A DNA stretch of 44,372 bases, from positions 1 to 44,372 of the forward strand of contig JANQFY010000178.1 of NCBI GenBank assembly GCA_028277585.1. The letters are read 5' to 3'. Below, in pieces: positions 1 to 44,372 of this stretch. The stretch comes from Sedimentisphaerales bacterium (GTDB lineage: Bacteria; Planctomycetota; Phycisphaerae; Sedimentisphaerales; Anaerobacaceae). The notes beneath the pieces are model-generated. The model did not search any database and was not told the DNA's origin. It saw only the letters and a list, made by a program, of their open reading frames with translations. Numbering within the stretch: the stretch's first letter is position 1; the number at the start of each line of letters is the position of its first letter. The position numbers were made by a program, and so were the translations under genes.

Positions 1-1
1 G

Positions 2-562
2 CAGGGCTTGATGGCGGTCGCCATGGTCCAGATGGGCCGCTTCTATGGCTTCCCGGTCTATGTCAACGTGGGGCTCACCGACGCCAAGACGCTCGACGCC
101 CAAGCAGGGATGGAAAAGGGCATGACGATGCTCATGGGCGCCTCGGCCGGCGCGGACATGTTCGGCCATGCGGGCATCTGTGGGACCGACCATGCGGGGA
201 GCCTGGAATGGCTTCTGGCCGACCATGAACTGATGGCCTATGTCAAGCGGGCTACTGAGGGCTTTGATGTCACCGCCGATACGCTGGCTACTGAGGTTAT
301 CGAGAGCGTGGGGCCCGCCGCGAATTTCCTGGCCGACGAACATACGGCGCGTCACTTTCGCAACGAACTATGGATGCCCAGCACCACCTGGGCGCGAACC
401 GGTTGGGACGCCTGGGCCGACGCGGGACGGGAGACGATGGGCGACCGCTTGCGCAACGAGGTGCGACGCATCCTGAGCGAACCCGCCCCGGAACCCATCG
501 ACGAGAAACTCAGCGCCGAGATCGACGGTATCGTCGAGGAGGCCCGCAGGCAATTGGAATAA
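2..562 (+). CDS. C-terminal ~185 aa of an MttB-superfamily methyltransferase (trimethylamine/glycine-betaine:corrinoid methyltransferase family); the 5' end lies outside the window
   Basis: The open frame runs from the window edge. The C-terminal sequence (…GHAGICGTDHAGSLEW…HTARHFRNELW…) is recognisable as the MttB-family tail. The first in-frame ATG is at 11. Confidence 0.55.
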   Translation, partial: QGLMAVAMVQMGRFYGFPVYVNVGLTDAKTLDAQAGMEKGMTMLMGASAGADMFGHAGICGTDHAGSLEWLLADHELMAYVKRATEGFDVTADTLATEVIESVGPAANFLADEHTARHFRNELWMPSTTWARTGWDAWADAGRETMGDRLRNEVRRILSEPAPEPIDEKLSAEIDGIVEEARRQLE

Positions 563-718
563 CTTGGGGCTGACCCAACTCCCGTACACTCCTGTCATCC
601 TGAACGGAACGCTGCGGAGTGAAGGATCCGTGCCTTGATACTGAGAAGTGCCCGATTTCTCAGCCAGATCCTTCGGCATCGCCTCAGGATGACAAGCGAG
701 TTGATCCAACTCGCATTG

Positions 719-2155
719 TCACTTCGCCAGCTCGCCGAAGCGGTTGGCGATCGCCAGCGCCGGGTCCAGCGGCACGTCGACCGCGACCAGATCGTCCGGG
801 ATGCTGATGATCGGCCTTTTCGCCAGTTCCTTGCCCGCAAACTCGGGCAACCACTGTTTCTCGGCCTCCATCATCTCGCGCGTCATATCCCGAACTTCCT
901 TGAGCGTACAGACCGCCGAAGTGAGCGGGTCCATCGCAATCGCCTGCATGGCGTACTCCGGATTGCCTTCCAAAGCCGCCTCGACCACCAGTTGCTGTAC
1001 CGTAACATTGCTCTGATTCAGCGCCGCACAGGGCAAGGGCAGATCACCGATCGTCACCGGATGCAGGCCCTGAGAATCGACGTAGACGGGAACCTCCACA
1101 CAACAGCCCTGCGGCAGGTTGGTGATGTAGCCGTCGTTGCGCACGTTGCCGTTTAGGCGGAAGGGCCGGTCCGTCTGGGCCGCTTCGAGGATGTACGAGC
1201 AGTATTCGACGCTACGGCCCTCGATCTTGGGCGATTCGGTCGCCAGATAGTCGACGCTCTTGTACTTCTCGGCCAGCATGTTGCAGTAGTGGTAATAGGC
1301 CCCGGAGGCGCCGCCGAAATCAGGCTGATCGCAATACAACTCCAGCGCCCTGCGACTGCTGCGGAACCACGGGATGTACTCGGACAGATGGCCCGTGCTC
1401 TCGGTCATGAAGTAGCCAAAGTGACGCATGACCTCGCAGCGAACCTTCTCGGTGACGTAATACTCGGCCTTCTCGATGTTCTCTTTGAGGATCGGGTACA
1501 GGTCGCGCCCGTCGCGCTTGTCACGGAGCGAGAGGAACCACGCCATGTGGTTGATACCGGCGCAGGTGTGATCCACCTGATTCTTGGGCACGTCCACGTA
1601 GCGACTGATCAGGTCCAGCGTCGTCTGGACCCCGTGACAGAGGCCGATGAACTGCACGTCCGCGACCCGGCCCAGCGCCGAGCAATTGGCGCCCATGGGA
1701 TTGGCGTAGTTCAACAGAATCGCATCGGGGCATAGTTCGTTCATGTCCCACGACATATCGGCCAGGACGGGGATGGTGCGCAGCGCCCGGAAGACGCCGC
1801 CGGGACCGATGGAGTCGGCGATGCACTGATCCACACCGTACTTGAGCGGGATCTCGTAGTCCATGCGGAACGCCTCGACGCCACCGACCTGGATCATGTT
1901 GATCACGTAGGTCGCGCCGTCCAGCGCCTCGCGCCGATCCAGCGTCGCCGTGACCTTGGTGGGAAGCTTGTTCTCCTCGACCACCTTGCGAACGAACTCC
2001 TCCATCTTGTCGAGCTTGGGCTTGGTCCGGTTCATCAGGCAGATCTCGACATCCTGCAGCGCCTCGGTAGCCAGGATGTCCATCGTCAGCGTCTTGCAGA
2101 AGATGAGACTTCCGGCGCCGATCATTGCGATTTTCGGTTTAGGCATAATAAGCAC
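719..2155 (-). CDS. Glycoside hydrolase family 4 (NAD+/Mn2+-dependent alpha-glucosidase/alpha-galactosidase type)
   Basis: 478 aa. N-terminal Rossmann motif KIAMIGAGS. GH4 hallmark motifs LLNYANPMG and the catalytic Cys-His (FIGLCHGVQ). No signal peptide, as expected for the cytoplasmic GH4 family. Confidence 0.85.
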   Translation of the reverse strand: MLIMPKPKIAMIGAGSLIFCKTLTMDILATEALQDVEICLMNRTKPKLDKMEEFVRKVVEENKLPTKVTATLDRREALDGATYVINMIQVGGVEAFRMDYEIPLKYGVDQCIADSIGPGGVFRALRTIPVLADMSWDMNELCPDAILLNYANPMGANCSALGRVADVQFIGLCHGVQTTLDLISRYVDVPKNQVDHTCAGINHMAWFLSLRDKRDGRDLYPILKENIEKAEYYVTEKVRCEVMRHFGYFMTESTGHLSEYIPWFRSSRRALELYCDQPDFGGASGAYYHYCNMLAEKYKSVDYLATESPKIEGRSVEYCSYILEAAQTDRPFRLNGNVRNDGYITNLPQGCCVEVPVYVDSQGLHPVTIGDLPLPCAALNQSNVTVQQLVVEAALEGNPEYAMQAIAMDPLTSAVCTLKEVRDMTREMMEAEKQWLPEFAGKELAKRPIISIPDDLVAVDVPLDPALAIANRFGELAK

Positions 2156-2192
2156 CTCCTAAATGCATGATGTCCTGTCTGAACCATCCAAG

Positions 2193-5100
2193 CTAGTTCG
2201 TCAGATTCTCAAAGAGATACAATCCACTCTTACCGGGCGCGACGACGTCGATGTCACCGTCGCCATCCATATCGACCGCTTCGGTATTGATGCCGAGCCC
2301 CACGCGCCCTCCTTCGTGCATCGTATGACGTATCCACGTCCCAGCCGAACGGTCGAAATCATAGTAGTAGACACACACCTGATCGTTGCCGCCCGGGTCC
2401 TTGCCATTGTGGGCATGATAGCGTTTGCCCGTGATGAGTTCATCCTTCTTGTCGTTGTCCAGGTCGGCCAGGATCAGGAAATGCGGCTGCGACCAGGAAT
2501 CGTCGATCAAGTGCTTCGTCCAGAGACGTTTGGCTCCCTGTTTCTCCTGCTCCAACCAGAACAAGCCGTAGTTGTGCCCCAGCCCCCAAATGATGTCGGC
2601 ATCGCCATCCTCGTCGACATCGTGCACAAGGATCGGGATGCTCGCGTGGCCCAGGTCGAACTCGGCATGCCATTGCCACCCGTCGGCCGTCTGCTCGGCC
2701 CAGCCTTTCGGCGCGACGATGTCACAGCGCCCGTCCCCGCTGATGTCACCCGAACCGAGACCATGACCGGCCGCCGGTTGGGGCAAGGGATGTTTCTCCC
2801 ATCGCACCCCTTGCGGCGCCGAGGCGTCGCGATGGAACTCGTACCACGCCGCCTGACTCATGATGTTGGGCAAGACGTCCGGTTGGCCGTCCCCATTGAT
2901 GTCGGCGAGCATGGCGGTTTCCATGTTACCCGGCGTGTCGACCTCGAACACATCCCAGGGGCCGCCCTTCTCGCCCGGGTTGCGCACCCAGAAGACCAAT
3001 TTGTTGTGCCAGGCGGCGTTGGCGATATCGGTCCAGCCGTCCCCATCCACGTCGACCGGAAGGTTCGCAAAGTCATAGTAGTAGTCGCCCTGCTCCTTCA
3101 CCGCGCGGACGAAGTGCTTCTTCCAACTCGGCGCTTCGTACCAGAATCCGCCGCAGAAGATGTCCAGCTTGCCGTCACGATTGACGTCGACAACGCCCGC
3201 CGCCTCGAAACGCGAGTCGGCATTGATCGTGTGCAGCTTGAATCCCTCGCCCAGTCGCGGCTCGGGCGCTTTGACATCCTTGACGCGAACGACCGCCCCC
3301 CAGGGCATGTTGTTCTGGGTCACTTTGAGCATCAGACGATTGACGCCCTTCTTCAGAGTCACTTTCACGCGATCCGGCTCCGGCATGAGCGGGCGCATGA
3401 TGTTGTTGGCATGGATTACCTGACCATTGAGCCAGGCTTTGACGCCGTCGTCACTGAAGATCTCCAGCGTCGTGGTCCGCTGTTCGGGCGACTCGAACTG
3501 CGTCCGCAGATAAGCGACGCGCTGCTCACCACCATTGAGTTCCTTCAGAAGATCAAGATACGCCGGGTGCCCACCTGCGGCCGAGATGGGCATCTTGCGC
3601 CATGAGACCTGAGCGTCCTTCAACTCAGGGCCAAACGGCATGTCGAACAGTTGGGTGCACTGCTTACCTTTCGCCAGATAGGGCCCAGCCACCTCCCAAT
3701 TCCTCAGATAGCTGCGGACCGCCTCGATCTCATCGAGCGTCTTCTGCGCCTCTTCTTTGATGTTTGACGCCACTTGGGCCGCGACGACACGCTTCAGCGC
3801 CGCACTGACCGGTTCGGCATTACCCGCATGGATGTCCTTAGCGATCGTCACCGTCGCCAGCGCCGCCTCCTGGCGGACCTGTGCGTCATCAAGGGATGAC
3901 GCCGAGAGCTTCAGCGCCTCAACCGTCTTGATCCGGGGCAGCACGGCGAGCACCCTGCGCTTCTCCGCTGGGCCCTTGGCCAGGCCCATTGCGGTCCGAC
4001 AACACTTCAGTCGCGCCGCCAGTGGCATGTCCGCCGACGCAGTCAGATCGATGTACCCGCGCAGAGCGAGGACCCGATGGGTCCGATTCTCCGACTCGCG
4101 CGCCACGCGCAACAGATCGGTCATCGGCTGGCCGTTCGGCCATTGACTCAAGGCGACGATTGCCGCTCGTCGAATGTCCGCGTCCTCGTCACGCAAAGCT
4201 CTGCGAAGCACGGGCAGAGCCGGTTCGCAACCCAGTTCCCCAAGCGTCAGCAACAGAGCGCCGCGGGTTTCGCCCTTGGCGGTGCCCTCTCCTTTGATAA
4301 TGAGTCGAGACACCTTCGCCTCTGCTTCAAGTCGATGCGCTACGGAGACCAGCATCTTTCGGACGGCATCGCGACCGCCCGCCTTGGCCTCGACCAACAG
4401 CGTTGTCAGAGCCACCAGATCATCCGCATCGGCCAGGTCGCGCAGCGCCTCGACGGACGCCCGTCGCACCCGACGATTGTCGCTGTCGACGGTATCAAGA
4501 ATCAGTGGCACGGCATTCAGTACGTGGCGCGCCGCCAGGGCATGAAGGATCTCGCTCTGCTCCCGAGCCGGCGCGTGACGAATTCGGTGTTTGAGCAAAT
4601 CATCGATCTCGTTTCCAGGCAGGTTAACCAGACTCCTCCGCGCCGCGCGCTGTTCACCTTCGGAGCCGCGCGCCGCGGCCTGAAGAAGGACAGGAACCGA
4701 GTCGGCGTCGCCGATCGATCCGAGGGCCATCAGCGCAGCGGTTCGCACGGACACAACATCACTGCTGCACAGCGTTGTGACCGCCTTGAGTGAGACAGGA
4801 TCGCCCCGGTCCGCCAGGGCATAGATCAAAGGCACCTGGGCGGATGCCGACAGAGTTGGCGCCGCCGAGGCGACTTCCTCCAAAACAGTCCGGTCGGCAA
4901 GGTGCCTGACCACCATCGCAGCAGCAACCTGAAACTGCGCGTCCTTGCTCCTCAGCGCCGTCAGGAGTTCAGCGCTGCCCACGGCATGTCTGGCCAATCC
5001 AGCCAAGGCAGCACCGCGCAGACGACCGGGGAGATCGGACTGAAGCACCCGTCGATACATCTGCTCGGACCCGTCGTGGTCTTCAGCGGCCTGAAGTCGA

Positions 5101-5627
5101 TCGGCACAACCGAGACAGGCTTCAGCAACGGTCACGCGCACCTGGATGCTCGAAGTATTCAGGGCCTTTCGCAGCGCGTCAGCAGCCGCGGAAGTGTCGA
5201 TCTTCCCCAGAGCTGACGCGGCGGTGACAGCAATCGCGACATCCGTATCAGATAGCAGCGGCGCAAGAAGCGGGACGGCTTGCGGGTCGCGGCGCCAGCC
5301 GAGTGAATCGATCAGGCCCGCCTTGATCAAGCCGGAGGTGTCACCTAGAGCCTGGCGCAGCGCTGCGCCGGCTTCGGCGTACGGCATGACCTCCAGCGCG
5401 TTGCGCGCGGCGTGGGACAGCCGATCTTCGTTCAGCAGCGCGGCCAGCGCGGGTACGGAATTGGTCGTGCCGACAATGCGTAGGCGAAAGCACGCTGTGC
5501 ATTTCTGAGGGACGCCCGCGTCCGATCTCAGCGTCGTGATGAGGTCTTGTTCCTCGTCGGCACGGACATTGCCGACGGCAAGAACCAGAAGACACAGCAG
5601 TATAGGAAACAGGTGATTCTTCTTCAT
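2193..5627 (-). CDS. Secreted 1144-aa multidomain protein: signal peptide + HEAT/PBS-lyase repeats + jelly-roll/lectin-like middle domain + C-terminal FG-GAP/VCBS calcium-binding repeats
   Basis: N-terminus MKKNHLFPILLCLLVLAVGNVRA (signal peptide). Repeated HEAT-like units (…DSDNRRVRRASVEALRDLAD…, …DEDADIRRAAIVALSQ…). C-terminal DxDxDG repeats (DVDGDGWTDI, DISGDGRCDIV, DVDEDGDADII, DMDGDGDIDVV). Confidence 0.8.
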   Translation of the reverse strand: MKKNHLFPILLCLLVLAVGNVRADEEQDLITTLRSDAGVPQKCTACFRLRIVGTTNSVPALAALLNEDRLSHAARNALEVMPYAEAGAALRQALGDTSGLIKAGLIDSLGWRRDPQAVPLLAPLLSDTDVAIAVTAASALGKIDTSAAADALRKALNTSSIQVRVTVAEACLGCADRLQAAEDHDGSEQMYRRVLQSDLPGRLRGAALAGLARHAVGSAELLTALRSKDAQFQVAAAMVVRHLADRTVLEEVASAAPTLSASAQVPLIYALADRGDPVSLKAVTTLCSSDVVSVRTAALMALGSIGDADSVPVLLQAAARGSEGEQRAARRSLVNLPGNEIDDLLKHRIRHAPAREQSEILHALAARHVLNAVPLILDTVDSDNRRVRRASVEALRDLADADDLVALTTLLVEAKAGGRDAVRKMLVSVAHRLEAEAKVSRLIIKGEGTAKGETRGALLLTLGELGCEPALPVLRRALRDEDADIRRAAIVALSQWPNGQPMTDLLRVARESENRTHRVLALRGYIDLTASADMPLAARLKCCRTAMGLAKGPAEKRRVLAVLPRIKTVEALKLSASSLDDAQVRQEAALATVTIAKDIHAGNAEPVSAALKRVVAAQVASNIKEEAQKTLDEIEAVRSYLRNWEVAGPYLAKGKQCTQLFDMPFGPELKDAQVSWRKMPISAAGGHPAYLDLLKELNGGEQRVAYLRTQFESPEQRTTTLEIFSDDGVKAWLNGQVIHANNIMRPLMPEPDRVKVTLKKGVNRLMLKVTQNNMPWGAVVRVKDVKAPEPRLGEGFKLHTINADSRFEAAGVVDVNRDGKLDIFCGGFWYEAPSWKKHFVRAVKEQGDYYYDFANLPVDVDGDGWTDIANAAWHNKLVFWVRNPGEKGGPWDVFEVDTPGNMETAMLADINGDGQPDVLPNIMSQAAWYEFHRDASAPQGVRWEKHPLPQPAAGHGLGSGDISGDGRCDIVAPKGWAEQTADGWQWHAEFDLGHASIPILVHDVDEDGDADIIWGLGHNYGLFWLEQEKQGAKRLWTKHLIDDSWSQPHFLILADLDNDKKDELITGKRYHAHNGKDPGGNDQVCVYYYDFDRSAGTWIRHTMHEGGRVGLGINTEAVDMDGDGDIDVVAPGKSGLYLFENLTN

Positions 5628-5676
5628 TTGGATGCCCTCATAGTCACCAGGGACAATCGTCTGCTTGGGAACGGAG

Positions 5677-6987
5677 TCAAATCAACCACGGCGGACGCTT
5701 GCTGTAGGACAACAAACGGTTGGCCTGCTCGTCGCCCGGGAACTCGCCGTTGACCGGGTCCCACGTGACCGCCCGCTTTAAAGCCAGGGCAATGCCCCCG
5801 ACCAGGATCGCATTCATGGTGTACACCGCTGTCTCAGAATGGCAGATGGTCTGCCGACGCGTCCGAACACAGTCGAGGAAGTTGCCTGAATGACTGGTCG
5901 CATGATAGACGCGGGAATCATCCCGGCGCAACGGCTGTTTCAGAATCCGTCCCGGGTAGGAGACCAGATTGGATCGATCGACCGCGATACGCCCCTCGGT
6001 GCCCACGAAACAGGCGCCGCCCTCGCCGCCGATCGGCTCGCCCGGATAACCTCCCGAATGCACGACAACGCCGTTCGCATAGTGGTAGTGGATGGCGCCC
6101 TTGTCGTACTCGACCTCGATCGGCGCGGTCGGATCGGGATTGATCGTCCATTGAATGATGTCGTAGTGGTGCGGGCTCCAGTTCACGTCGCCGACGAACA
6201 GGCCGGGCAAGGCATGGCCGGCGTGCCCACCATAAGGTCGCCAGGGCAAGGGGCCGAGCCACATGTCCCAGTCGAGACCGGCCGGTACGGGCTTGGAATC
6301 GTCAGACGTCCAACCCCTCGGAAAAAACGCCCCGGGCGGGCGATAGGCGTAGACCTCCTTGAGTTGACCGAGACGTCCATTGCGAACCAGTTCGCACGTG
6401 ATGCGGAACTTGCCCCCGTATTCCGAGCGCTGCTGCATACCCGCCTGGTAGATGCGGCTGTACCGCCGCGCCGCCTCGACCAGACAACGCCCTTCACGTA
6501 CCGTGATCGCGATGGGCTTCTCGCAATAGACGTCCTTGCCCGATCGCATCGCCATGATCGCCATCGGGGCCGCCCAATGGTAGGGCAGCGCCAGCAGCAC
6601 GGCATCGATATCCGAACGAGCGAGAACCTTGCGAAAGTCATTGTACGCCTGCACGCCATTGTAGCTCTCCTGGGCGGTTCGCTCGGCGTAGATCTGGTTG
6701 CAGCGATGATGGGCCCGCTCGCGTCGATCGCGACGCACGTCACAGACCGCCTGCACCTGGACATCATCGCGGGCGATGTACCCGCCCGGCACATAGGTCC
6801 AGGCGCCGCCGACGAGGTGTCCACTGCCCTGCCCCCCGAGCCCGATGAACCCCATCCGAATCCGCTCGCTGGGCGGCGTGCCGCGGCCGCCCCCGAGGAC
6901 CGAGGACGTGACCACATGGGGCAAGGCGATATTAGCCGCCGCGACTTTCAAGAAGGCCCGGCGCGCTAGTGTCCCTGTACGTCTCAT
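5677..6987 (-). CDS. TAT-exported Gfo/Idh/MocA-family NAD(P)-dependent oxidoreductase
   Basis: TAT motif MRRTGTLARRAFLKVAAA. Rossmann motif IRMGFIGLGGQGSGH. EKP motif VYCEKPIAI. The six-frame ORF extends to 7116, but the first Met giving a twin-arginine signal is at 6987. Confidence 0.85.
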   Translation of the reverse strand: MRRTGTLARRAFLKVAAANIALPHVVTSSVLGGGRGTPPSERIRMGFIGLGGQGSGHLVGGAWTYVPGGYIARDDVQVQAVCDVRRDRRERAHHRCNQIYAERTAQESYNGVQAYNDFRKVLARSDIDAVLLALPYHWAAPMAIMAMRSGKDVYCEKPIAITVREGRCLVEAARRYSRIYQAGMQQRSEYGGKFRITCELVRNGRLGQLKEVYAYRPPGAFFPRGWTSDDSKPVPAGLDWDMWLGPLPWRPYGGHAGHALPGLFVGDVNWSPHHYDIIQWTINPDPTAPIEVEYDKGAIHYHYANGVVVHSGGYPGEPIGGEGGACFVGTEGRIAVDRSNLVSYPGRILKQPLRRDDSRVYHATSHSGNFLDCVRTRRQTICHSETAVYTMNAILVGGIALALKRAVTWDPVNGEFPGDEQANRLLSYSKRPPWLI

Positions 6988-7336
6988 AGAACCTCCCAGT
7001 CTTTTTGACCTACTATACCCACCCTTGGAACGACTGACAACACTGCTTAATCCACGCCAGCTCAGCATCTCGACCAGAAGCCATTCCTCCGGCCGCAGCC
7101 GACCCGCCATGGGCACGGCATCAAGGAGGAGGAGATTCGCCTAACGTCCAGCACTCGACGAGCCGATATGTCCGACAGACGGTGCGGGCGTCAACGAGAT
7201 ACACATCAACCATTTCGATGGCCCCGCCCTCCGTCGTTGCTCGTAAGCAGGGAGACAATCAGGAGGAGACCCAGCAGGTGAGGATTCGGAGAGTCATAGA
7301 GTCTGTCGCCATTGGTCTTAACTTATTCGAGAGGAA

Positions 7337-7864
7337 ATGGGAGTGAGAAAGCTGCGTATAACCGCAATGGTTCCGGCGATAGTCGTCACGGCGCTGTTGG
7401 TCTGTCACCTGGCCGGCGCTCTTTCCGGAACGAACGGAGAAGAGAAGCACCCAAGATTCGACGAAAGTGAATTCCTCGTGCTGCTGTTCCCCACACCGGA
7501 GAACGAACTCTGTCGAAGGGCCGTGATTGCGAGCCTTGAGGAGTGTGGGCGGGACGCAATTGAAGTCTGCCAGGATTCCAGGGTGATTACCGTCGCCAGA
7601 GACCTGTTCACGGCGGCGCCGCCCCAAGGTTACGCTAAGCTCATCGAAGGATTGAACGAGGCGTTGGCCCGGTGGGGTCGAGAGACGGACTGGGAGAGCG
7701 TTGCATGGGAATGTGGATCCGACAGGCGAAGAACGGTGGCAACGCTGCAAATCGAGGACAAACGGGGGACCCTGCGCCAACACACCTACCGGATCGACAA
7801 CGCTACAGCGCGCCCCATAGCGACGATGATCAAGCTCAACCCGGCGAAGAATCTGGCCAATTGA
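7337..7864 (+). CDS. Hypothetical secreted protein (175 aa); no recognisable domain
   Basis: N-terminal hydrophobic signal-like segment (MVPAIVVTALLVCHLAGALSG). The + frame has more protein-like composition than the overlapping minus frame at 7259-7783. Local GC looks lower than in the surrounding DNA. Confidence 0.4.
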   Translation: MGVRKLRITAMVPAIVVTALLVCHLAGALSGTNGEEKHPRFDESEFLVLLFPTPENELCRRAVIASLEECGRDAIEVCQDSRVITVARDLFTAAPPQGYAKLIEGLNEALARWGRETDWESVAWECGSDRRRTVATLQIEDKRGTLRQHTYRIDNATARPIATMIKLNPAKNLAN

Positions 7865-8071
7865 CCCAGAGCGTGAGCCGGGACGCTCGATAGTGGGAAA
7901 TCTGATCTGACCTTCGACTTTCGCAGAACCTCTCCCCAGCCGACGAGTAGAACCTAGACTCAGAGGACCAGAATGCGCCCGAGTGGGTGAACGACTGCTT
8001 ATAGGCCTAAATCCGTCTTATATAAGCCGCCCGGACGCGACAGATCGGATGATTGAGTCGAGGGAAGAGCG

Positions 8072-9199
8072 ATGATCAGTCAGACAATCGACAGAAAGCG
8101 AGCCGAAGCATTTGGGGAGCGAATGCTGGAGACCTTGAACGCCGGGGCGGTGGCGGTGATGATCTCCATCGGGCATCGCACGGGGCTCTTTGACACCTTA
8201 GGCAAGCTGCCCCCCGCGACGTCGGGCGAGATCGCGAGCGCCGCCGGGCTCAACGAGCGTTATGTGCGCGAATGGCTCGGCGCCATGTTCACCGGTGGTA
8301 TCGTCGAATGCGACGAGAATGGCGAGCGGTTCTGGCTGCCGCCGGAACATGCGGCCTGGCTGACGCGAGAGGCGTCCCCCGACAACATCGCCGTCTTCGC
8401 TCAATACGTCGCCCAGTCCGGCGCCGTGGAGGACCAGATCATCGACTGCTTCAGGAACGGCGGCGGCGTGCCCTACGCGGCATACCGGCGTTTCCATCAG
8501 ATAATGGCCGAAGACAGCGGTCAGACAGTCGTCCCTGCACTGACCGACAGGATCCTGCCTCTGGTTCCCGGGCTGGTCGAGGCACTGAAAGACGGAATTG
8601 ATGTGCTCGACATCGGCTGCGGCAGCGGGCGCGCCCTGACCCTGATGGGAGCGGCGTTTCCGAACAGCCGCTTCGTTGGGTACGATCTCTCCGAGGAGGC
8701 CATCGACATCGCCCGGGATCAAGTACGCAAGCAAGGTCTGACCAACGTGCAATTCTCACAGAAAGACCTCACCACGTTCGAGATCCCAGGATCTTACGGT
8801 TTAATCACCGCCTTCGACGCAATTCACGACCAGGCGCGACCCGATCGCGTGCTGGCCTCGATCGCCCAAGCCCTCAAGCCGGACGGTGTATTCCTCATGC
8901 AGGATATCGCCGCCTCGACGCATATCCACAAGAACGCCGACCACCCCGCCGGGCCCTTACTCTACACCATATCGTGCCTGCACTGCATGCCCGTGTCACT
9001 GGCTCAGAACGGCGCCGGGTTGGGCGCGATGTGGGGCCAGGAGAAGGCCCTGGAAATGCTTGAGGCTGCGGGCTTCTCGGACGTACAGATCAAGCGCCTG
9101 CCCCACGATTTCCAGAACAGCTACTTCATCGTGACCAAGCAGCGAGTCGCAACCAGCCCTGCGCTTGACGAAGTGCGCGAGAAAGCATATGCTGGGTAG
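8072..9199 (+). CDS. Class I SAM-dependent methyltransferase with an N-terminal winged-helix/dimerisation-like domain (O-methyltransferase-like)
   Basis: SAM-binding motif I VLDIGCGSGRALTLM. Acidic motif II …VGYDLSEE…. N-terminal ~100 aa resemble an O-MTase dimerisation domain. Confidence 0.8.
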   Translation: MISQTIDRKRAEAFGERMLETLNAGAVAVMISIGHRTGLFDTLGKLPPATSGEIASAAGLNERYVREWLGAMFTGGIVECDENGERFWLPPEHAAWLTREASPDNIAVFAQYVAQSGAVEDQIIDCFRNGGGVPYAAYRRFHQIMAEDSGQTVVPALTDRILPLVPGLVEALKDGIDVLDIGCGSGRALTLMGAAFPNSRFVGYDLSEEAIDIARDQVRKQGLTNVQFSQKDLTTFEIPGSYGLITAFDAIHDQARPDRVLASIAQALKPDGVFLMQDIAASTHIHKNADHPAGPLLYTISCLHCMPVSLAQNGAGLGAMWGQEKALEMLEAAGFSDVQIKRLPHDFQNSYFIVTKQRVATSPALDEVREKAYAG

Positions 9200-9334
9200 T
9201 GCAGCGTGACAGACGCGCATCCGTCGTCGCCGCTGTACGAGGGTGCTTGCGCCCCCGTTTGATGGAACTGCCCCGAGACCCATGGGGGCGGGGCAACACC
9301 CGATTTCCACATTTGCTTTAGGCTGGATCGAATC

Positions 9335-12300
9335 GTGAAGGAATCGACGAGGCATACGGCTTGCAGGAACCTCTGCAAGTTTCTGACAATACTGGCAATC
9401 ACCTCCATGGCGCCGGCTTGGGGGCCTCAGCGCGTCGCCGCTGCGACGCGCCCAACGCGAACCCTTTTGTCCGCGTCAATCCAGGAAGCCCTCGCTCAGT
9501 TCAATCGCGGCGCGGCGCTGCTGGAACAGTATCGCTACGCCGACGCGGCTGAGGAATTCGAGAAAGTGGTCGCCTCGGCGCCGCAGTGGAAGGCGGCCCG
9601 CTTCAATCTCGCCCTGGCGTACCTGAACATGCAGGAAGACGCCGGCGCCGAAGAGAACCTGCGGAAGGCTCAGGAGGCCTTTGAGTCTATCCTGAAAGGA
9701 AATCCAGACCATCTTCCCAGCCGATTCTGCCTCGGTCTGCTCCACCAGCACGCCGGCGACAACGCCCGGGCAATGGAGTGCTTCAGCACCGTTCATCAGG
9801 CCGACCCCAACGATCCCCATGTCGCCTACAAGTACGCCGAGACCCTGATCAATCTGGATAAGAAGGAGCAGGCGATCAAGGTGCTGGAAGCCATCGTCGC
9901 GACCGACCCGGGCTTCGTTTCGGCGACCTATCGCCTGGCGACCCTCTATCAGCGCAGCAAGCGGCGCGAAGAGGCCAAGGCGCTGTTCATGCGTTTCCGC
10001 GAACTCAAGAGCGTCGAACTGACCGGCGGCACGTTTACGGTTCTCAACAGCTACGGAACCGTGGGAAAGTACTACGTCGCCCTGGGCGCGGACGACCTTC
10101 CGCTGCGTCCGCCCAAGCCGATCCAGCAGCGCGTGCTGTTCTCGCCGGAGTTCGAGCGATTCAGCGAACCGCTATCGCCCTGGAACGGCAAGGGCGTCGA
10201 TGTGAAACTGCCCGGCGTCGCGGCCGGGGACATCGACAACGATGGGGACATCGATCTCTGTCTGACCGGGCTGGGCGATAACGGCGGCGCCGCGATTTGG
10301 CTCAACGATGGAGCCGGGGCGTTCTCCAAAGGCCAGTCCCTGACCTGCGGTGGGATTTGCCCCACCCTGGGCGACGTGGACAACGACGGCGATCTCGATA
10401 TCTGGCTCGGCCGCGCCGGGCGCGATCTATACTTCGCCAATGACAGCAAGGGAACGCTCAAAGAAACGGCTCTGGAAGGGCTGGTCAGCGAGGACACGGC
10501 GACTCAGAGCGCCCGCCTGCTGGACATCGACAGCGATGGGGATCTCGATCTCCAATCCCTTCACCTGGCGAAGGGTTCAATCCCCGCTGGAGAGACATCC
10601 AAAACGCAAGCGAGCAGCCTGTACAACAACAACCGCGACGGCTCCTTCGACGACATCGCCGAGAAACTTGGCCTGGCGTTCGATTCGGCGGCTGTCGCGA
10701 CGACGATCTACGACGACTTCGACAACGACCGTGACCTGGACCTGATCGTCTTTCCTCAGGACGGAGCCCCGATCGGCTGGGTCAACGATCGCGCTTGGCG
10801 CCACCACCTCCAGTACCCCGACCGACTGGGCCTGGCGGACCTGGACAACGTGCTCGGCGCCACCTCGGGCGACCCGGACGGCGATGGGGACCGCGATCTG
10901 CTGGTGTTCAGCCGTGACGCCGTCCATCTGTACATCAATATTGGAGGTTTTCGCTTCGAACGGCACAGCGATTTCACTGACCAGTGCGGCCGCGCCGGCG
11001 CCTCCGGGGGGCAGTTCGCCGATATGGACAACGACGGCGATCTCGATATCGTCATCGCCGACCGCGCCCGGCGCAACGGCACGCGCGGCCCAGCTCTGCT
11101 CATCAACGAATGGCCGCGCAATCGTTTCCGTGACGCCCGGGAGGCCGATCCGGGGAACCTGTTCGCCGCTCTGAGTTTCGATGGTTACGCCAGTTGCGTC
11201 GTCGCCGATTTCACGGGCGACGGAACGTGTGACGTCTTCCTCGCGCCGGCCGGCGAACGACCGTTCCTGGTGAGGAACGCCACCGAGGGAGGTCATTGGC
11301 TGCAGATAGACCTGCGCGGCACGCGGGGTCAGGACGGCAAATCCCGCTCAAACAACTCGGCGATCGGCGCCCGGGTGGACGTCAAGACAGGAATGATCTC
11401 CCAGCAGCATGTGGTCGGCATCCCCTCAGGGCCCGTCGCCTCCCCGCCGCTGCGCATCCACGCCGGCCTGGGACGCCAGGCGGTCGTCGATTGGCTGCGC
11501 GTCACCTGGCCCGATGCGGTCATGCAAGCGGAACTCGAACTTCCGGCCGATCAGGTGCTGGAGGTCGTAGAGATTCAACGCAAGGTCTCGTCGTGTCCCC
11601 ATCTGTTCGCCTGGAACGGCCAGTTCGTCGAGTTCATCTCCGACTTCGGCGGCATGGGCGGGCTCGGCTATCTGGCCGAACCCGGTGTCTACGCTCAGCC
11701 CGACTCCACCGAATACGTCCCCGTACCCAATCTGCAACCCAAGGATGGTCACTATGTCCTGCACGTAATCGAGCCGATCGAAGAAATCGTCTACCTGGAC
11801 GAAGCCAGACTGATGGCGGTGGACCACCCAATCGGAACGCAGGTCTATCCCAACGAGATGATGGCGGTCAACATCGCGCCGCCGGAATTCGAACTCTTCT
11901 GCGTCCGTGACGCCATCGAGCCGGTGCAGGCGGTGGACCACCGGGATGTGGATGTCACTGAAGCGATCAAGACGGTGGATCGGGTCTACGCCGGACCGGT
12001 CAAGCCGGACCCGCGCTTCGTTGGCTACGCGGAGGAACACGCCGTGGAGCTGGACTTCGGTTCGCGTTTGGGCTCGCTGTCGGCGGACGCCCGTGTGGTC
12101 CTGTTCCTTCACGGCTGGGTGCATTACGGGTATTCCTCGACGAACTTCGCCGCCAGTCAGGCGGGACTGCGTCTGGAGGCGCCCAGCATCTACGCCGAGC
12201 GGGAGGGGCAATGGGTGGAGCTGTTCCACGAAGTCGGCTACCCGGCCGGCGTGCGGCACATCATGACCCTGGAAGTTACGGGCAAGCTGCGTCGTACCGA

Positions 12301-12847
12301 TCGGCGACTCCGCATCGTCACCAACATGGAGCTGTACTGGGATCAGATCTTTCTGGCGCCGATCGTGACGCCGGCGCCGGTTGAAGTGCACTGGATCCCA
12401 CTGGCGGATGCGGACCTGCGTTTCCTCGGTTATCCACGCGAGTACTCGCCCGACGGGAAGAAGCCCAACCTCTACGACTACAGCCAGGTCGACCGGATGT
12501 TGCCCTGGAAAACCATGCGCGGCGCGTACACCCGCTATGGTGATGTCACGCCTTTGCTTCATGAGCCGGACGACTGCTACGTTATTATGGGACCGGGCGA
12601 GGAAGTGACGTTGCGCTACACCGCCGACGGTTTGCCTTCCGTGCCCTCCGGATTCCAGCGATCGTTCATTCTCAAGACCGATAGTTACTGCAAAGATATG
12701 GATCTGTACACGGTTCACCCCGAAACGGTTGAGCCGCTGCCCTACCATGACATGAGCGAATACCCCTACGGATCTGACGAAGGGTATCCTCAGGACGAGA
12801 AACATCAGGAATACCACGAGAAATTCAACACGCGCCACATCCGCTGA
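9335..12847 (+). CDS. 1170-aa fusion protein: N-terminal TPR repeats + FG-GAP/VCBS Ca-binding repeats + UnbV/ASPIC domain (CRTAC1-family architecture) + ~430-aa C-terminal domain of unknown function
   Basis: TPR region aa ~50-230. DxDxDG loops (DIDNDGDIDLCL, DVDNDGDLDIWL, DIDSDGDLDLQ, DMDNDGDLDIVI). ASPIC signature …HWLQIDLRGTRGQDGKSRSNNSAIGARVDVK…. The start codon is uncertain: GTG at 9335, or ATG near 9407. Confidence 0.85.
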   Translation: MKESTRHTACRNLCKFLTILAITSMAPAWGPQRVAAATRPTRTLLSASIQEALAQFNRGAALLEQYRYADAAEEFEKVVASAPQWKAARFNLALAYLNMQEDAGAEENLRKAQEAFESILKGNPDHLPSRFCLGLLHQHAGDNARAMECFSTVHQADPNDPHVAYKYAETLINLDKKEQAIKVLEAIVATDPGFVSATYRLATLYQRSKRREEAKALFMRFRELKSVELTGGTFTVLNSYGTVGKYYVALGADDLPLRPPKPIQQRVLFSPEFERFSEPLSPWNGKGVDVKLPGVAAGDIDNDGDIDLCLTGLGDNGGAAIWLNDGAGAFSKGQSLTCGGICPTLGDVDNDGDLDIWLGRAGRDLYFANDSKGTLKETALEGLVSEDTATQSARLLDIDSDGDLDLQSLHLAKGSIPAGETSKTQASSLYNNNRDGSFDDIAEKLGLAFDSAAVATTIYDDFDNDRDLDLIVFPQDGAPIGWVNDRAWRHHLQYPDRLGLADLDNVLGATSGDPDGDGDRDLLVFSRDAVHLYINIGGFRFERHSDFTDQCGRAGASGGQFADMDNDGDLDIVIADRARRNGTRGPALLINEWPRNRFRDAREADPGNLFAALSFDGYASCVVADFTGDGTCDVFLAPAGERPFLVRNATEGGHWLQIDLRGTRGQDGKSRSNNSAIGARVDVKTGMISQQHVVGIPSGPVASPPLRIHAGLGRQAVVDWLRVTWPDAVMQAELELPADQVLEVVEIQRKVSSCPHLFAWNGQFVEFISDFGGMGGLGYLAEPGVYAQPDSTEYVPVPNLQPKDGHYVLHVIEPIEEIVYLDEARLMAVDHPIGTQVYPNEMMAVNIAPPEFELFCVRDAIEPVQAVDHRDVDVTEAIKTVDRVYAGPVKPDPRFVGYAEEHAVELDFGSRLGSLSADARVVLFLHGWVHYGYSSTNFAASQAGLRLEAPSIYAEREGQWVELFHEVGYPAGVRHIMTLEVTGKLRRTDRRLRIVTNMELYWDQIFLAPIVTPAPVEVHWIPLADADLRFLGYPREYSPDGKKPNLYDYSQVDRMLPWKTMRGAYTRYGDVTPLLHEPDDCYVIMGPGEEVTLRYTADGLPSVPSGFQRSFILKTDSYCKDMDLYTVHPETVEPLPYHDMSEYPYGSDEGYPQDEKHQEYHEKFNTRHIR

Positions 12848-12894
12848 GCCGATCTTAAGGCTACAGCTGATAACCTTGACCGGAGCAGTGGACG

Positions 12895-14370
12895 ATGACA
12901 GGACACCGCGGGTCAAAGAAGAAGGCGACCAGGAGGAGCCGGACACCGGCCCCATCTCCTCGGCGCTCGGCGTCCACCCGAAAGAAGCGAGCGCTCGTAG
13001 CGGCGGCTCTGGGAGTCATTATTGTCGCGGGATTGCTCGTCGCGGCCAAACTCACACGAAACGCGCCTGAAGAACCACCGGCGCCGGTCCAGACAGCGCC
13101 GCCCACCCCCGAGGTCAAGACCAAGGCCCCCACGCCCCCACCGGCCTCACTTGGCCCGGAGGAGAAGACCGCCGCACTGAAGGCCGAGGAGCTTCGTCTG
13201 GCCCAACACCTGGCCACCACGTTCGCCAACAATGAACAACCGCTGGTATTGCTCGGTGACGTTCATCGCAGACGCGGGGCTATCGACCCGGCGGTAGAAG
13301 TCTGGGAGAGGGCCGTCCAGATGAATCCGAAGCGGGCCGACGTCTACGACCGAATCGCTCAGGCCGCCTTTGAAACCGATGGATTCGAAGACGCCATCGC
13401 CCAGTGGCGCAAGGGTCTTGAGGTCGTCCCGACCTTGCACGGGGCCCGCGCGAACATCGCCCGCTGCCTCATGCGTCTGGGTCGCTACGAGGAGAGCATT
13501 CCAGAACTGGAAGAAGAGGCCAAACAGTATCCCGACACGATTCGGAATTACTTCCTGCTCGGTCGCGCTCACCAGCATCTGAGGAATTACGAGGCCTCCA
13601 AGGCGAACTACGAGAAGGCGATCGAACTTCAGCCCGACCATATGAACGCCCACTACGGCCTGTACAACATCTGTGCCCGGCTGAAGCAACAGGAGGCGGC
13701 CAGACACCATCTTGCGGAATTCAAACGCCTCCAGAAACTGGATGAGCAGGCGACACGGAAGCTGGATCAGTCGACGAGCGACCTGGACACATACTCTCGA
13801 GGTTTGGCCCGGCTGTCGTTTGACGCCCACGACCTGTACCGAGCGGCGGGCGGCATAGCACAGGCCGAAGAGCTACTCAAGCAGGCCGTCAATCTCGATC
13901 CTGACAATGCGACGTACCTCGAGCGATTGATGATTCTCTTTCGGAGCCGCAATCAGTTCCGTGAGGCGCTGGCACTGTGTCGCCGTATCGCGAAGATCGA
14001 CCCGACCGACGCGACGTGCCAACTCAACATCGGCATCCTGTCGGCGCGGATGAGGCAGTTCGAAGCTGCAGAGAAGGCCTTCCGTAAGGCCATCGAGATC
14101 GCTCCCGAGCACGATGCGGGGCACCAGGAACTGGCCCGCCTCTACCTGCATATGAGGAAGAACCTCGTCCAGGCGAGAGAACTCGCCCACCAGGCCGTCG
14201 CATTAAGAGCCAATGCTCAGAACTACTACGTGCTGGGGCTGACCTGCCTGGCGAACGAGGACCGAAGCAGCGCCGTGGACCATTTGAGACAGGCAGCCAA
14301 GCTCGACCCGAAGAACGCCAAGTACGCCGAGACCTACCACAGCGTCAGGAAGGAGATGACGTCCAAGTGA
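12895..14370 (+). CDS. Membrane-anchored TPR-repeat protein (basic cytoplasmic N-terminus, single TM helix, periplasmic TPR array)
   Basis: N-terminus MTGHRGSKKKATRRSRTPAPSPRRSASTRKKRALVAAALGVIIVAGLLVAAKL. Multiple TPR-like units (…YFLLGRAHQHLRNYEASKANYEKAIELQPDHMNAHYGLY…). Paralogous to the genes at 16094 and 30338. Confidence 0.8.
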   Translation: MTGHRGSKKKATRRSRTPAPSPRRSASTRKKRALVAAALGVIIVAGLLVAAKLTRNAPEEPPAPVQTAPPTPEVKTKAPTPPPASLGPEEKTAALKAEELRLAQHLATTFANNEQPLVLLGDVHRRRGAIDPAVEVWERAVQMNPKRADVYDRIAQAAFETDGFEDAIAQWRKGLEVVPTLHGARANIARCLMRLGRYEESIPELEEEAKQYPDTIRNYFLLGRAHQHLRNYEASKANYEKAIELQPDHMNAHYGLYNICARLKQQEAARHHLAEFKRLQKLDEQATRKLDQSTSDLDTYSRGLARLSFDAHDLYRAAGGIAQAEELLKQAVNLDPDNATYLERLMILFRSRNQFREALALCRRIAKIDPTDATCQLNIGILSARMRQFEAAEKAFRKAIEIAPEHDAGHQELARLYLHMRKNLVQARELAHQAVALRANAQNYYVLGLTCLANEDRSSAVDHLRQAAKLDPKNAKYAETYHSVRKEMTSK

Positions 14371-14384
14371 TCCGCAGGCCGGGC

Positions 14385-16067
14385 ATGCACAGAATCGAAG
14401 GAAAGCGACGGTGGCGAGCGGCGTTGCTGACGCTGTTCTTCTGCGCGGCCTGCCAAGCCCAATCCCCCAGCACGATCCACTTCGCGGATGTCACGAGGAA
14501 GACGGGTATCACGTTCAGACATCACGATGGTTCGAGCGGCAAGTACTACATCGTCGAGACGGTCTGCGCGGGCCTGGCCCTTTTCGATTACGATCGAGAC
14601 GGCGACATCGACATCTACTTCCTCGACGGGGGAGCTCTGAAAGACGCGAACCTCAAGACGCCTCCCCGCAACGCCCTGTACCGCAACGACGGGAACTGGA
14701 GATTTACCGACGTGACCGATCAAAGCGGCCTGGGAGATCCGGGGCACGCCCTGGGCGTCGCGGTGGGCGATTACGACGGGGACGGCGACCCGGATGTCTA
14801 TATCACGAACTTCGGACCCAACGTTCTGTTCCGCAACAACGGAGACGGGACGTTCACCGACGTGACGAAAGCCGCCGGCGTGGCGGATGGGCACAAGGTC
14901 GGCGCCGGCGCTAACTTTCTCGACATGGACAATGACGGCGACCTGGATCTGTTCTCTTCGAGCTACGTCGATTTCACCTACGAGAACCACGTGACGAACA
15001 CCATCAGCGGCTATCTGATCTATGTCGGACCCAGGTTGTATGAGCCCACGCCCGACAGTTTGTTTCGCAACAATGGAGATGGGACCTTCACCGACGTCAG
15101 CAGCGCCTCAGGGATCGGCGGCAGTAGAGGTACCGGCATGGGCACCGTGTGCGCCGACTACGACAATGACGGCGACACGGATATCTTCGTTGCCAACGAC
15201 CAGATGCAGAACTTCCTTTGGCAAAACGACGGGACGGGGCATTTCGAAGAGATCGGCCTGCTAGCAGGCGTCGGCTACGACATGAACGGCGACGAGATGG
15301 GCAGTATGGGCGTCGGGTGCAGCGACTTCAACCATGACGGTCTGATCGATTTCTATGTGACAGCATATCAACAGCAATTCCCTTCGCTCTACAAGAACCT
15401 CGGTGACGGGATGTTCGAGGACGCGACCTTCCTGACCGGCGCTGGCGCGGGAACCGTTCACACCGTCACCTGGGGCAACGATTTCGCCGACTTCGACAAC
15501 GACGGGGATCGCGACCTCTTCGTCGCCCTGGGCCATCTGGCCGACAACGTCGAGAAGTGGGACCAGCGCAGCTCGTATTTCGCGACCAACCTGCTGTTCA
15601 TGAATACAGGCAAAGAGAAGTTCATCAATGTCTCCGAATCCTCCGGCGATGGGATGAAGGTCAAGCTCAGCAGTCGCGGCGTCGGCTTTGACGATCTTGA
15701 CAATGACGGGGACGTAGACATCGTCGTGCAGAACTCCCGGCGCGAACCGACGCTGTTGCGAAACGACTCGCCCAGGCAGGGCCATTGGCTCCAGATCCGG
15801 CTCAAGGGCGTCAAGGCGAACCGGGATGGCGTGGGGGCCCGGGTGACGGTGGTCGCGGGCGACCTGACCGCCATCGACGAGGTCCACAGCGGGCGGGGTT
15901 ATCAGAGCCACTACGGAACGAGGCTCTATTTCGGTCTGGGCGAGCGTGAGCGTGTCGACCGCCTCGAAGTTCGCTGGCCGGGGGGGCGTACCGACGTCTT
16001 CAAGGATCTCGCCGTCGATCGACTCGTGACCCTGGTCGAGGGCCAATCGCAGGCCGGCTCTCCCTGA
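14385..16067 (+). CDS. CRTAC1-family protein (secreted FG-GAP/VCBS repeat beta-propeller + C-terminal UnbV/ASPIC domain)
   Basis: Signal-like N-terminus (RRWRAALLTLFFCAACQAQS). DxDxDG repeats (DYDRDGDIDIYF, DYDGDGDPDVYI, DMDNDGDLDLF, DYDNDGDTDIFV, DFDNDGDRDLFV, DLDNDGDVDIVV). ASPIC C-terminus (HWLQIRLKG…GYQSHYGTRLYFGLG…). An alternative GTG start at 14367 overlaps the upstream stop (GTGA). Confidence 0.85.
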   Translation: MHRIEGKRRWRAALLTLFFCAACQAQSPSTIHFADVTRKTGITFRHHDGSSGKYYIVETVCAGLALFDYDRDGDIDIYFLDGGALKDANLKTPPRNALYRNDGNWRFTDVTDQSGLGDPGHALGVAVGDYDGDGDPDVYITNFGPNVLFRNNGDGTFTDVTKAAGVADGHKVGAGANFLDMDNDGDLDLFSSSYVDFTYENHVTNTISGYLIYVGPRLYEPTPDSLFRNNGDGTFTDVSSASGIGGSRGTGMGTVCADYDNDGDTDIFVANDQMQNFLWQNDGTGHFEEIGLLAGVGYDMNGDEMGSMGVGCSDFNHDGLIDFYVTAYQQQFPSLYKNLGDGMFEDATFLTGAGAGTVHTVTWGNDFADFDNDGDRDLFVALGHLADNVEKWDQRSSYFATNLLFMNTGKEKFINVSESSGDGMKVKLSSRGVGFDDLDNDGDVDIVVQNSRREPTLLRNDSPRQGHWLQIRLKGVKANRDGVGARVTVVAGDLTAIDEVHSGRGYQSHYGTRLYFGLGERERVDRLEVRWPGGRTDVFKDLAVDRLVTLVEGQSQAGSP

Positions 16068-16093
16068 CGGGCCGGCATTCTGAACGGAGCAGA

Positions 16094-17551
16094 ATGACAA
16101 AGCACAGAAAGCCACCCAAAGGAATGAAGAAGCGGGTCAGGCCTGCTCATTCGAGCCCTCCTCCCGCGACGAGGCACAGGGGGCATCGGCGGTGGGCCGT
16201 CGGGATCATTCTGGCTGTCACCGTGGTTGGAGTGAGCATCATATGGCTGACCGGGGAGGACGCCGAGCCAACCGCGCCCTCATCGCCCGCGGGTGTTCCG
16301 ACTGAACAGCGCCATGTCGTCACCGTTCTGAGTGCGTACGCCGGCCAATCGCCCGAGAATGTGCCGGCCGTCCAAGAGGAGGAATTGGCGCTGGCGGAAG
16401 CCCTGATCCAGGATTTCCCTCAGAGCGATGCGCCGCTGGCGCTGCTGGCGCGCGTCCATCAGTATCGCGGCGACATCACCAAGTCCGAAGCCCTGTGGAA
16501 ACAGGCCGCCGCTCTGAACCCGAAACGCAGCGACTTGTACGAGAGCATCGGCCAGGCCGCTCAGCGAAAGGACGACCCCAACGAGGCGATCGCCTGGTGG
16601 CGCAAGGGTCTGGAGGCGAATCCTCGGGCGCCGGGGCTTCGCTGGCAGATCGCCAAGACCCTTGTTGCCCAAGGACAACTGGATGAAGCGCTGGACCTGC
16701 TCGAAATCGAATGCACGCTTACGCCTACATCCGCGCGGAACTATTATCTGCTGGGTCAGGTCCACCAGAAGAAACGAGCTTACGAGAAGGCCAAGGCCGC
16801 TTACGAGAAGACCATCGAGCTTCAGCCGGACTACTACAATGCCCACTACGGCCTGGGGGTGATCTACACGCGTCTGAAGGACATCGAGAAGGCAAAGGAA
16901 GCCATGGCGCGTTTCCGAGAATTCAAGGCTCAGGCCGATAGCTCGGAAGACCAGCGCATCATAATCGACGAGATCCCGCACGCCCGCCATCGAGCGGCGA
17001 CGTTCTATGTGAGAGCTTACAGCCTGTTCGACCCCAAACGTGAGCCGGCGATCGGCCAGAGGCTGCTCGAAAGAGCCCTGGAATTGGACCCGAACGACGC
17101 CCACACGTGGGAGAAGATGGCGGGTCACTACTTCGTGGGGAATCAGCATCAGAAGGCCCTGGAGCTGTTCCGCAGAGTCACCGAACTGGACCCGAGCAAC
17201 CCACTGCCCCACATCAACATCGGAAAGCTGTACGCCCTGATGAACCAGCCCGGGCGGGCCGGGAGCAGCCTGCGGCAGACCGTCGCACGCTTCCCCGACT
17301 CACACCTGGCGCTGGCCGAACTGGCGCGGTTCTATCTCCGCGTTCAGACCAATCTGCCCGAAGCCCGAACCTTGATGCAGAAAGCCACCGCTCTGAATCC
17401 CACTGCCGACTACTACTTTCTCCTGACCTGGGCGTGCGACATCAACGGAGATCTTGACGGCGCCCTGGACGCCATCCAGAAAGCGATTGCGCTGGACCCG
17501 AGGAACGGAACGTATAGGAGCGCCTATGAACGCATTCAAGCCAAGCGCTAG
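16094..17551 (+). CDS. Membrane-anchored TPR-repeat protein (paralog of 12895-14370)
   Basis: Basic N-terminus followed by a TM helix (…RRWAVGIILAVTVVGVSIIWL). TPR units. Same overall layout as the other TPR partners. Confidence 0.8.
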   Translation: MTKHRKPPKGMKKRVRPAHSSPPPATRHRGHRRWAVGIILAVTVVGVSIIWLTGEDAEPTAPSSPAGVPTEQRHVVTVLSAYAGQSPENVPAVQEEELALAEALIQDFPQSDAPLALLARVHQYRGDITKSEALWKQAAALNPKRSDLYESIGQAAQRKDDPNEAIAWWRKGLEANPRAPGLRWQIAKTLVAQGQLDEALDLLEIECTLTPTSARNYYLLGQVHQKKRAYEKAKAAYEKTIELQPDYYNAHYGLGVIYTRLKDIEKAKEAMARFREFKAQADSSEDQRIIIDEIPHARHRAATFYVRAYSLFDPKREPAIGQRLLERALELDPNDAHTWEKMAGHYFVGNQHQKALELFRRVTELDPSNPLPHINIGKLYALMNQPGRAGSSLRQTVARFPDSHLALAELARFYLRVQTNLPEARTLMQKATALNPTADYYFLLTWACDINGDLDGALDAIQKAIALDPRNGTYRSAYERIQAKR

Positions 17552-19202
17552 AACGATACGATATCTGGCCGCTTTGATTCTCTGCTCGTGCCTGACCGCC
17601 GGCGCCGCGGCGCCGTTTCGTTTTGTCGACGTCACCGCTCAAACGAAGATCGCCTTCAAGCATGATATCGGATTTTCGGGGACGTATCATATCGCTGAGA
17701 CCGTCTGTGCGGGATTGGCCTCGTTCGACTACGACAATGACGGCGATATCGACATCTACTTTCTCAACAGCGCGTCCCCCAAAGGATCACCGTTGCGAAA
17801 CGCCCTCTACCGCAATGACGGCGATTGGCGCTTCACTGATGTGACGAGCGCCGCGGGTGTGGGGGATACAGGATTCGGCCTGGGCGTCGCGGTCGCTGAC
17901 TACGACAACGACGGCGATCAGGACCTCTATCTCAACAATCATGGGCCCAACGTGCTCTACCGCAACAATGGCGATGGGACTTTCACCGATGTCACGAGCG
18001 CCGCCGGGGTGGGCAATGGCGACCAGGTGGGCGCCGGCGCGAACTTCCTCGATATCGAAGGCGACGGCGACGTGGACCTCTACGTATCCAACTACGTCAA
18101 GTGCCCCGACGTAGAGTCGTTTCAGAGCACTCGCGCCGGCCACCCGGCGTACTTGGGCCCCGCGGCTGAGATCTACGAGAACACACGCGACACCCTGTAC
18201 CGCAACAATGGCGACGGGACTTTCACCGATGTCACTGGCCCATCGGGCATCGGCGTACACAAGGGAGCCGGGATGGGAACCATCTGCGGCGACATCGACA
18301 ACGACCACGACACCGACATCCTCGTCGCCAACGACATGACGGGCAACTTCCTCTTCCTCAACGATGGAAAGGGCCGGTTCGAAGAGGCGGGCCTGATCGC
18401 CGCGATTGCCTACGATCAGCACGGAGAGGAACAGGGCAGCATGGGTGTCGAACTGGGCGACTACGACAACGACGGCAAACTGGATCTCTACGTCACCGCC
18501 TACCAGGACCAATGGGGCCCTCTCTACCGCAACCTCGGCGACGGCTTCTTCGAGGACGTCACCATGGAAACAGGCGCCGGGGCCGGGACGGTCGCGAGCG
18601 TCACCTGGGGCAGCGGCCTGGTCGATTTTGACCGAGACGGGCTGCGCGATCTGTTCATCGCGTGCGGTCACCTTCAGCCCAACGTCGAATCGTACGACGA
18701 CCGCACGACGTACAATCAGTTCAACAAGCTTTATCGCAACAATGGGAAGGGCAAACTCGTCGACGTTTCGTCGCAGAGCGGGCCGGGGCTGCAGGTCAAA
18801 CGGTGTAGTCGCGGCACCGCATTCGAGGACTTCGACAATGACGGCGACGTAGATATCGCCATCCTCAATTCGGGTCAAGAACCAACAATCCTCAGGAACG
18901 ATTCACCCAACCAGGGTCATTGGCTGCAGATTCGCCTGCGCGGGACCAAGACCAACCGCGACGGCGTAGGGGCCCGCGTCAAGGTCGTCGCCGGAGATCT
19001 GACGCTGATCGACGAAGTCCACAGCGGGCGCGGCTACCAGAGCCACCACGGAACCCGGCTCTATTTCGGCTTGGGTGGACGCGAGCAGATCGATCGGGTT
19101 GAAGTGCGTTGGATTGGCGGTGGAACGGACGTATTCAAGGACGTCAAGATCGACAGCCTTGTGACACTCGTTGAAGGTCAATCGCAGCCAAGCACTCAGT
19201 GA
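17526..19202 (+). CDS. CRTAC1-family protein (FG-GAP/VCBS + UnbV/ASPIC), secreted
   Basis: Start chosen at MNAFKPSARTIRYLAALILCSCLTAGAAA (signal peptide), which overlaps the last 26 nt of the upstream TPR gene. DxDxDG repeats. ASPIC tail nearly identical to those at 14385 and 31641. Confidence 0.85.
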   Translation: MNAFKPSARTIRYLAALILCSCLTAGAAAPFRFVDVTAQTKIAFKHDIGFSGTYHIAETVCAGLASFDYDNDGDIDIYFLNSASPKGSPLRNALYRNDGDWRFTDVTSAAGVGDTGFGLGVAVADYDNDGDQDLYLNNHGPNVLYRNNGDGTFTDVTSAAGVGNGDQVGAGANFLDIEGDGDVDLYVSNYVKCPDVESFQSTRAGHPAYLGPAAEIYENTRDTLYRNNGDGTFTDVTGPSGIGVHKGAGMGTICGDIDNDHDTDILVANDMTGNFLFLNDGKGRFEEAGLIAAIAYDQHGEEQGSMGVELGDYDNDGKLDLYVTAYQDQWGPLYRNLGDGFFEDVTMETGAGAGTVASVTWGSGLVDFDRDGLRDLFIACGHLQPNVESYDDRTTYNQFNKLYRNNGKGKLVDVSSQSGPGLQVKRCSRGTAFEDFDNDGDVDIAILNSGQEPTILRNDSPNQGHWLQIRLRGTKTNRDGVGARVKVVAGDLTLIDEVHSGRGYQSHHGTRLYFGLGGREQIDRVEVRWIGGGTDVFKDVKIDSLVTLVEGQSQPSTQ

Positions 19203-20344
19203 GGCGCCGAACAGCCGATTGCAGCAACGGATTCAATACTCCCGTCCCGGATGGTCGCGAGCTGAACGGCTCGGGTATTGGCGCCGACGGCATTCCAACG
19301 AATCTGCCCGGCAACGCCTTGGAAGGGAGTCCCATCCCGAACCGCATCCCGGATGCGCGTCCGGTCCGATCCCGCCTTGCGAATCGCACTGGTCAGCAGT
19401 GTCAGGGCGTCGTACGTGTGAGCGGCGGCATAGTCCGGCTGACGGTTGAAGCGTTTGTTGAACTCCTCGGCAAACGCATGGAACCTCGGAGACATGACCA
19501 GAGGATGGGGGAACACAACTCCCTCAGCCGCAGCGCCGGCTTGTTTGAGAAAGGTTCGCCTGCCCATCTGGGGTCCGCCGAAGACCGCGCGGGCGTATCC
19601 TCGGCCGCGCAATTCTCGGAGCACCGCGGCGCCGCCTCGGGGATCAGCAATCAGAACCACCGCCTGCGGATCGGCTTGCAGAATTCCATCGACAATGGGT
19701 GGAACGCCCGACGCTTCCGTATTGCACTGGAGATGAAAAGCCGGGACGATCCGACACGCCTTGAACGCCTTCCGCAATTCCACGGCAAATACCTGGGAGT
19801 CATGGTCCACCGCCGAGACCACCATCAGGGATTGGCGCTCAGAGCGTAACGCTATCGCTTTGGCCAAAACCATCGCCTGCACATCGTCCAGGGGAACGCA
19901 CGAGAACATCCAGGGGACGCCCGCCATGTTAACCGATTTGTCGCTGGCGACGGGACTGATCAGAGTCAGTCGAGCCTTGGCGACCACCTGCTCGGCCAGA
20001 TGGGTTGAGGCGCCGTCGATCCCCCCAACGATCGCCCGGACCTTCTCGACATACGCCATCCGCGCCACGTCCGCGACGCCCGAGCCCCAGGGACTCTCCG
20101 ACCAACTCGTGACCAGGCGAAAAGGAGCACCCTCGCAGCCCCCTGCGCGATTGGCTTGTTCAAGGGCCATCGAGGCGGCGCACCAGAGGTCCCCTCCGTC
20201 GGAATGGGTGGACGAGGCCGGCCCGAAGTAGCCAATGAGGACCTCCCCGACCTTGGAATCAGAAGCATCGAGCGCGGCGAGGCGTCCGACTGCCAACGCA
20301 ACGGCGAGCAGCGCGACACCAGCGGCATGGCGGAAACGGCGCAT
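19196..20344 (-). CDS. Type-1 periplasmic binding protein (Peripla_BP_6, LivK-like ABC substrate-binding protein), with no cognate permease in the window
   Basis: Signal peptide MRRFRHAAGVALLAVALAVG. PBP1 fold motifs (…LIGYFGP…, AIVGGIDGASTH…). The start at 20344 replaces the longer six-frame ORF. The 3' end overlaps the convergent gene ending at 19202 by 7 nt. Confidence 0.75.
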   Translation of the reverse strand: MRRFRHAAGVALLAVALAVGRLAALDASDSKVGEVLIGYFGPASSTHSDGGDLWCAASMALEQANRAGGCEGAPFRLVTSWSESPWGSGVADVARMAYVEKVRAIVGGIDGASTHLAEQVVAKARLTLISPVASDKSVNMAGVPWMFSCVPLDDVQAMVLAKAIALRSERQSLMVVSAVDHDSQVFAVELRKAFKACRIVPAFHLQCNTEASGVPPIVDGILQADPQAVVLIADPRGGAAVLRELRGRGYARAVFGGPQMGRRTFLKQAGAAAEGVVFPHPLVMSPRFHAFAEEFNKRFNRQPDYAAAHTYDALTLLTSAIRKAGSDRTRIRDAVRDGTPFQGVAGQIRWNAVGANTRAVQLATIRDGSIESVAAIGCSAPH

Positions 20345-20351
20345 GGGTAGC

Positions 20352-21839
20352 TCAACTGCGTCCGGCGTCCGAGTGTTTCTCCTCAGTTGCCGAGACATCG
20401 ACTCGGTCGCGGGCCGGCACATAGTCGCGCGGAATTCCCAGATCCTCGCGCGAGCGGTAGGTCCACTCTCCGTCGCGACGCTCGACCAGGAAGACATCGC
20501 CCACGGTGTCGAGCGCAGCGCTGAGGGTAATCTCGCCAGTCACGCCCTCCCACGACTGGGCGCGATGCGCCAGGACGTCGCGGATCTTCGCCCGGTTCAG
20601 GCCGGCGACCTGGACCGCCCAGAGCAACATGTTCATTCCATCGTAGGCATGGGCGGCGTACGTCTCAGCTTCTTCGCCGAAACGTTTCTCGAAGCGCTCC
20701 TGGAAAGCGACGTAGTGCGAATCGTCACGCGTCGGGTCCCAGGGGGAGGTGCAGATCACACCCTCGGCGTTCGACCCGGCTAACTCGAGGAACTCGTCCG
20801 ACAGACAACGGTCGCACGCGAAATACGGATGCTCCATGTCCATCTCGCGCATCTGGTTCAGGATCAGGGCGCCTTCCGAGGCGTTTCCCCAGTGTATGAT
20901 GGCCTGAACGTTCGCCTCTTTGAGCCGTTCGAGTTGCAGAGAGAAATCCTCAATGCCGAGTTTGTAGGCCATTTCCAGGATGATGGGCCGGCCGAGACGA
21001 CGACTCCCATCGCGGATCTCGCGGACTCCGAAGCGGCCGTACCGATTGCTCGCCCGCATAATGCCGACCCGTTCGAGCCCCAGCTTGCGATACAGGTAGT
21101 CGACCAGCAAATACCCCTGCTGGCGATCGTCGCTGATACAGCGGAAGACCCATGGAATGTTAGTCTCGATGAAGGTCGGATCGGTGTCGCCCGAGTTCAT
21201 CATGGGGACTTCGGCCTTCAGCGCTACGCGGATGGCGATATGGCTGTTGGCCCCATCGATGGTCCCCAGGATAGCCCAGACCTTGTCTTTGTACGCCATC
21301 TTGACGATTTCATTGCCCGAGGCGCCCCAGAGCCCGTTGTCGTTGCTGACAATCAGTTCGAAGGGGATGTTCCGCTTGTGATAGCCGCCTTGTGCGTTGG
21401 CCTCTTCGATGGCGAGGCGCGAGCCCTGCAACATCTTGATGCCGAGCGGCTCTTCATGGCTCTTGCCCCCGGTCGCGACGGAGACCGTCGACATGATGGG
21501 CCCGATGAAGCCGATCTTAACCGTGTTGACATCCTCCGGCTCGGGGATCGCCCGCCCCGGCCCGGTGTACTCCATCTGCGTCAGGAAGTGCTCCTTGTAC
21601 GGCTCGACATGACGAAACGGCTTGACGTCATGCGTAGTCTCGGCGTACTTGGCGTCTTCCTTCAGCGCCAGGTCGGGGACCTCGTAGGCGCTGACGGAAT
21701 TGATCTTCTCGACGACCTCGCTGGTGTGCGCGTCGACTTCCACCGGGCCCGATGTGTCGCGACGGGCCTGTTCCGGCCCACTGCACGAAGCCAGAGACAC
21801 CGAGATAACCAGACTGATCAGAACGATCCAACGCTTCAT
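20352..21839 (-). CDS. Type-1 periplasmic binding protein lipoprotein (LivK-like), second tandem copy
   Basis: Lipoprotein signal MKRWIVLISLVISVSLASCSG. Motifs VKIGFIGPIMS…, AILGTIDGANSHIA. Only 7 nt separate it from the next substrate-binding-protein gene. Confidence 0.8.
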   Translation of the reverse strand: MKRWIVLISLVISVSLASCSGPEQARRDTSGPVEVDAHTSEVVEKINSVSAYEVPDLALKEDAKYAETTHDVKPFRHVEPYKEHFLTQMEYTGPGRAIPEPEDVNTVKIGFIGPIMSTVSVATGGKSHEEPLGIKMLQGSRLAIEEANAQGGYHKRNIPFELIVSNDNGLWGASGNEIVKMAYKDKVWAILGTIDGANSHIAIRVALKAEVPMMNSGDTDPTFIETNIPWVFRCISDDRQQGYLLVDYLYRKLGLERVGIMRASNRYGRFGVREIRDGSRRLGRPIILEMAYKLGIEDFSLQLERLKEANVQAIIHWGNASEGALILNQMREMDMEHPYFACDRCLSDEFLELAGSNAEGVICTSPWDPTRDDSHYVAFQERFEKRFGEEAETYAAHAYDGMNMLLWAVQVAGLNRAKIRDVLAHRAQSWEGVTGEITLSAALDTVGDVFLVERRDGEWTYRSREDLGIPRDYVPARDRVDVSATEEKHSDAGRS

Positions 21840-21901
21840 AGCAAACCTCCTCGCCCAGGGAGCATCGTCAACATGCTCTGGCGAAATCATGTCATGCGCT
21901 G

Positions 21902-23080
21902 TCACTTAGACGTCCCCGTTTGCACTACTTTCTGCGCCGCCGGCGCGTGCAAGGGGCGCTCCTTCAGCCCCGGATAGTATCCGGCGCCCTTGCCCCGGGC
22001 CAGTCCCTTGGATGTCCCTACCCAGACGTCGTCGCCATCGATCTCCACCCACAGGGCGTAGTTATGCGGAATCCCGCGCGGGCTGCGGACCGTCTCCAAC
22101 ACCTCTTTGTTGCGAGTGACCACAGCGACACCCTCGTGCGTGTTGGGGTCCATTGTATAGGTAATCCAGGTGTCCGTCGAGAAATCCGTTACGACGCCGA
22201 CGCCTTTGTCGGTGGCGTACCACCCCTCGTCGGCGCTGCGGCCCTTGACGGCGTTGCCAAAATCGCTGGGCAAACCGGTCTCGTGGGCGTAGTAGCCCCG
22301 CCAGTAGCGCCCGTCGTAGCGGCACATGCCGAAATAGCTAGAGACCCAAAGCACGTCGTCCACGTGGCTGACGCCGGTGGTGATCACGTGGACGATGCCG
22401 TCGTCGCGGTACAGATCGATCTCCATCTCGCCGTCCGGATCAAGGTAGTCCTTCCAATTCTCCGTCTTGATGTCGAACTCCAGGATGCCGCTGCCCCAGA
22501 CGCTGAGAAAGACCTTGCCGTCGCTCTGGCAGACGCCGTAGTTCCAGATCTCTTCCATCGGGGCGTTCTTCTCGGTGTAGATCGTCCATTCGCCTGTGAC
22601 GGTGTTGAAACGACTGGCCCCAGCGGTGGTCGCCACCCAGACGTTGTCATTCTCGACCGCGACGCCGTAGACGACGTCGTTGACCAGGCCGCTGTTGAGC
22701 TGGTGCCAGTGGTCGACCCGCCCGCCGCTGAAGCGGGCCAGGCCGCCGCCGAAGAGGCCAACCCAGAGTTCGCCCGTCTTCGGGTTCATATCGAGCGCCG
22801 AGACCACCCGCCAGGGAAGCCCTTCCGCTTCGGTCCAGCTCTTGACCTTGCCCGTGCGCTTGTCGATGCAGGCCAGCCCGTTCTCTGTACCGACCCAGAC
22901 CTTCGTCTCGTCGGCCTCGACGGCGAAGACATGGTCGTTGGGAAGACCGTCCTTGACCGTGAAGTGCTGCCAATCCGTGTAGACATACGGCAAGCGGGCG
23001 GCGCCTGCCGCCGACGCGAAGACCATCGACAGGGCCAATACGATCAGCCCCTTAGAAATCCACTGATGAATCATACACAC
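21902..23080 (-). CDS. Secreted beta-propeller repeat protein (two-component-regulator-propeller / Reg_prop-like repeats)
   Basis: Signal peptide (…GLIVLALSMVFASAAGAA). Repeated ~45-aa units with the pattern …W(V/I)GT.nGLa/…VWVATtaGasrf…, as seen in Reg_prop/Y_Y_Y-type propellers. Confidence 0.65.
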   Translation of the reverse strand: MCMIHQWISKGLIVLALSMVFASAAGAARLPYVYTDWQHFTVKDGLPNDHVFAVEADETKVWVGTENGLACIDKRTGKVKSWTEAEGLPWRVVSALDMNPKTGELWVGLFGGGLARFSGGRVDHWHQLNSGLVNDVVYGVAVENDNVWVATTAGASRFNTVTGEWTIYTEKNAPMEEIWNYGVCQSDGKVFLSVWGSGILEFDIKTENWKDYLDPDGEMEIDLYRDDGIVHVITTGVSHVDDVLWVSSYFGMCRYDGRYWRGYYAHETGLPSDFGNAVKGRSADEGWYATDKGVGVVTDFSTDTWITYTMDPNTHEGVAVVTRNKEVLETVRSPRGIPHNYALWVEIDGDDVWVGTSKGLARGKGAGYYPGLKERPLHAPAAQKVVQTGTSK

Positions 23081-23100
23081 CTCGTTCTCCTGGAAACCCG

Positions 23101-25959
23101 CTACAACGTTTTGATGTACTCGATCAGGTCGTTGAGCTGGTCTTTGGTCATATCGTTGGTGACCCCGTGTTGATCGTCCGGGTTGTAAACCGTCCAGATC
23201 TCCTCGAGCGTCTCGGCGATGCCGTTATGCAGATACGGCGACGAATCGTAAATGTTGTTCAAATGCGGCGTATCGAATTCCGATTCGCGATCCCACTTCA
23301 GTTTCGTCCCAATGTCGTGGCGCTGGCGATCCGTATAGAGCGGCGGTGCGTGACATGTCACACAGCGATTGCCCTTGGGGATCAGGCGACCGTCATTGGT
23401 CATCGTCCGCTCGAACATCGCTTTGCCGCGACGCTGGGCGTCGGTCAGTTCGGCGCCGAGGGGTCGATAGCGATTCGGCGGTCGTGGAATCGTGCAGATG
23501 TAGTTGTCGAGTGCCGAGAGTTGCTCGTCGGTAAATGGCTGAATCCGCGTGAAAAAGACCGCCAGGCGCGGGCCGCACTGGCGTTGCAGACTCGGGTTGG
23601 TCCCCTCCCACTTGAACGGGGCGGTGTCAAGGATGCCCCGCAGCGTACGGTTGTCGACCGGGCTGATTCCAATGCCGTCCGGCTCGATGTCGTAGGTCAG
23701 GCCGTCGACGTGCCCATCAGGATGACACGAGTGACAGGAGAACTGCCGATGGAACGTGATGTTGGCGCTGTGGAAGACGCGCTCGCCGTACCGGATCTTC
23801 GTGATCTCTTTCGGACCGCCCAGGTCAATGCGACCGGCCGCTTCCATCCGCTCGAGATCGATCGCCGTCAGCGAATCGTCCAGGGCGTTGGCGACGAAGG
23901 CGCTCTTGCCGTCCGGCGTCACGATGATCCCGCGCGGGCTGTATTCAACGGGGATGTGTTTGACCACGAACTCCGTCGGCTTGCCCAAGTGGTTCGGAAA
24001 GACGTGCTCACGATCGTGGTCCGACGCCGCCTCGAGCATCGCGATCATCTTTTCCAGATCGATCACGGCTATGCGGTTGGATCCCGAACTGCTCGCCAGC
24101 GCCCACCGGCCATTGGGCGTAATGACCACATCGGCCGGGTCGGGAAACGACATGCCCGGCTCATCGAGCAGGACCTGATCGACGCGGCCATCTTTCCAGA
24201 TAATGCCCAGCCCATTCGTGATCGTCCAGCCCTGCAACAACCGCGTCATCGGCACAAGGTTCTTCGTACGGTTCAGAGTCGTCAGGGCGAACTTCCCGCT
24301 GGGGTGCCAATCCACGCCCTGCATGAGATTGGCGGCCGGCACCACCCGGCGGTCGTCCACGATGTTGCGCTTCGCATTGATGATGGTGACTTCCGACATA
24401 GACGGCGTGCGGAAAGGAACGAAGCGCGACAGGTTGTTCGTGACGTAGATCTCCGAGCCGTCCGGCGCCAGGGACAACGACCAGGGATTGCGGCTGGCCG
24501 CCAGTCGCTTGATCTCTTTCTGCGTTGCCAGTTCGATGATGGAGATACTGTCCGAAGAGGTGTTGAGTACGTACAGATACGTGCCCGAGGGATCGACCAG
24601 AACCCCGTGCGGCTCATCGCCCACGGGAATCGTCCCGATCTCCTTGCGCGAGATAACGTCCACGACCGAGACCGTATCGTCCAGACGATTGCTGACATAC
24701 GCCCTTTGCCCATCGGGGCTGAACGCCACGTCGGTCGGATGGCGGCCCACCGCGATCTCCGCGATCTTGCGCCGCGACTGAGCATCGACAACGATCACCG
24801 TGTGCGACGCCTCGCAGGCCACATAGAGTTCCTTGCCCCCCGGGAGAATCGCCAGATTCAGGGGTGTCTTGTAGTGCGGCGCTTCGGCGACCTGTTCGAT
24901 CTTGGTCGGATGAGCGATCTTCGCAAGCGCCTTCTCATAATCGAATGGCTTGTCGTGCGCGTTCTCGTGACAACGCAGGCATGTCTGTTCGTTCACCTCT
25001 TTGAGCCCGGCCGTGTGCGCAGCGCGCGGATCGGTCATGCGTGCCTCCTCGGCATACGCGCTGCCCGCGCCGTGACAAGCCTCGCAGCCGACTCCTTCGT
25101 AGACCGAGTACAGATCCCGTTGCCCCCCGGCCGGGTCGTGATGCGCCGTGGAATGGCATTTCAAGCAAGCCGCACTCCTCTGTGGGGGCTCCTTGAGTCC
25201 CTTCTCCTTGGCGATCTCGTACGCCTTCTCGGTCGTCAAGACGGCAAACGCACGGCTGTGAGCGCTCATGCGCCACTTGCTGAACTGGTAACCCATCGAT
25301 GGGCCCTTGTGGCAGGTCCCACATTTGAAGACCCCGATATGGGCCGGTGCGTTCCCTTGCGAATCACCAGCCGGCAGTGCGACCGGGTCGCTGTATTTCC
25401 ATTCCTCCGGCGTCGGGTGCGCTATCCGCCGGAGCCCCTTGAGGACGTCCAGGGTGGGCAAGCTATGGACCGCCACGTGGGAACCTTTGACCTGGTGACA
25501 GACCATGCAGTCCCGCGTGGTGGGCATGTTGAGCCCGGCCGCCATCGCCTTCCCGCGATCCCGCATGACCGATTCGGTCATGTACTCGCTACCCGGACCG
25601 TGACAGTGCTCGCACTGGACCCCGTCCTCGACAAAAAATGTGTCGTCCTTCTCCCAATCCTCGGCGTGCGCTCCGGTTGCATGACAGCCCAGGCACATCA
25701 CGCTCTCCTGGGGCTCCTGGGGAATACCGCTCAGTTGCGCGATCGCCTTGGCTCCGGGCTGGGCGAGGACAGCGTAAGCGCGAGCGTGCTTGGATTGCTG
25801 CCAGATGCTGCACTGATGGCCCATGCCCTCCCCGTCATGACAGGCGGCGCAGGCTTTGACGCCGACATAAACCGGTTGCCTCTGAGCCGTGCCATAGGCC
25901 AAGACGGCTGAGGGGAGGATCAGAACAATCGATAGGACACAAAGAAGATAGCGAGACAT
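23101..25959 (-). CDS. 952-aa deca-haem c-type cytochrome: duplicated tetrahaem (c554-like) module + YVTN-type beta-propeller + C-terminal di-haem cytochrome c peroxidase/MauG-like domain
   Basis: Signal peptide. CxxCH motifs: CAACH, CLGCH, CEHCH, CMVCH, CGTCH, CLKCH, CEACH, CLRCH (N-terminal 360 aa), then CHSCH and CVTCH in the C-terminal 300 aa. The CCP-family motif FDTPHLNNIY (cf. F-x-x-PSLRN) is present. The middle region has YVTN-like 40-residue repeats (…AYVSNRLDDTVSVVDV…, …LYVLNTSSDSISIIEL…). Confidence 0.85.
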   Translation of the reverse strand: MSRYLLCVLSIVLILPSAVLAYGTAQRQPVYVGVKACAACHDGEGMGHQCSIWQQSKHARAYAVLAQPGAKAIAQLSGIPQEPQESVMCLGCHATGAHAEDWEKDDTFFVEDGVQCEHCHGPGSEYMTESVMRDRGKAMAAGLNMPTTRDCMVCHQVKGSHVAVHSLPTLDVLKGLRRIAHPTPEEWKYSDPVALPAGDSQGNAPAHIGVFKCGTCHKGPSMGYQFSKWRMSAHSRAFAVLTTEKAYEIAKEKGLKEPPQRSAACLKCHSTAHHDPAGGQRDLYSVYEGVGCEACHGAGSAYAEEARMTDPRAAHTAGLKEVNEQTCLRCHENAHDKPFDYEKALAKIAHPTKIEQVAEAPHYKTPLNLAILPGGKELYVACEASHTVIVVDAQSRRKIAEIAVGRHPTDVAFSPDGQRAYVSNRLDDTVSVVDVISRKEIGTIPVGDEPHGVLVDPSGTYLYVLNTSSDSISIIELATQKEIKRLAASRNPWSLSLAPDGSEIYVTNNLSRFVPFRTPSMSEVTIINAKRNIVDDRRVVPAANLMQGVDWHPSGKFALTTLNRTKNLVPMTRLLQGWTITNGLGIIWKDGRVDQVLLDEPGMSFPDPADVVITPNGRWALASSSGSNRIAVIDLEKMIAMLEAASDHDREHVFPNHLGKPTEFVVKHIPVEYSPRGIIVTPDGKSAFVANALDDSLTAIDLERMEAAGRIDLGGPKEITKIRYGERVFHSANITFHRQFSCHSCHPDGHVDGLTYDIEPDGIGISPVDNRTLRGILDTAPFKWEGTNPSLQRQCGPRLAVFFTRIQPFTDEQLSALDNYICTIPRPPNRYRPLGAELTDAQRRGKAMFERTMTNDGRLIPKGNRCVTCHAPPLYTDRQRHDIGTKLKWDRESEFDTPHLNNIYDSSPYLHNGIAETLEEIWTVYNPDDQHGVTNDMTKDQLNDLIEYIKTL

Positions 25960-25963
25960 CCTC

Positions 25964-27601
25964 TCATGACTCCTTTGACTTGGATGGCTGAACGACTTTC
26001 AGCACCTGATTGGATGGCACATCCGTCAACGCCGTGGTCGCTCCATCCGGCCAGCGGATTTCAACGCGATCGACCTGAGCGGACTTGCCCAGACCGAAAT
26101 GACAGCGGGGGTCGGCCTGTGACAGATAGCCTCGAACCGGAATCGCGTCCTGAACCTGGACGAGCGAACCGGTCTTGACAGTCACCCGCGCCCCGGTGGC
26201 GTGGACCTTGCCTCCGGGCAGGCGGGCATCCACCATCAGCCAGCGATTCTTGTTGCCGCCGTCGTTGCGCAACAATCGGGGGATGGCGTTGAGATTGACG
26301 ATCAGCAGATCGACGTCACCGTCATTGTCATAGTCGCCGTAAGTCGCGCCGCGCCCGACGTATTTCTCCCGGAAGTAGGGACCGGAGTCGATCGCCACGT
26401 CGACGAACTTGCCCGTCCCATCGTTGCGCATCAGCACATCCTCTTCGGTGTACTCGTGATGGGCGTTTCCGTTGCCCACGAAGACATCGAGATAGCCGTC
26501 GGCGTCGTAGTCGAAGAGAATGCCGCCCCAGCCCGTGTACTGGCCGCACACCACCGCCAGGTTCGTCTGAGCCGTGCGGTCTTCGAAGTAGTCCTCTCGG
26601 TTCATCAAGAGACAACCGTACCCCATATCGGGAACGTAGATGTCGATCCATCCATCGCGATCCACGTCGCCCACCGCCGGCCCCATGGACGAAACGCCCT
26701 GGCCCCCTTCCCCGAAGGCGAGCCCCATCTCCAACCCCTCATTGGCGAACGTACCCTTGCCCTCGTTTCGGAAGTAGTAGTTCTCCATGCCGTCGTTGGG
26801 GATGTAGATGTCCAGAAGCCCATCGTTGTTCAGGTCCGTCACGGTGGCGCTCATGGCGCGTCCATTGGGCTGGAAGACACCCGCTTCCTTCGTGACATCG
26901 GTGAAGGTGCCGTCACCGTTGTTGCGGTAAAGGGCGTCGGGTTGCCCGCTGTAACTGAGCGGACCCGGATAGCCGGCCGCGGCGTAGAATGAGCGGAACT
27001 TGCCGCTGTCGTATTCCAGATAGTTGGCGACATAGACATCCAGGTCGCCATCTCCATCGTAGTCGAACCACGGCGCCGAAAGACTCCAGCGGGTATCGGC
27101 CAGGCCGGAAGCCTTGGAGACATCGGTGAAAGTGCCGTCGCCGTTGTTGCGATACAGTACGTTGGCGCCGTAATTGAGCACGTAGAGATCGAGATCGCCG
27201 TCCGCATCGTAGTCAGCCGCCGAGCAGCCGAAGCCAAAACCCTTGTCTCCCACTCGCGCCTTCTTTGTGACATCGACAAAGGTCCCATCTCCCTTATTGC
27301 GGTACAGGGTATTGGCGAGCTTGCCGCGGAACTGACGGCCCCGGTTGTCGCTCACATCGCGGAGCCAGCAACCGTTCGGCAGGTAGATGTCCAGCCACCC
27401 GTCGTTGTCGTAGTCGAAGAACATCGCGCCGGAGCCCGTCCCCTCGACGATGTTGCTCAGATCGAGATCGCCGTAGCTATGCTTGACCTGGATGCCGGCC
27501 TGCTGTGTCACATCAACAAACGTCGGCAACTCCTGCGCCGCCGCGATGCTCAGCAGGCACAAGACCAGAATCGAAACTCGAACGTATTGGGATACACTCA
27601 C
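25964..27601 (-). CDS. CRTAC1-family protein (FG-GAP/VCBS + UnbV/ASPIC), fifth paralog, on the opposite strand from the others
   Basis: Signal peptide VSILVLCLLSIAAAQE. DxDxDG loops (DYDNDGWLDIY, DYDADGDLDLYV, DYDGDGDLDVYV, DVDRDGWIDIYV, DYDNDGDVDLLIV). ASPIC tail (…RWLMVDARLPGG…ATGARVTVKTG…). GTG start at 27601. Confidence 0.85.
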   Translation of the reverse strand: MSVSQYVRVSILVLCLLSIAAAQELPTFVDVTQQAGIQVKHSYGDLDLSNIVEGTGSGAMFFDYDNDGWLDIYLPNGCWLRDVSDNRGRQFRGKLANTLYRNKGDGTFVDVTKKARVGDKGFGFGCSAADYDADGDLDLYVLNYGANVLYRNNGDGTFTDVSKASGLADTRWSLSAPWFDYDGDGDLDVYVANYLEYDSGKFRSFYAAAGYPGPLSYSGQPDALYRNNGDGTFTDVTKEAGVFQPNGRAMSATVTDLNNDGLLDIYIPNDGMENYYFRNEGKGTFANEGLEMGLAFGEGGQGVSSMGPAVGDVDRDGWIDIYVPDMGYGCLLMNREDYFEDRTAQTNLAVVCGQYTGWGGILFDYDADGYLDVFVGNGNAHHEYTEEDVLMRNDGTGKFVDVAIDSGPYFREKYVGRGATYGDYDNDGDVDLLIVNLNAIPRLLRNDGGNKNRWLMVDARLPGGKVHATGARVTVKTGSLVQVQDAIPVRGYLSQADPRCHFGLGKSAQVDRVEIRWPDGATTALTDVPSNQVLKVVQPSKSKES

Positions 27602-27606
27602 GCCTA

Positions 27607-29595
27607 TTATCCTCCACGATCACCCGGGGCGGCCTCTTCGACGACGGGAAGACCGTCCCAAAGCGCCCCCATGTCAATCCACTCAACGAACGTGCGTTTC
27701 TCATCCTCGGTCAGCGCCGGCGCGCCGGCCGGCGGCATCTTCTTTGGCGCCGGGACCGATTCCATGCCGTCCCAGGGGCGGGACGTATTGCGCCCGTAGA
27801 GTCGCCAGATCAAGGGACTCTTCCGCGCTGCGCCGGAATGGACGTACTTGCCCTGCCCAGGCTCCGCCCCGGAAGCCAGCAGGCTCAGATAGCTGCGATT
27901 GAACGACCCCGATGAACCATCACCCACTTTCAGATCGGCCGTCAAATGGATCGGAGCGTCTGCCTGACCATGGCAGCGAACACACTTGGCCGCGATGATA
28001 GGCATGACATCGCGACGAAAATCGACGGTGCGCCGCTGTTGCGGCGCCAGCGTCAACTTGATGGACGGACGCTTGACGGCATCAACGACGATATTCTCCG
28101 GCGTCAGTTCCGGATCTTCGTGACATCCGATGCATCCCTGGCGGGCATAGTCCTTGGCCCAAACCCATCCGCAACTCCGCAGGGCCATGCCGTCCGCGTC
28201 GAGGATTTGCAGTTCGATCGCGGTGTTGGCCGGGATCTCGACGTTGAACGAGCCATCCTTCTCGACAGGGACATCACCCAGGATGCGCCGCTGCGCCAGC
28301 GACGCGGGATGGGCGCCCGGCCCCTTCACGGGAATGCCTTCCAGGACCCGCACGCGCTGGATCGCCCCGGCGGGCAGCCAGGTCGGTCCCAGATCGGACG
28401 TGTACGCGTTCAGACAATACAGTTTACCCGTTCGCGCCGAGGCTTCATGGTGTTCCGGCACGGCGGTCGCCCGCCCGTCTGGTTCGGGCCGCACACAGAC
28501 CGCCTTGGCCTGGATATCGTGCCACTGAGGATCGTCGAAGACCGGTTCGACCTTTCCATCTTCGGGATCGAGCGTGCAGATTCCGTGGGTACCGGCGCCG
28601 TCACTCGATCGACGCGAGACCAGGATGCGTCCGTCCGGCAAAGGTGAGGGAGAATGAAACAATCCCTCGTCATCGGTAGCAATGGGTCGGTAAGAGTGCA
28701 ACGGACGCCGCAGGGTGACAGAACCCAGGCTGCCCGCACCGTCCCAGCCGACCGCATCAGCCTCGACGAATATGACCATCCCGCGCGGAGTGACGCAAGG
28801 CATGTGCTGGACCCGCTTTCCCTGGCCCGTTGTGAACGGGGCGTAATCGGAGCCATCGATGTTGACGCCGAGCAATCCGATGAAGCCGGCCGGCCCGTGA
28901 TCGAGTCGCGCACGTTGCCAACTGGCGAAGACCAGACGACCATCCGGTAAGATGCAGGGATCCAGGTCGCTGGAGAGGTTAAACGTCAATCGGCGCACCG
29001 CTGTGCCATCGAGCTTGCAGGAATACAAGCTGGTGGCGGGGGAACCGCCGTACTCGTTGGTCGCGGCGTCGGTCGCGACAAACGTAATATGATACTCCGG
29101 CACCGACGGTACTCCGACCGGCTTGATTGTATACAGCGAAGACTGGTAGTCCGGGCTGCGGCAATCCCCCATATTCCGCGTGATCTGACGGGCATTGGAG
29201 TCGCCGACCAGCATCTCATAGATGTTCGACTCATAGATGTTCCACGCATCGGTGGAGGCCCGCTTGCCGGCAAACAGTACACGCTTGCCGTCGAAAGAAA
29301 CCACCGGATCGGCTGCGCTGTGGAATCCATTGCTGAGGACTTTCGTCGATCCGTATGTGGCCAAGAGAACGAGTCTGGCGCCGTCGCCGTAGTCCGCTCG
29401 CAGGGTCGTCTCAGCCCGGGCTTCACGACCCCGGTCTTTCGGCAGTTGGGTCAGAACAATCGGATAGCCCGGAGAAGACGTGTCTTCCTGCCCCAATCCG
29501 CTCTGTACCAGGAGCACAATGAGAAGGAGGGTTTGCAGGAGATGACCCCAATGCAACGCCTGAGAAACACTGCGAGGCTTCGCCGGCGAACTCAT
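27607..29595 (-). CDS. Secreted PD40/TolB-like beta-propeller protein with a C-terminal PSCyt1-type (Planctomycete) c-type cytochrome domain (2 CxxCH)
   Basis: Signal peptide MSSPAKPRSVSQALHWGHLLQTLLLIVLLVQSGLG (start at 29595). PD40-like repeats (…DPVVSFDGKRVLFAGKR…). The C-terminus carries CIGCH and …DVMPIIAAKCVRCHG… …LTEDEKRTFVEWIDMGALWD, matching the PSCyt1 pattern. Confidence 0.8.
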   Translation of the reverse strand: MSSPAKPRSVSQALHWGHLLQTLLLIVLLVQSGLGQEDTSSPGYPIVLTQLPKDRGREARAETTLRADYGDGARLVLLATYGSTKVLSNGFHSAADPVVSFDGKRVLFAGKRASTDAWNIYESNIYEMLVGDSNARQITRNMGDCRSPDYQSSLYTIKPVGVPSVPEYHITFVATDAATNEYGGSPATSLYSCKLDGTAVRRLTFNLSSDLDPCILPDGRLVFASWQRARLDHGPAGFIGLLGVNIDGSDYAPFTTGQGKRVQHMPCVTPRGMVIFVEADAVGWDGAGSLGSVTLRRPLHSYRPIATDDEGLFHSPSPLPDGRILVSRRSSDGAGTHGICTLDPEDGKVEPVFDDPQWHDIQAKAVCVRPEPDGRATAVPEHHEASARTGKLYCLNAYTSDLGPTWLPAGAIQRVRVLEGIPVKGPGAHPASLAQRRILGDVPVEKDGSFNVEIPANTAIELQILDADGMALRSCGWVWAKDYARQGCIGCHEDPELTPENIVVDAVKRPSIKLTLAPQQRRTVDFRRDVMPIIAAKCVRCHGQADAPIHLTADLKVGDGSSGSFNRSYLSLLASGAEPGQGKYVHSGAARKSPLIWRLYGRNTSRPWDGMESVPAPKKMPPAGAPALTEDEKRTFVEWIDMGALWDGLPVVEEAAPGDRGG

Positions 29596-30337
29596 CTCCC
29601 TATGTGATTGGGCGCTCCAGGCGCCGCGAAACGTTGCCGCGTCTTCCATCGCTTTCCGCCAAACGAAAGGATTCGCGCCGCCGTCTCAGAACGGACGGGG
29701 GCTCGAATCAGTTGTGTCGATCGTACAGACCTCGACGAGGGCAGCTTGGTGGAGCGATAATCGTGTCGAGTCAAATGCCCAAGTCAACAGTCACACTCAG
29801 TCGCGCAGAGGCCGTATGAAACAGGGTTGCCAAGCTACGGCAGTCTGCTGCACATCAATGTTCTTGGATCGCGCCTCGGCTGGAACCCGTCCCCTGAGGA
29901 CTTGCCGACACACGTTTGCGGACACTCGCCCATGGCGTGTCCCTTCACGATTCGTCGTGGCTATGCCACGCAATTCTCATTCTAGTAAATACGTCTATTC
30001 GACGCAATAACTTGAAAAAAGACTGCCGCCTGATCCCTTCTTACCGGGCGTCGCCGGCAAGAGGATGAGGGCCTATCCACACGGTTGAGCTGCTGCAATT
30101 CCGGCGACCTGGGAGATTTCCGTGGGAAAAAGCCCAGTATCACCCCTGATAAAGCCGACAATGTACTCGGGACGACGAATGTCCCCGAACCGGGACGGTC
30201 TGGCCTCGAGCCGAGGCCGTCGGGCGTCACCGGTGTACCGCTTGCGTCAGCATGGTCATCTTGATAGGATGAGACCAGCAGGGCCGATAAGCAGCGGGAT
30301 TCGGCGCAGGGCTGGTATTCTCCCGACTGGACTTGTG

Positions 30338-31624
30338 ATGAAAACAAGCCGGCACAGTCAACGACGAAGAACCACCACGAGCCAACGCCTGTTTGAATCA
30401 ATCGCCAGGCATGGAGTAGTTTGGCGTCCAACGATTCTATGGGTCGCCTTCTGCTGCGCGCTGCCGGCCCACGCCCAGACCAAGACGACGTCGGAGACGC
30501 CGACGGCCCCACCCCGCGTGGCGCCGGAGGAAGTCGCCGCCCTGAAGAAAGAGGAACTGGGCGTCGTCCAGAAACTAGCCCGGGACTTTCCTAACAGTCT
30601 TGAACCGATCGTCTTGACCGGCCGCGTCCACTACCGACACGGCCGCGCCGACGAAGCGATGGCGATCTGGAAACGCGTGCTCGAGCGCGATCCCAAGCGT
30701 CCCAGAGTGCATGAGGACATGGGCTGGTTCGCGATGAGCAAAGGGCAATACGAGCAGGCCATCGAACACTGGCGTCAGGTCCTGGAGATTCGTCCCGGGG
30801 CGCCCGGCATCCATAGCGGTATCGCCCGGGCGCTGATGGGCTCGAATCGACATGCCGAAGCCGTTGACGCCCTGAAGAAGGAGATCGAGATTTCGCCCAA
30901 CTCAAGCTTCGACTGGTTCCTTCTGGGCCAGGAGCACCGCCAGCAGAAGCAGCATGAACAGGCCAAAGCCGCCTACGAGAAGGCAATCGCCCTGGATCCC
31001 AACCTGACCAATGCCTATTACGGTCTGTTCACCGTCTGTGGGCGCCTCGGGCAGCGGGATGAAGCCAAGCAACACATGGCGACGTTCAAGAAACTCAAAG
31101 CGGCCGACATGGAACGGCTCAAGGACCGCAATGAGGCGTTCAACGACCTGATCGATATGCGTCGAAACGCCGCGGAGACCCTGATGTTCGCCGGGCAGGC
31201 TTATCTGAGCGCCGGGAGAGTGGACGAAGCCGAAAGATTGATCATTCGAGCAACCCAGTTGGCGCCGAAGAACGCCACCTACCATCTGCACGCGGCCGCG
31301 ATCGCCATGCAGCTCAAGCATCCGGCTAGGGCCGAGAAGGCGTTTAGAGAAGTGATCCGACTCGCCCCGGAAAACGCGCGGGGCTACAGCGGGCTGGCCC
31401 ATCTGTACCTTCAGGCGAACCAGAGACTCCCTCTGGCCAAGCAACTGGCGCAGAAAGCCGTGGCCCTGGAGCCCAGCGCCTTCCACTATTACGTCCTCAG
31501 TTGGGCCTGCGGCCGGAACGGCGACGACGCCGGCGCTGCGACCGCCATCAGCCGGGCCGTCCAGTTGGAGCCGGGCAACCCGAGATACCGGCGTATCGCG
31601 GAAGCTCTGAAGATACGGAATTGA
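30338..31624 (+). CDS. Membrane-anchored TPR-repeat protein (third paralog)
   Basis: Start at MKTSRHSQRRRTTTSQRL…ILWVAFCCALPAHA (basic N-terminus plus a hydrophobic segment). TPR units (…WFLLGQEHRQQKQHEQAKAAYEKAIALDPNLTNAYYGLF…). The six-frame ORF extends to 30122, but no signal/TM fits upstream. Confidence 0.75.
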   Translation: MKTSRHSQRRRTTTSQRLFESIARHGVVWRPTILWVAFCCALPAHAQTKTTSETPTAPPRVAPEEVAALKKEELGVVQKLARDFPNSLEPIVLTGRVHYRHGRADEAMAIWKRVLERDPKRPRVHEDMGWFAMSKGQYEQAIEHWRQVLEIRPGAPGIHSGIARALMGSNRHAEAVDALKKEIEISPNSSFDWFLLGQEHRQQKQHEQAKAAYEKAIALDPNLTNAYYGLFTVCGRLGQRDEAKQHMATFKKLKAADMERLKDRNEAFNDLIDMRRNAAETLMFAGQAYLSAGRVDEAERLIIRATQLAPKNATYHLHAAAIAMQLKHPARAEKAFREVIRLAPENARGYSGLAHLYLQANQRLPLAKQLAQKAVALEPSAFHYYVLSWACGRNGDDAGAATAISRAVQLEPGNPRYRRIAEALKIRN

Positions 31625-31640
31625 TAGGACCTTGAGGACC

Positions 31641-33326
31641 ATGCCACACGGAGACCCTATGACGGCACAACGATATGCCATCTTCTGCGCCGTGCTGTTG
31701 GCGATCAGCCTGGCCGCGCCGACCGGCGCGGACATTCTCCTACGCGATGTCACGAAGCAGAGCGGGATCGACTTCGTCCACACCGACGGCGGATCGGGAC
31801 GACGCTATATCATGGAAACCGTCAGTGCCGGGCTGGCTTTGTTCGACTATGACAACGACGGGGACACCGATATCTACTTCCTCAACGGCGCTCCGCTTAA
31901 AGGAACAACGGTCAAGGGCACGCCCCGGAACGCCCTCTACCGTAACGACGGCGGTTGGAAGTTCACCGATGTCACCGAATCCGCTCGCGTCGGCGACGCA
32001 GGCTACGGTCTGGGCGTTGCGGTCGGCGATTACGATAACGACGGGGATGCGGACCTCTACCTGAACAACTACGGACCGAACGTTCTGTACCGCAACGACG
32101 GGGACGGCACCTTCACCGATGTCACCGCCAAGGCGGGCGTGGCCAACGGCTCCCAAGTCGGCGCCGGCGCGTGTTTCCTCGACATGAACGGCGACGGCGA
32201 TCTGGACCTCTACGTCTCCAACTACCTTGATTTCGCCTACGACAAGCACGTCCTGACGGCCAGCAAGGGTTATCCCGTCTACGCCAACCCGCGCTTCTAC
32301 CCGCCGTTGCCCGATACGTTCTATCGCAACAATGGGGACGGGACCTTTACAGATGTCAGCACTGAATCGGGTGTCGGCGCCCACGCCGGCTGGGGCATGG
32401 GCATCGTCTGCGGCGACTACGACAACGACGGTGACACGGATATCTTCATTGGCAACGATGTCGCGGAGAACTTCCTCTTCGAGAACGACGGCTCCGGCAA
32501 GTTCGAAGAGGTGGGACTGATGACCGGCACGGCGTACGATCTGCACGGCGACGAACAGGGCAGCATGGGCGTCGACTGCGGCGATTACGACAACGACGGC
32601 TGGCTGGATTTCTTCGTCACTTCCTACCAGGAACAACTCGCCACCCTGTACCGAAACCTGGGCGACGGGAGCTTTGAGGACGTGACACTCCAAACCGGCG
32701 CCGGGACCGGGACACTGCCCAATGTCACCTGGGGCAACAGCTTTGTGGACTTCGATAACGACGGCGATCGCGACCTCTTCATCGCCTGCGGTCATCTCCA
32801 GGACAACGTCGAGAAGTTCGACGGGACTACGACCTACTTCGAGAAGAACATTCTCATGAGGAACGACGGGGCCGGCAAGTTCATCGACGTCAGCGCAACT
32901 AGCGGCGACGGCATGGCGGTCAAGCTCAGCAGTCGTGGAGCGGGATTCGATGATCTCGACAACGACGGTGACATCGACGTCGTCATCCTGAACTCCCGCC
33001 GCGAGCCAACCCTCTTGAGAAACGACTCGCCCGAGAAGGGACACTGGCTGCAGGTGCGTCTACGCGGGAAGAAGACCAATCGAGGCGGCGTTGGCGCCCA
33101 TGTCATCGTCAAGGCGGGCGACCTGACCCTCCTCGACGAGGTCCACAGCGGCCGCGGCTACCAGAGCCACTACGGCACGCGCCTGCACTTCGGACTGGGC
33201 AAGCGCACCAAGATCGACCAGGTCGATGTCCGCTGGATCGGCGGCGGCGTCGACACGTTCGAGGACGTCCCGGTCGATCAATGCATCACCCTGATCGAAG
33301 GCGGCGCGAAATCCACCTCTCGCTGA
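31641..33326 (+). CDS. CRTAC1-family protein (FG-GAP/VCBS + UnbV/ASPIC), secreted
   Basis: Signal peptide …MTAQRYAIFCAVLLAISLAAPTGA. DxDxDG repeats. ASPIC tail HWLQVRLRGKKTNRGGVGAHVIVKAGDLTLLDEVHSGRGYQSHYGTRLHFGLG. Possible starts are TTG 31632, ATG 31641 and ATG 31659. Confidence 0.85.
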   Translation: MPHGDPMTAQRYAIFCAVLLAISLAAPTGADILLRDVTKQSGIDFVHTDGGSGRRYIMETVSAGLALFDYDNDGDTDIYFLNGAPLKGTTVKGTPRNALYRNDGGWKFTDVTESARVGDAGYGLGVAVGDYDNDGDADLYLNNYGPNVLYRNDGDGTFTDVTAKAGVANGSQVGAGACFLDMNGDGDLDLYVSNYLDFAYDKHVLTASKGYPVYANPRFYPPLPDTFYRNNGDGTFTDVSTESGVGAHAGWGMGIVCGDYDNDGDTDIFIGNDVAENFLFENDGSGKFEEVGLMTGTAYDLHGDEQGSMGVDCGDYDNDGWLDFFVTSYQEQLATLYRNLGDGSFEDVTLQTGAGTGTLPNVTWGNSFVDFDNDGDRDLFIACGHLQDNVEKFDGTTTYFEKNILMRNDGAGKFIDVSATSGDGMAVKLSSRGAGFDDLDNDGDIDVVILNSRREPTLLRNDSPEKGHWLQVRLRGKKTNRGGVGAHVIVKAGDLTLLDEVHSGRGYQSHYGTRLHFGLGKRTKIDQVDVRWIGGGVDTFEDVPVDQCITLIEGGAKSTSR

Positions 33327-33493
33327 CGAGTGCGCCCCCAGCCCCCGCGTTATGCCCCATCGTCCTTCGAGGCTCCTGGATAGTCCTGTCATTTCCGGTC
33401 CATTGCGGCTATAGTGGTCAGGGGACGGCCATAGACACGTGATCACAGCACAAACGACTGAGTCGATCGCAAATTGATCCACAGGGGAACGGA

Positions 33494-35674
33494 ATGTCCA
33501 AGCTGATCATCGTATCGAATCGTTTGCCCGTAACCGTATCCAGGGCCGGCGGCAAGATCAACCTGCGTCCCAGCGTGGGCGGCGTCGCTACAGGGATGTC
33601 GTCGCTTTCGGAACCTGAGGAACGACTCTGGTTCGGCTGGCCCGGCCTGGCCGACGACAGGTTGACGCCGGAAGCCGAGCAAACGGTGGCCCAAAAACTG
33701 CACGAACTGGATTGCCATCCCGTGTTCCTCAGCGCCAAGGACGTGCGCGGGTTCTACTCGGGCTTCTCCAACAAGACCATCTGGCCGTTGTTTCATTACT
33801 TCGTTCAGCACGCCATCTTCAAAGAGGAGCTTTGGGAAAGTTACAAACGGGTCAATGGCCTATTCTGCCAGACGATCTCTCCATACATCGACGAGGGAGA
33901 CACGATCTGGATACACGACTATCAACTCATGCTCCTGCCCCGTCTGATCCGCGAGCAGGCGCCCCATGCCAAGATCGGCTTCTTCCTGCACATTCCCTTT
34001 CCTTCGTTTGAATTGGTCCGCCTGATCCCCTGGCGGGAAGAGATTCTCGAAGGTTTGCTCGGCGCCGACCTGCTCGGATTTCACGAGTACGACTACGTGC
34101 GCCACTTCTTGAGCAGCGTCTACCGGATCACCGGCCACGAGCATCAACTCAGTGAACTGCATATCGAGGACCGCCTGGTGCGAGTGGACGCTTTCCCCAT
34201 GGGCATCGATTACGACAAGTATGCCGACAGCACCGAGCAACCCGACGTGCAGCGGGAGATCGAGCGCATCGGGGCGAACCGAGACGTGCGACTGATCATA
34301 TCCGTCGATCGCCTGGACTACACCAAGGGTATACTCGTCCGATTGGAGGCCTACGACTGGTTTCTGACCACGCATCCCGAATACCGGGGCAAGGTCTCGC
34401 TCGTCGTGATCGCCGTTCCCTCGCGGACGAAAGTCGATCAGTACAACGAGCTTCGCGATCAGATCGAACAGCTTGTCGGTCGCGTCAACGGGACCTACGG
34501 CACACTGGACTGGACACCTATTTCCTACATGTACCGGAGTCTGCCCTTCGACAAACTGGCAGCCCTCTACAACGCAGCCGATGCGGCTCTGATCACCCCC
34601 CTGCGCGACGGCATGAACCTAGTCGCCAAAGAGTTCATCGCCTGCCAACACGAGAAGGAGCACCAGGGCATTCTGATCCTCAGTGAAATGGCGGGAGCCG
34701 CCAGCGAACTCTGCGAAGCGATCGTCGTGAACCCGCACAACAAGGACCGCTTGGTCGGAGCGATCAAGGAGGCATTGGAAATGCCTCAGGAGGAACGGCG
34801 CCGACGCAACCGCCTGATGCAGTCGCGCGTCTCGCGCTACACCGTCTCACGCTGGGCGCATGACTTCATTAGCAATCTGAACGACATCAGAGCGCAACAA
34901 GAAGACCTGCTCACCGCCCGGATCTCCGCGGCCCGTCAGGAGGAGATCGACAAGCAGTATCACGCCGCGAAGCGTCGACTCTTCCTGCTCGACTACGACG
35001 GGACGCTGGTCCCCTTCGTTAGGCGACCCGAGGATGCACACCCCGACCCCCAGGTCCTGGCGATCCTCAAGACCCTGGCGGGCGATCCCAAGAACGAAGT
35101 GGTCGTCATCAGCGGGCGCGATAAGGAGACGCTGGGCGCCTGGCTCGGAGATCTGCCCGTGAATTTGATCGCCGAGCACGGGGCGTTCTTTCGCACACGA
35201 GATCAAGCGTGGGACGAACCCGTTCCCGTCGAGACCGACTGGAAGCGTATCATCCGTCCCATTCTGGAATTGTACGTGGACCGCACACCGGGCTCGCTGC
35301 TCGAAGAGAAGGACTATTCGCTGGTTTGGCACTGCCGCAAGAGCGAGCCCGACCTGGCGAAGCTGAGGACACAGGAACTGAGCGACGCCCTGACGACGCT
35401 GACCGCAAATCTGAATATTGGGGTGTTCGAGGGCAGCAAAATTGTCGAGATAAAGAACATCAGTGTCAATAAAGGAGAAGCCGCGCGCATGTGGTTGGCC
35501 AAACAGGACTGGTCGTTTGTATTCTGTGCGGGCGATGATTACACCGACGAGGACATGTTTGCGGCATTGCCCGAGCACGCCGTGTCCTGCAAGATCGGTG
35601 GGGGCTCATCGAAAGCCAGGTTCCGACTGAATGGTCCTGCCGAGTTGCGTAGACTCTTGGCCCGTTTCGGTTGA
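33494..35674 (+). CDS. otsA: Bifunctional trehalose-6-phosphate synthase (GT20, OtsA) / trehalose-6-phosphate phosphatase (HAD, OtsB) fusion
   Basis: GT20 N-terminus [13 protein letters not shown]…. C-terminal HAD motif [13 protein letters not shown] and motifs …VVISGRD…, …[12 protein letters not shown]…. Confidence 0.9.
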
Positions 35675-35709
35675 ACCTTTTGCACCTACGATGATACAGC
35701 AACAGTGAT

Positions 35710-37512
35710 ATGAACAATCTCGACTACGGAATTATCGGCAACGGCAAGAGTGCGGCACTGGTTGACCGGACGGGCAGTATCGACTGGTGCTGCCTGCCCA
35801 ATTTCGACTCACCTTCCATATTCGCACGCATTCTGGACAGCCAGAACGGCGGCTCCTTTCGCATCGAACCGGTGGGCGACTATCGGATCGAGCAATCGTA
35901 CGTGGGCAAGACGAACGTCCTGGTGACCCGCTCCTCCAGCGGCGCGCATGCGTTTGAGGTGATCGACTTCATGCCGCGGTACCGCACGGATGAGGGCTTG
36001 TACCATTGCCCACCCGATATCGTCCGATACATTCGACATGTCTCAGGCAAGCCAACGATTCGGGTCCACTACCAGCCGCGACCGGCGTACGCCCAACACG
36101 TGACCCGCGTCGAGGTTGCCGACGAGTTCATCAAGCACCTTACCACCGAAGGGCCGTACGAATCGCTGTATCTCTACACGGACCTGCCCTTCGAGGACGT
36201 GGTTGAGAGTCGGCCCATCACGATCGAACGGGACTGCTATCTCCTGCTCAGCTACAACCAGAAGCTGGTCCGACCCAATCTCAGTTGGATCCAGCTGGAG
36301 TTCGAACGCACCAAGGTCTATTGGCTCGGATGGATCGCCAAGACCAACGTCGTCAGTCCTTACCAGGACGCCGTCGAGCGCAGCTTGCTGGTGCTCAAAC
36401 TCCTGGCGTATCAGAAGACCGGCGCCATTCTCGCGGCCGTCACAACCAGCCTCCCCGAGACCATCGGCGACGTGCGCAACTGGGACTATCGCTACTGCTG
36501 GATCCGCGACGCGTCCATGACCATTGCCACGTTGACCCGGCTGGGCCATTACAACGTCGCGCGGCGCTTCCTGCAATTCATTCTGGATATCGTGCCGTAC
36601 AAGGACGAGAAGATCCAGATCATGTACTCGATCAACCACCGGCGCCGCCTGCCCGAGGAGGAACTGACCTGGCTGGCCGGCTACGAGGGCTCCAAGCCCG
36701 TCCGCGTGGGCAACGCCGCCGTCAGTCAGAAGCAAAACGACATCTACGGCGTGCTCCTGGACGCGATCTACGAGAGCCTGATGACGTTCCACCACGCTCT
36801 GAACAACAAGGACGATATTTGGACGGTCGTGCGAACGCTGGCCCGACACGTGCGCCACAACTGGAAGGAACTCGACTCCAGCATTTGGGAGTTCCGAACG
36901 GAACAGAAGCACTTCACGTTCTCCAAGATCCTCTGCTGGGTCGCGATGGACCGCGCCGCGCGCGTGGCGCATTTCTTCCGCAAGCCCAGGGACGCCGTCA
37001 GCTTCGCCGCTCTGCGCGACGAGATCAGAGCCGACATTCTCGAGAAGGGGCGCGATCCGAAGACCGGCGCGCTGACCCAGTTCTACGGCGGCACGTCCAT
37101 GGACGCCGCCAACCTGCTGGCTCAGCAATACGGCTTCCTCTCGAGCAAGGACCCCGTCTATGTCAACACCGTCATGCAGACCTATGAGACGCTGTGTCAG
37201 GACGGGTTGATGTACCGCTATAGGACACCTGACGATTTCGGCGTGCCCAGTTCGTCCTTCACGATCTGCACGTTCTGGATGATCAAGAGTCTCTACCTGA
37301 TTGGACGCAAGGCGCAAGCCATCGATATGTTCGAGCGCGTTTTGGAGTACAGTAATCACGTCGGGCTGTTCAGTGAGGACATCGACTTCGCGTCGAAGCG
37401 ACTCCTGGGCAACTTCCCTCAGGGCTATTCGCACATCGCCCTGATCGATACGGCCCTGACCCTCTCAGACAACCCGGAATGGTCGACTGAGACAAATCAC
37501 TTCCAACCGTAA
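35710..37512 (+). CDS. Glycoside hydrolase family 15 protein (bacterial GH15 trehalase/glucoamylase-like)
   Basis: N-terminus YGIIGNGKSAALVDRTGSIDWCCLPNFDSP is typical of bacterial GH15. (alpha/alpha)6 catalytic region with …WDYRYCWIRDAS…. Confidence 0.85.
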   Translation: MNNLDYGIIGNGKSAALVDRTGSIDWCCLPNFDSPSIFARILDSQNGGSFRIEPVGDYRIEQSYVGKTNVLVTRSSSGAHAFEVIDFMPRYRTDEGLYHCPPDIVRYIRHVSGKPTIRVHYQPRPAYAQHVTRVEVADEFIKHLTTEGPYESLYLYTDLPFEDVVESRPITIERDCYLLLSYNQKLVRPNLSWIQLEFERTKVYWLGWIAKTNVVSPYQDAVERSLLVLKLLAYQKTGAILAAVTTSLPETIGDVRNWDYRYCWIRDASMTIATLTRLGHYNVARRFLQFILDIVPYKDEKIQIMYSINHRRRLPEEELTWLAGYEGSKPVRVGNAAVSQKQNDIYGVLLDAIYESLMTFHHALNNKDDIWTVVRTLARHVRHNWKELDSSIWEFRTEQKHFTFSKILCWVAMDRAARVAHFFRKPRDAVSFAALRDEIRADILEKGRDPKTGALTQFYGGTSMDAANLLAQQYGFLSSKDPVYVNTVMQTYETLCQDGLMYRYRTPDDFGVPSSSFTICTFWMIKSLYLIGRKAQAIDMFERVLEYSNHVGLFSEDIDFASKRLLGNFPQGYSHIALIDTALTLSDNPEWSTETNHFQP

Positions 37513-37538
37513 GCTCCGACGAGCTGTGGCGCTCTCGA

Positions 37539-38720
37539 TCAGGACTGGGCGACCGCTTGCCATTGGCGCCAGCACAGGTAGAGGGCGCGGGGGACGTGGA
37601 AACAGCCCTTCCATTTGCCGCCTTTGAGGTCGAGCAGGCGCTCGCCCCGGCGGTTGAGATACCCAAACCACTCGCCGCCCCCGTCTTCATCGCGAAAGTG
37701 GGTCCAGGCGTAGTCGTGCACTTTCTCAAACCACTGCGCGCAAGCCTGCGACCCGGTCACCGCATACCCCATCGCCAGCGCCACCAGGGCCTCCAGGTGT
37801 ACCCACCATAGCTTCTGATCCCACTCCAACTGCTGGGGGGGCTTGCCTTGAACATCGAGGAAATAGAAGATCCCGCCGTGCTCGTTGTCCCAGGCGAATT
37901 CGAGGGTGTTCAAGATGATCTCGATCGTCCTCGCCACCAACTCAGCGTCCTCTCGACGCCGCGCGATATCCATAATGAACCACATCGCCTCGATGCCGTG
38001 CCCCGGATTGATCAGGCGCCCATCGAAACAGTCGGGATGCGAACCGTCTGGCGCCACGCTCTCGAAGGCCAATCGCTGGTCGGCGTCCAGGAATTCCGTC
38101 GTCACCTCCTGAACACACCGATCCAGCGCCGCTTCCAGCACGCCCGCTTCCAGCATCCATTCCATCTCGAGTACGAGATTCGCCAGGATCATAGGCAAAC
38201 CCAGCGACTTGAGCGGGCGCGTGCCCGGCACAATCTTGGAGTACTTGCCCTTCGGATCGTCCTGCCGCCTGAGGATGTTATCGTACGTGCGCAAAGCGAT
38301 CTCTCGCGCCTCGTCGTCACCACTGGCCTGGGCGTACTGGCTCAGCGCCATCGCGGCGAAGCAATCGCTGAAAATGTTGTAGGGCTGCACCAGGGGCTGA
38401 CCCTCTCGATTCAGGGCGAAGTACCAGTTGCCCTCCAGGTCCATGCCGTGACGGGTCAGAAACGCCGCCCCCTGGGCCGCGATCTCGAGCCAGACCGGTC
38501 TTTGCTCGTACCGATTGTAGAGCATCGCGAACGTCCAGACCTGGCGGGCCTGTAGCCAGACGAACTTATCCGTATCGAAGACACCACCCTGTCGGTCCAG
38601 GCACGTGAAGTACCCGCCGTGGGTTTCGTCGACCGAGCACCGCTCCCAGAACGGGATCACCTGCTCAAACAACTCGTCATGGTACTGCTGCGCCAGCGCT
38701 TGAGCCTTCTTCTGATCCAT
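37539..38720 (-). CDS. AGE-family (N-acyl-D-glucosamine 2-epimerase / cellobiose-2-epimerase-like) epimerase/isomerase
   Basis: Start at [38 protein letters not shown] (AGE N-terminal pattern). (alpha/alpha)6 barrel motifs. The long upstream extension in the six-frame ORF has no supporting features. Confidence 0.8.
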
Positions 38721-38907
38721 GAGCCACTCCGTCTTCTGTTGCTTTCGATCGCCTATGTGATAACCTCCGCCCGGCGAAAAACTTATGCTAACCTGGGAAC
38801 GTTCTGCGTTCAAGCAACCACTTAGGCTTGCTTCACGGGCCCGGCAAAGCGATAATGGGGCGTTCACCAGAGCCATCATTGATCGCATGGAACGAAAGGA
38901 GAGCTTC

Positions 38908-40257
38908 ATGAACGCCAGCCGCACTTCTCAGCAACCGTCCGCATCCCGCCGTGACTTCCTCAAGCAGACCTCCGGCGCCCTGGCCGGCGTGGCTCTGGCC
39001 GGGGGCATCGCCGCACGGGCGTGGGCCGGCGAGCACAACACGATCAAGATCGCCCTGGTCGGTTGCGGCGGACGCGGGACCGGTGCGGCCGCCCAGGCGC
39101 TTTCCACCGCCGGACCCACGAAGCTCGTCGCCATGGCGGATGTCTTCGAAACTCGCCTCGAGAACAGTCTTAAGGGGCTGGCCAAGCAAAAGGGCGCGCA
39201 GGTGGATGTCCCCAAGGAGCGTCAATTCGTCGGCATGGACGGGTACAAGAAAGCCATCGACGCCATCGCTCCCGGCGGGGTCGTCCTGCTGGCGACACCT
39301 CCGACCTTCCGGCCGCTCCACGTCGAATACGCCGTGAAGAAGGGCTGCCATATCTTCATGGAGAAATCGTTCGCCGTCGACGCCCCCGGCATCCGCCGCG
39401 TCCTCAAGGCGGGCGAGCGGGCCGAGAAGAAGAATCTCAAGATCGCCAGTGGTCTGATGAGCCGTCACTACCAACCGCTGGTAGAAGCGGTCGAGCAACT
39501 CCACGACGGCAAGATCGGCGACATCATCACCTGCTGGGCCTATCGCGAGCACACGCCCGTCGGCTTTGCCGCCAAGGCGCCCGGCATGACCGAGATGGCC
39601 CACCAGATCCGCAACTATTCGAACTTCACCTGGGTCAACGGCAGCTTCATCCTCGACTGGCTGATCCACAACATCGACGTCTGCTGCTGGTGCAAAGACG
39701 CCTGGCCCGTTTCCGCTCAGGGTCAGGGCGGGCGCCAGACCCGCACGCACGCCGATCAGTTGTTCGACCATTACGCCGTCGAGTATCACTTCGCCGACGG
39801 GACGCGCCTCTTCGCCCAGGGCCGGCACATGGACAACTGCTGGGGCTTCTTTGGCGACCACATCCATGGCACCAAGGGCTGTGCCGAGTTGGGCGAGGGC
39901 ATCAGCAACCCGCGTATCTTCAAAGGTCACAACGTCGAGCCGTCGAACCTCATCTGGCGCTACAAGGGCCCGCGCTGCAACGCCTATCAGGTCGAGCACG
40001 ATCTGCTCTTCGACGCGATCCGCAAGAACAAGCCGTACAACGAAACGGTGCGCTCGTGCAACGCCGCGATGGCCGGCATCCTGGGCCGCATGGCCGCCGA
40101 GTCCGGCCAACTCATCACCTGGAAAGACGCCATGGCTTCGGACCTGGAACTCGCCCCGGGGATCGAGCACTTCACCATGAACTCGACCCCGCCGGTCGTG
40201 CCCGACGCCAACGGAAACTATCCCGTCGCCATGCCCGGCAAGACAGTCGTGCTATAG
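38908..40257 (+). CDS. TAT-exported Gfo/Idh/MocA-family oxidoreductase (second copy in the window)
   Basis: RBS AAGGAGAG 5 nt upstream. TAT motif [21 protein letters not shown]. Rossmann motif [16 protein letters not shown]. Motif FMEKSFAV. Confidence 0.85.
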
Positions 40258-40276
40258 GAGTGCCGCCAAGACCCAA

Positions 40277-40540
40277 TTGGCTGAGACCATGAAGAAACTA
40301 CTCAACGGACAAGCATTAGAAGCCAGAGCCAAGGAACTCGGCGTAGACGTCCAAGGCGACCCCATTACTCGGAGTGCGTCTGGACGCCACGCAAGAGCTG
40401 ACGATGCTGAACTCCAGCGTCGTGTTCTTGAGGCCGAGAGAGCCCTGCGAGATTCGCGTCTATGGATTCTCGCGTTCGTGTCTGCACTAGCGTCTCTGTT
40501 GAGCGCTATGGCAGCGTGGATTGCAGCCCTTTCGAAATAG
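40277..40540 (+). CDS. Small hypothetical tail-anchored membrane protein (87 aa)
   Basis: The open frame has a C-terminal hydrophobic helix (LWILAFVSALASLLSAMAAWIAAL). Codon usage and GC are atypical for the window (TTA, AGA, TCA codons). There is no homology I can recognise. Confidence 0.3.
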   Translation: MAETMKKLLNGQALEARAKELGVDVQGDPITRSASGRHARADDAELQRRVLEAERALRDSRLWILAFVSALASLLSAMAAWIAALSK

Positions 40541-40613
40541 CACGAGTGCCGGGTGGCAGCGTCAAGCGCAAGCTTGGCGATAGTTCGTTTGGGCGCTGAA
40601 GGGAGATAGGATT

Positions 40614-41453
40614 GTGAAAGCGCCGTGCCGAGTCGTGTTTCTACTCAGCCTCCTTGCACCAGCGTGCGGCGGAGCCGAGTTGCGCATCGCCAGTCTGATG
40701 ATCGAGCCGGTCAAGTGGGACAAGGATGCGAACGCCAGAACGTTCGAGCGGGCCATTCGGGACGCCCAGCGTCAGGGCGCGGACCTGGTTGTCACGCCCG
40801 AGGGGGCGCTGGAGGGCTACGTCGTCAACGAGGTGATCCGCGCGACGGGCGAGAAGCGAGCCGAACTGACCGAACGGTTTAATGCGTTAGCCGAGCCGTG
40901 CGACGGGCCCTACATTCGCTCCTTCCAGAAGTTGTGCAGGGAGTTGAAGGTCTATCTGATTCTGGGCCTCCTGGAAGCGGATGGCGGCAAAACGTACAAC
41001 ACCGCGATCCTGATCCGTCCGGACGGCACGATCGCAGGTAAGTACCGCAAGACGCATTTCGCCCAGGGCTACAGTAATGGCGATAAGAAAGGTGACAACC
41101 CGCCGGGTTACCTGCGGGGCACGAGTTATCCCGTCTTCAAGCTACACGGCCGCAAGATGGGAATCATGATCTGCTACGACCGTCAGAAGCCAATCGTCGC
41201 CCGCAACCTCGTCGCCAACGGCGCCGAATTCATCATCAACCCCGCCTTCGGCATGATGGGCGACTGCAACTGCAGATTCCTCACCGCCCGCGCCAAAGAA
41301 ACCCACGTTCCCATCCTCTTCGTCCACCCCCACCAGACGGTCTACAGCGACCAAGGCGGCGAGATCAAGCTCGACCTGCGACCCAAGAACGACGACCCCA
41401 GAGTCGTTGTCGTCCCCGTGGAGATCGGCAACGTCGCGACGACCTCGCCATGA
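40614..41453 (+). CDS. Secreted carbon-nitrogen hydrolase (nitrilase-superfamily amidohydrolase)
   Basis: GTG start with signal peptide MKAPCRVVFLLSLLAPACGGA. Catalytic triad contexts VTPEGAL (Glu), KYRKTHF (Lys), GIMICYD (Cys). Confidence 0.8.
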   Translation: MKAPCRVVFLLSLLAPACGGAELRIASLMIEPVKWDKDANARTFERAIRDAQRQGADLVVTPEGALEGYVVNEVIRATGEKRAELTERFNALAEPCDGPYIRSFQKLCRELKVYLILGLLEADGGKTYNTAILIRPDGTIAGKYRKTHFAQGYSNGDKKGDNPPGYLRGTSYPVFKLHGRKMGIMICYDRQKPIVARNLVANGAEFIINPAFGMMGDCNCRFLTARAKETHVPILFVHPHQTVYSDQGGEIKLDLRPKNDDPRVVVVPVEIGNVATTSP

Positions 41454-41527
41454 CGAACAGGACCGGCACGCACGCCGTCACAGTGACTCATTGAAGGAGA
41501 GAAATGTCACATTCTCAGAAAAAGGGG

Positions 41528-41556
41528 TTGACATAGAATACTCTTGTGTCTAGAAT
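41528..41556 (+). promoter_or_regulatory. Near-consensus sigma70-type promoter: TTGACA - 17 nt - TAGAAT
   Basis: TTGACA at 41528-41533, a 17-nt spacer, TAGAAT at 41551-41556. Located in a lower-GC non-coding island. Confidence 0.55.
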
Positions 41557-41562
41557 TATGCT

Positions 41563-41773
41563 TCACACTATCGTGCGGAAAGAAATCGGAACTTACGAGG
41601 ATTGAAATGTCATTCGTCTACGGAATACATCTCTGGTTAGCGCAACCCAAGGCGGGCGAATTGCTGCGCCTCGTGGTGGCATATCAGAAAACTGATATGG
41701 CGAACATGGGCGGCGCAGACCCCGTGAGGGGAGGTGCTCCGTAGAAGGAATAGGAATCGTACAAGAGACCGAC
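41563..41773 (+). ncRNA. Candidate small RNA or small-protein transcript (~240 nt to the end of the terminator) running from the predicted promoter to the intrinsic terminator. It contains a possible 45-codon ORF (41607-41744, MSFVYGIHLWLAQPKAGELLRLVVAYQKTDMANMGGADPVRGGAP).
   Basis: The unit is bracketed by a consensus promoter and a 10-bp GC-rich hairpin plus U-tract. GC content is clearly below the window average. A weak RBS-like AGGAT sits 6 nt before the ATG. No family assignment is possible by eye. Confidence 0.35.
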
Positions 41774-41810
41774 AAGCCTTCTGGGTAGCCCCTCAGAAGG
41801 CTTTTTTTAT
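41774..41810 (+). terminator. Rho-independent terminator
   Basis: AAGCCTTCTG (41774-41783) pairs perfectly with CAGAAGGCTT (41794-41803) around a 10-nt loop. The stem is followed by TTTTTTTAT. Confidence 0.7.
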
Positions 41811-42017
41811 TGCTTCCACTTGCTTGTGACACGCTGAGTCATGAGGTCGCCAGAGGTGCGCGCTTACCAGGTGTACGTGCGGTGGGAGCTTTGAAATGAG
41901 GTCGTGACAATCAGTTGAAGGGACCTGTGGATTTCACTGGGCCGGCGGCACGAACCTGACGGATGTCCCGTTTCGGGTCTCGCGTTCCGCGATCGGATTC
42001 TAACGAAAGTGAATCCT

Positions 42018-42089
42018 GACGGATTAGCTCAATGGGAGAGCATCACCGTCTCAAGGTGACTGTTGTGGGTTCGAATCCCACTCCTCACA
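42018..42089 (+). tRNA. tRNA-like element (anticodon loop GTCTCAA, giving anticodon CUC / Glu-type), with canonical D, anticodon and T arms but a poorly paired acceptor stem; possible tRNA pseudogene or remnant
   Basis: D-arm TA-GCTC-AATGGGA-GAGC. Anticodon stem TCACC/GGTGA. T-arm GTGGG-TTCGAAT-CCCAC (the GGTTCGAATCC box). The 5' GACGGAT versus 3' TCCTCAC pair at only 2-3 of 7 positions. No encoded CCA. Confidence 0.4.
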
Positions 42090-42477
42090 GCCAAGGACCC
42101 TTACGAGGGTCCCAGATGAGCCCCAGGGAAACGGCTGGTTCCAGGACACAAGCGGCTCTCGGTTCGTCGCCGCGCAGCGAATCGACGAATCGAGGCCGCA
42201 CCATTGGCAAGCGCCTTGCAGTGCGCGGATACCGCCCCTGAGGGCGTGCGGAAGGCGCCCCGCCCACGGTGGCGCAGGCTCGGCTCGGGCTGTTGGAGGG
42301 ACAGTGGCGAGTCGGGCGGCGTCGCCCGGGAGGGCGCGGCCACGCGCCCCGATGGCTCAAGCGTACTCCGCGTGAGTCGGTGGAGTGGAATGGACCGGCC
42401 GTTTCCCGAAGGCCTGCACCGGCCCGGTGCGAAACGACGTATTGAAAGTGTCATGAACAAAGGAAAGGAGGTAACAC

Positions 42478-43584
42478 ATGCTGGCTCTGAAACGAATTAA
42501 GGTACACAGCTACGAGAAGGGTCTGCATTTCCGAGACCAGGAGTTCAAGCGACTGCTCGAGCCGGGCGTCCACTGGTTCTTCGATCCGTTCGGCAAGGTC
42601 GCCGTACACGTGGCTAACCTGCGTCAGCCGTGGTTGGAGCACCCTCAGTTGGATCTGGTCGTAGCGGCCGATGTCTTGGGTGAACAGGCGACGGTTCTGG
42701 ACCTCAAGGACCACGAGCGGGCGCTCGTCTGGATCGATGGGCGATTTGCCCAGGTGGTGGGCCCTGGAGTGACGGCTTTGTGGACCACGCACCGCAAGGT
42801 GCGCGCTGAGATCGTGGACGCGCGAACGCTGCGTTTCGATCATCCCGAGGCCGCCACGATCCGCAAGACGCCCAGTGGCAGTCTCAGTCTGGAAGAGGTC
42901 GTCGTACCGGAAGACCACGTCGGGGTCTACTTCCGTAACGGAACGTATACCGAGACGCTGTCGGCCGGAACGTATCGATTCTGGAAGAACGTCGAGCGGT
43001 ACGAGGTCAAACCGGTTAGCCTCGCCGAGCAGACGATGGATGTCGCCGGCCAGGAGATCATGACCGCCGACAAGGTCACGCTGCGGCTCAATGCCCTGGT
43101 GACCTATCGCGTGGCGCATCCCGAGAAGTCGGTGCGTGTAGCGGCCGACGCCCGGCAGGCGCTGTATCGCGAGACCCAGTTGGCGCTGCGTGCCGTCATC
43201 GGTGGGCAGGACCTCGACGCCTTGCTCGCCGACAAAGACGCGATGGCTTCGGCACTGGGCGACTTGGTGAAGCCGCGTGCCGAAGCGCTCGGGCTGACTG
43301 TCGTGTCCCTCGGCATCCGGGACGTAATTCTGCCCGGCGACATGAAGGAACTGCTCAACCGAGTGACTGAGGCGCGGAAGGCCGCCGAGACGAACGTCAT
43401 CGCTCGACGTGAAGAGACGGCCGCCATGCGATCGCAGGTGAACACGGCCCGGCTGTTCGAGAACAACCCGACCCTGATGCGGTTGCGGGAACTGGAACTG
43501 CTGGAGAAGATCGCCGGCAACTCGAAACTCAGCGTCATGCTGGGCGAGAAGGGACTCGGCGAGCGGATCATGAACCTCGTGTGA
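42478..43584 (+). CDS. SPFH/Band-7 domain protein (stomatin/flotillin/HflKC superfamily)
   Basis: Strong RBS AAGGAGG 9 nt upstream. SPFH core (…TADKVTLRLNALVTYRVAHPEKSV…AAETNVIARREETAAMRSQ…) with a C-terminal coiled-coil-like region. Confidence 0.85.
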   Translation: MLALKRIKVHSYEKGLHFRDQEFKRLLEPGVHWFFDPFGKVAVHVANLRQPWLEHPQLDLVVAADVLGEQATVLDLKDHERALVWIDGRFAQVVGPGVTALWTTHRKVRAEIVDARTLRFDHPEAATIRKTPSGSLSLEEVVVPEDHVGVYFRNGTYTETLSAGTYRFWKNVERYEVKPVSLAEQTMDVAGQEIMTADKVTLRLNALVTYRVAHPEKSVRVAADARQALYRETQLALRAVIGGQDLDALLADKDAMASALGDLVKPRAEALGLTVVSLGIRDVILPGDMKELLNRVTEARKAAETNVIARREETAAMRSQVNTARLFENNPTLMRLRELELLEKIAGNSKLSVMLGEKGLGERIMNLV

Positions 43585-43751
43585 GCCCGAGAGGAGGTCT
43601 GGGCCATCCAGGCCTCCTCTCGACGCGCTCTTCCTGTCGGCACAAGCATTGTAGCATGGTTCTGTTGGAAAGCGCTCTGGAGACGGGTCTTGTCCGGCCG
43701 GGGTGATGACACTATCATGGTCGCAGGTGACATTAGTGTTGTGCGACGAAG

Positions 43752-44102
43752 GTGCTTTCGATTTCTGGCGGAGTCGGCGTGACTATCGGTGGTCTGGAGA
43801 TTCTGTTCTGTGTTCTGGTTGCGGGCGGGGCCGGAGGACTGTATTGCCTGCTCAGGGTGTTACTGGGCAAGGACCGGAATGGAGCCATTCGAAAAGAGGG
43901 CCTCGCGATCTTCGGATTTCCGGTGCTGTGTCTGATCGCTGCAGCGGTGACACCTCCCGACCTGATCACGCAACTGTTCCTTGCCGTCCCCCTCGGCGCC
44001 CTATACGGCCTGGCCGTAGCCGCCTGGCTGGTCGTTCGATATCGGGAGAAACTGTTTGGCGGACGCGGCGTTTCTGATTCCGATGGTGGAGACGCATCGT
44101 GA
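43752..44102 (+). CDS. Small hydrophobic membrane protein (~2-3 TM helices), possible membrane partner of the SPFH protein
   Basis: The frame encodes hydrophobic helices (LEILFCVLVAGGAGGLYCLL…, FGFPVLCLIAAAVT…, FLAVPLGALYGLAVAAWLVV). GTG start. The overlapping frame at 43703-44077 is Arg-rich and not protein-like. Confidence 0.45.
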   Translation: MLSISGGVGVTIGGLEILFCVLVAGGAGGLYCLLRVLLGKDRNGAIRKEGLAIFGFPVLCLIAAAVTPPDLITQLFLAVPLGALYGLAVAAWLVVRYREKLFGGRGVSDSDGGDAS

Positions 44103-44258
44103 ATCAAACCGAGAGCGCGAAGACCCTGGTGATTACCACCGATGAGGCGGCTCCCTGGACGTGAGGTACGAAGGCGGCCTTGACGGGACACCGATGGCGC
44201 GGTATGAAGGGCCGCGTCGCAGCGGGAAACGGAACATGTGGTTTTTTGGAGCGACGCG

Positions 44259-44372
44259 ATGGTGTGCGACGTGCGGGAACTGGAGGAACTATTGAGTAAG
44301 CCGACGGCGGTGACGCGTGACGTCCTGCGCGAAACGCCCGGTGACATCGTCGTTCTTGGCGCCGGGGGCAAG
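44259..44372 (+). CDS. 5' end of a gene encoding a Rossmann-fold NAD(P)-binding protein (…DIVVLGAGGK…); it continues beyond the window
   Basis: ATG at 44259, then MVCDVRELEELLSKPTAVTRDVLRETPGDIVVLGAGGK, which is open to the window end. Confidence 0.3.
   Translation, partial: MVCDVRELEELLSKPTAVTRDVLRETPGDIVVLGAGGK

Follow-up and report, generated by a model that had tools for sequence, protein, structure and literature searches.

Diverged TPR–CRTAC1 gene modules beside a hydrazine synthase-like operon in a Sedimentisphaerales bacterium

A hydrazine synthase-like (HZS-like) gene cluster that includes an internal CRTAC1-family FG-GAP gene, and in which the HZS catalytic residues are not conserved, was described by Hagglund et al. 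2025 (PMC12758564). No mention is made there of adjoining TPR genes, of the long protein family designated F1 below or of extra CRTAC1 modules, all of which are found beside such a cluster in the DNA considered here. Vertebrate CRTAC1/ASPIC (PDB 9etn) has in common with four of the encoded proteins (C2 to C5) the FG-GAP_3 repeats, a UnbV_ASPIC domain, Ca-type Dx[DN]xDG loops and a secretion signal. The genes described here form two-gene modules with a TPR partner (T–C modules) or, in F1, are fused to TPRs and lectin-like domains. We know of no report of a dedicated TPR partner for vertebrate CRTAC1. Periplasmic TPR scaffolds with a membrane or lipid anchor, such as PilW/PilF, LapB, BepA and MamA, offer a further comparison, as T is likewise an all-TPR solenoid predicted to lie at the membrane and weakly matches MamA, PilW and PrsT by NCBIfam profile and by fold, always far below the family cutoffs; unlike these scaffolds, however, T possesses its own post-stalk signature and a family-specific C partner. 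Integrin-alpha-type FG-GAP propellers and the fungal FG-GAP lectins PVL and AAL share the propeller fold with its Ca loops but are without an ASPIC domain or TPR partner, and the likeness is at the level of the fold only (13–17% identity). Planctomycetota encode very many CRTAC1-family proteins (our search returned 7972 matches at E ≤ 1e-30), and in literature searches we found no description of a TPR–CRTAC1 pairing.

The window analysed is a stretch of 44,372 nucleotides from a Sedimentisphaerales bacterium. Best matches to its proteins are to Sedimentisphaerales and Phycisphaerales MAGs. The open reading frames on which an earlier note on this DNA was built are all present, and the genes of the region are as follows.

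F1, 9335..12847, + strand: long-form CRTAC1-family protein of 1170 aa, heading the + strand operon
T2, 12895..14370, + strand: bitopic TPR protein, 491 aa
C2, 14367..16067, + strand: secreted CRTAC1-family propeller; start GTG 14367 or ATG 14385
T3, 16094..17551, + strand: bitopic TPR protein, 485 aa; T2 paralogue (36% aa identity)
C3, 17526..19202, + strand: secreted CRTAC1-family propeller; start ATG 17526
PBPa, 19196..20497, − strand: Peripla_BP_6 substrate-binding protein closing the HZS-like operon; true start probably near 20344
PBPb, 20352..21905, − strand: Peripla_BP_6 substrate-binding protein, probably a lipoprotein (LASC lipobox); likely start 21839
PROP, 21902..23080, − strand: secreted beta-propeller, 392 aa; weak Reg_prop match
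BG, 23101..25959, − strand: hydrazine synthase beta-gamma fusion homologue; 10 CxxCH motifs
C5, 25964..27601, − strand: CRTAC1-family protein inside the HZS-like operon, without a TPR partner
ALPHA, 27607..29649, − strand: distant hydrazine synthase alpha homologue; 2 CxxCH motifs; start codon uncertain
T4, 30338..31624, + strand: TPR partner of C4, 428 aa
C4, 31632..33326, + strand: secreted CRTAC1-family propeller; start TTG 31632, ATG 31641 or ATG 31659

The + strand operon thus has the order F1-T2-C2-T3-C3. Promoter and terminator scans gave results at chance level, and operon limits are not fixed by them; an Rfam search found only a tRNA, with no match in the divergent spacer at 29650–30337. 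An exact database look-up of T2 returned no record. The earlier note saw three consecutive copies of one two-gene module at 9335–19202, the first of them fused, but F1 is not a copy: the true paralogous modules are T2–C2, T3–C3 and T4–C4.

The reading of T as a TPR protein and of C as an FG-GAP plus UnbV/ASPIC protein is borne out by Pfam. C2, C3, C4 and C5 match FG-GAP_3 (E 1e-47 to 1e-53, 5–7 matched stretches) and UnbV_ASPIC (E 1e-17 to 1e-24), the latter profile being matched over its full length (1–67 of 68) in these four proteins and in F1. Each of C2 to C5 carries 5–7 Dx[DN]xDG motifs, identified by regular expression, as candidate Ca loops, and by inspection each has a Sec-type signal peptide with a hydrophobic core and an AxA-like site. 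C2 aligns by sequence with the solved CRTAC1 structure 9etn_A (E 3.7e-16, residues 63–546), and C5 is 38–42% identical to C2–C4.

Pfam identifies T2, T3 and T4 as TPR proteins (E 1e-32 to 1e-40). At the N-terminus of T2 and T3 are 12–13 K/R residues with no D/E, followed by a strongly hydrophobic segment of 19 residues and a Pro/Thr-rich stretch; in T2, there are 13 K/R in the basic tail, a TM segment at 33–51, the Pro/Thr-rich stalk and ~10 TPRs. If the T family is defined by a basic N-terminal tail, one TM segment, a PT-rich stalk, ~10 TPRs and a position directly 5' of a C2/C3/C4-clade CRTAC1 gene, T2 and T3 have all of these features and T4 has all except that its hydrophobic segment is weaker and, as it ends in AHA-Q, may be a cleavable signal. 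The earlier description of a basic N-terminus, one TM helix and a TPR array therefore holds for T2 and T3 and in part for T4, but not for F1, whose N-terminus is signal-peptide-like. The K/R-rich tail, TM segment and PT-rich stalk recur in homologues at other loci. A T profile search gave single-stretch, full-length matches to proteins of ~300–550 aa for ~80 of its best 150 matches, and C-terminal to the stalk lies a T-specific signature (..AALKxEELRLAExL..FPxSExPLVLxG). We also weighed a signalling or anti-sigma role for T and discarded it, since only ~30 basic residues make up the cytoplasmic part.

F1 begins with the signal-peptide-like N-terminus, followed by ~5 TPRs (residues 47–230), a degenerate FG-GAP propeller with ASPIC (269–750) and a beta-rich, CBM32/discoidin-like C-terminal region (751–1170) that extends ~420 aa beyond the C layout and gave no Pfam match even at E ≤ 10. 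The FG-GAP_3 match is weaker than in C (E 1.8e-27, 3 stretches), but the F1 model (predicted pTM 0.73) matches 9etn_A by fold (E 3.6e-19, TM(target) 0.68). The best 120 matches to F1 are 57–84% identical over 96–100% coverage and 1126–1263 aa in length, and many C-terminal residues are invariant in the family alignment. F1 is, as judged from these alignments, a separate and well-conserved full-length family of ~1160 aa, and the idea that a frameshift or misassembly created it by joining a T gene to a C gene is rejected on this ground and on its low similarity to both (only 27–28% identity to the C proteins). That nature has joined TPRs to a CRTAC1-like propeller suggests that the two folds may work together, a weak argument, since the TPRs of F1 bear no more than a generic resemblance to T.

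We propose that the diverged T–C modules are units in which T tethers or scaffolds its cognate C in the periplasm, and that they are probably accessory to the neighbouring haem operon; taken as a whole, we put the chances of this reading at about even. T would be a bitopic inner-membrane protein with a short basic cytoplasmic tail, a TM helix, a Pro/Thr stalk and ~10 periplasmic TPRs, and C a Sec-exported Ca-binding FG-GAP beta-propeller with ASPIC. Made in roughly equimolar amounts, as would be expected where the C cistron meets or overlaps the T stop codon, the two would come together in the periplasm, where the TPR array would capture the cognate C and hold it at the membrane face, each T having co-diverged with its own C. 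F1 would be a self-contained secreted chain of TPRs, CRTAC1-like propeller, ASPIC and lectin-like beta-sandwiches. The last step, in which the modules would assist a periplasmic haem system by ligand binding or scaffolding, is the weakest of the proposal.

The haem system in question, which the modules flank, is the six-gene HZS-like operon (19196–29649, − strand: ALPHA, C5, BG, PROP, PBPb, PBPa), in which BG has 8 of its haem motifs in two c554 domains, alongside a propeller and a dihaem C-terminus. The NCBIfam equivalog cutoffs are not reached by ALPHA (236 bits against 800) or the beta-gamma fusion (202 against 1250), so that ALPHA and BG are homologues rather than HZS itself. Judged by gene order and haem motif counts as described in PMC12758564, the operon fits clade I (alpha, CRTAC1, beta-gamma, two substrate-binding proteins; 8+2 haem motifs in beta-gamma and 2 in alpha). 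C5, previously noted as a solo CRTAC1 gene, is indeed without a TPR partner but is not isolated, being an internal gene of this operon. The core operon gene order is identical at 80 of 80 loci as far as the contigs extend, always with the CRTAC1 gene, and F1, a T–C module or C lies convergent to it at 23 of 34 evaluable planctomycete loci; only two of ten acidobacterial operons have such neighbours. Where the MAGs are related, such synteny does not count as independent evidence. All extended T-centred loci read F1>T>C towards the convergent genes for the two binding proteins, PROP and BG. At one locus (L106), F1, T, C and both binding-protein genes are kept and alpha, C5 and beta-gamma are missing at the site, and three of five T–C modules in the C-centred sample, all of the C2 clade and 70–74% identical to C2, lie away from the operon. 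A functional link of the T–C modules and F1 to the haem operon is accordingly plausible but not obligatory.

The T–C modules and F1 might instead be glycan- or envelope-binding proteins, lectin- or adhesin-like and located in the periplasm or at the surface, that are unrelated to the haem operon and lie beside it through inherited synteny. We regard this as rather unlikely. The lectin-like fold similarity of the F1 C-terminus that supports it is seen at ~10% identity, and the planctomycete enrichment beside the operon persists although the outer flanks vary and the neighbours stand in more than one order (F1>T>C, T>C>F1, T>C>T>C), suggesting more than frozen synteny. Moreover, the operon itself always holds a CRTAC1 gene.

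Where T acts bears on what it does. By the positive-inside rule, we infer that its TPR array lies in the periplasm, the compartment of the exported C, and this favours an anchor or scaffold over a cytoplasmic chaperone or export factor. Could T nevertheless be a transient assembly or export factor that helps C to fold, load Ca or pass beyond the periplasm, with no stable anchoring? TPR proteins are often assembly factors, and there are weak NCBIfam matches to the PilW, LapB, BepA and SycD classes, but all are far below cutoff; coupled translation is also typical of chaperone–client pairs, and C has its own signal peptide. On the other hand, C5 and some other C genes are without T, which is therefore not a general requirement of the fold, and strict one-to-one co-divergence is explained no less readily by a stable, specific partner. 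A transient role thus appears quite unlikely to us. Of the three possibilities that had been raised for the TPR protein (chaperone, anchor or export partner), the status of dedicated partner stands, given adjacency, gene overlaps and co-phylogeny, with an anchor or scaffold favoured.

The evidence for partnership comes in the first place from gene order. Near the haem operon, 22 of 26 T-like ORFs are directly followed by C, and the same order recurs in T-centred metagenome loci, a scan that used a T2-clade alignment and is biased towards T2/T4-like genes. T–C adjacency was also found in all five C-centred and both F1-centred samples, and the expectation that the pairing would be conserved across genomes is met from all three starting points. 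Within the window, two of the junctions are as had been reported, with the T2 stop and C2 start overlapping as GTGA at 14367–14370 and T3 and C3 overlapping by 26 nt (17526–17551), the C3 ATG at 17526 lying 5 nt 3' of TAGGAG. The 7-nt gap claimed between T4 and C4 holds only with the TTG start; ATG 31641 or ATG 31659 is at least as likely, giving gaps of 16–34 nt, and the latter has GGAGA 4 nt upstream. Nine of 14 publicly called T–C junctions overlap (by 1–35 nt), the overlap lengths noted in the window and in public gene calls being 1, 4, 4, 4, 26, 26 and 35 nt. Finally, distances among T proteins correlate with those among their partner C proteins (r = 0.68, a value reached in 1 of 2000 Mantel permutations), and the two neighbour-joining (NJ) trees, which are without support values, are congruent. 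Sequence comparison thus supports T as the dedicated partner of the C propeller.

That T and C are merely co-transcribed neighbours with independent functions is very unlikely. There are exceptions to the pairing (a C–C tandem without T at L019, a T–T tandem without C at L042 and a lone C at L103, to which C5, which never has a T partner, may be added), and T and C evolve at very different rates, the non-synonymous rate of T being more than twice that of C. Against this stand the T-then-C order, overlapping codons, co-duplication and correlated divergence across many lineages and contexts.

The modules are ancient paralogues and not the product of recent amplification. Pairwise amino acid identity among the window copies is 62–64% for C and 32–36% for T, with nucleotide identity of 46–67%, saturated dS of 1.3–2.4 and third-position identity of 36–50%; C is under purifying selection (dN ~0.29–0.30 against dS 1.3–1.9). 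In the NJ trees, C2, C3 and C4 fall into three separate clades, each with orthologues in other MAGs and other orders, and each of T2, T3 and T4 likewise clusters with genes of other MAGs. The branching of the T tree matches that of the C tree, implying that modules were duplicated as units. The earlier note had proposed recent duplication with ongoing recombination, citing near-identical ASPIC tails. These figures contradict it, and the tails are 75–85% identical in protein and 68–78% in DNA; the identity, dN/dS and conversion-tract comparison that it called for shows old, diverged paralogues, with no gene-conversion or long near-identical tract visible among them (300-nt repeat blocks are 66–76% identical). 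Recent tandem amplification homogenised by recombination or gene conversion, perhaps with a mis-assembled copy number, is hardly credible on such divergence, even though two T–C pairs adjoin with a third nearby, conservation within C is highest at the ASPIC end, relatives carry one to three copies between F1 and the binding-protein genes and one locus (L002) has a lineage-specific duplicate pair: copies this divergent make assembly collapse impossible, and relatives at ~72% identity share the layout in independent assemblies.

The repeated genes are hence old, functionally maintained paralogues, neither a young, unstable amplification nor an assembly problem. As many CRTAC1-family proteins are accompanied by a dedicated, co-evolving, membrane-anchored TPR partner, what was only a vague 'repeat protein' label becomes a two-component unit open to testing. 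The modules also add components beyond the 2025 description (PMC12758564) of an operon that is the closest non-anammox relative of the key anammox enzyme. A bolder reading, which we regard as speculative and improbable, is that CRTAC1-type propellers are integral to an uncharacterised periplasmic multihaem system related to hydrazine synthase, where, together with the two orphan binding proteins, they would capture or present substrate or organise the complex at the membrane, and that they come in free (C5), TPR-tethered (T–C) and fused (F1) forms. If true, this would provide a handle on the ancestral function behind anammox hydrazine synthase and would give CRTAC1-family proteins of bacteria their first biochemical role.

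The six plus-strand module genes, F1 and the minus-strand genes between the modules are listed below; all the ORFs named in the earlier note are present in the window.

Genes of the TPR–CRTAC1 modules and of the intervening HZS-like operon (domains of T and C proteins from Pfam)
9335-12847, +, F1, long-form protein of 1170 aa: TPRs at ~47-230, degenerate FG-GAP region, ASPIC at 676-742
12895-14370, +, T2, dense TPR array
14367-16067, +, C2, FG-GAP_3 and UnbV_ASPIC
16094-17551, +, T3, dense TPR array
17454/17526-19202, +, C3, FG-GAP_3 and UnbV_ASPIC
23101-25959, -, distant homologue of the hydrazine synthase (HZS) beta-gamma fusion (202 bits vs 1250; 10 CxxCH motifs)
25964-27601, -, C5, FG-GAP_3 and UnbV_ASPIC
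27607-29649, -, distant homologue of HZS alpha (236 bits vs cutoff 800)
30122/30338-31624, +, T4, dense TPR array
31632-33326, +, C4, FG-GAP_3 and UnbV_ASPIC
Other operon members, -: a 392-aa propeller and two Peripla_BP_6 proteins

In a sequence comparison C2 matched the solved CRTAC1 structure 9etn_A (E 3.7e-16). Each TPR (T) gene is closely followed by its CRTAC1-family (C) partner, much as had been described. The T2 stop codon (TGA, 14368-14370) overlaps a GTG start for C2 at 14367, with ATG 14385 as the alternative start, and C3 begins within T3, giving a 26-nt overlap (ATG 17526, preceded at 5 nt by TAGGAG; T3 end 17551). The 7-nt gap claimed for T4/C4 holds if TTG 31632 is the start of C4 but not with the alternatives ATG 31641 and ATG 31659, the latter preceded at 4 nt by GGAGA and giving, of the C4 start options, the cleanest signal peptide. 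With gaps of only 47 nt (F1–T2) and 26 nt (C2–T3), F1-T2-C2-T3-C3 looks like a single operon, a point on which promoter and terminator scans were uninformative. The sole Rfam match within the window is a tRNA gene (42018-42087, +).

F1 had been taken for a fused copy of the module, the first of three in tandem. It belongs instead to a large family of its own, made up of full-length proteins and with at least 860 matches, the best 120 of which share 57–84% identity with F1 and are 1126–1263 aa long; these 120 are planctomycete proteins named 'CRTAC1 family' or 'VCBS repeat-containing'. Its CRTAC1 part is only 27–28% identical to C2–C5, its TPR part is TPR-like in a generic sense only, and the C-terminal 420 residues after ASPIC have no match in Pfam. 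Among PDB structures, the best neighbour of the AF2 model of F1 (pLDDT 78.6, pTM 0.73) is murine CRTAC1. As F1 falls in a distinct family, there are two tandem T-C pairs rather than three (T2-C2 and T3-C3), plus the further pair reported at 30338-33326 (T4-C4).

These pairs had been attributed to recent amplification with ongoing recombination; comparison of the paralogues refutes the former and gives no support to the latter. Protein identity is 62–64% among C2, C3 and C4, 38–42% between these and C5, and 32–36% among T2, T3 and T4. The ASPIC tails, described as near-identical in protein and ~80% identical in DNA, are 75–85% and 68–78% identical, respectively; paralogous 300-nt blocks are 66–76% identical, and comparison of these blocks revealed no long near-identical tract that would point to conversion. 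Synonymous divergence (NG86) is saturated, with dS of 1.3–1.9 for C pairs and 1.6–2.4 for T pairs, whilst dN is ~0.29–0.30 for C2–C4 and 0.67–0.78 for T; judging by their coding sequences, the C genes are under purifying selection. A neighbour-joining tree separates C2, C3 and C4 into three clades, all of which also contain genes of other MAGs, and the T tree is congruent with it: the genes found upstream of C2-, C3- and C4-type genes are of T2, T3 and T4 type, respectively. Across 20 pairs the distances of T and of partner C correlate (r=0.68, reached by 1 of 2000 permutations). A relative at ~72% identity has the same F1-T2-C2-T3-C3 layout in several independent assemblies, which also argues against copy-number collapse in assembly. 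Saturated dS, separate clades, congruent trees, correlated distances and the shared layout together indicate that T-C modules were duplicated as units long ago and have since been maintained.

The pairing itself recurs in other genomes. Within 80 loci retrieved with the adjacent beta-gamma gene as anchor, a C gene lies immediately 3' of the T-like ORF in 22 of 26 cases; a TPR gene is directly upstream of all five C2-like genes sampled, and both F1 genes sampled are followed by T-C. A metagenome scan with the T2-clade alignment yielded 12 specific loci with the order F1 > T > C (> T > C) wherever the contig continues; in two of them T is separated from C by a further TPR ORF of ~820 aa (L095 6269-8740, L097 11510-14026). 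T and C overlap by 1, 1, 4, 4, 4, 4, 26, 26 or 35 nt in public gene calls, or are separated by 1, 29, 40, 43 or 91 nt. The pattern is broken by a C-C tandem that lacks T (L019 17120-19658), a T-T tandem without C (L042 9790-12426), a 1001-aa ORF in which C is fused N-terminally to T (L017 9871-12873, -), a lone C in L103, and C5. Across loci, T begins with 12–15 K/R and no acidic residues, followed by ~19 strongly hydrophobic residues, a PT-rich stretch and a conserved ..AALKxEELRLAExL..FPxSExPLV.. motif. Both families are large: ~80 of the best 150 T-profile matches (all E<=5e-123) are single-stretch, full-length proteins of ~300–550 aa, the rest being giant generic TPR proteins, and C2-like proteins number 7972 at E<=1e-30. 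UnbV is the secreted protein conserved among enediyne gene cassettes. Some C2-like proteins are labelled 'enediyne biosynthesis protein E4' by JGI; the window has no PKS genes.

C5 had been described as a solo gene. It does lack a TPR partner, but it is a member of a six-gene operon (19196-29649, -) with the order alpha homologue, C5, beta-gamma homologue, propeller and two Peripla_BP_6 proteins. Hagglund et al. 2025 (PMC12758564) described this as the clade I 'HZS-like' cluster; they noted a CRTAC1-family gene between alpha and beta-gamma and two binding-protein genes, and found that the HZS catalytic residues are not conserved. Cultured species named in that paper include Thermogutta terrifontis, Aquisphaera giovannonii and Novipirellula artificiosorum. 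The six-gene order is identical in 80/80 loci, as far as each contig reaches (Phycisphaerae/Sedimentisphaerales, Pirellulales, Thermoguttaceae, Acidobacteriota and one Verrucomicrobia MAG). One of the Peripla_BP_6 proteins, PBPb, has a lipobox (LASC), and no ABC permease or ATPase genes lie near the two binding-protein genes. The 2025 description of the cluster does not mention TPR or F1-type genes.

Synteny between T-C modules and this haem operon is frequent. F1-like, T-C or C genes are convergent to the operon in 23 of the 34 planctomycete-type loci that extend 4 kb or more past the last operon gene (15 with F1-like, 15 with T-C) but in only 2/10 in Acidobacteriota. Inner orders are F1>T>C, T>C>F1 and T>C>T>C, and outer flanks vary by lineage. 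The link is not obligatory, since three C2-clade modules are located away from the operon. A close relative (L106, Phycisphaerales CP070782.1, 16543-20229) keeps F1-T3-C3 and both binding-protein genes at a site where alpha, C5 and beta-gamma are absent and only part of the propeller gene is left (a match to residues 175-378). A deletion or rearrangement breakpoint could account for this, as could a mis-assembly.

Several neighbouring genes may be recorded. On one metagenome contig an MtrC/MtrF-like multihaem cytochrome gene (L104 1153-3444, -) lies just upstream of an F1-T-C-T-C operon. A CN_hydrolase gene (nitrilase/amidase superfamily; 40614-41453, +) is found ~7 kb from the C4 module, and in L105 (17136-18155) one is the gene that separates the last T-C module from the binding-protein genes, a proximity that may be coincidence or a hint of nitrogen-compound chemistry. 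Another FG-GAP architecture, a 1144-aa HEAT-repeat protein without ASPIC (2193-5627, -), adjoins GFO/IDH/MocA oxidoreductase and GH4 genes, a flank common only to the close relatives L001, L088 and L106. Judged by best matches and shared flanks, the window most probably derives from a Phycisphaerae (Planctomycetota) MAG.

Gene order, coupling geometry, co-duplication and co-divergence support the proposal that the TPR protein is a dedicated partner of the propeller, to which the fusion of TPR and CRTAC1-like parts in F1 adds weak 'Rosetta-stone' support. By the positive-inside rule T would be oriented N-in, its TPR array lying in the periplasm, where C would be exported. Sharing a compartment with C in this way would make membrane tether or scaffold of the cognate propeller a likelier role for T than cytoplasmic chaperone or export partner. 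The modules may serve the haem-protein system, or may instead bind glycans or the envelope independently of it; FG-GAP lectins and CBM32-like domains are among the fold neighbours. No description of the T-C module or of its association with the HZS-like operon was found in the literature searched; the component families, however, are known.

Follow-up and report, generated by a model that had tools for sequence, protein, structure and literature searches.

The six-gene cluster in the 44,372-nt stretch of Sedimentisphaerales DNA analysed here (hereafter the window) is probably a 'clade I' operon of hydrazine synthase (HZS) homologues, encoding an exported 12-haem enzyme together with four fixed partner proteins and not hydrazine synthase itself. 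A sequence-only reading had presented it as an undescribed redox system, missing the homology of the first gene (g1) to HZS-alpha (5c2v_A) and of the third (g3) to HZS-beta and HZS-gamma (5c2v_B and 5c2v_C). Such clusters were published in 2023 (PMC10732223) and, as clade I, in 2025 (Hagglund et al., Genome Biol Evol, PMC12758564), and, having the exact architecture of this type, the present one has to be regarded as already described. The accompanying claim that it belongs to no described pathway holds, as the literature provides no biochemical function for the clade I cluster. Of the relatives of hydrazine synthase outside the anammox bacteria, the enzyme encoded here is the closest.

All six genes are confirmed as minus-strand ORFs with the coordinates originally assigned to them: g1 (HZS-alpha-like, 27607–29595; 662 aa, or 680 aa from an alternative ATG at 29649), g2 (a CRTAC1-type FG-GAP/ASPIC calcium-binding propeller, 25964–27601; 545 aa), g3 (a 10-haem fusion protein, 23101–25959; 952 aa), g4 (a single Reg_prop-type beta-propeller, 21902–23080; 390–392 aa), g5 (a type I periplasmic binding protein, 20352–21839; 495 aa from the ATG at 21839) and g6 (a second protein of that type, 19196–20344; 382 aa). 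Using the start codons of the sequence-only reading, the gaps from g1 to g6 are exactly 5, 4, 20, 62 and 7 nt, and the upstream non-coding spacer, put at about 690 bp, measures 688–742 bp up to a divergent TPR gene (likely start 30338). As proposed, signal peptides were recognised by inspection on all six N-termini (basic n-region, hydrophobic core, small-residue cleavage site), that of g5 being of the lipoprotein type with the lipobox LASC.

At least 563 species carry the cluster. Of 47 related loci, 40 keep g1–g6 in the same order and orientation, between outer flanks that vary; the 47 span Planctomycetota and Acidobacteriota plus one contig with a protein labelled Deltaproteobacteria by NCBI; g2 is present in all 47, g3 in 46, g4 and g5 in 45 each and g6 in 41. 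Identical order in 40 loci, from at least two phyla, refutes the idea that six unrelated genes are neighbours by chance, for which we see practically no probability left. We conclude that g1–g6 are one real, strongly conserved co-directional operon for an exported multihaem redox module. Within it, conservation is higher in g2, g4 and g5 than in the haem subunits, with median identities of 68–70% compared with 51% for the alpha-like protein, and with 28–36% of positions conserved at ≥95%.

The g1 product is homologous to HZS-alpha across its whole length. Behind its signal peptide come a PD40/TolB-like propeller, the HZS_alpha domain in the middle and, at the C-terminus, a cytochrome c domain of class-I-like type. 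It matches 5c2v_A over its full length in four stretches (E=3.4e-53; E=1.4e-77 for the family profile), and the same chain is the best Foldseek match (E=2e-24) of a low-confidence g1 model (pLDDT 55). Pfam assigned HZS_alpha significantly (PF18582, 75 bits, cut-off 26.6) and PD40 marginally (22.5 against a cut-off of 20.9); it returned no PSCyt1 match, so that the earlier assignment to PSCyt1 dihaem cytochromes gives way to HZS_alpha. The two CXXCH motifs are C488–H492 in the HZS_alpha domain and C538–H542 in the cytochrome c domain (662-aa numbering), and the family motif GCIGCHEDxE is invariant in 72 of 72 orthologues.

The g3 product combines two c554-like tetrahaem modules (aa ~22–350, nt 24910–25896) with an HZS-beta-like seven-bladed YVTN propeller (aa ~360–705, nt 23845–24882) and an HZS-gamma-like dihaem domain (aa ~718–952, nt 23104–23808), all on the minus strand. 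This is shown by matches to 5c2v_B (HZS-beta, E=2e-39), 5c2v_C (HZS-gamma, E=2.2e-21) and cytochrome c554 (1bvb, E=2e-5), and by Pfam matches to Cytochrome_C554 (PF13435, 99 bits) twice and to a YNCE/Lactonase propeller, the latter in agreement with the YVTN propeller first proposed. The ten haem motifs of that proposal were counted again as ten CXXCH, all invariant in 53 of 53 orthologues; g1 and g3 together hold 12, all invariant among the orthologues aligned. Each c554-like module has four CXXCH, three conserved extra His and one near-invariant Met, and because these numbers suffice, all eight haems of the putative wire could be six-coordinate. In the gamma-like domain, Trp784 (nt 23608–23610) at the gamma-His144 position and Cys795 (nt 23575–23577), equivalent to gamma-Cys165, are each found in 53 of 53 orthologues. 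A loop of the beta-like propeller (residues 565–583; P570-M-T-R573...Q576-G-W-T) is almost invariant among orthologues, with Arg or Leu where HZS has the beta-loop Glu.

Clear homologues of all three HZS subunits, a beta-gamma fusion as in Scalindua and the retention of the unusual third haem-binding Cys (gamma-Cys165) might indicate a true hydrazine synthase and a cryptic anammox bacterium, as was raised in 2023 for Phycisphaerae UBA1845 MAGs (FEMS Microbiol Lett, PMC10732223), but we consider this extremely improbable. The NCBIfam equivalog scores fall 3–8 times below their cut-offs: g1 reaches 236.7 bits of 800 for hydrazine_alpha, g3 202 of 1250 for hydrazine_BC, and further hydrazine synthase models give 153 of 560 and 82 of 625. 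None of 72 alpha-like sequences has a Tyr among the 8 residues that follow the alpha-I His, alpha-Tyr591 is not retained in g1, alpha-Cys303 sits in an insertion that g1 lacks and the alpha-His772 position is Ala, to which the replacement of the beta-loop Glu and of gamma-His144 is added. This shortfall and the missing alpha, beta and gamma residues effectively refute a true hydrazine synthase. The alpha-first gene order is also the reverse of that in anammox bacteria (PMC12758564), and the window has a G+C content of ~61%, encodes carbohydrate and trehalose enzymes and showed no other nitrogen-cycle genes among its ORFs in Pfam searches, hdh and hao included. Hagglund et al. likewise concluded that clade I homologues are not true hydrazine synthase (PMC12758564).

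The CRTAC1-type assignment of g2 is upheld by Pfam (FG-GAP_3, 168 bits; UnbV_ASPIC, 83 bits) and by human CRTAC1 (PDB 9etn, E=1.6e-22); its orthologues are 60–84% identical, the other ASPIC paralogues of the window just 38–42%, and 155 of 545 positions, DxDxDG motifs included, are conserved at ≥95%. The Reg_prop-like fold of g4, weak in Pfam (23 bits), is solid against the BT4663 sensor (PDB 4a2l, E=3e-25) and agrees with an AF2 model (pLDDT 82, pTM 0.82) whose best Foldseek matches are propellers of hybrid two-component sensors (TMq 0.60–0.64). An acidic, invariant loop at 212–229 (DPDGEMEIDLYRDDG..H) is unstructured in this model. Median identity of g4 is 70%, with 139 of 390 positions conserved at ≥95%, and its family (more than 2520 proteins) is similar in size to the alpha-like one (more than 2259). 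Both g5 and g6 are periplasmic binding proteins as first read (Peripla_BP_6, 136 and 132 bits), 27% identical to each other. Their closest solved relatives bind amino acids but are only distantly similar (E=1e-19 to 1e-25; PDB 4gnr, E=5.6e-25 for g5 and 2e-19 for g6). The N-terminus of g5 is extended by about 100 aa, which are conserved (median identity 69%; 179 of 495 positions conserved at ≥95%), while g6, at a median of 47%, is the least conserved member.

The kinship of g4 with hybrid two-component sensor domains, the membership of g5 and g6 in the ABC-transporter binding-protein family, and a histidine kinase with two response regulators upstream of one related locus would fit a device mainly for periplasmic sensing or uptake, with a solute bound by the two binding proteins and the sensor propeller, and with cytochromes that are incidental or only signal redox state. 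We think this very unlikely: the reported absence of an ABC permease or ATPase was confirmed among window ORFs scanned with Pfam, no transmitter gene was found there either, and none of the three recurs across 80 related loci. Moreover, g4 carries no kinase or other output domain, and 12 invariant haem sites with a conserved catalytic-type Cys favour enzymology.

Upstream of g1, a 5' leader on the minus strand (core 29824–29975, within 29596–30007) is conserved, lineage-specific and common to close relatives. Its five distinct copies each precede an alpha-like gene, and share long identical DNA blocks among loci whose proteins are 66–74% identical. Two hairpins with conserved stems and one helix with compensatory changes are predicted (RNAalifold, compensatory changes in three pairs), and an Rfam search gave no match. 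A promoter-like block, TTGCGT-N17-TAGAAT (29979–30007, minus strand), precedes the core, although a scan for consensus promoters did not pick it up. Pfam identified a convergent plus-strand operon (9335–19202) of a large TPR-FG-GAP-ASPIC fusion (9335–12847), TPR (12895–14370), ASPIC (14367–16067), TPR (16094–17551) and ASPIC (17454–19202) genes, with an overlap between its stop codon and the end of g6; the same array also lies downstream of g6 in the related loci L001, L084, L086, L087, L088 and L089 and is missing in L085. Pfam also identified a divergent plus-strand pair upstream of the cluster (30338–33326), TPR (about 30338–31624) and ASPIC (31632–33326), which recurs in L001, L086 and L091 and is rare in the wider family.

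We posit that the enzyme most likely works in the periplasm as a haem redox enzyme with two sites, its substrate a small N–O or O–O compound and its chemistry being read from homology. The g1 and g3 products may assemble like the HZS alpha/beta/gamma heterotrimer, with electrons passing between an outside partner and the catalytic haem by way of the fused eight-haem wire, the second gamma-like haem and the invariant Trp784, to the first gamma-like haem. The first gamma-like haem, presumably held by a third thioether from Cys795, is the likely active site, where NO or hydroxylamine, or peroxide, would be reduced. A small substrate or intermediate could then pass the conserved beta-loop through a putative tunnel to a canonically His-ligated g1 haem, next to the invariant acidic cluster E493, D494 and E496, for a second reaction; the absence of the HZS-defining alpha-site residues leaves such channelling in two steps uncertain. 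For g5 and g6 we expect a role in holding or delivering a second small ligand, with no transporter involved; g2 and g4 would be obligate subunits, either structural or ligand-binding. N-oxide or hydroxylamine chemistry is one tentative possibility and peroxide or MauG-like chemistry a slightly fainter one, with something else having a little under an even chance; the Trp at the gamma-His144 position seems to fit the first two equally.

The gamma-like domain could alternatively resemble MauG/MbnH or dihaem peroxidases, with a high-valent haem made from peroxide or O2 modifying a partner by hole-hopping through Trp784; candidate partners are g4 and the ASPIC propellers inside or next to the cluster. 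This comes close to the protein-modifying machine suggested in the sequence-only reading. The CCP/MauG-like domain named there stands at superfamily level, via the fold of HZS-gamma, but the Pfam CCP_MauG score is sub-threshold (18.8 against 25.6). The invariant Trp, as in CCP and MauG, weak matches to MbnH, MauG and RoxA-like models in Pfam and NCBIfam searches, the persistent linkage of several ASPIC paralogues and the unstructured g4 loop would all suit such modification. To our knowledge, however, HZS-gamma has a third haem Cys that MauG and CCP lack. An eight-haem wire also suggests sustained electron flow over occasional protein maturation, and the conserved alpha-like haem subunit, tunnel loop and two binding proteins are left unexplained, which makes this reading unlikely beside that of a two-site enzyme.

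Cytochrome c554 has one five-coordinate haem, whereas His and Met in g3 would be enough for four six-coordinate haems per module. The tandem modules match the Nitrosomonas europaea protein (PDB 1BVB/1FT5), differing also in their fusion to an enzyme. The C-terminal domain of g3 shares with dihaem cytochrome c peroxidases and MauG/MbnH (PF03150) the superfamily fold, two haems and a conserved Trp at the position serving inter-haem electron or hole transfer, but has the extra haem-linking Cys, a fused propeller and octahaem wire, and a constant HZS-alpha-like companion. The g4 protein matches one Reg_prop propeller of the Bacteroides BT4663 sensor (PDB 4A2L) but stands alone as a single propeller, and g2 matches human CRTAC1 (PDB 9ETN); neither protein has a known redox-enzyme role.

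The alpha, beta and gamma modules are homologous over their full lengths, and four c-type haem sites in equivalent positions, the Cys for a third bond to the catalytic gamma haem and the propeller insertion loop likewise link the cluster to HzsABC of 'Ca. Kuenenia stuttgartiensis' (PDB 5C2V; Dietl et al. 2015). It differs in lacking a Tyr-ligated or Zn-associated alpha-I haem and a bis-His alpha-II haem, in the substituted loop and gamma-144 residues, and in having eight extra haems on the beta-gamma protein, an alpha-first order and four extra conserved partner genes. The Phycisphaerae UBA1845 genes also pair hzsA-like with fused hzsBC-like in non-Brocadiales Planctomycetota, with similar bit scores against Kuenenia (89–163; 79–185 here), although there hzsA-like is immediately upstream of hzsBC-like, while an ASPIC gene intervenes in the window (PMC10732223). 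'HzsA-related protein' and 'hydrazine synthase alpha subunit-like protein' are names in use at NCBI/JGI.

Clade I carriers include Aquisphaera giovannonii, Thermogutta terrifontis, Novipirellula artificiosorum, Syntrophobacter fumaroxidans and Paludibaculum fermentans, whose clusters run from an alpha-like gene through FG-GAP/CRTAC1 and a beta-gamma-like gene with eight extra haems to two substrate-binding proteins (PMC12758564). The window cluster is another member, matching every reported feature: two N-terminal c554 domains supply the eight extra haem motifs, alpha keeps both of its own, gamma-165 is Cys and gamma-144 Trp, and alpha-Tyr591, alpha-Cys303, alpha-His772 and the beta-loop Glu have been lost, with no essential difference between the two. 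To the main text of that study our analysis adds the number of species and the recurrence of gene order, the near-universal membership of the Reg_prop propeller g4, the higher conservation of g2, g4 and g5 than of the haem subunits, and the frequent linkage of the convergent TPR/ASPIC operon along with an upstream leader among close relatives.

The six minus-strand genes, here called g1 (27607-29595), g2 (25964-27601), g3 (23101-25959), g4 (21902-23080), g5 (20352-21839) and g6 (19196-20344), are present where the sequence-only reading had placed them, with gaps of 5, 4, 20, 62 and 7 nt that are exact with its start codons, and the upstream non-coding spacer it described measures 688-742 bp before a divergent TPR gene (likely start 30338). 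By inspection, all six N-termini resemble Sec signals, in keeping with the proposed export of every product, and that of g5 contains a lipobox (LASC). The haem counts also stand, with two CXXCH motifs in g1 and ten in g3, as do the labels of g2 as a CRTAC1-type propeller (Pfam matches FG-GAP_3/UnbV_ASPIC) and of g5 and g6 as type I periplasmic binding proteins (both Peripla_BP_6). ABC permeases and ATPases were absent among the window ORFs scanned, as had been claimed, and no such family recurs in the flanks across 80 related loci. The earlier observation was largely right and the cluster is real; the part that fails is its description as an undescribed system, since the cluster type has already been published, and homology to hydrazine synthase (HZS), which is the defining feature of the cluster, was overlooked. 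The cluster is a further member of a published family without a characterised function.

The product of g1 had been read as a PD40 propeller fused to a PSCyt1 dihaem cytochrome. PSCyt1 is absent among its Pfam hits at E<=0.01, and its second CXXCH is covered only by weak Cytochrome_CBB3 and PccH matches; the only strong Pfam match is to PF18582, the HZS alpha middle domain (75 bits, cut-off 26.6). Against solved structures the sole match is HZS-alpha of Kuenenia (5c2v_A, E=3.4e-53), in four stretches spanning the whole length of g1, and a 17-relative profile of the g1 family matches the same chain at E=1.4e-77. Foldseek also ranked 5c2v_A first (E=2e-24; next match 1.5e-5) when given a low-confidence AF2 model built from 17 sequences (pLDDT 55), of which the top match alone was used. 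Taken together, these Pfam, PDB, profile and fold matches identify the supposed PD40-dihaem protein as an HZS-alpha homologue, hereafter alpha-like.

Residues were read from HMMER alignments against the crystal chains, numbered with an offset of +27 (alpha) or +39 (gamma), and from alignments of orthologues taken from related loci (72 for g1, 53 for g3), with HZS residue definitions from PMC12758564 and a bioRxiv spectroscopy paper. By these definitions, Tyr591 is the ligand of haem alpha-I in HZS, the CXXCH His587 points to a Zn site of which Cys303 is also part, and haem alpha-II is bis-His with His772 as distal ligand. Both CXXCH motifs of g1 (residues 488 and 538, 662-aa numbering from the start at 29595) are kept in 72/72 orthologues, as is an acidic cluster directly after the alpha-I motif (GCIGCH-E-D-x-E). 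The alignment of g1 to 5c2v_A ends at the alpha-I CXXCH and a Tyr lies within eight residues after the alpha-I His in 0/72 orthologues, so that Tyr591 is without a counterpart in g1. Cys303 (chain residue 276) sits in a 'gnc' insertion missing from g1, and the His772 position ('LLHNKF' in Kuenenia) is occupied by Ala625, or Ala643 in the 680-aa numbering from the alternative ATG at 29649. Ligation of haem alpha-II by His and Met620 (662-aa numbering; KKMPP), five residues before Ala625, was considered and downgraded, this Met being found in 17/17 closest relatives, a close sub-clade, and in 33/72 orthologues family-wide.

The 952-aa product of g3 had been labelled a ten-haem cytochrome with a YVTN propeller and a CCP/MauG-like domain. 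Pfam supports the YVTN-type propeller and two Cytochrome_C554 modules (two stretches, 99 bits), and the CCP_MauG assignment falls away as sub-threshold (18.8 vs 25.6 bits). Residues 209-309 match cytochrome c554 in the PDB comparison, residues 365-700 match HZS-beta (5c2v_B, E=2e-39) and residues 718-952 match HZS-gamma (5c2v_C, E=2.2e-21), which makes g3 an octahaem wire fused to an HZS-beta-gamma unit. Its eight N-terminal CXXCH motifs start at residues 37, 89, 116, 151, 213, 265, 292 and 327, and both c554-like modules contribute three further conserved His and a Met that is near-invariant, so all eight haems can be six-coordinate; such a set would fit a pure electron wire. Across the 72 g1 and 53 g3 orthologues all twelve CXXCH motifs of the two proteins are invariant.

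In HZS, by the definitions of the same two papers, the beta tunnel loop bears a conserved Mg-binding Glu, and the gamma subunit has a His at 144 and a third covalent haem bond from Cys165. The tunnel loop is present in g3 at residues 565-583 (TKNLVPMTRLLQGWTITNG) and almost invariant, with R573 (52/53) and L575 at the two candidate positions of the Kuenenia beta-loop Glu. The position of gamma-His144 is Trp784 in 53/53 orthologues ('PFRHEG' vs 'PFKWEG'), and that of gamma-Cys165 is Cys795, kept in 53/53 ('DRVCG' vs 'QRQCG'), with the haem bond itself predicted. His931, which is invariant, lines up with a His in the gamma subunit of Kuenenia ('MHG'), and Met937 is nearly invariant too; the distal ligand of the electron-transfer haem is Met in CCP and Tyr in MauG. 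The alignments show very strong constraint on the tunnel loop and on a gamma haem of putative catalytic type.

Given this homology, the cluster might be taken for a true hydrazine synthase and a sign of cryptic anammox, a reading that was rejected on NCBIfam cut-offs and residue losses. Equivalog scores of g1 and g3 fall three to eight times under the cut-offs (NF052339-NF052342), with g1 reaching 236.7 vs 800 for HzsA and g3 reaching 202.1 vs 1250 for the BC fusion, 152.8 vs 560 for beta and 81.7 vs 625 for gamma. The residue pattern reproduces the published one (as described in PMC12758564) and rules out a true hydrazine synthase, and Hagglund et al. 2025 likewise judged such homologues not to be hydrazine synthases and, in the account given there, proposed no function. 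N-cycle genes, of which an anammox genome would have hdh and a hao-type nitrite reductase, are absent from the 44-kb window, which carries glycoside hydrolases, trehalose enzymes and TPR/ASPIC genes instead. A 2023 study (PMC10732223) described Phycisphaerae MAGs that carry an hzsA-like gene and a fused hzsBC-like one, and NCBI and JGI records already bear names such as 'HzsA-related protein'; 'hzs-like' genes should not be read as evidence of anammox.

Alpha-like relatives number more than 2259 in a 90%-clustered collection, a 50%-clustered library holds 4242 representatives at E<=1e-3 and 420 at E<=1e-30, and, with one genome scanned for each species, carriers number at least 563. Among the matches listed, carriers are mainly Planctomycetota (Phycisphaerae/Sedimentisphaerales, Pirellulales and Thermoguttaceae) and Acidobacteriota (Bryobacteraceae), and the closest species-level match is that of Phycisphaerales bin164 (67% identity); proteins on metagenome contigs are 71-89% identical to the window's alpha-like protein. 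These identities point to an uncultured planctomycete, probably related to Phycisphaerae, as the origin of the window, whose exact g3 protein was not found on record. Synteny was assessed in the 47 loci that extend 8.3 kb or more past the alpha-like gene on its downstream side, and the co-localisation anticipated by the sequence-only reading is evident there, gene order being identical in 40. Presence is near-complete for g2 (47), g3 (46), g4 (45) and g5 (45), and g6 is found in 41; the single locus without g3 has an assembly gap there. One further contig, on which the g4 homologue carries the NCBI label 'Deltaproteobacteria bacterium', has all six genes as well. Conservation is higher in the partner proteins than in the haem subunits, with median identities over the 47 loci of 70% for g4, 69% for g5, 68% for g2, 66% for g3, 51% for the alpha-like protein and 47% for g6, and positions at least 95% conserved numbering 179/495 in g5, 139/390 in g4, 155/545 in g2 and 100/662 in g1. 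One related locus on a 2.6-Mb contig (L085 3311-9886) has its alpha-like gene split into 81 + 468 + 111 aa and a g3 of just 704 aa; this copy could be decaying, a fewer-haem variant or the result of assembly errors.

Judged by identity, g2 is a distinct orthologue, sharing 60-84% of its residues with in-cluster counterparts and only 38-42% with the other ASPIC paralogues of the window; the literature was searched for the function of bacterial ASPIC/CRTAC1 proteins and yielded nothing useful. A constant member of the cluster is g4, a single Reg_prop propeller (4a2l, E=3e-25; AF2 pLDDT 82) with Foldseek TMq of 0.60-0.64 to propellers of hybrid two-component sensors, and a term search of the PMC12758564 main text returned no mention of a two-component-type or Reg_prop gene. 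The g4 family, with more than 2520 proteins, is about equal in size to the alpha-like family. Its most invariant part is the acidic stretch DPDGEMEIDLYRDDG..H at residues 212-229 (window 22387-22440), the sole internal segment with AF2 pLDDT below 50, which may be a docking or metal-binding (calcium-binding) loop. The nearest solved relatives of g5 and g6 are distant (E=1e-19 to 1e-25). About 100 aa extend the N-terminus of g5 ahead of its binding-protein fold (window 21540-21839) and are rich in residues at least 95% conserved (Y52...P101), and a crude motif scan found a lipobox in 17/49 g5 orthologues, the window's g5 having one.

Ahead of the alpha-like gene, long stretches of DNA are nearly identical in five distinct loci that encode alpha-like proteins with 66-74% identity to that of the window. 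DNA comparison places these stretches, a promoter-like block and a leader, at 29824-30007 on the minus strand of the window, with copies in the related loci L086 (2948-3382), L004 (9426-9860), L001 (9443-9877) and L091 (about 4025-4250). The block itself, TTGCGT-N17-TA(G/C)AAT (window 29979-30007), is followed by a leader of about 320-375 nt, with a predicted transcription start near 29971, and the divergent TPR gene bounds the spacer in the window, L001, L086 and L090/L091. The leader contains two hairpins whose stems are conserved and whose loops vary, and a helix in which three pairs show compensatory changes and hardly any pair is broken. No Rfam family matched the upstream spacer, the leader was not found in loci at or below 65% identity, and scans for consensus promoters and terminators gave no more hits than in shuffled sequence. 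With five loci, these features no more than hint at a cis-regulatory RNA specific to the lineage or at a group of sites for protein binding. A small ORF that precedes the alpha-like gene in L084 and L085 was dismissed, as it is not conserved and the L085 ORF is the N-terminus of the split alpha-like gene.

Genes for ASPIC proteins also surround the cluster, five in the window besides g2. Divergent TPR/ASPIC genes lie upstream (30338-33326, plus strand), and a convergent plus-strand operon follows g6 (9335-19202), consisting of a TPR-FG-GAP-ASPIC fusion of about 1160-1210 aa and one or two TPR/ASPIC sets, with some loci ending in a CN_hydrolase. This operon lies downstream of g6 in 6/7 loci viewable that far, namely L001, L084 (13743-21107), L086 (13824-20498), L087 (13955-20541), L088 (13750-21179) and L089 (13929-21221), and the TPR/ASPIC array was not found downstream of g6 in L085. 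The haem enzyme may have the neighbouring ASPIC proteins as partners or substrates. At 19196-19202 the stop-codon region of g6 shares 7 nt with that of the convergent ASPIC gene on the plus strand (17454-19202), leaving no space for an intergenic terminator.

Other neighbours vary. A RidA/L-PSP + FkbO_N (chorismatase-like) gene immediately precedes the alpha-like gene, in the same orientation, in about 16 loci (for example L042 5279-6586), and a convergent CN_hydrolase, 70-78% identical across loci, directly follows g6 in at least ten (L065 20614-21870, L084 13743-14744, L088 13750-14769 and about eight further loci). Neither has a signal peptide (the RidA/FkbO_N-like protein being cytoplasmic), the RidA-like gene is missing from the window, and the window's own CN_hydrolase (40614-41453) belongs to another subfamily and lies 11 kb away; both are therefore placed outside the exported module. 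In L084 (394-3192) a CHASE8-HAMP-PAS histidine kinase and two response regulators are directly upstream of the six-gene module. Elsewhere in the window, a trehalose-6-phosphate synthase/phosphatase fusion (GT20 + Trehalose_PPase, 726 aa) is followed directly by a GH15/trehalase-like gene (33494-37512), which sets trehalose synthesis and degradation side by side, and a 1144-aa protein with HEAT and FG-GAP repeats, a further FG-GAP protein of the neighbourhood, is encoded at 2193-5627 (minus strand). Putative genes of 200-490 aa at 38785-40257 (plus) and 42451-44371 (minus) have no Pfam match at E<=1e-4.

We posit that g1 and g3 form an HZS-like complex in which the fused octahaem wire would carry electrons to the second gamma-like haem, and Trp784 would relay them to the first, triply Cys-linked gamma-like haem, where a small substrate would react. 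The intermediate would then pass the beta loop, which is conserved, and reach the alpha-like haem with its His ligand, with g5 and g6 binding a small ligand, no transporter being involved, and g2 and g4 acting as obligate subunits. The chemistry is most likely the reduction of a small N-O or O-O compound. Retention of the HZS-type haem cross-link favours NO/hydroxylamine-type chemistry, a tentative possibility, and the Trp favours peroxide or MauG-like chemistry, which is slightly less likely; the remaining probability falls to other chemistry. If nitrogen compounds are involved, it is possible that NO or hydroxylamine is reduced at the triply Cys-linked haem, and that the second haem couples this to ammonium formation or to N-N or N-C bonding with an amine, possibly delivered by the binding-protein subunits. 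The full combination, in which the six-protein module is a periplasmic small-nitrogen-compound enzyme with HZS-ancestral activity, present in hundreds of species and controlled by the leader RNA, is improbable. Were it true, the module would keep the activity from which HZS evolved and be at work in hundreds of species from soil and sediment, and its control in this lineage would lie with a structured 5' leader RNA of an undescribed kind.

Hydrazine synthase is among the most unusual enzymes of the nitrogen cycle, and its origin has long been ascribed to de novo birth. The present cluster is its nearest relative outside anammox bacteria, and its function would show which chemistry gave rise to HZS and could bring to light a periplasmic reaction of NO, hydroxylamine or peroxide that has been overlooked in soils and sediments. 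This function is directly testable because cultured organisms, among them Thermogutta terrifontis, Aquisphaera giovannonii, Syntrophobacter fumaroxidans and Paludibaculum fermentans, carry the fixed six-gene unit.

Among known systems, importers of the ABC type that depend on substrate-binding proteins have an adjacent permease and ATPase, whereas the cluster has neither, and g3 scores below the gathering score of the bacterial dihaem CCP/MauG family (PF03150). Compared with HZS, the cluster keeps the gamma-Cys165 equivalent and is without Tyr591, Cys303, His772, the loop Glu and gamma-His144. Hagglund et al. 2025 (PMC12758564) defined four clades of co-localised HZS homologues, of which clade I is described as having the order alpha-like, FG-GAP/CRTAC1, beta-gamma-like and then two substrate-binding-protein genes, the beta-gamma-like protein carrying eight additional haem motifs at its N-terminus as two c554 domains. 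As far as that description extends, the arrangement in the window is exactly that of clade I: the order of g1, g2 and g3 matches, with the short gaps of 5 and 4 nt between them, g1 also holds both the alpha-I and alpha-II haem motifs, g3 shares the eight extra N-terminal haem motifs and two c554 domains, and g5 and g6 are likewise the two downstream substrate-binding-protein genes.

Follow-up and report, generated by a model that had tools for sequence, protein, structure and literature searches.

In the hydrazine synthase (HZS) of anammox bacteria (Kuenenia, PDB 5c2v), beta is a cofactor-free structural subunit that lines the inter-subunit tunnel. Haem alpha-I has Tyr591 as its proximal ligand, the His587 of its CxxCH motif being diverted to zinc together with alphaCys303, and gammaAsp168 lies beside the gamma-I haem iron as a proposed proton relay. 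Homologues of HZS have been described by Hägglund et al. (2025, Genome Biol Evol, PMC12758564). According to the part of that paper available to us, the alpha-like gene of clades I and II is separated from the beta-gamma-like gene by an FG-GAP/CRTAC1 gene, and the fused beta-gamma protein of clade I carries eight extra N-terminal haem motifs, classed as two c554 domains. Clade I carriers named there are Thermogutta terrifontis, Aquisphaera giovannonii, Novipirellula artificiosorum, Syntrophobacter fumaroxidans and Paludibaculum fermentans.

We analyzed a 44,372-nt stretch of DNA (the window) that encodes a ten-haem fusion protein of this kind. Assigned by shared diagnostic features only, and as far as the available part of PMC12758564 defines the group, the protein is a member of clade I. 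Shared are the alpha-like gene upstream, the FG-GAP/CRTAC1 gene between and two substrate-binding protein genes downstream; the retention of gammaCys165, the Trp in place of gammaHis144 and the loss of the beta-loop Glu; and the absence of alphaTyr591, alphaCys303 and alphaHis772. Nothing substantive distinguishes the protein from clade I as presented in that part, and it is a further representative, encoded by an uncultured member of the Planctomycetota. Seemingly new relative to the same part are the Reg_prop gene as an invariant fourth member (72/72), the extent of the distribution, the loss of gammaAsp168, the retention of the CCP-type Asn770 and Gln794, the invariance of His931 and His911, an independent C-terminal c554 fusion (P0139) and the joining of alpha to beta-gamma (P0262).

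Genomes that encode the full-length architecture number at least 301 at the species level, mainly from Planctomycetota and Acidobacteriota, and the proteins fall into at least 120 clusters at 71-84% identity. The preliminary description of this DNA had presented an unusual fusion, a view that gives way to this spread and to the literature description of December 2025 (PMC12758564, seen in part).

Operon structure

The fusion gene is the third of six co-directional genes. Gaps between the genes as listed are 4-20 nt or short overlaps (4-62 nt with probable internal starts), and the order is alpha-like, FG-GAP/CRTAC1, ten-haem fusion, Reg_prop propeller and two LivJ-type binding proteins:

27607..29649, minus strand: HZS-alpha-like gene, 680 aa as listed, probable start Met19 (PF18582, 5c2v_A)
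25964..27601, minus strand: FG-GAP plus UnbV/ASPIC (CRTAC1-family) gene, 545 aa (FG-GAP_3 4.9e-50, UnbV_ASPIC 1.1e-23)
23101..25959, minus strand: ten-haem fusion gene, 952 aa
21902..23080, minus strand: Reg_prop-type single beta-propeller gene, 392 aa, with signal peptide (Reg_prop 7.2e-5; PDB 4a2l, E = 3.6e-25)
20352..21905, minus strand: type I substrate-binding protein 1, LivJ/HAAT (Peripla_BP_6 4.1e-39; PDB 4gnr, E = 6e-25)
19196..20497, minus strand: type I substrate-binding protein 2, LivJ/HAAT (Peripla_BP_6 6.6e-38; PDB 4gnr, E = 2.8e-19)

PDB 4a2l, matched by the gene directly downstream of the fusion gene, is a hybrid two-component sensor propeller. As read from the translations, all six products have an N-terminal signal sequence. 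The true start of substrate-binding protein 1 is probably Met23 (nt 21839), which would give a lipoprotein-type signal ending in LASC, and that of substrate-binding protein 2 is probably Met52 (nt 20344).

Among related loci with enough flanking sequence for the gene concerned, the alpha-like gene is present in 56/56, the FG-GAP gene in 66/66, the Reg_prop gene in 72/72, binding protein 1 in 62/62 and binding protein 2 in 50/53. The conserved order includes a 4.69 Mb Phycisphaerales contig. No conserved quinol dehydrogenase or other electron donor was found near the cluster, and no HAO or HDH genes were found in the window. In some lineages, genes for a C-N hydrolase and a RidA-like protein recur beside the cluster. 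The preliminary description lacked the operon context, which is key to the identity of the protein.

The ten-haem fusion protein

The product of the ORF is an exported protein in which a duplicated c554 module is fused to HZS-beta-like and HZS-gamma-like parts. The ORF is uninterrupted from its ATG start, lies on the minus strand (the strand had not been given before) and yields the single 952-aa polypeptide that had been proposed. A signal peptide is followed by two c554 modules (eight haems), a seven-bladed propeller and a di-haem C-terminal domain:

25897..25959, minus strand: putative Sec-type signal peptide, aa 1-21 (...SAVLA/YG), a hydrophobic core then a small-residue cleavage motif, read from the translation
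25360..25896, minus strand: cytochrome c554-like tetrahaem module 1, aa 22-200, CxxCH at aa 37, 89, 116 and 151 (Pfam PF13435)
24895..25359, minus strand: cytochrome c554-like tetrahaem module 2, aa 201-355, CxxCH at aa 213, 265, 292 and 327 (identity to module 1; PDB 1bvb)
23815..24894, minus strand: seven-bladed YVTN beta-propeller, HZS beta homologue, aa 356-715 (phmmer to 5c2v_B, AF2, Foldseek)
24214..24270, minus strand: near-invariant propeller loop RTKNLVPMTRLLQGWTITN, aa 564-582, aligned to the Kuenenia HZS-beta segment PKNWLPVCEAENGQVFT
23104..23814, minus strand: di-haem HZS-gamma-like / CCP-superfamily domain, aa 716-952, CxxCH at aa 742 and 866 (5c2v_C match, residue mapping)

There are exactly ten CxxCH motifs, whereas shuffled sequences of the same composition have 0.023 on average and 2 at most. 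Eight in two N-terminal four-haem repeats and two near the C-terminus had been reported, together with an FDTPHLNNIY motif in the C-terminal domain; all are present, the last at aa 895-904. A frameshift or two-gene artefact, raised earlier as a concern, is ruled out by 79/79 full-length orthologues from other genomes that are colinear and have ten CxxCH each. On inspection of the translation, the N-terminus reads as the Sec-type signal peptide MSRYLLCVLSIVLILPSAVLA followed by YG, which indicates that the protein is exported. The AF2 model has a mean pLDDT of 58, falls below 50 across most of aa 16-359 and 734-952, and is unreliable for all haem domains.

Tetrahaem modules

Both modules match Pfam Cytochrome_C554 (PF13435; 99.2 bits against a cut-off of 20.8, in 2 stretches), and PDB 1bvb (cytochrome c554) aligns to aa 209-309, in module 2. 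Modules 1 and 2 are 41% identical (E = 3e-38), so that the suspected duplication is a true one. Each module thus resembles the cytochrome c554 of Nitrosomonas europaea (PDB 1bvb/1ft5) in its four CxxCH and in these matches. The Nitrosomonas protein, however, is a free carrier, whereas the modules here are in tandem duplicate and covalently attached to an enzyme, and, apart from those of the CxxCH motifs, each module has just two His that are invariant in orthologues (His58 and His161 in module 1; His234 and His350 in module 2).

A homologous c554 module with four haems is found singly at the N-terminus of the same propeller and di-haem core in P0133, and at the C-terminus of the same core in P0139 (37.5% identity, E = 6e-30). 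Because ten CxxCH are kept in 79/79 orthologues and these other fusions exist, we consider the modules functional partners of the core. By analogy, they likely form an electron shuttle adjoining a catalytic multihaem enzyme. The idea of a built-in electron wire is therefore plausible, and is strengthened by the alternative fusions.

Propeller

The propeller, estimated earlier at ~250 aa, extends over ~350 aa (about aa 360-715). Its AF2 pLDDT is mostly >85, and the confident part of the model has 28 strands, that is, seven blades. HZS beta (5c2v_B) was matched by phmmer (E = 2e-39, aa 365-700 on positions 14-347 of the 352 of the chain) and was the top Foldseek match (E = 6.8e-29, target TM 0.89, rmsd 2.6 A). 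In the loop at aa 564-582, 15/19 residues do not vary at all in alignment A1, and the remaining four are near-invariant. AF2 is of low confidence at aa 565-580, consistent with a loop that is exposed or at an interface. Lacking is the Mg-binding Glu of the HZS beta tunnel loop: its position is Arg573, and the Kuenenia Glu residues within and just beyond the aligned segment match Arg573, Leu575 and Trp588, none of them acidic.

Quinohemoprotein amine dehydrogenase (PDB 1jju; di-haem alpha and seven-bladed propeller beta) is likewise a periplasmic multi-subunit enzyme that combines a di-haem cytochrome with a YVTN-type propeller. Its propeller subunit is a weak match (1jju_B, E = 5.5e-6, Foldseek rank 5; TIGR03907, 7e-13), and neither a CTQ-bearing gamma subunit nor a radical-SAM maturase gene is present in the operon. 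The similarity is confined to the generic propeller.

Di-haem domain

Conservation within the protein is highest in the di-haem domain (mean 0.83). HZS gamma (5c2v_C) is matched with E = 2e-21 by the whole protein and with E = 2.3e-23 by this domain alone, and aa 360-952 are nearest to HZS beta plus gamma, above CcpA or MauG. Residues of the catalytic-type haem (Cys742/Cys745/His746 and Cys795) align to gammaCys102/105/His106 and gammaCys165 and are invariant in orthologues; from this alignment, Cys795 probably provides a third link to the haem. The motif of the electron-transfer haem (Cys866/Cys869/His870) is present and conserved. His911 and His931 are invariant in 33/33 relatives and also found in Kuenenia, no Met being conserved, and the pattern suggests that this haem is probably bis-His (His870 with His931 or His911).

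Arg798 is conserved. Absent is gammaAsp168, which aligns to Leu799 (MAFFT) or Arg798 (HMMER); aa 795-805 include no Asp or Glu, and 33/33 diverse relatives have a hydrophobic residue at the position. Because this residue is lost, HZS-like conversion of NO to hydroxylamine is not assured. Absent too is gammaHis144, replaced by Trp784 (Trp in 30/33 relatives); a Trp here is the CCP/MauG state according to the available part of PMC12758564.

The domain had been described as CCP/MauG-like. Its kinship with the di-haem CCP/MauG superfamily is genuine (Trp784, Asn770, Gln794), but the nearest characterised protein is HZS gamma. The expected Trp between the haems is there: Trp784 is invariant and aligns to the Trp of 'FWDGR' in 9qdt_A. 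Asn770, also invariant, aligns to the Asn of 'NAPT', and Gln794 to the distal Gln. The other Ca ligands of CCPs are backbone carbonyls in the F-x-x-P region; aa 895-902 are conserved, in a part where the AF2 model is unreliable. The sixth ligand of the electron-transfer haem, Met in CCP or Tyr in MauG, has no conserved counterpart: its position (the Met of 'AVETM' in the Nitrosomonas CCP) is Tyr925, which is F/Y/H/R/N among relatives. The proteins of the CCP/MauG/MbnH/BthA group (PF03150) are thus similar in having two CxxCH in ~240 aa, Trp784, Asn770, Gln794 and F-x-x-P-x-L-x-N ... P-Y-x-H-x-G. They differ in that the fusion has no Met or conserved Tyr as sixth ligand, has an extra, probably haem-linking Cys, is permanently joined to a propeller and an octahaem arm, and is operon-linked to an HZS-alpha-like protein.

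A di-haem CCP with a fused electron donor would be a periplasmic H2O2 reductase for which the propeller and operon partners serve as scaffolding. Such an enzyme would explain the retained superfamily motifs (Trp784, Asn770, Gln794, FDTPHLNN...PYLHNG); HZS gamma is itself CCP-like in structure, and the point made earlier, that CCPs require an external small cytochrome, holds. We nevertheless consider this unlikely. A search for the CCP_MauG domain, suggested as a check, gave 18.8 bits with Pfam PF03150, under the cut-off of 25.6, and classical di-haem peroxidase structures match with E = 1e-4 to 1e-3 compared with 2e-23 for HZS gamma. The Met ligand position is the variable Tyr925, there is no conserved Met, and the obligatory linkage to an HZS-alpha-like haem protein, in P0262 even as a fusion, would be left unexplained. 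CCPs are not known to have a third haem-linking Cys.

More doubtful still is a MauG/MbnH/BthA-like oxidiser, the high-valent di-haem center of which would modify a propeller-docked protein or peptide, perhaps one of the co-encoded propeller proteins. The closest non-HZS structures of the domain are of the MbnH and BthA types (6e1c, 6nx0; E about 3e-6), the Trp between the haems is conserved, and the operon always encodes three more beta-propeller proteins that are exported. However, MauG itself matches with E of only ~0.7-0.9, the position of its Tyr ligand (Tyr925) is Y/F/H/N across the family, and an eight-haem chain would be hard to rationalise if the oxidising equivalents came from H2O2 or O2. 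The propeller, which had been suggested as a docking platform for protein substrates, gives no sign of such a role; it is orthologous to HZS beta, a cofactor-free structural subunit.

The HZS-alpha-like partner

Encoded two genes upstream of the fusion gene is a protein with a propeller, an HZS_alpha middle domain and two CxxCH (aa 506 and 556). It matches Pfam PF18582 (HZS_alpha; E = 6e-21) and 5c2v_A (E = 3.4e-53 in 4 stretches), and scores 236 bits with NF052339 (cut-off 800). The proximal Tyr591 of haem alpha-I is absent: the sequence after the CxxCH is the invariant GCIGCHEDPELTPEN, also given as the invariant CIGCHEDPELTPEN, without Tyr, and ~54 residues that follow the alpha-I haem motif in Kuenenia are missing. 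The zinc ligand alphaCys303 is absent and falls in a Kuenenia-only insertion. The CxxCH of haem alpha-II is retained (aa 556), but alphaHis772, the distal ligand of this haem, aligns to Gly. Three residues before this Gly is a partly conserved Met638-Pro639, and haem alpha-II is possibly His/Met-ligated, judging from the alignment. P0262 unites counterparts of the alpha-like protein (E = 6e-52) and the beta-gamma-like protein (E = 5e-81) in a single polypeptide of 1300 aa, and thus we conclude that the two act together.

Comparison with anammox hydrazine synthase

The best NCBIfam matches are hydrazine_BC, hydrazine_beta, hydrazine_gamma and hydrazine_alpha, all below their cut-offs (NF052339-NF052342; BC 202/1250, beta 153/560, gamma 82/625, alpha 236/800). 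As in anammox HZS, homologues of all three subunits are encoded together, with a beta-propeller that has a conserved tunnel-type loop, a gamma part in which a third Cys probably links the haem and the electron-transfer haem is probably bis-His, and a di-haem alpha that starts with a propeller and contains the HZS_alpha middle domain. The beta and gamma parts are joined, as in the fused HzsBC of Scalindua. Unlike in anammox HZS, identity is ~25%, there are eight extra haems and extra conserved FG-GAP, Reg_prop and binding-protein genes, and gammaAsp168, gammaHis144, the beta Glu, alphaTyr591, alphaCys303 and alphaHis772 are all missing.

The presence of a divergent bona fide hydrazine synthase, as a marker of cryptic anammox bacteria outside Brocadiia, is very improbable. 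Dalcin Martins et al. (2023) reportedly made such a proposal for MAGs of Phycisphaerae UBA1845. The clustering of all three subunit homologues, the Scalindua-like beta-gamma fusion and the retained third haem-linking Cys (gammaCys165, here Cys795) would fit, but scores are far under the equivalog cut-offs, gammaAsp168 is replaced by Leu799, gammaHis144 by Trp784 and the beta-loop Glu by Arg573, alpha-I has no Tyr, the alphaCys303 segment is missing and alphaHis772 is Gly. Also against it, the cluster is found in Acidobacteriota and many heterotrophic Planctomycetota, and HAO and HDH genes are lacking from the window. Anammox bacteria have the opposite gene order, and Hägglund et al. reach the same verdict (PMC12758564, in the part available). 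With the defining active-site residues of HZS lost, we conclude that the reaction differs from that of HZS.

Proposed function

The fusion protein is most likely the subunit responsible for catalysis and electron wiring in a periplasmic complex with two haem sites, and not a hydrazine synthase. With moderate confidence, we favor as a whole an HZS-like complex with an octahaem relay and a chemistry other than hydrazine synthesis. The substrate, the product and the direction of electron flow are what we infer, and the polarity could be the opposite: catalytic haems would oxidise a reduced small substrate (e.g., hydroxylamine or a nitrogen compound delivered by the binding proteins) and the octahaem arm would export the electrons to periplasmic acceptors. 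In nitrifiers, cytochrome c554 is the electron acceptor of HAO, and the fused modules are of the c554 type. This polarity would also suit the lack of a conserved electron donor encoded nearby and the C-N hydrolase and RidA-like genes (ammonia-level products) beside the cluster in some lineages. We judge it improbable, however: HZS gamma and CCPs are reductive at the corresponding haem, and known features of oxidative haem enzymes, such as a P460-type Tyr cross-link, are not identifiable in the fusion protein. Sequence alone does not separate inward from outward flow.

In the favored HZS-like complex with inward flow, the alpha-like and beta-gamma-like proteins would form a periplasmic assembly resembling HZS. 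The eight c554-type haems would be an on-board electron relay that replaces the separate cytochrome partner of HZS and CCPs and hands electrons to the electron-transfer haem, whose ligands are probably two His (His870 with His931 or His911). Trp784 would then mediate their passage to the catalytic haem (His746; Cys742, Cys745 and probably Cys795), which may turn over a small oxidant; NO, hydroxylamine and peroxide are candidates by analogy. The propeller loop at aa 564-582 and the ordinary His-ligated haem of the alpha-like partner could make up the second site. A nitrogenous co-substrate may be supplied or sensed by the two LivJ-type binding proteins.

Architecture of the ten-haem fusion protein

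The open reading frame at 23101..25959 (minus strand) encodes, in a single unbroken frame with an ATG start, a 952-amino-acid protein whose N-terminus reads as a Sec signal peptide. Exactly ten CxxCH motifs occur, at aa 37, 89, 116 and 151, at aa 213, 265, 292 and 327, and at aa 742 and 866; composition-matched shuffles contain 0.023 on average and never more than two. The ORF list, motif count and Pfam thus bear out the preliminary description of ten haem motifs in one polypeptide (four plus four N-terminal, two C-terminal), to which the minus strand can be added. Two stretches match Cytochrome_C554 in Pfam (99 bits against a cut-off of 20.8), and these N-terminal tetrahaem blocks (modules 1 and 2) are 41% identical to each other (E = 3e-38). 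The domain search also returned YNCE/Lactonase-type propeller matches at aa about 360-700, but the CCP_MauG match expected for the C-terminus stayed below threshold (18.8 against 25.6 bits).

An AF2 model of the whole protein, built on an alignment of 59 orthologues, is confident for the propeller only (haem domains have pLDDT mostly 25-55). It places 28 strands, forming seven blades, between aa 366 and 712. Thus, the YVTN-type propeller previously proposed between the haem regions is present, but it is about 350 aa long instead of 250. Each of the 79 full-length orthologues found in other genomes is colinear and carries ten CxxCH motifs, which, together with the unbroken frame, rules out the two-gene or frameshift artefact that had been raised as a concern.

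Relationship to hydrazine synthase

[quoted passage not shown] In NCBIfam it matches the hydrazine synthase beta-gamma fusion subunit best, then hydrazine_beta and hydrazine_gamma, with scores far under the curated cut-offs (202/1250, 153/560 and 82/625). Aa 365-700 align to residues 14-347 of the 352 in HZS-beta of Kuenenia (5c2v_B, E = 2e-39), and the same chain is the top PDB match of the propeller as confidently modelled by AF2 (E = 6.8e-29, target-normalised TM 0.89, rmsd 2.6 A). With the whole protein as query, aa 718-952 align to HZS-gamma (5c2v_C, E = 2e-21), compared with about 1e-4 at best for MbnH/BthA-type di-haem enzymes and classical di-haem peroxidases. When only the C-terminal 247 aa are used, the values are 2.3e-23 for HZS-gamma, 3e-6 for BthA and MbnH, 1e-4 to 1e-3 for classical cytochrome c peroxidases (CCPs) and about 0.7-0.9 for MauG. 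At the level of sequence, this already separates HZS-gamma (2e-23) from the CCPs (3e-6 or weaker) as relatives of the di-haem domain. The earlier assignment to a CCP/MauG-like domain therefore captured a real superfamily relationship, but not the closest one. HZS was long held to be an orphan enzyme confined to anammox bacteria; the operon family of the fusion protein is its closest relative outside them.

A conserved six-gene operon

The fusion gene is the third of six genes on the minus strand.

Genes of the operon, in order of transcription, with the number of related loci in which each neighbour of the fusion gene is found (only loci with enough flanking contig; same order and strand required)
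Gene 1: 27607-29649, minus strand; alpha-like protein with an HZS_alpha middle domain (Pfam), two genes upstream of the fusion; 56/56 loci
Gene 2: minus strand; FG-GAP plus UnbV/ASPIC protein (CRTAC1 family); 66/66 loci
Gene 3: 23101..25959, minus strand; 952-aa fusion protein
Gene 4: minus strand; Reg_prop-type single propeller, related to sensor propellers of hybrid two-component systems (4a2l, E = 3.6e-25); 72/72 loci
Gene 5: minus strand; substrate-binding protein 1, LivJ/HAAT-type; 62/62 loci
Gene 6: minus strand; substrate-binding protein 2, LivJ/HAAT-type; 50/53 loci

The alpha-like protein has two CxxCH motifs. Its HZS_alpha middle domain lies above the Pfam cut-off (E = 6e-21), four stretches align to HZS-alpha (5c2v_A, E = 3.4e-53), and it scores 236 bits on the hydrazine_alpha model, for which the cut-off is 800. 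All six products carry predicted signal sequences, and binding protein 1 has a lipoprotein-type LASC box. The listed starts of the alpha-like and both binding-protein genes (19196-21905 and 27607-29649, both minus strand) are probably too far upstream. Probable starts are Met19 for the alpha-like protein, Met23 (nt 21839, before the lipobox) for binding protein 1 and Met52 (nt 20344) for binding protein 2; the latter two remove a 146-nt overlap. In a near-identical strain, the called genes are shorter to match (496 aa for binding protein 1, 387 aa for binding protein 2 and 664 aa for the alpha-like protein). The genes are separated by 4-20 nt or overlap slightly as listed, and by 4-62 nt if counted from the probable internal starts. 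No riboswitch or other RNA element was found upstream of the operon.

An unbiased search of the flanks of related loci identified no further universal gene (electron donor, membrane partner or regulator), and no quinol dehydrogenase or other donor gene is conserved with the cluster in these loci. The search returned only FG-GAP/TPR paralogues, carbon-nitrogen hydrolase genes and RidA-like genes. The hydrolase gene directly follows that for binding protein 2 in 9 loci (e.g., L051 16595-17785, L001 16820-17839). The RidA/YjgF-like gene, recognised by eye from sequence, precedes the alpha-like gene by about 350 nt in 13 loci belonging to two clusters (e.g., L004 4945-6129, L070 2159-2854). Neither gene occurs in the window. 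Enzymes of both families release products at the ammonia level, a hint of nitrogen-compound metabolism.

Distribution and previous descriptions

At an E-value limit of 1e-5, the protein database yields 1643 relatives of the fusion protein. In the 120 best clusters, identity is 71-84% across 95-100% of the query; their named sources are Planctomycetota, Phycisphaerae and Sedimentisphaerales MAGs, and they bear generic protein names only. When one genome per species was scanned, relatives turned up in at least 301 genomes (61-79% identity in the best 80). Carriers include Sedimentisphaerales/Phycisphaerae, Pirellulales, Thermoguttaceae, Planctomycetaceae, Acidobacteriota (Solibacteraceae, Bryobacteraceae, Terriglobia) and one Verrucomicrobia MAG. 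The six-gene set was independently called in a 4.69 Mb Phycisphaerales contig and in the near-identical strain.

HzsA-like genes beside fused hzsBC-like genes were reported from Phycisphaerae UBA1845 MAGs, with novel anammox bacteria raised as a possibility (Dalcin Martins et al., 2023). Co-localised HZS homologues have since been split into clades I-IV (Hägglund et al., Genome Biol Evol, December 2025; PMC12758564); in the sections of that paper available to us, key HZS residues are described as not conserved in the homologues and no function is offered. The features of the window match clade I, as described in those sections, one for one. Thus, the architecture has already been described, and the window fusion is a further instance of it rather than a discovery. 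Given this publication and the at least 301 species-level genomes, the fusion cannot be called unusual, as had been claimed.

Active-site residues compared with HZS and peroxidases

HZS residues were mapped from the Kuenenia chain segments in HMMER alignments, using chain index offsets of +39 (gamma) and +27 (alpha), which reproduce the published His106, Cys165, His587, His772 and the named Tyr. The beta-chain offset is uncertain, and every candidate Glu was checked. Retained from HZS-gamma are Cys742/Cys745/His746 and Cys866/Cys869/His870, along with Cys795, the equivalent of gammaCys165 (Cys in 22 of 33 diverse relatives), and Arg798, equivalent to gammaArg167; Asp761 stands in for gammaGlu122. 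Other positions differ. GammaHis144 is replaced by Trp784 (Trp in 30/33), and gammaAsp168 corresponds to Leu799 or Arg798, depending on the aligner, with no acidic residue at aa 795-805. Glu residues of the HZS beta loop segment align with Arg573, Leu575 and Trp588, and the propeller loop at aa 564-582 is among the most conserved stretches of the propeller.

In a classical CCP (9qdt_A), the Asn of NAPT, the Trp of FWDGR and the distal Gln align with Asn770, Trp784 and Gln794. The residue aligned with the Met ligand of the Nitrosomonas CCP is Tyr925, at a position that is variable in the family. By alignment, then, the di-haem domain is a mosaic: an HZS-gamma-type third Cys, and a second haem that is probably bis-His, are combined with Trp, Asn and Gln of the CCP/MauG type. 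His911 and His931 are invariant in 33/33 relatives and also present in Kuenenia. As alternative ligands of the second haem we rejected Met937 (CCP-like sixth ligand; Leu in 21/33 relatives) and Tyr925 (MauG-like; variable position).

The alpha-like protein lacks about 54 residues that follow the haem motif in Kuenenia, and alphaCys303 lies within a Kuenenia-only insertion. The HZS-alpha Tyr after the haem motif is also absent, with an invariant EDPELTPEN there instead, and alphaHis772 (distal ligand of haem alpha-II) is replaced by Gly. Three residues upstream of this Gly, in the region of aa 636-640, is a partly conserved Met-Pro-Pro, similar to the motif that supplies the Met ligand in class I c-type cytochromes. 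Thus, the second haem of the alpha-like protein may be His/Met-ligated rather than bis-His.

Modular variants and fusions in the wider family

When aa 355-952 (the beta-gamma part) served as query in an exhaustive search, many propeller plus di-haem proteins of 610-680 aa were recovered, 33-47% identical across the whole query. Haem-motif counts reveal modular variants: 8+2 (P0128, P0129), 4+2 with a single N-terminal c554-type module (P0133, 805 aa), 2+4 with a C-terminal c554 module (P0139, 851 aa), 1+2, and two haems only. The C-terminal module of P0139 is 37.5% identical to module 1 (E = 6e-30). The positions in P0139 and P0133 indicate that the module was recruited repeatedly, and such independent fusions provide the best evidence available that c554 modules would be functional partners of the di-haem core. 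P0262 (1300 aa, 2+2 haem motifs) joins an alpha-like half (aa 90-648; E = 6e-52 to the window protein) to a beta-gamma-like half (aa 708-1300; E = 5e-81 to the beta-gamma part). This Rosetta-stone arrangement is the strongest available evidence that the alpha-like and beta-gamma-like proteins may work together.

Predicted function

We predict that the alpha-like and beta-gamma-like proteins form one periplasmic complex, in which the octahaem arm would relay electrons to, or from, the His870 haem and Trp784 would bridge to the catalytic His746 haem. A built-in electron wire, as proposed in the preliminary description, is thus plausible; the companion proposal of the propeller as a substrate-docking platform found no support in any result. 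The conserved propeller loop and the His510 haem of the alpha-like protein may form a second site, and the binding proteins could deliver or sense a nitrogenous ligand.

Judging from the residue comparisons, hydrazine synthesis is not the reaction: the residues that mark the two HZS active sites are missing. As candidate substrate and direction of flow, we favour a small N- or O-oxidant turned over reductively. It is improbable, in our estimation, that the six-gene module is a two-site, tunnel-coupled multihaem enzyme for a reaction new to biology, akin to hydrazine synthesis but not identical with it. Such an enzyme might, for example, reduce a small N-oxide at the triply Cys-linked haem and, at the alpha-like haem, join the intermediate to an amine- or amino-acid-type co-substrate supplied by the two LivJ-type binding proteins, so that an N-N or N-C bond is made. 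If so, the operon would be a living representative of the pre-anammox ancestor of HZS.

The operon family occurs widely among Planctomycetota and Acidobacteriota of sediments and soils, and the role of the ten-haem complex would show the ancestral chemistry of HZS. It could also reveal an unrecognised periplasmic transformation of nitrogen or oxygen species in common environmental heterotrophs. Cultured carriers exist (Thermogutta terrifontis, Aquisphaera giovannonii, Paludibaculum fermentans and Syntrophobacter fumaroxidans), making the biology of the family a testable question. 'hzs-like' genes in metagenomes should not be scored as evidence for anammox.

Other genes in the window

Besides the operon gene, the window has six copies of FG-GAP plus UnbV/ASPIC (CRTAC1-family) genes, most of which are fused to a TPR or HEAT repeat gene or have one as a partner.

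Regions with extra FG-GAP plus UnbV/ASPIC genes
2193-5627, minus strand
9335-12847, plus strand
12895-19202, plus strand
30122-33326, plus strand

Extra FG-GAP paralogues flank the operon in 29/54 related loci and TPR partners in 17/54; thus, they are lineage-typical rather than core. At 33494-37512 (plus strand), a GH15 trehalase-like gene (600 aa) comes after a fused trehalose-6-phosphate synthase/phosphatase gene (726 aa). The pair also flanks the operon in the near-identical strain, with no evident link to it. A tRNA gene (42018-42087, plus strand) is the sole Rfam gathering-level match in the window.

Follow-up and report, generated by a model that had tools for sequence, protein, structure and literature searches.

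Downstream of a CN-hydrolase gene, the window analysed here (the whole stretch of 44,372 nucleotides) contains a short region that carries its own promoter and its own terminator, is poorer in G + C than its surroundings, and appears in the public contig record as a gene for a 45-aa protein. This raises the question of what such a unit produces, for which the initial annotation had offered a regulatory sRNA, a leader or a small protein. On the sequence evidence assembled below, we read the unit as a gene, restricted to one lineage, whose product is a structured non-coding RNA of approximately 245 nt, a reading to which we assign a probability of about 0.5.

Signals and distribution of the candidate unit

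A near-consensus sigma70-type promoter is located on the plus strand at 41528-41556, with the -35 box TTGACA at 41528-41533, a 17-nt spacer and the -10 box TAGAAT at 41551-41556. The closeness to consensus initially noted for this promoter was borne out by a motif scan of both strands (88.7 kb), in which it agreed with the sigma70 consensus at 11 of 12 positions and was the sole match of at least 11/12 in the window, the runners-up in the 44-kb window reaching 10/12; a weaker match, TTCTCA-16-TAGAAT, overlaps it at 41512-41539. From the promoter spacing, transcription is predicted to start at about 41563-41565.

The intrinsic terminator (41774-41811, plus strand) consists of a 12-bp stem, a 6-nt loop and a U-tract. 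Its arms at 41774-41783 and 41794-41803 are complementary at 10 of 10 positions, and the stem comes to 12 pairs when one G.U pair is counted. The T7 run (41802-41808), whose first two T residues pair with AA at 41774-41775, is the only T7 or A7 run in the window, and 41774-41808 is the only strong or canonical intrinsic terminator-like site there. The perfect 10-bp hairpin followed by T7 described in the initial annotation is present, but its characterization as GC-rich did not stand, as the stem has a G + C content of only about 50% (six GC pairs of 12) and is therefore not strongly GC-rich.

The two signals lie on the same strand, approximately 218 nt apart and inside a dip in G + C content (0.44 at 41500-41699 vs 0.61 for the whole window), in agreement with the lower G + C content noted earlier, and both are unchanged in the homologous TARA scaffold L087. 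Judged from these motif counts, such a pairing of a unique promoter with a unique terminator is far beyond chance expectation. In terms of sequence motifs, the region has the composition of an sRNA transcription unit, namely its own promoter and its own terminator on one strand with no overlap with a protein gene.

As far as is known, the unit is limited to one narrow marine planctomycete lineage. Only two distinct versions were present in the collections searched, one in the window, with an identical copy in Logan run SRR20820733, and the other in L087, and the arrangement is common to these three independent data sets (NCBI contig, Logan run and TARA scaffold). The only matches of a covariance model, R1, built on the 140-nt core of the unit were L087, L088 and the window itself. 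Relatives that share the flanking genes at 74-90% identity have no copy of the unit, indicating that it is dispensable for the wider clade, and its position coincides exactly with the point where synteny breaks off downstream of the CN-hydrolase gene. No similarity to it was found in the CN-hydrolase relatives L001-L004, L085, L086 and L089-L091; a different gene directly follows the CN-hydrolase gene in L001, L002, L004, L085, L086, L089 and L090, while L003 was covered by the nhmmer/blastn search and L091 offers only 38 nt downstream of this gene.

The search was also extended to more distant sequences. The 80 genome loci reached via the SPFH gene lacked the unit according to nhmmer, blastn and model R1, and no similarity to it was detected in viral contigs (two patterns), phage records or plasmid records. 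In metagenomes, a DNA pattern that allowed transitions and had the 15-nt bulge described below at its centre gave 0 matches. A further metagenome scan, with the translation of a 66-aa frame, returned 600 pattern matches, none of which was real.

Conservation and predicted fold

The unit is 92.8% identical between the window and L087, which is no higher than at neutral sites because its apical part evolves fast. With the synonymous-site divergence between the two (pS = 0.104) taken as the neutral reference, conservation proved to be unevenly distributed. The region upstream of the promoter (41454-41527, plus strand), which begins at the stop codon of the CN-hydrolase gene and reaches the -35 box, forms part of a stretch (41454-41562) in which only 1 of 109 positions differs (P = 9e-5), and the 3' third of the unit differs at 1 of 93 positions. 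Overall, four segments change less than synonymous sites do (P = 1e-4 to 5e-2) and, by this sequence comparison, are under purifying selection: the promoter region, the terminator, and the 5' and 3' thirds of the unit. The apical part of the core hairpin (41662-41719, plus strand) differs at 12 of 58 positions, a divergence of 20.7% vs a neutral value of about 10% (P = 0.015), with pairing kept throughout; at 11 of these 12 positions the window has A/T where L087 has G/C.

A consensus fold was predicted with RNAalifold from two sequences, the window and L087, the latter being the sole informative homolog. It comprises a 5' hairpin (41563-41605, plus strand; columns 1-43), in which one pair has changed from C-G to U-G without loss of pairing, and a long irregular core hairpin (41608-41774, plus strand) with closing stems and internal loops. 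The core hairpin contains a one-sided 15-nt bulge at 41624-41638, AAUACAUCUCUGGUU, with 0 nt opposite, and ends in an apical 8-bp hairpin at 41680-41699. There are 18 differences between the two sequences, of which the nine in paired columns are all compatible with pairing: the fold contains three double compensatory changes, at 41662/41717 (U-A to C-G), 41681/41698 (A-U to G-C) and 41686/41693 (A-U to C-G), three one-sided wobble changes (C-G to U-G, U.G to C-G and G-C to G.U) and no broken pair. In simulations, even on the window-only MFE structure, at least three compensatory changes arose with a probability of 0.0005 under uniform placement of mutations and 0.004 under clustered placement.

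The one-sided changes would produce A.C mismatches on the minus strand, which argues that the plus strand is the RNA strand; in folding energy the minus strand (z-score -5.0) folds at least as well as the plus strand, for which the MFE z-score of the unit is -3.4. As there is just one informative homolog, the covariation rests on three pairs. In addition, four pairs of the window-only MFE structure are broken in L087, and the outer helices are accordingly poorly defined. Two of the three compensatory pairs are located in a perfect 8-bp inverted repeat, where template switching during replication could mimic compensation, while the third belongs to an imperfect helix and links two positions separated by 55 nt.

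Since the consensus fold appears to be kept and the 45-codon ORF, discussed below, drifts neutrally and has no relatives, we interpret the unit as encoding a structured non-coding RNA and not a peptide. Among the products initially proposed, the RNA options have gained from the compensatory and wobble changes and the lack of broken pairs, and the small protein has lost ground. According to this model, RNA polymerase would start near 41563 and mostly stop at the U-tract (41804-41811), releasing an abundant RNA composed of the 5' hairpin, the long irregular hairpin, whose 15-nt single-stranded bulge is conserved, and the terminator hairpin. This product would function as RNA, through base-pairing or protein binding by its conserved unpaired segments, with the apical stem serving as a scaffold only.

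A prediction of targets with RNAduplex among the initiation regions of 35 ORFs, which are the high-GC3 ORFs of the window and include some spurious antisense ORFs, was uninformative, and the neighbouring genes ranked 25th and 35th. A CsrB/Rsm-type sponge was rejected, as the seven GGA motifs of the unit compare with 5.7 +/- 2.0 in shuffled sequences (P = 0.34).

The downstream module and the alternative explanations

The unit lies 205 nt upstream of a conserved tRNA-like leader/Band-7 module on the same strand. The conserved structured leader of the Band-7 gene (41926-42477, plus strand) has three parts, a 5' element (41926-42016), a b7a-tRNA-like domain (42017-42088) and a structured domain (approximately 42120-42413), and precedes the gene for a Band-7/SPFH protein of 368 aa (42478-43584, plus strand; Pfam Band_7, E = 5.9e-30). 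In an alignment of this leader from 16 loci, 93.7% of cells were paired, vs 35-46% with slid partners, and 31 of 53 pairs showed compensatory changes; none of 500 shuffles reached the observed values. The tRNA-like core was found once per locus in 66 of the approximately 78 SPFH loci with enough upstream DNA (nhmmer profile).

According to a 2018 preprint, the prediction of b7a-tRNA goes back to Burroughs and Aravind in 2016. The element at 42017-42088, located 393 nt upstream of the SPFH gene, scored 44.6 bits with the Rfam tRNA model, with acceptor-stem mismatches, and E = 9.8e-16 with the family profile; as a tRNA-like cloverleaf beside a co-oriented Band-7 gene, it corresponds to b7a-tRNA as defined in that preprint, whose definition is used here. 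The preprint describes b7a-tRNA/Band-7 as a predicted RNA-repair component, the RNA being still without experimental validation at that time. Homologous module loci carry RtcR, RtcA, RtcB or RlaP, with RtcA/RtcB or RlaP genes following the Band-7 homologs in other genomes. In many other genomes the module is located directly after co-oriented tRNA genes, including long tRNA arrays, and RtcR-linked loci have a sigma54-type promoter 160-280 nt upstream of the b7a core. PADLOC gave no defence-system match for the Band-7 protein or its neighbours.

This setting gives rise to the alternative that survives best, which we consider possible but rather unlikely, namely that the unit acts in cis, as a leader or an attenuator. 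In such a model, the promoter at 41528 would serve the whole b7a-tRNA/leader/Band-7 operon, with the 245-nt segment as its 5' leader and the terminator as a conditional one: once the closing stem releases its 3' strand (CCGUAGAAGG, 41738-41747), the AGAAGG of this strand would pair with CCUUCU at 41777-41782, within the first arm (5' half) of the terminator stem, and permit read-through, and a ligand, protein or RNA signal stabilizing the closing stem would enforce termination. The co-orientation with the conserved module and its distance of 205 nt are consistent with this model, and between 41557 and 42478 there is no other sigma70 match of at least 9/12 and no sigma54-type promoter that might serve the module separately. 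The location of the module after co-oriented tRNA genes elsewhere is also compatible with transcription from upstream. When the 3' half of the terminator is removed, folding does yield a UAGAAGG/CCUUCUG helix that competes with the closing stem; however, this putative antiterminator has only 6-7 bp closing a loop of about 28 nt, whereas the terminator is strong, with 12 pairs, U7 and an A-tract partner. The positions of this helix are all invariant between the window and L087. The spacer between the terminator and the module (41813-41925, plus strand) is unusually conserved, differing from L087 at 2 of 113 positions (P = 4e-4), and could be a read-through segment, or else a promoter or regulatory site, although it contains no sigma70 match of at least 9/12 and no sigma54-like match. 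Finally, no riboswitch, T-box or leader family matches the unit, and the unit is present in one lineage while the widespread module manages without it.

For the preferred reading, a separate non-coding RNA, the location just ahead of a relocated b7a-tRNA/Band-7 module suggests by analogy a function tied to that module. Operons of the rsr-yrlBA-rtcBA type carry the extra non-coding RNAs YrlB and YrlA. Read-through of the terminator may be what transcribes the module in the present genome. More speculatively, the unit might constitute a lineage-specific RNA 'front end', acting either as a conditional terminator that gates the module upon an RNA-damage or translation-stress signal or as a partner RNA of Band-7, and would then take the place of the RtcR/sigma54 control, or of the transcription driven by tRNA arrays, in other genomes; we regard this extension as doubtful. 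Pairing between the RNA and the downstream leader through the inverted repeats I1, I4 and I6 was considered and rejected, since the partner of I6 is not kept in L087 and the order of the segments is inconsistent.

It is improbable that the unit is a non-functional relic, that is, lower-GC foreign DNA at a rearrangement junction with a chance promoter and terminator, in which apparent compensation arose from template switching at an inverted repeat together with AT/GC-biased drift. The G + C dip, the synteny break immediately after the CN-hydrolase gene and the narrow distribution would fit such an origin, and so would the location of two of the three compensatory pairs in a perfect palindrome and the exchange between AT and GC in 11 of 12 apical changes. 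Nevertheless, the third compensatory pair spans 55 nt in an imperfect helix, the promoter region, outer thirds and terminator exceed synonymous sites in conservation, and phage, plasmid and viral contigs showed no similarity to the unit.

A small-protein gene or dual-function RNA, in which the 45-codon ORF would be translated alone or beside an RNA function, is less probable still. The ORF (MSFVYGIHLW..., 41607-41744, plus strand) exists as initially described, is called as a gene in the public contig record and is intact in both the window and TARA versions; its AGGAT (41598-41602) precedes the ATG by 4 nt, and not by 6 nt as first stated, and the overlapping GAGGA (41597-41601) by 5 nt. This GAGGA is located within the 3' strand of the 5' hairpin, and the consensus fold places the SD-like motif and the AUG alike in helices. 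The G + C contents at the first and second codon positions (0.63 and 0.43) resemble those of real genes, but GC3 is 0.65, vs 0.80-0.84 in neighbouring genes. Between the window and L087, pN/pS is 0.78 for the ORF vs 0.27 for the neighbouring CN-hydrolase control, and the 13 differences are distributed as 2, 7 and 4 over codon positions 1, 2 and 3. Eight of the 45 residues are replaced, mostly non-conservatively and all within the last 27 (including L>S, Q>P, T>L and D>A), while the first 18 codons show one change, which is synonymous. The conservation of these first codons is equalled by that of the conserved non-coding flanks.

Consistent with the earlier statement that the unit matches none of the protein families around it, the ORF had no Pfam match, a phmmer search of 1.84 billion cluster representatives returned the ORF itself only, and a collection of 5.8e9 protein sequences contained no relative besides the TARA copy; the concatenated translation of the other five frames had no match among the 5.8e9 proteins. 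The predicted peptide has no hydrophobic stretch of transmembrane length. With no purifying selection on its amino acids and no protein homologs beyond the immediate lineage, the ORF, although annotated, is probably not a real coding sequence.

With respect to known RNA families, Rfam 15 gave nothing over 41528-41812 at E <= 10 in a 2.5-kb scan and, in a 291-nt scan with relaxed filters, only chance-level matches (E >= 3.3, 12-18 bits), placing the unit outside every Rfam 15 family; among others, the 6S, T-box, riboswitch, leader, Y/Yrl, tmRNA, RNase P and SRP models had no match. The 6S, T-box and Y RNA identities were rejected for want of model matches, and the fold also lacks the two-sided central bubble, flanked by long helices, that marks 6S RNA. 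A divergent housekeeping or partner RNA of the 6S or Y type (YrlB/YrlA-like) serving the adjacent RNA-repair module is therefore very improbable, despite the strong promoter and terminator, the rod-like fold with a large unpaired segment, the length of about 200-250 nt and the proximity to a locus type that bears Y-like RNAs elsewhere, as relaxing the filters still leaves the 6S, Y and Yrl models without a match at E <= 10, the 'bubble' is confined to the 5' strand (15 nt, facing 0 nt), and close relatives would also carry a housekeeping RNA.

Relation to known regulatory RNAs

The regulatory RNAs of Planctomycetota are almost uncharted, and only eight annotated sRNA families are known for the whole PVC group (2022 review, PMC9029176). 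The unit represents a clean and directly testable candidate: its promoter and terminator are unambiguous, and there is some evidence that its fold is maintained. It also corrects an annotated 45-aa 'protein' that now reads as a lineage-restricted orphan RNA. If it controls or cooperates with the module, it would also provide a handle on how the module is switched on in organisms without an adjacent RtcR.

Several classes of known RNA share features with the unit. Its size class, strong promoter and rod-like fold with a large unpaired region recall 6S RNA (SsrS), but it has no Rfam 6S match, its bulge is one-sided and it is not conserved even in close relatives. As in the dual-function sRNAs SgrS/SgrT and RNAIII/delta-haemolysin (hld), a short ORF follows an SD-like motif in a structured RNA; in contrast to these, the ORF of the unit shows no protein-level purifying selection (pN/pS 0.78). 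The succession of a promoter, a structured segment of about 200 nt and an intrinsic terminator upstream of co-oriented genes, with a possible competing helix in which the 5' half of the terminator would pair with the closing stem's 3' strand, resembles attenuators, riboswitches and T-box leaders. Unlike in attenuators, however, the regulated ORF would be separated from the unit by 670 nt that include a second large structured RNA, no family matches, the terminator is far stronger than the candidate antiterminator, and the unit is confined to one lineage.

The arrangement is also similar to that of RNA-repair-type loci, in that a non-coding RNA would be located at the head of the locus, directly followed by a b7a-tRNA-like element and a Band-7 gene. 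It differs from the RNAs of such loci in having neither a tRNA-like domain nor a Y/Yrl match, in possessing its own terminator where those RNAs are processed from an operon transcript, and in being absent from the other 80 Band-7 loci examined.

Spot 42 and RyhB of enterobacteria exemplify the stand-alone sRNAs that are transcribed from a sigma70 promoter of their own and end at a Rho-independent terminator. Unlike these two, the unit is from Planctomycetota; within the class it stands at the long end (approximately 245 nt), and it is dominated by one long irregular hairpin. Like them, it is intergenic, has a strong promoter and is predicted to give a discrete product (the class ranging from about 100 to 250 nt) that ends in a terminator hairpin and U-tract, and it combines conserved unpaired segments with variable scaffold stems and a narrow phylogenetic range.

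Predicted transcription signals and product of the unit

The candidate sRNA gene at 41528-41812 (+ strand) is delimited by two predicted signals. Its sigma70 promoter, which the initial annotation had reported as essentially consensus, matches at 11 of 12 positions (-35 box TTGACA at 41528-41533, 17-nt spacer, -10 box TAGAAT at 41551-41556) and is overlapped by a second, weaker promoter-like match, TTCTCA-16-TAGAAT, from 41512. The predicted intrinsic terminator lies about 218 nt downstream on the same strand, with perfectly complementary 10-bp arms (41774-41783 and 41794-41803), a 6-nt loop, a stem of 12 pairs counting one G.U, and a T7 run at 41802-41808, then ATT. The hairpin and T7 described earlier are therefore present, but the stem is only about 50% G+C and not markedly GC-rich. 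When both strands of the whole window were scanned, the unit's promoter was the only match of at least 11/12, and no T7/A7 run or strong terminator-like hairpin occurred outside its terminator; thus, the two rarest signals in 44 kb share a strand and have the spacing of an sRNA gene. The lower-GC island around them was also recovered, with a G+C content of 0.44 at 41500-41699 versus 0.61 in the window overall.

Short repeats were observed in the same region. TAGAAT occurs twice, 17 nt apart, abutting the -35 box (41534-41539) and forming the -10 box (41551-41556), and the two copies give two overlapping promoter-like sites, or possibly an operator-like direct repeat. In Anabaena, the L-array promoter is controlled by repeats overlapping the -10 box, although that motif differs from TAGAAT (PMC8421152). 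In addition, a motif resembling a Shine-Dalgarno sequence plus start codon is found as AGGAGAGAAATGTCA (41495-41509) and AGGATTGAAATGTCA (41598-41612), with a looser third copy, GAGCTTTGAAATG (41886-41898); a mini-ORF of 10 codons (41505-41537) begins at the first copy and overlaps the -35 box. This repetition may reflect chance or a small duplication.

Over the 250 positions of 41563-41812, the sole diverged copy of the unit, on a TARA scaffold (L087), shows 18 differences. Nine of these fall in paired columns of the RNAalifold consensus of the two sequences (74 pairs), and all nine keep pairing, with three one-sided wobble changes, no broken pair, and three compensatory pairs from window to L087 (41662/41717, U-A to C-G; 41681/41698, A-U to G-C; 41686/41693, A-U to C-G), two of which fall within a perfect palindrome of 8 bp, in which template switching might give the appearance of selection. 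To avoid the circularity of a consensus fold, the differences were also scored on the window-only MFE structure, giving three compensatory, three one-sided and four broken pairs; the covariation proposed as a check is thus suggested, in a single diverged homolog, by three pairs. Random placement of substitutions of the same number and type yielded at least three compensatory pairs in 0.05% (uniform) or 0.4% (clustered) of trials. The three one-sided changes would be A.C mismatches on the complement, which identifies the + strand as the RNA strand independently of the promoter. This is of consequence because the fold-energy z-score does not favour the + strand (-3.4, versus -5.0 for the minus strand).

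The 45-codon ORF (41607-41744, +), annotated in the public record of the 44,372-bp contig (P0121), behaves differently from its neighbour. Its 13 nucleotide differences from the TARA copy cause eight replacements, including L>S, Q>P, T>L and D>A; seven are at codon position 2, and pN/pS is 0.78 versus 0.27 in the adjacent CN-hydrolase gene. Its GC3 is 0.65, versus 0.80-0.84 in neighbouring genes. Both the SD-like GAGGA and the AUG lie within helices of the consensus fold, and the AGGAT once placed 6 nt before the ATG is actually 4 nt from it. The small-protein option thus found no coding constraint in its favour, and the 45-aa protein of the public annotation is probably not real. From these comparisons we conclude that the product of the unit is an RNA, with the caveat that the covariation is drawn from a single diverged homolog.

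Distribution and genomic setting

The earlier claim that the interval matches no known family was borne out: no Rfam 15 family covered it at E<=10 in a 2.5-kb scan, and with the filters at their most permissive, a scan of 291 nt returned best matches of only 12-18 bits (E>=3.3). No Pfam family was found for its 45-aa, 66-aa or antisense 79-aa ORFs, and no similar sequence in phage, plasmid and viral-contig collections. Against 5.8 billion proteins, the ORF frame had exactly one other copy, P0122 (82% amino-acid identity), on the 1,892-bp TARA scaffold, where the order of CN-hydrolase gene, unit and tRNA-like element is the same as in the window; a Logan contig (L088, SRR20820733) is identical to window 40085-42175. 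No further relative or copy was found by phmmer with the 45-aa ORF against 1.84 billion cluster representatives, by searching the 5.8 billion proteins with the remaining five frames joined into one query, by two metagenome scans, or by nhmmer, blastn and a covariance model of the RNA core (R1) over 91 fetched loci. Since R1 did not detect the unit at any other Band-7 locus, the unit is not conserved as part of the module described below.

Relatives of the flanking CN-hydrolase bear the names Pirellulales or Pirellulaceae, which puts the organism in Planctomycetota. Relatives with a 74-90% identical hydrolase share the upstream genes (trehalose-phosphate synthase, GH15 and a 449-aa Gfo/Idh/MocA-like protein), but similarity ends at the hydrolase stop codon, and 24-130 nt beyond it they carry a gene for a 351-aa or 228-aa protein, then an alpha-L-fucosidase, in place of the unit and the Band-7 module. 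The unit is therefore situated at a synteny break (41453/41454) and confined to a very narrow lineage. The unit is real and may best be described as a new, lineage-restricted structured RNA gene. Between the Gfo/Idh/MocA-like and CN-hydrolase genes, the window also has an 87-aa ORF (40277-40540, +) with no family match and a GC3 of only 0.51, at the position taken in relatives by a 137-138-aa gene (weak DUF4288 match in one, L086); this ORF is possibly a decayed or mis-called gene.

The downstream tRNA-like element and Band-7 module

The "tRNA-Glu(CTC)" at 42017-42088 (+), 205 nt downstream of the unit, is no ordinary tRNA: its score is only 44.6 bits, its acceptor stem has mismatches, and its L087 counterpart (1526-1597) has the anticodon TTC through two loop changes. 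An exact 10-nt direct repeat, CCTGACGGAT, occurs at 41955-41964 and 42015-42024, 60 nt apart, the second copy forming the 5' edge of the element. The next gene encodes a 368-aa Band-7/SPFH protein (42478-43584, +). Among 80 fetched loci of its homologs, about 78 had enough upstream DNA, and 66 of these have a single copy of a 63-nt tRNA-like core homologous to the element, located 340-620 nt before the SPFH gene. The D, anticodon and T arms of this core are strongly conserved, but its "anticodon" triplet is hypervariable: 56 elements carry 28 different ones, TTA and A34 triplets among them, and loops of 6 or 8 nt also occur. Most of the outer acceptor pairs are not formed. By these features the family matches the "b7a-tRNA" predicted by Burroughs & Aravind (2016), which a 2018 preprint, in its passage on the element, treats as experimentally unvalidated (bioRxiv 10.1101/312249).

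A further conserved element precedes the core (41926-42016, +), and a domain of about 300 nt (approximately 42120-42413, +) lies between the core and the Band-7 start codon. Strong covariation supports its long-range helices in 16 loci, one of them from an Acidobacteriota MAG. Pairing holds in 93.7% of cells, against 35-46% when the partners are slid; double changes occur in 31 of 53 pairs, and none of 500 shuffles reached the observed values. The domain carries the conserved motifs UGCAGUGCGUGGAUACCGC and GCUCAAaCGaCACUCCGC and is covered by no Rfam family; it may represent a leader or ncRNA, large and structured, that belongs to RNA-repair loci and is so far undescribed.

The gene neighbourhoods explain the module as RNA-repair type. 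In L005 and L006 (1603-7211), a divergent RtcR gene is followed by tRNA-Leu, the tRNA-like element, SPFH, RtcA and RtcB, and in Adhaeretor mobilis (L062, 5130-7686) the SPFH gene is succeeded by two RlaP nucleotidyltransferases. At several RtcR-linked loci, a sigma54-type promoter lies 160-280 nt before the core. Where a Band-7 locus has no tRNA array, its layout is that of a classical rtc-type locus, with a sigma54-like promoter between the divergent RtcR gene and tRNA-Leu (e.g., TGGCACATCCGTTGCT in L039; the upstream regions of L018 and L038 also belong here). In many planctomycete loci (within L007-L084), the module is directly 3' of a co-oriented array of 13-26 tRNA genes (e.g., L062 390-3518, L037 42-3536 and L041 83-3381), with the conserved end order His, a gap of about 700 nt, Trp, Thr, Arg x2-4 and Cys; the gap encodes an HNH endonuclease of about 200 aa (L037 1850-2518, L009 2095-2691). 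These arrays look like the "L-arrays" of PMC8421152, in which we found no mention of a link to Band-7 or b7a-tRNA. The window contig ends 790 nt past its SPFH gene.

How the unit may work

Measured against the synonymous divergence of the CN-hydrolase gene between the window and L087 (0.104), constraint along the unit is uneven. Differences are few upstream of the predicted start (41454-41562, 1/109, P 9e-5), in the 3' third including the terminator (1/93, P 4e-4) and in the spacer beyond it (41813-41925, 2/113, P 4e-4), and less markedly so in the 5' third of the RNA (5/99, P 0.048), while the apical 58 nt (41662-41719) show an excess (12/58, P 0.015), with 11 of the 12 changes being A/T in the window versus G/C in L087, without loss of pairing. 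Such a distribution would be expected if the ends, bulge and flanks of an RNA carried its function and the apical stem served as a scaffold. Two conserved segments are single-stranded candidates: the 15-nt bulge, AAUACAUCUCUGGUU (41624-41638), and a purine-rich stretch, GAAGGAAUAGGAAUCG (41745-41760). The 113-nt spacer, though conserved, contains no recognisable sigma70 or sigma54 promoter.

We prefer to regard the unit as a stand-alone sRNA, with a probability of about one half: its strong promoter and terminator would yield an abundant RNA of about 245 nt, acting in trans via its conserved unpaired segments. GGA motifs are not enriched in this RNA, and predicted duplexes with start regions in the window were not informative. 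Alternatively, its promoter could also drive the module, with a conditional terminator. No sigma70 match of at least 9/12 and no sigma54-like promoter was found between the terminator and the Band-7 gene, and in a fold modelled without the terminator 3' half, UAGAAGG (the 3' strand of the closing stem) would pair with CCUUCUG (terminator 5' half), a classic competing-helix layout; however, this helix is short and the terminator strong, and such a leader or attenuator is rather unlikely. We consider it improbable that the unit, narrowly distributed and with constrained ends and flanks, is a functionless relic, and still more so that it specifies a small or dual-function protein, whose frame is shared with the TARA copy and replacement-rich. 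A divergent 6S- or Y-type RNA is the least credible reading.

An orphan sRNA as such would not much surprise a specialist; the most interesting lead is that it heads a b7a-tRNA/Band-7 module of RNA-repair type. The RNA biology of planctomycetes is still almost unexplored (PMC9029176), and the unit lends itself readily to testing. The module of the window lineage lies beside the CN-hydrolase gene, away from any RtcR gene or tRNA array, and has been moved there. If the unit is a stand-alone sRNA, any link of its RNA to the module would be positional and might be compared with the extra non-coding RNAs in rsr-yrlBA-rtcBA operons.
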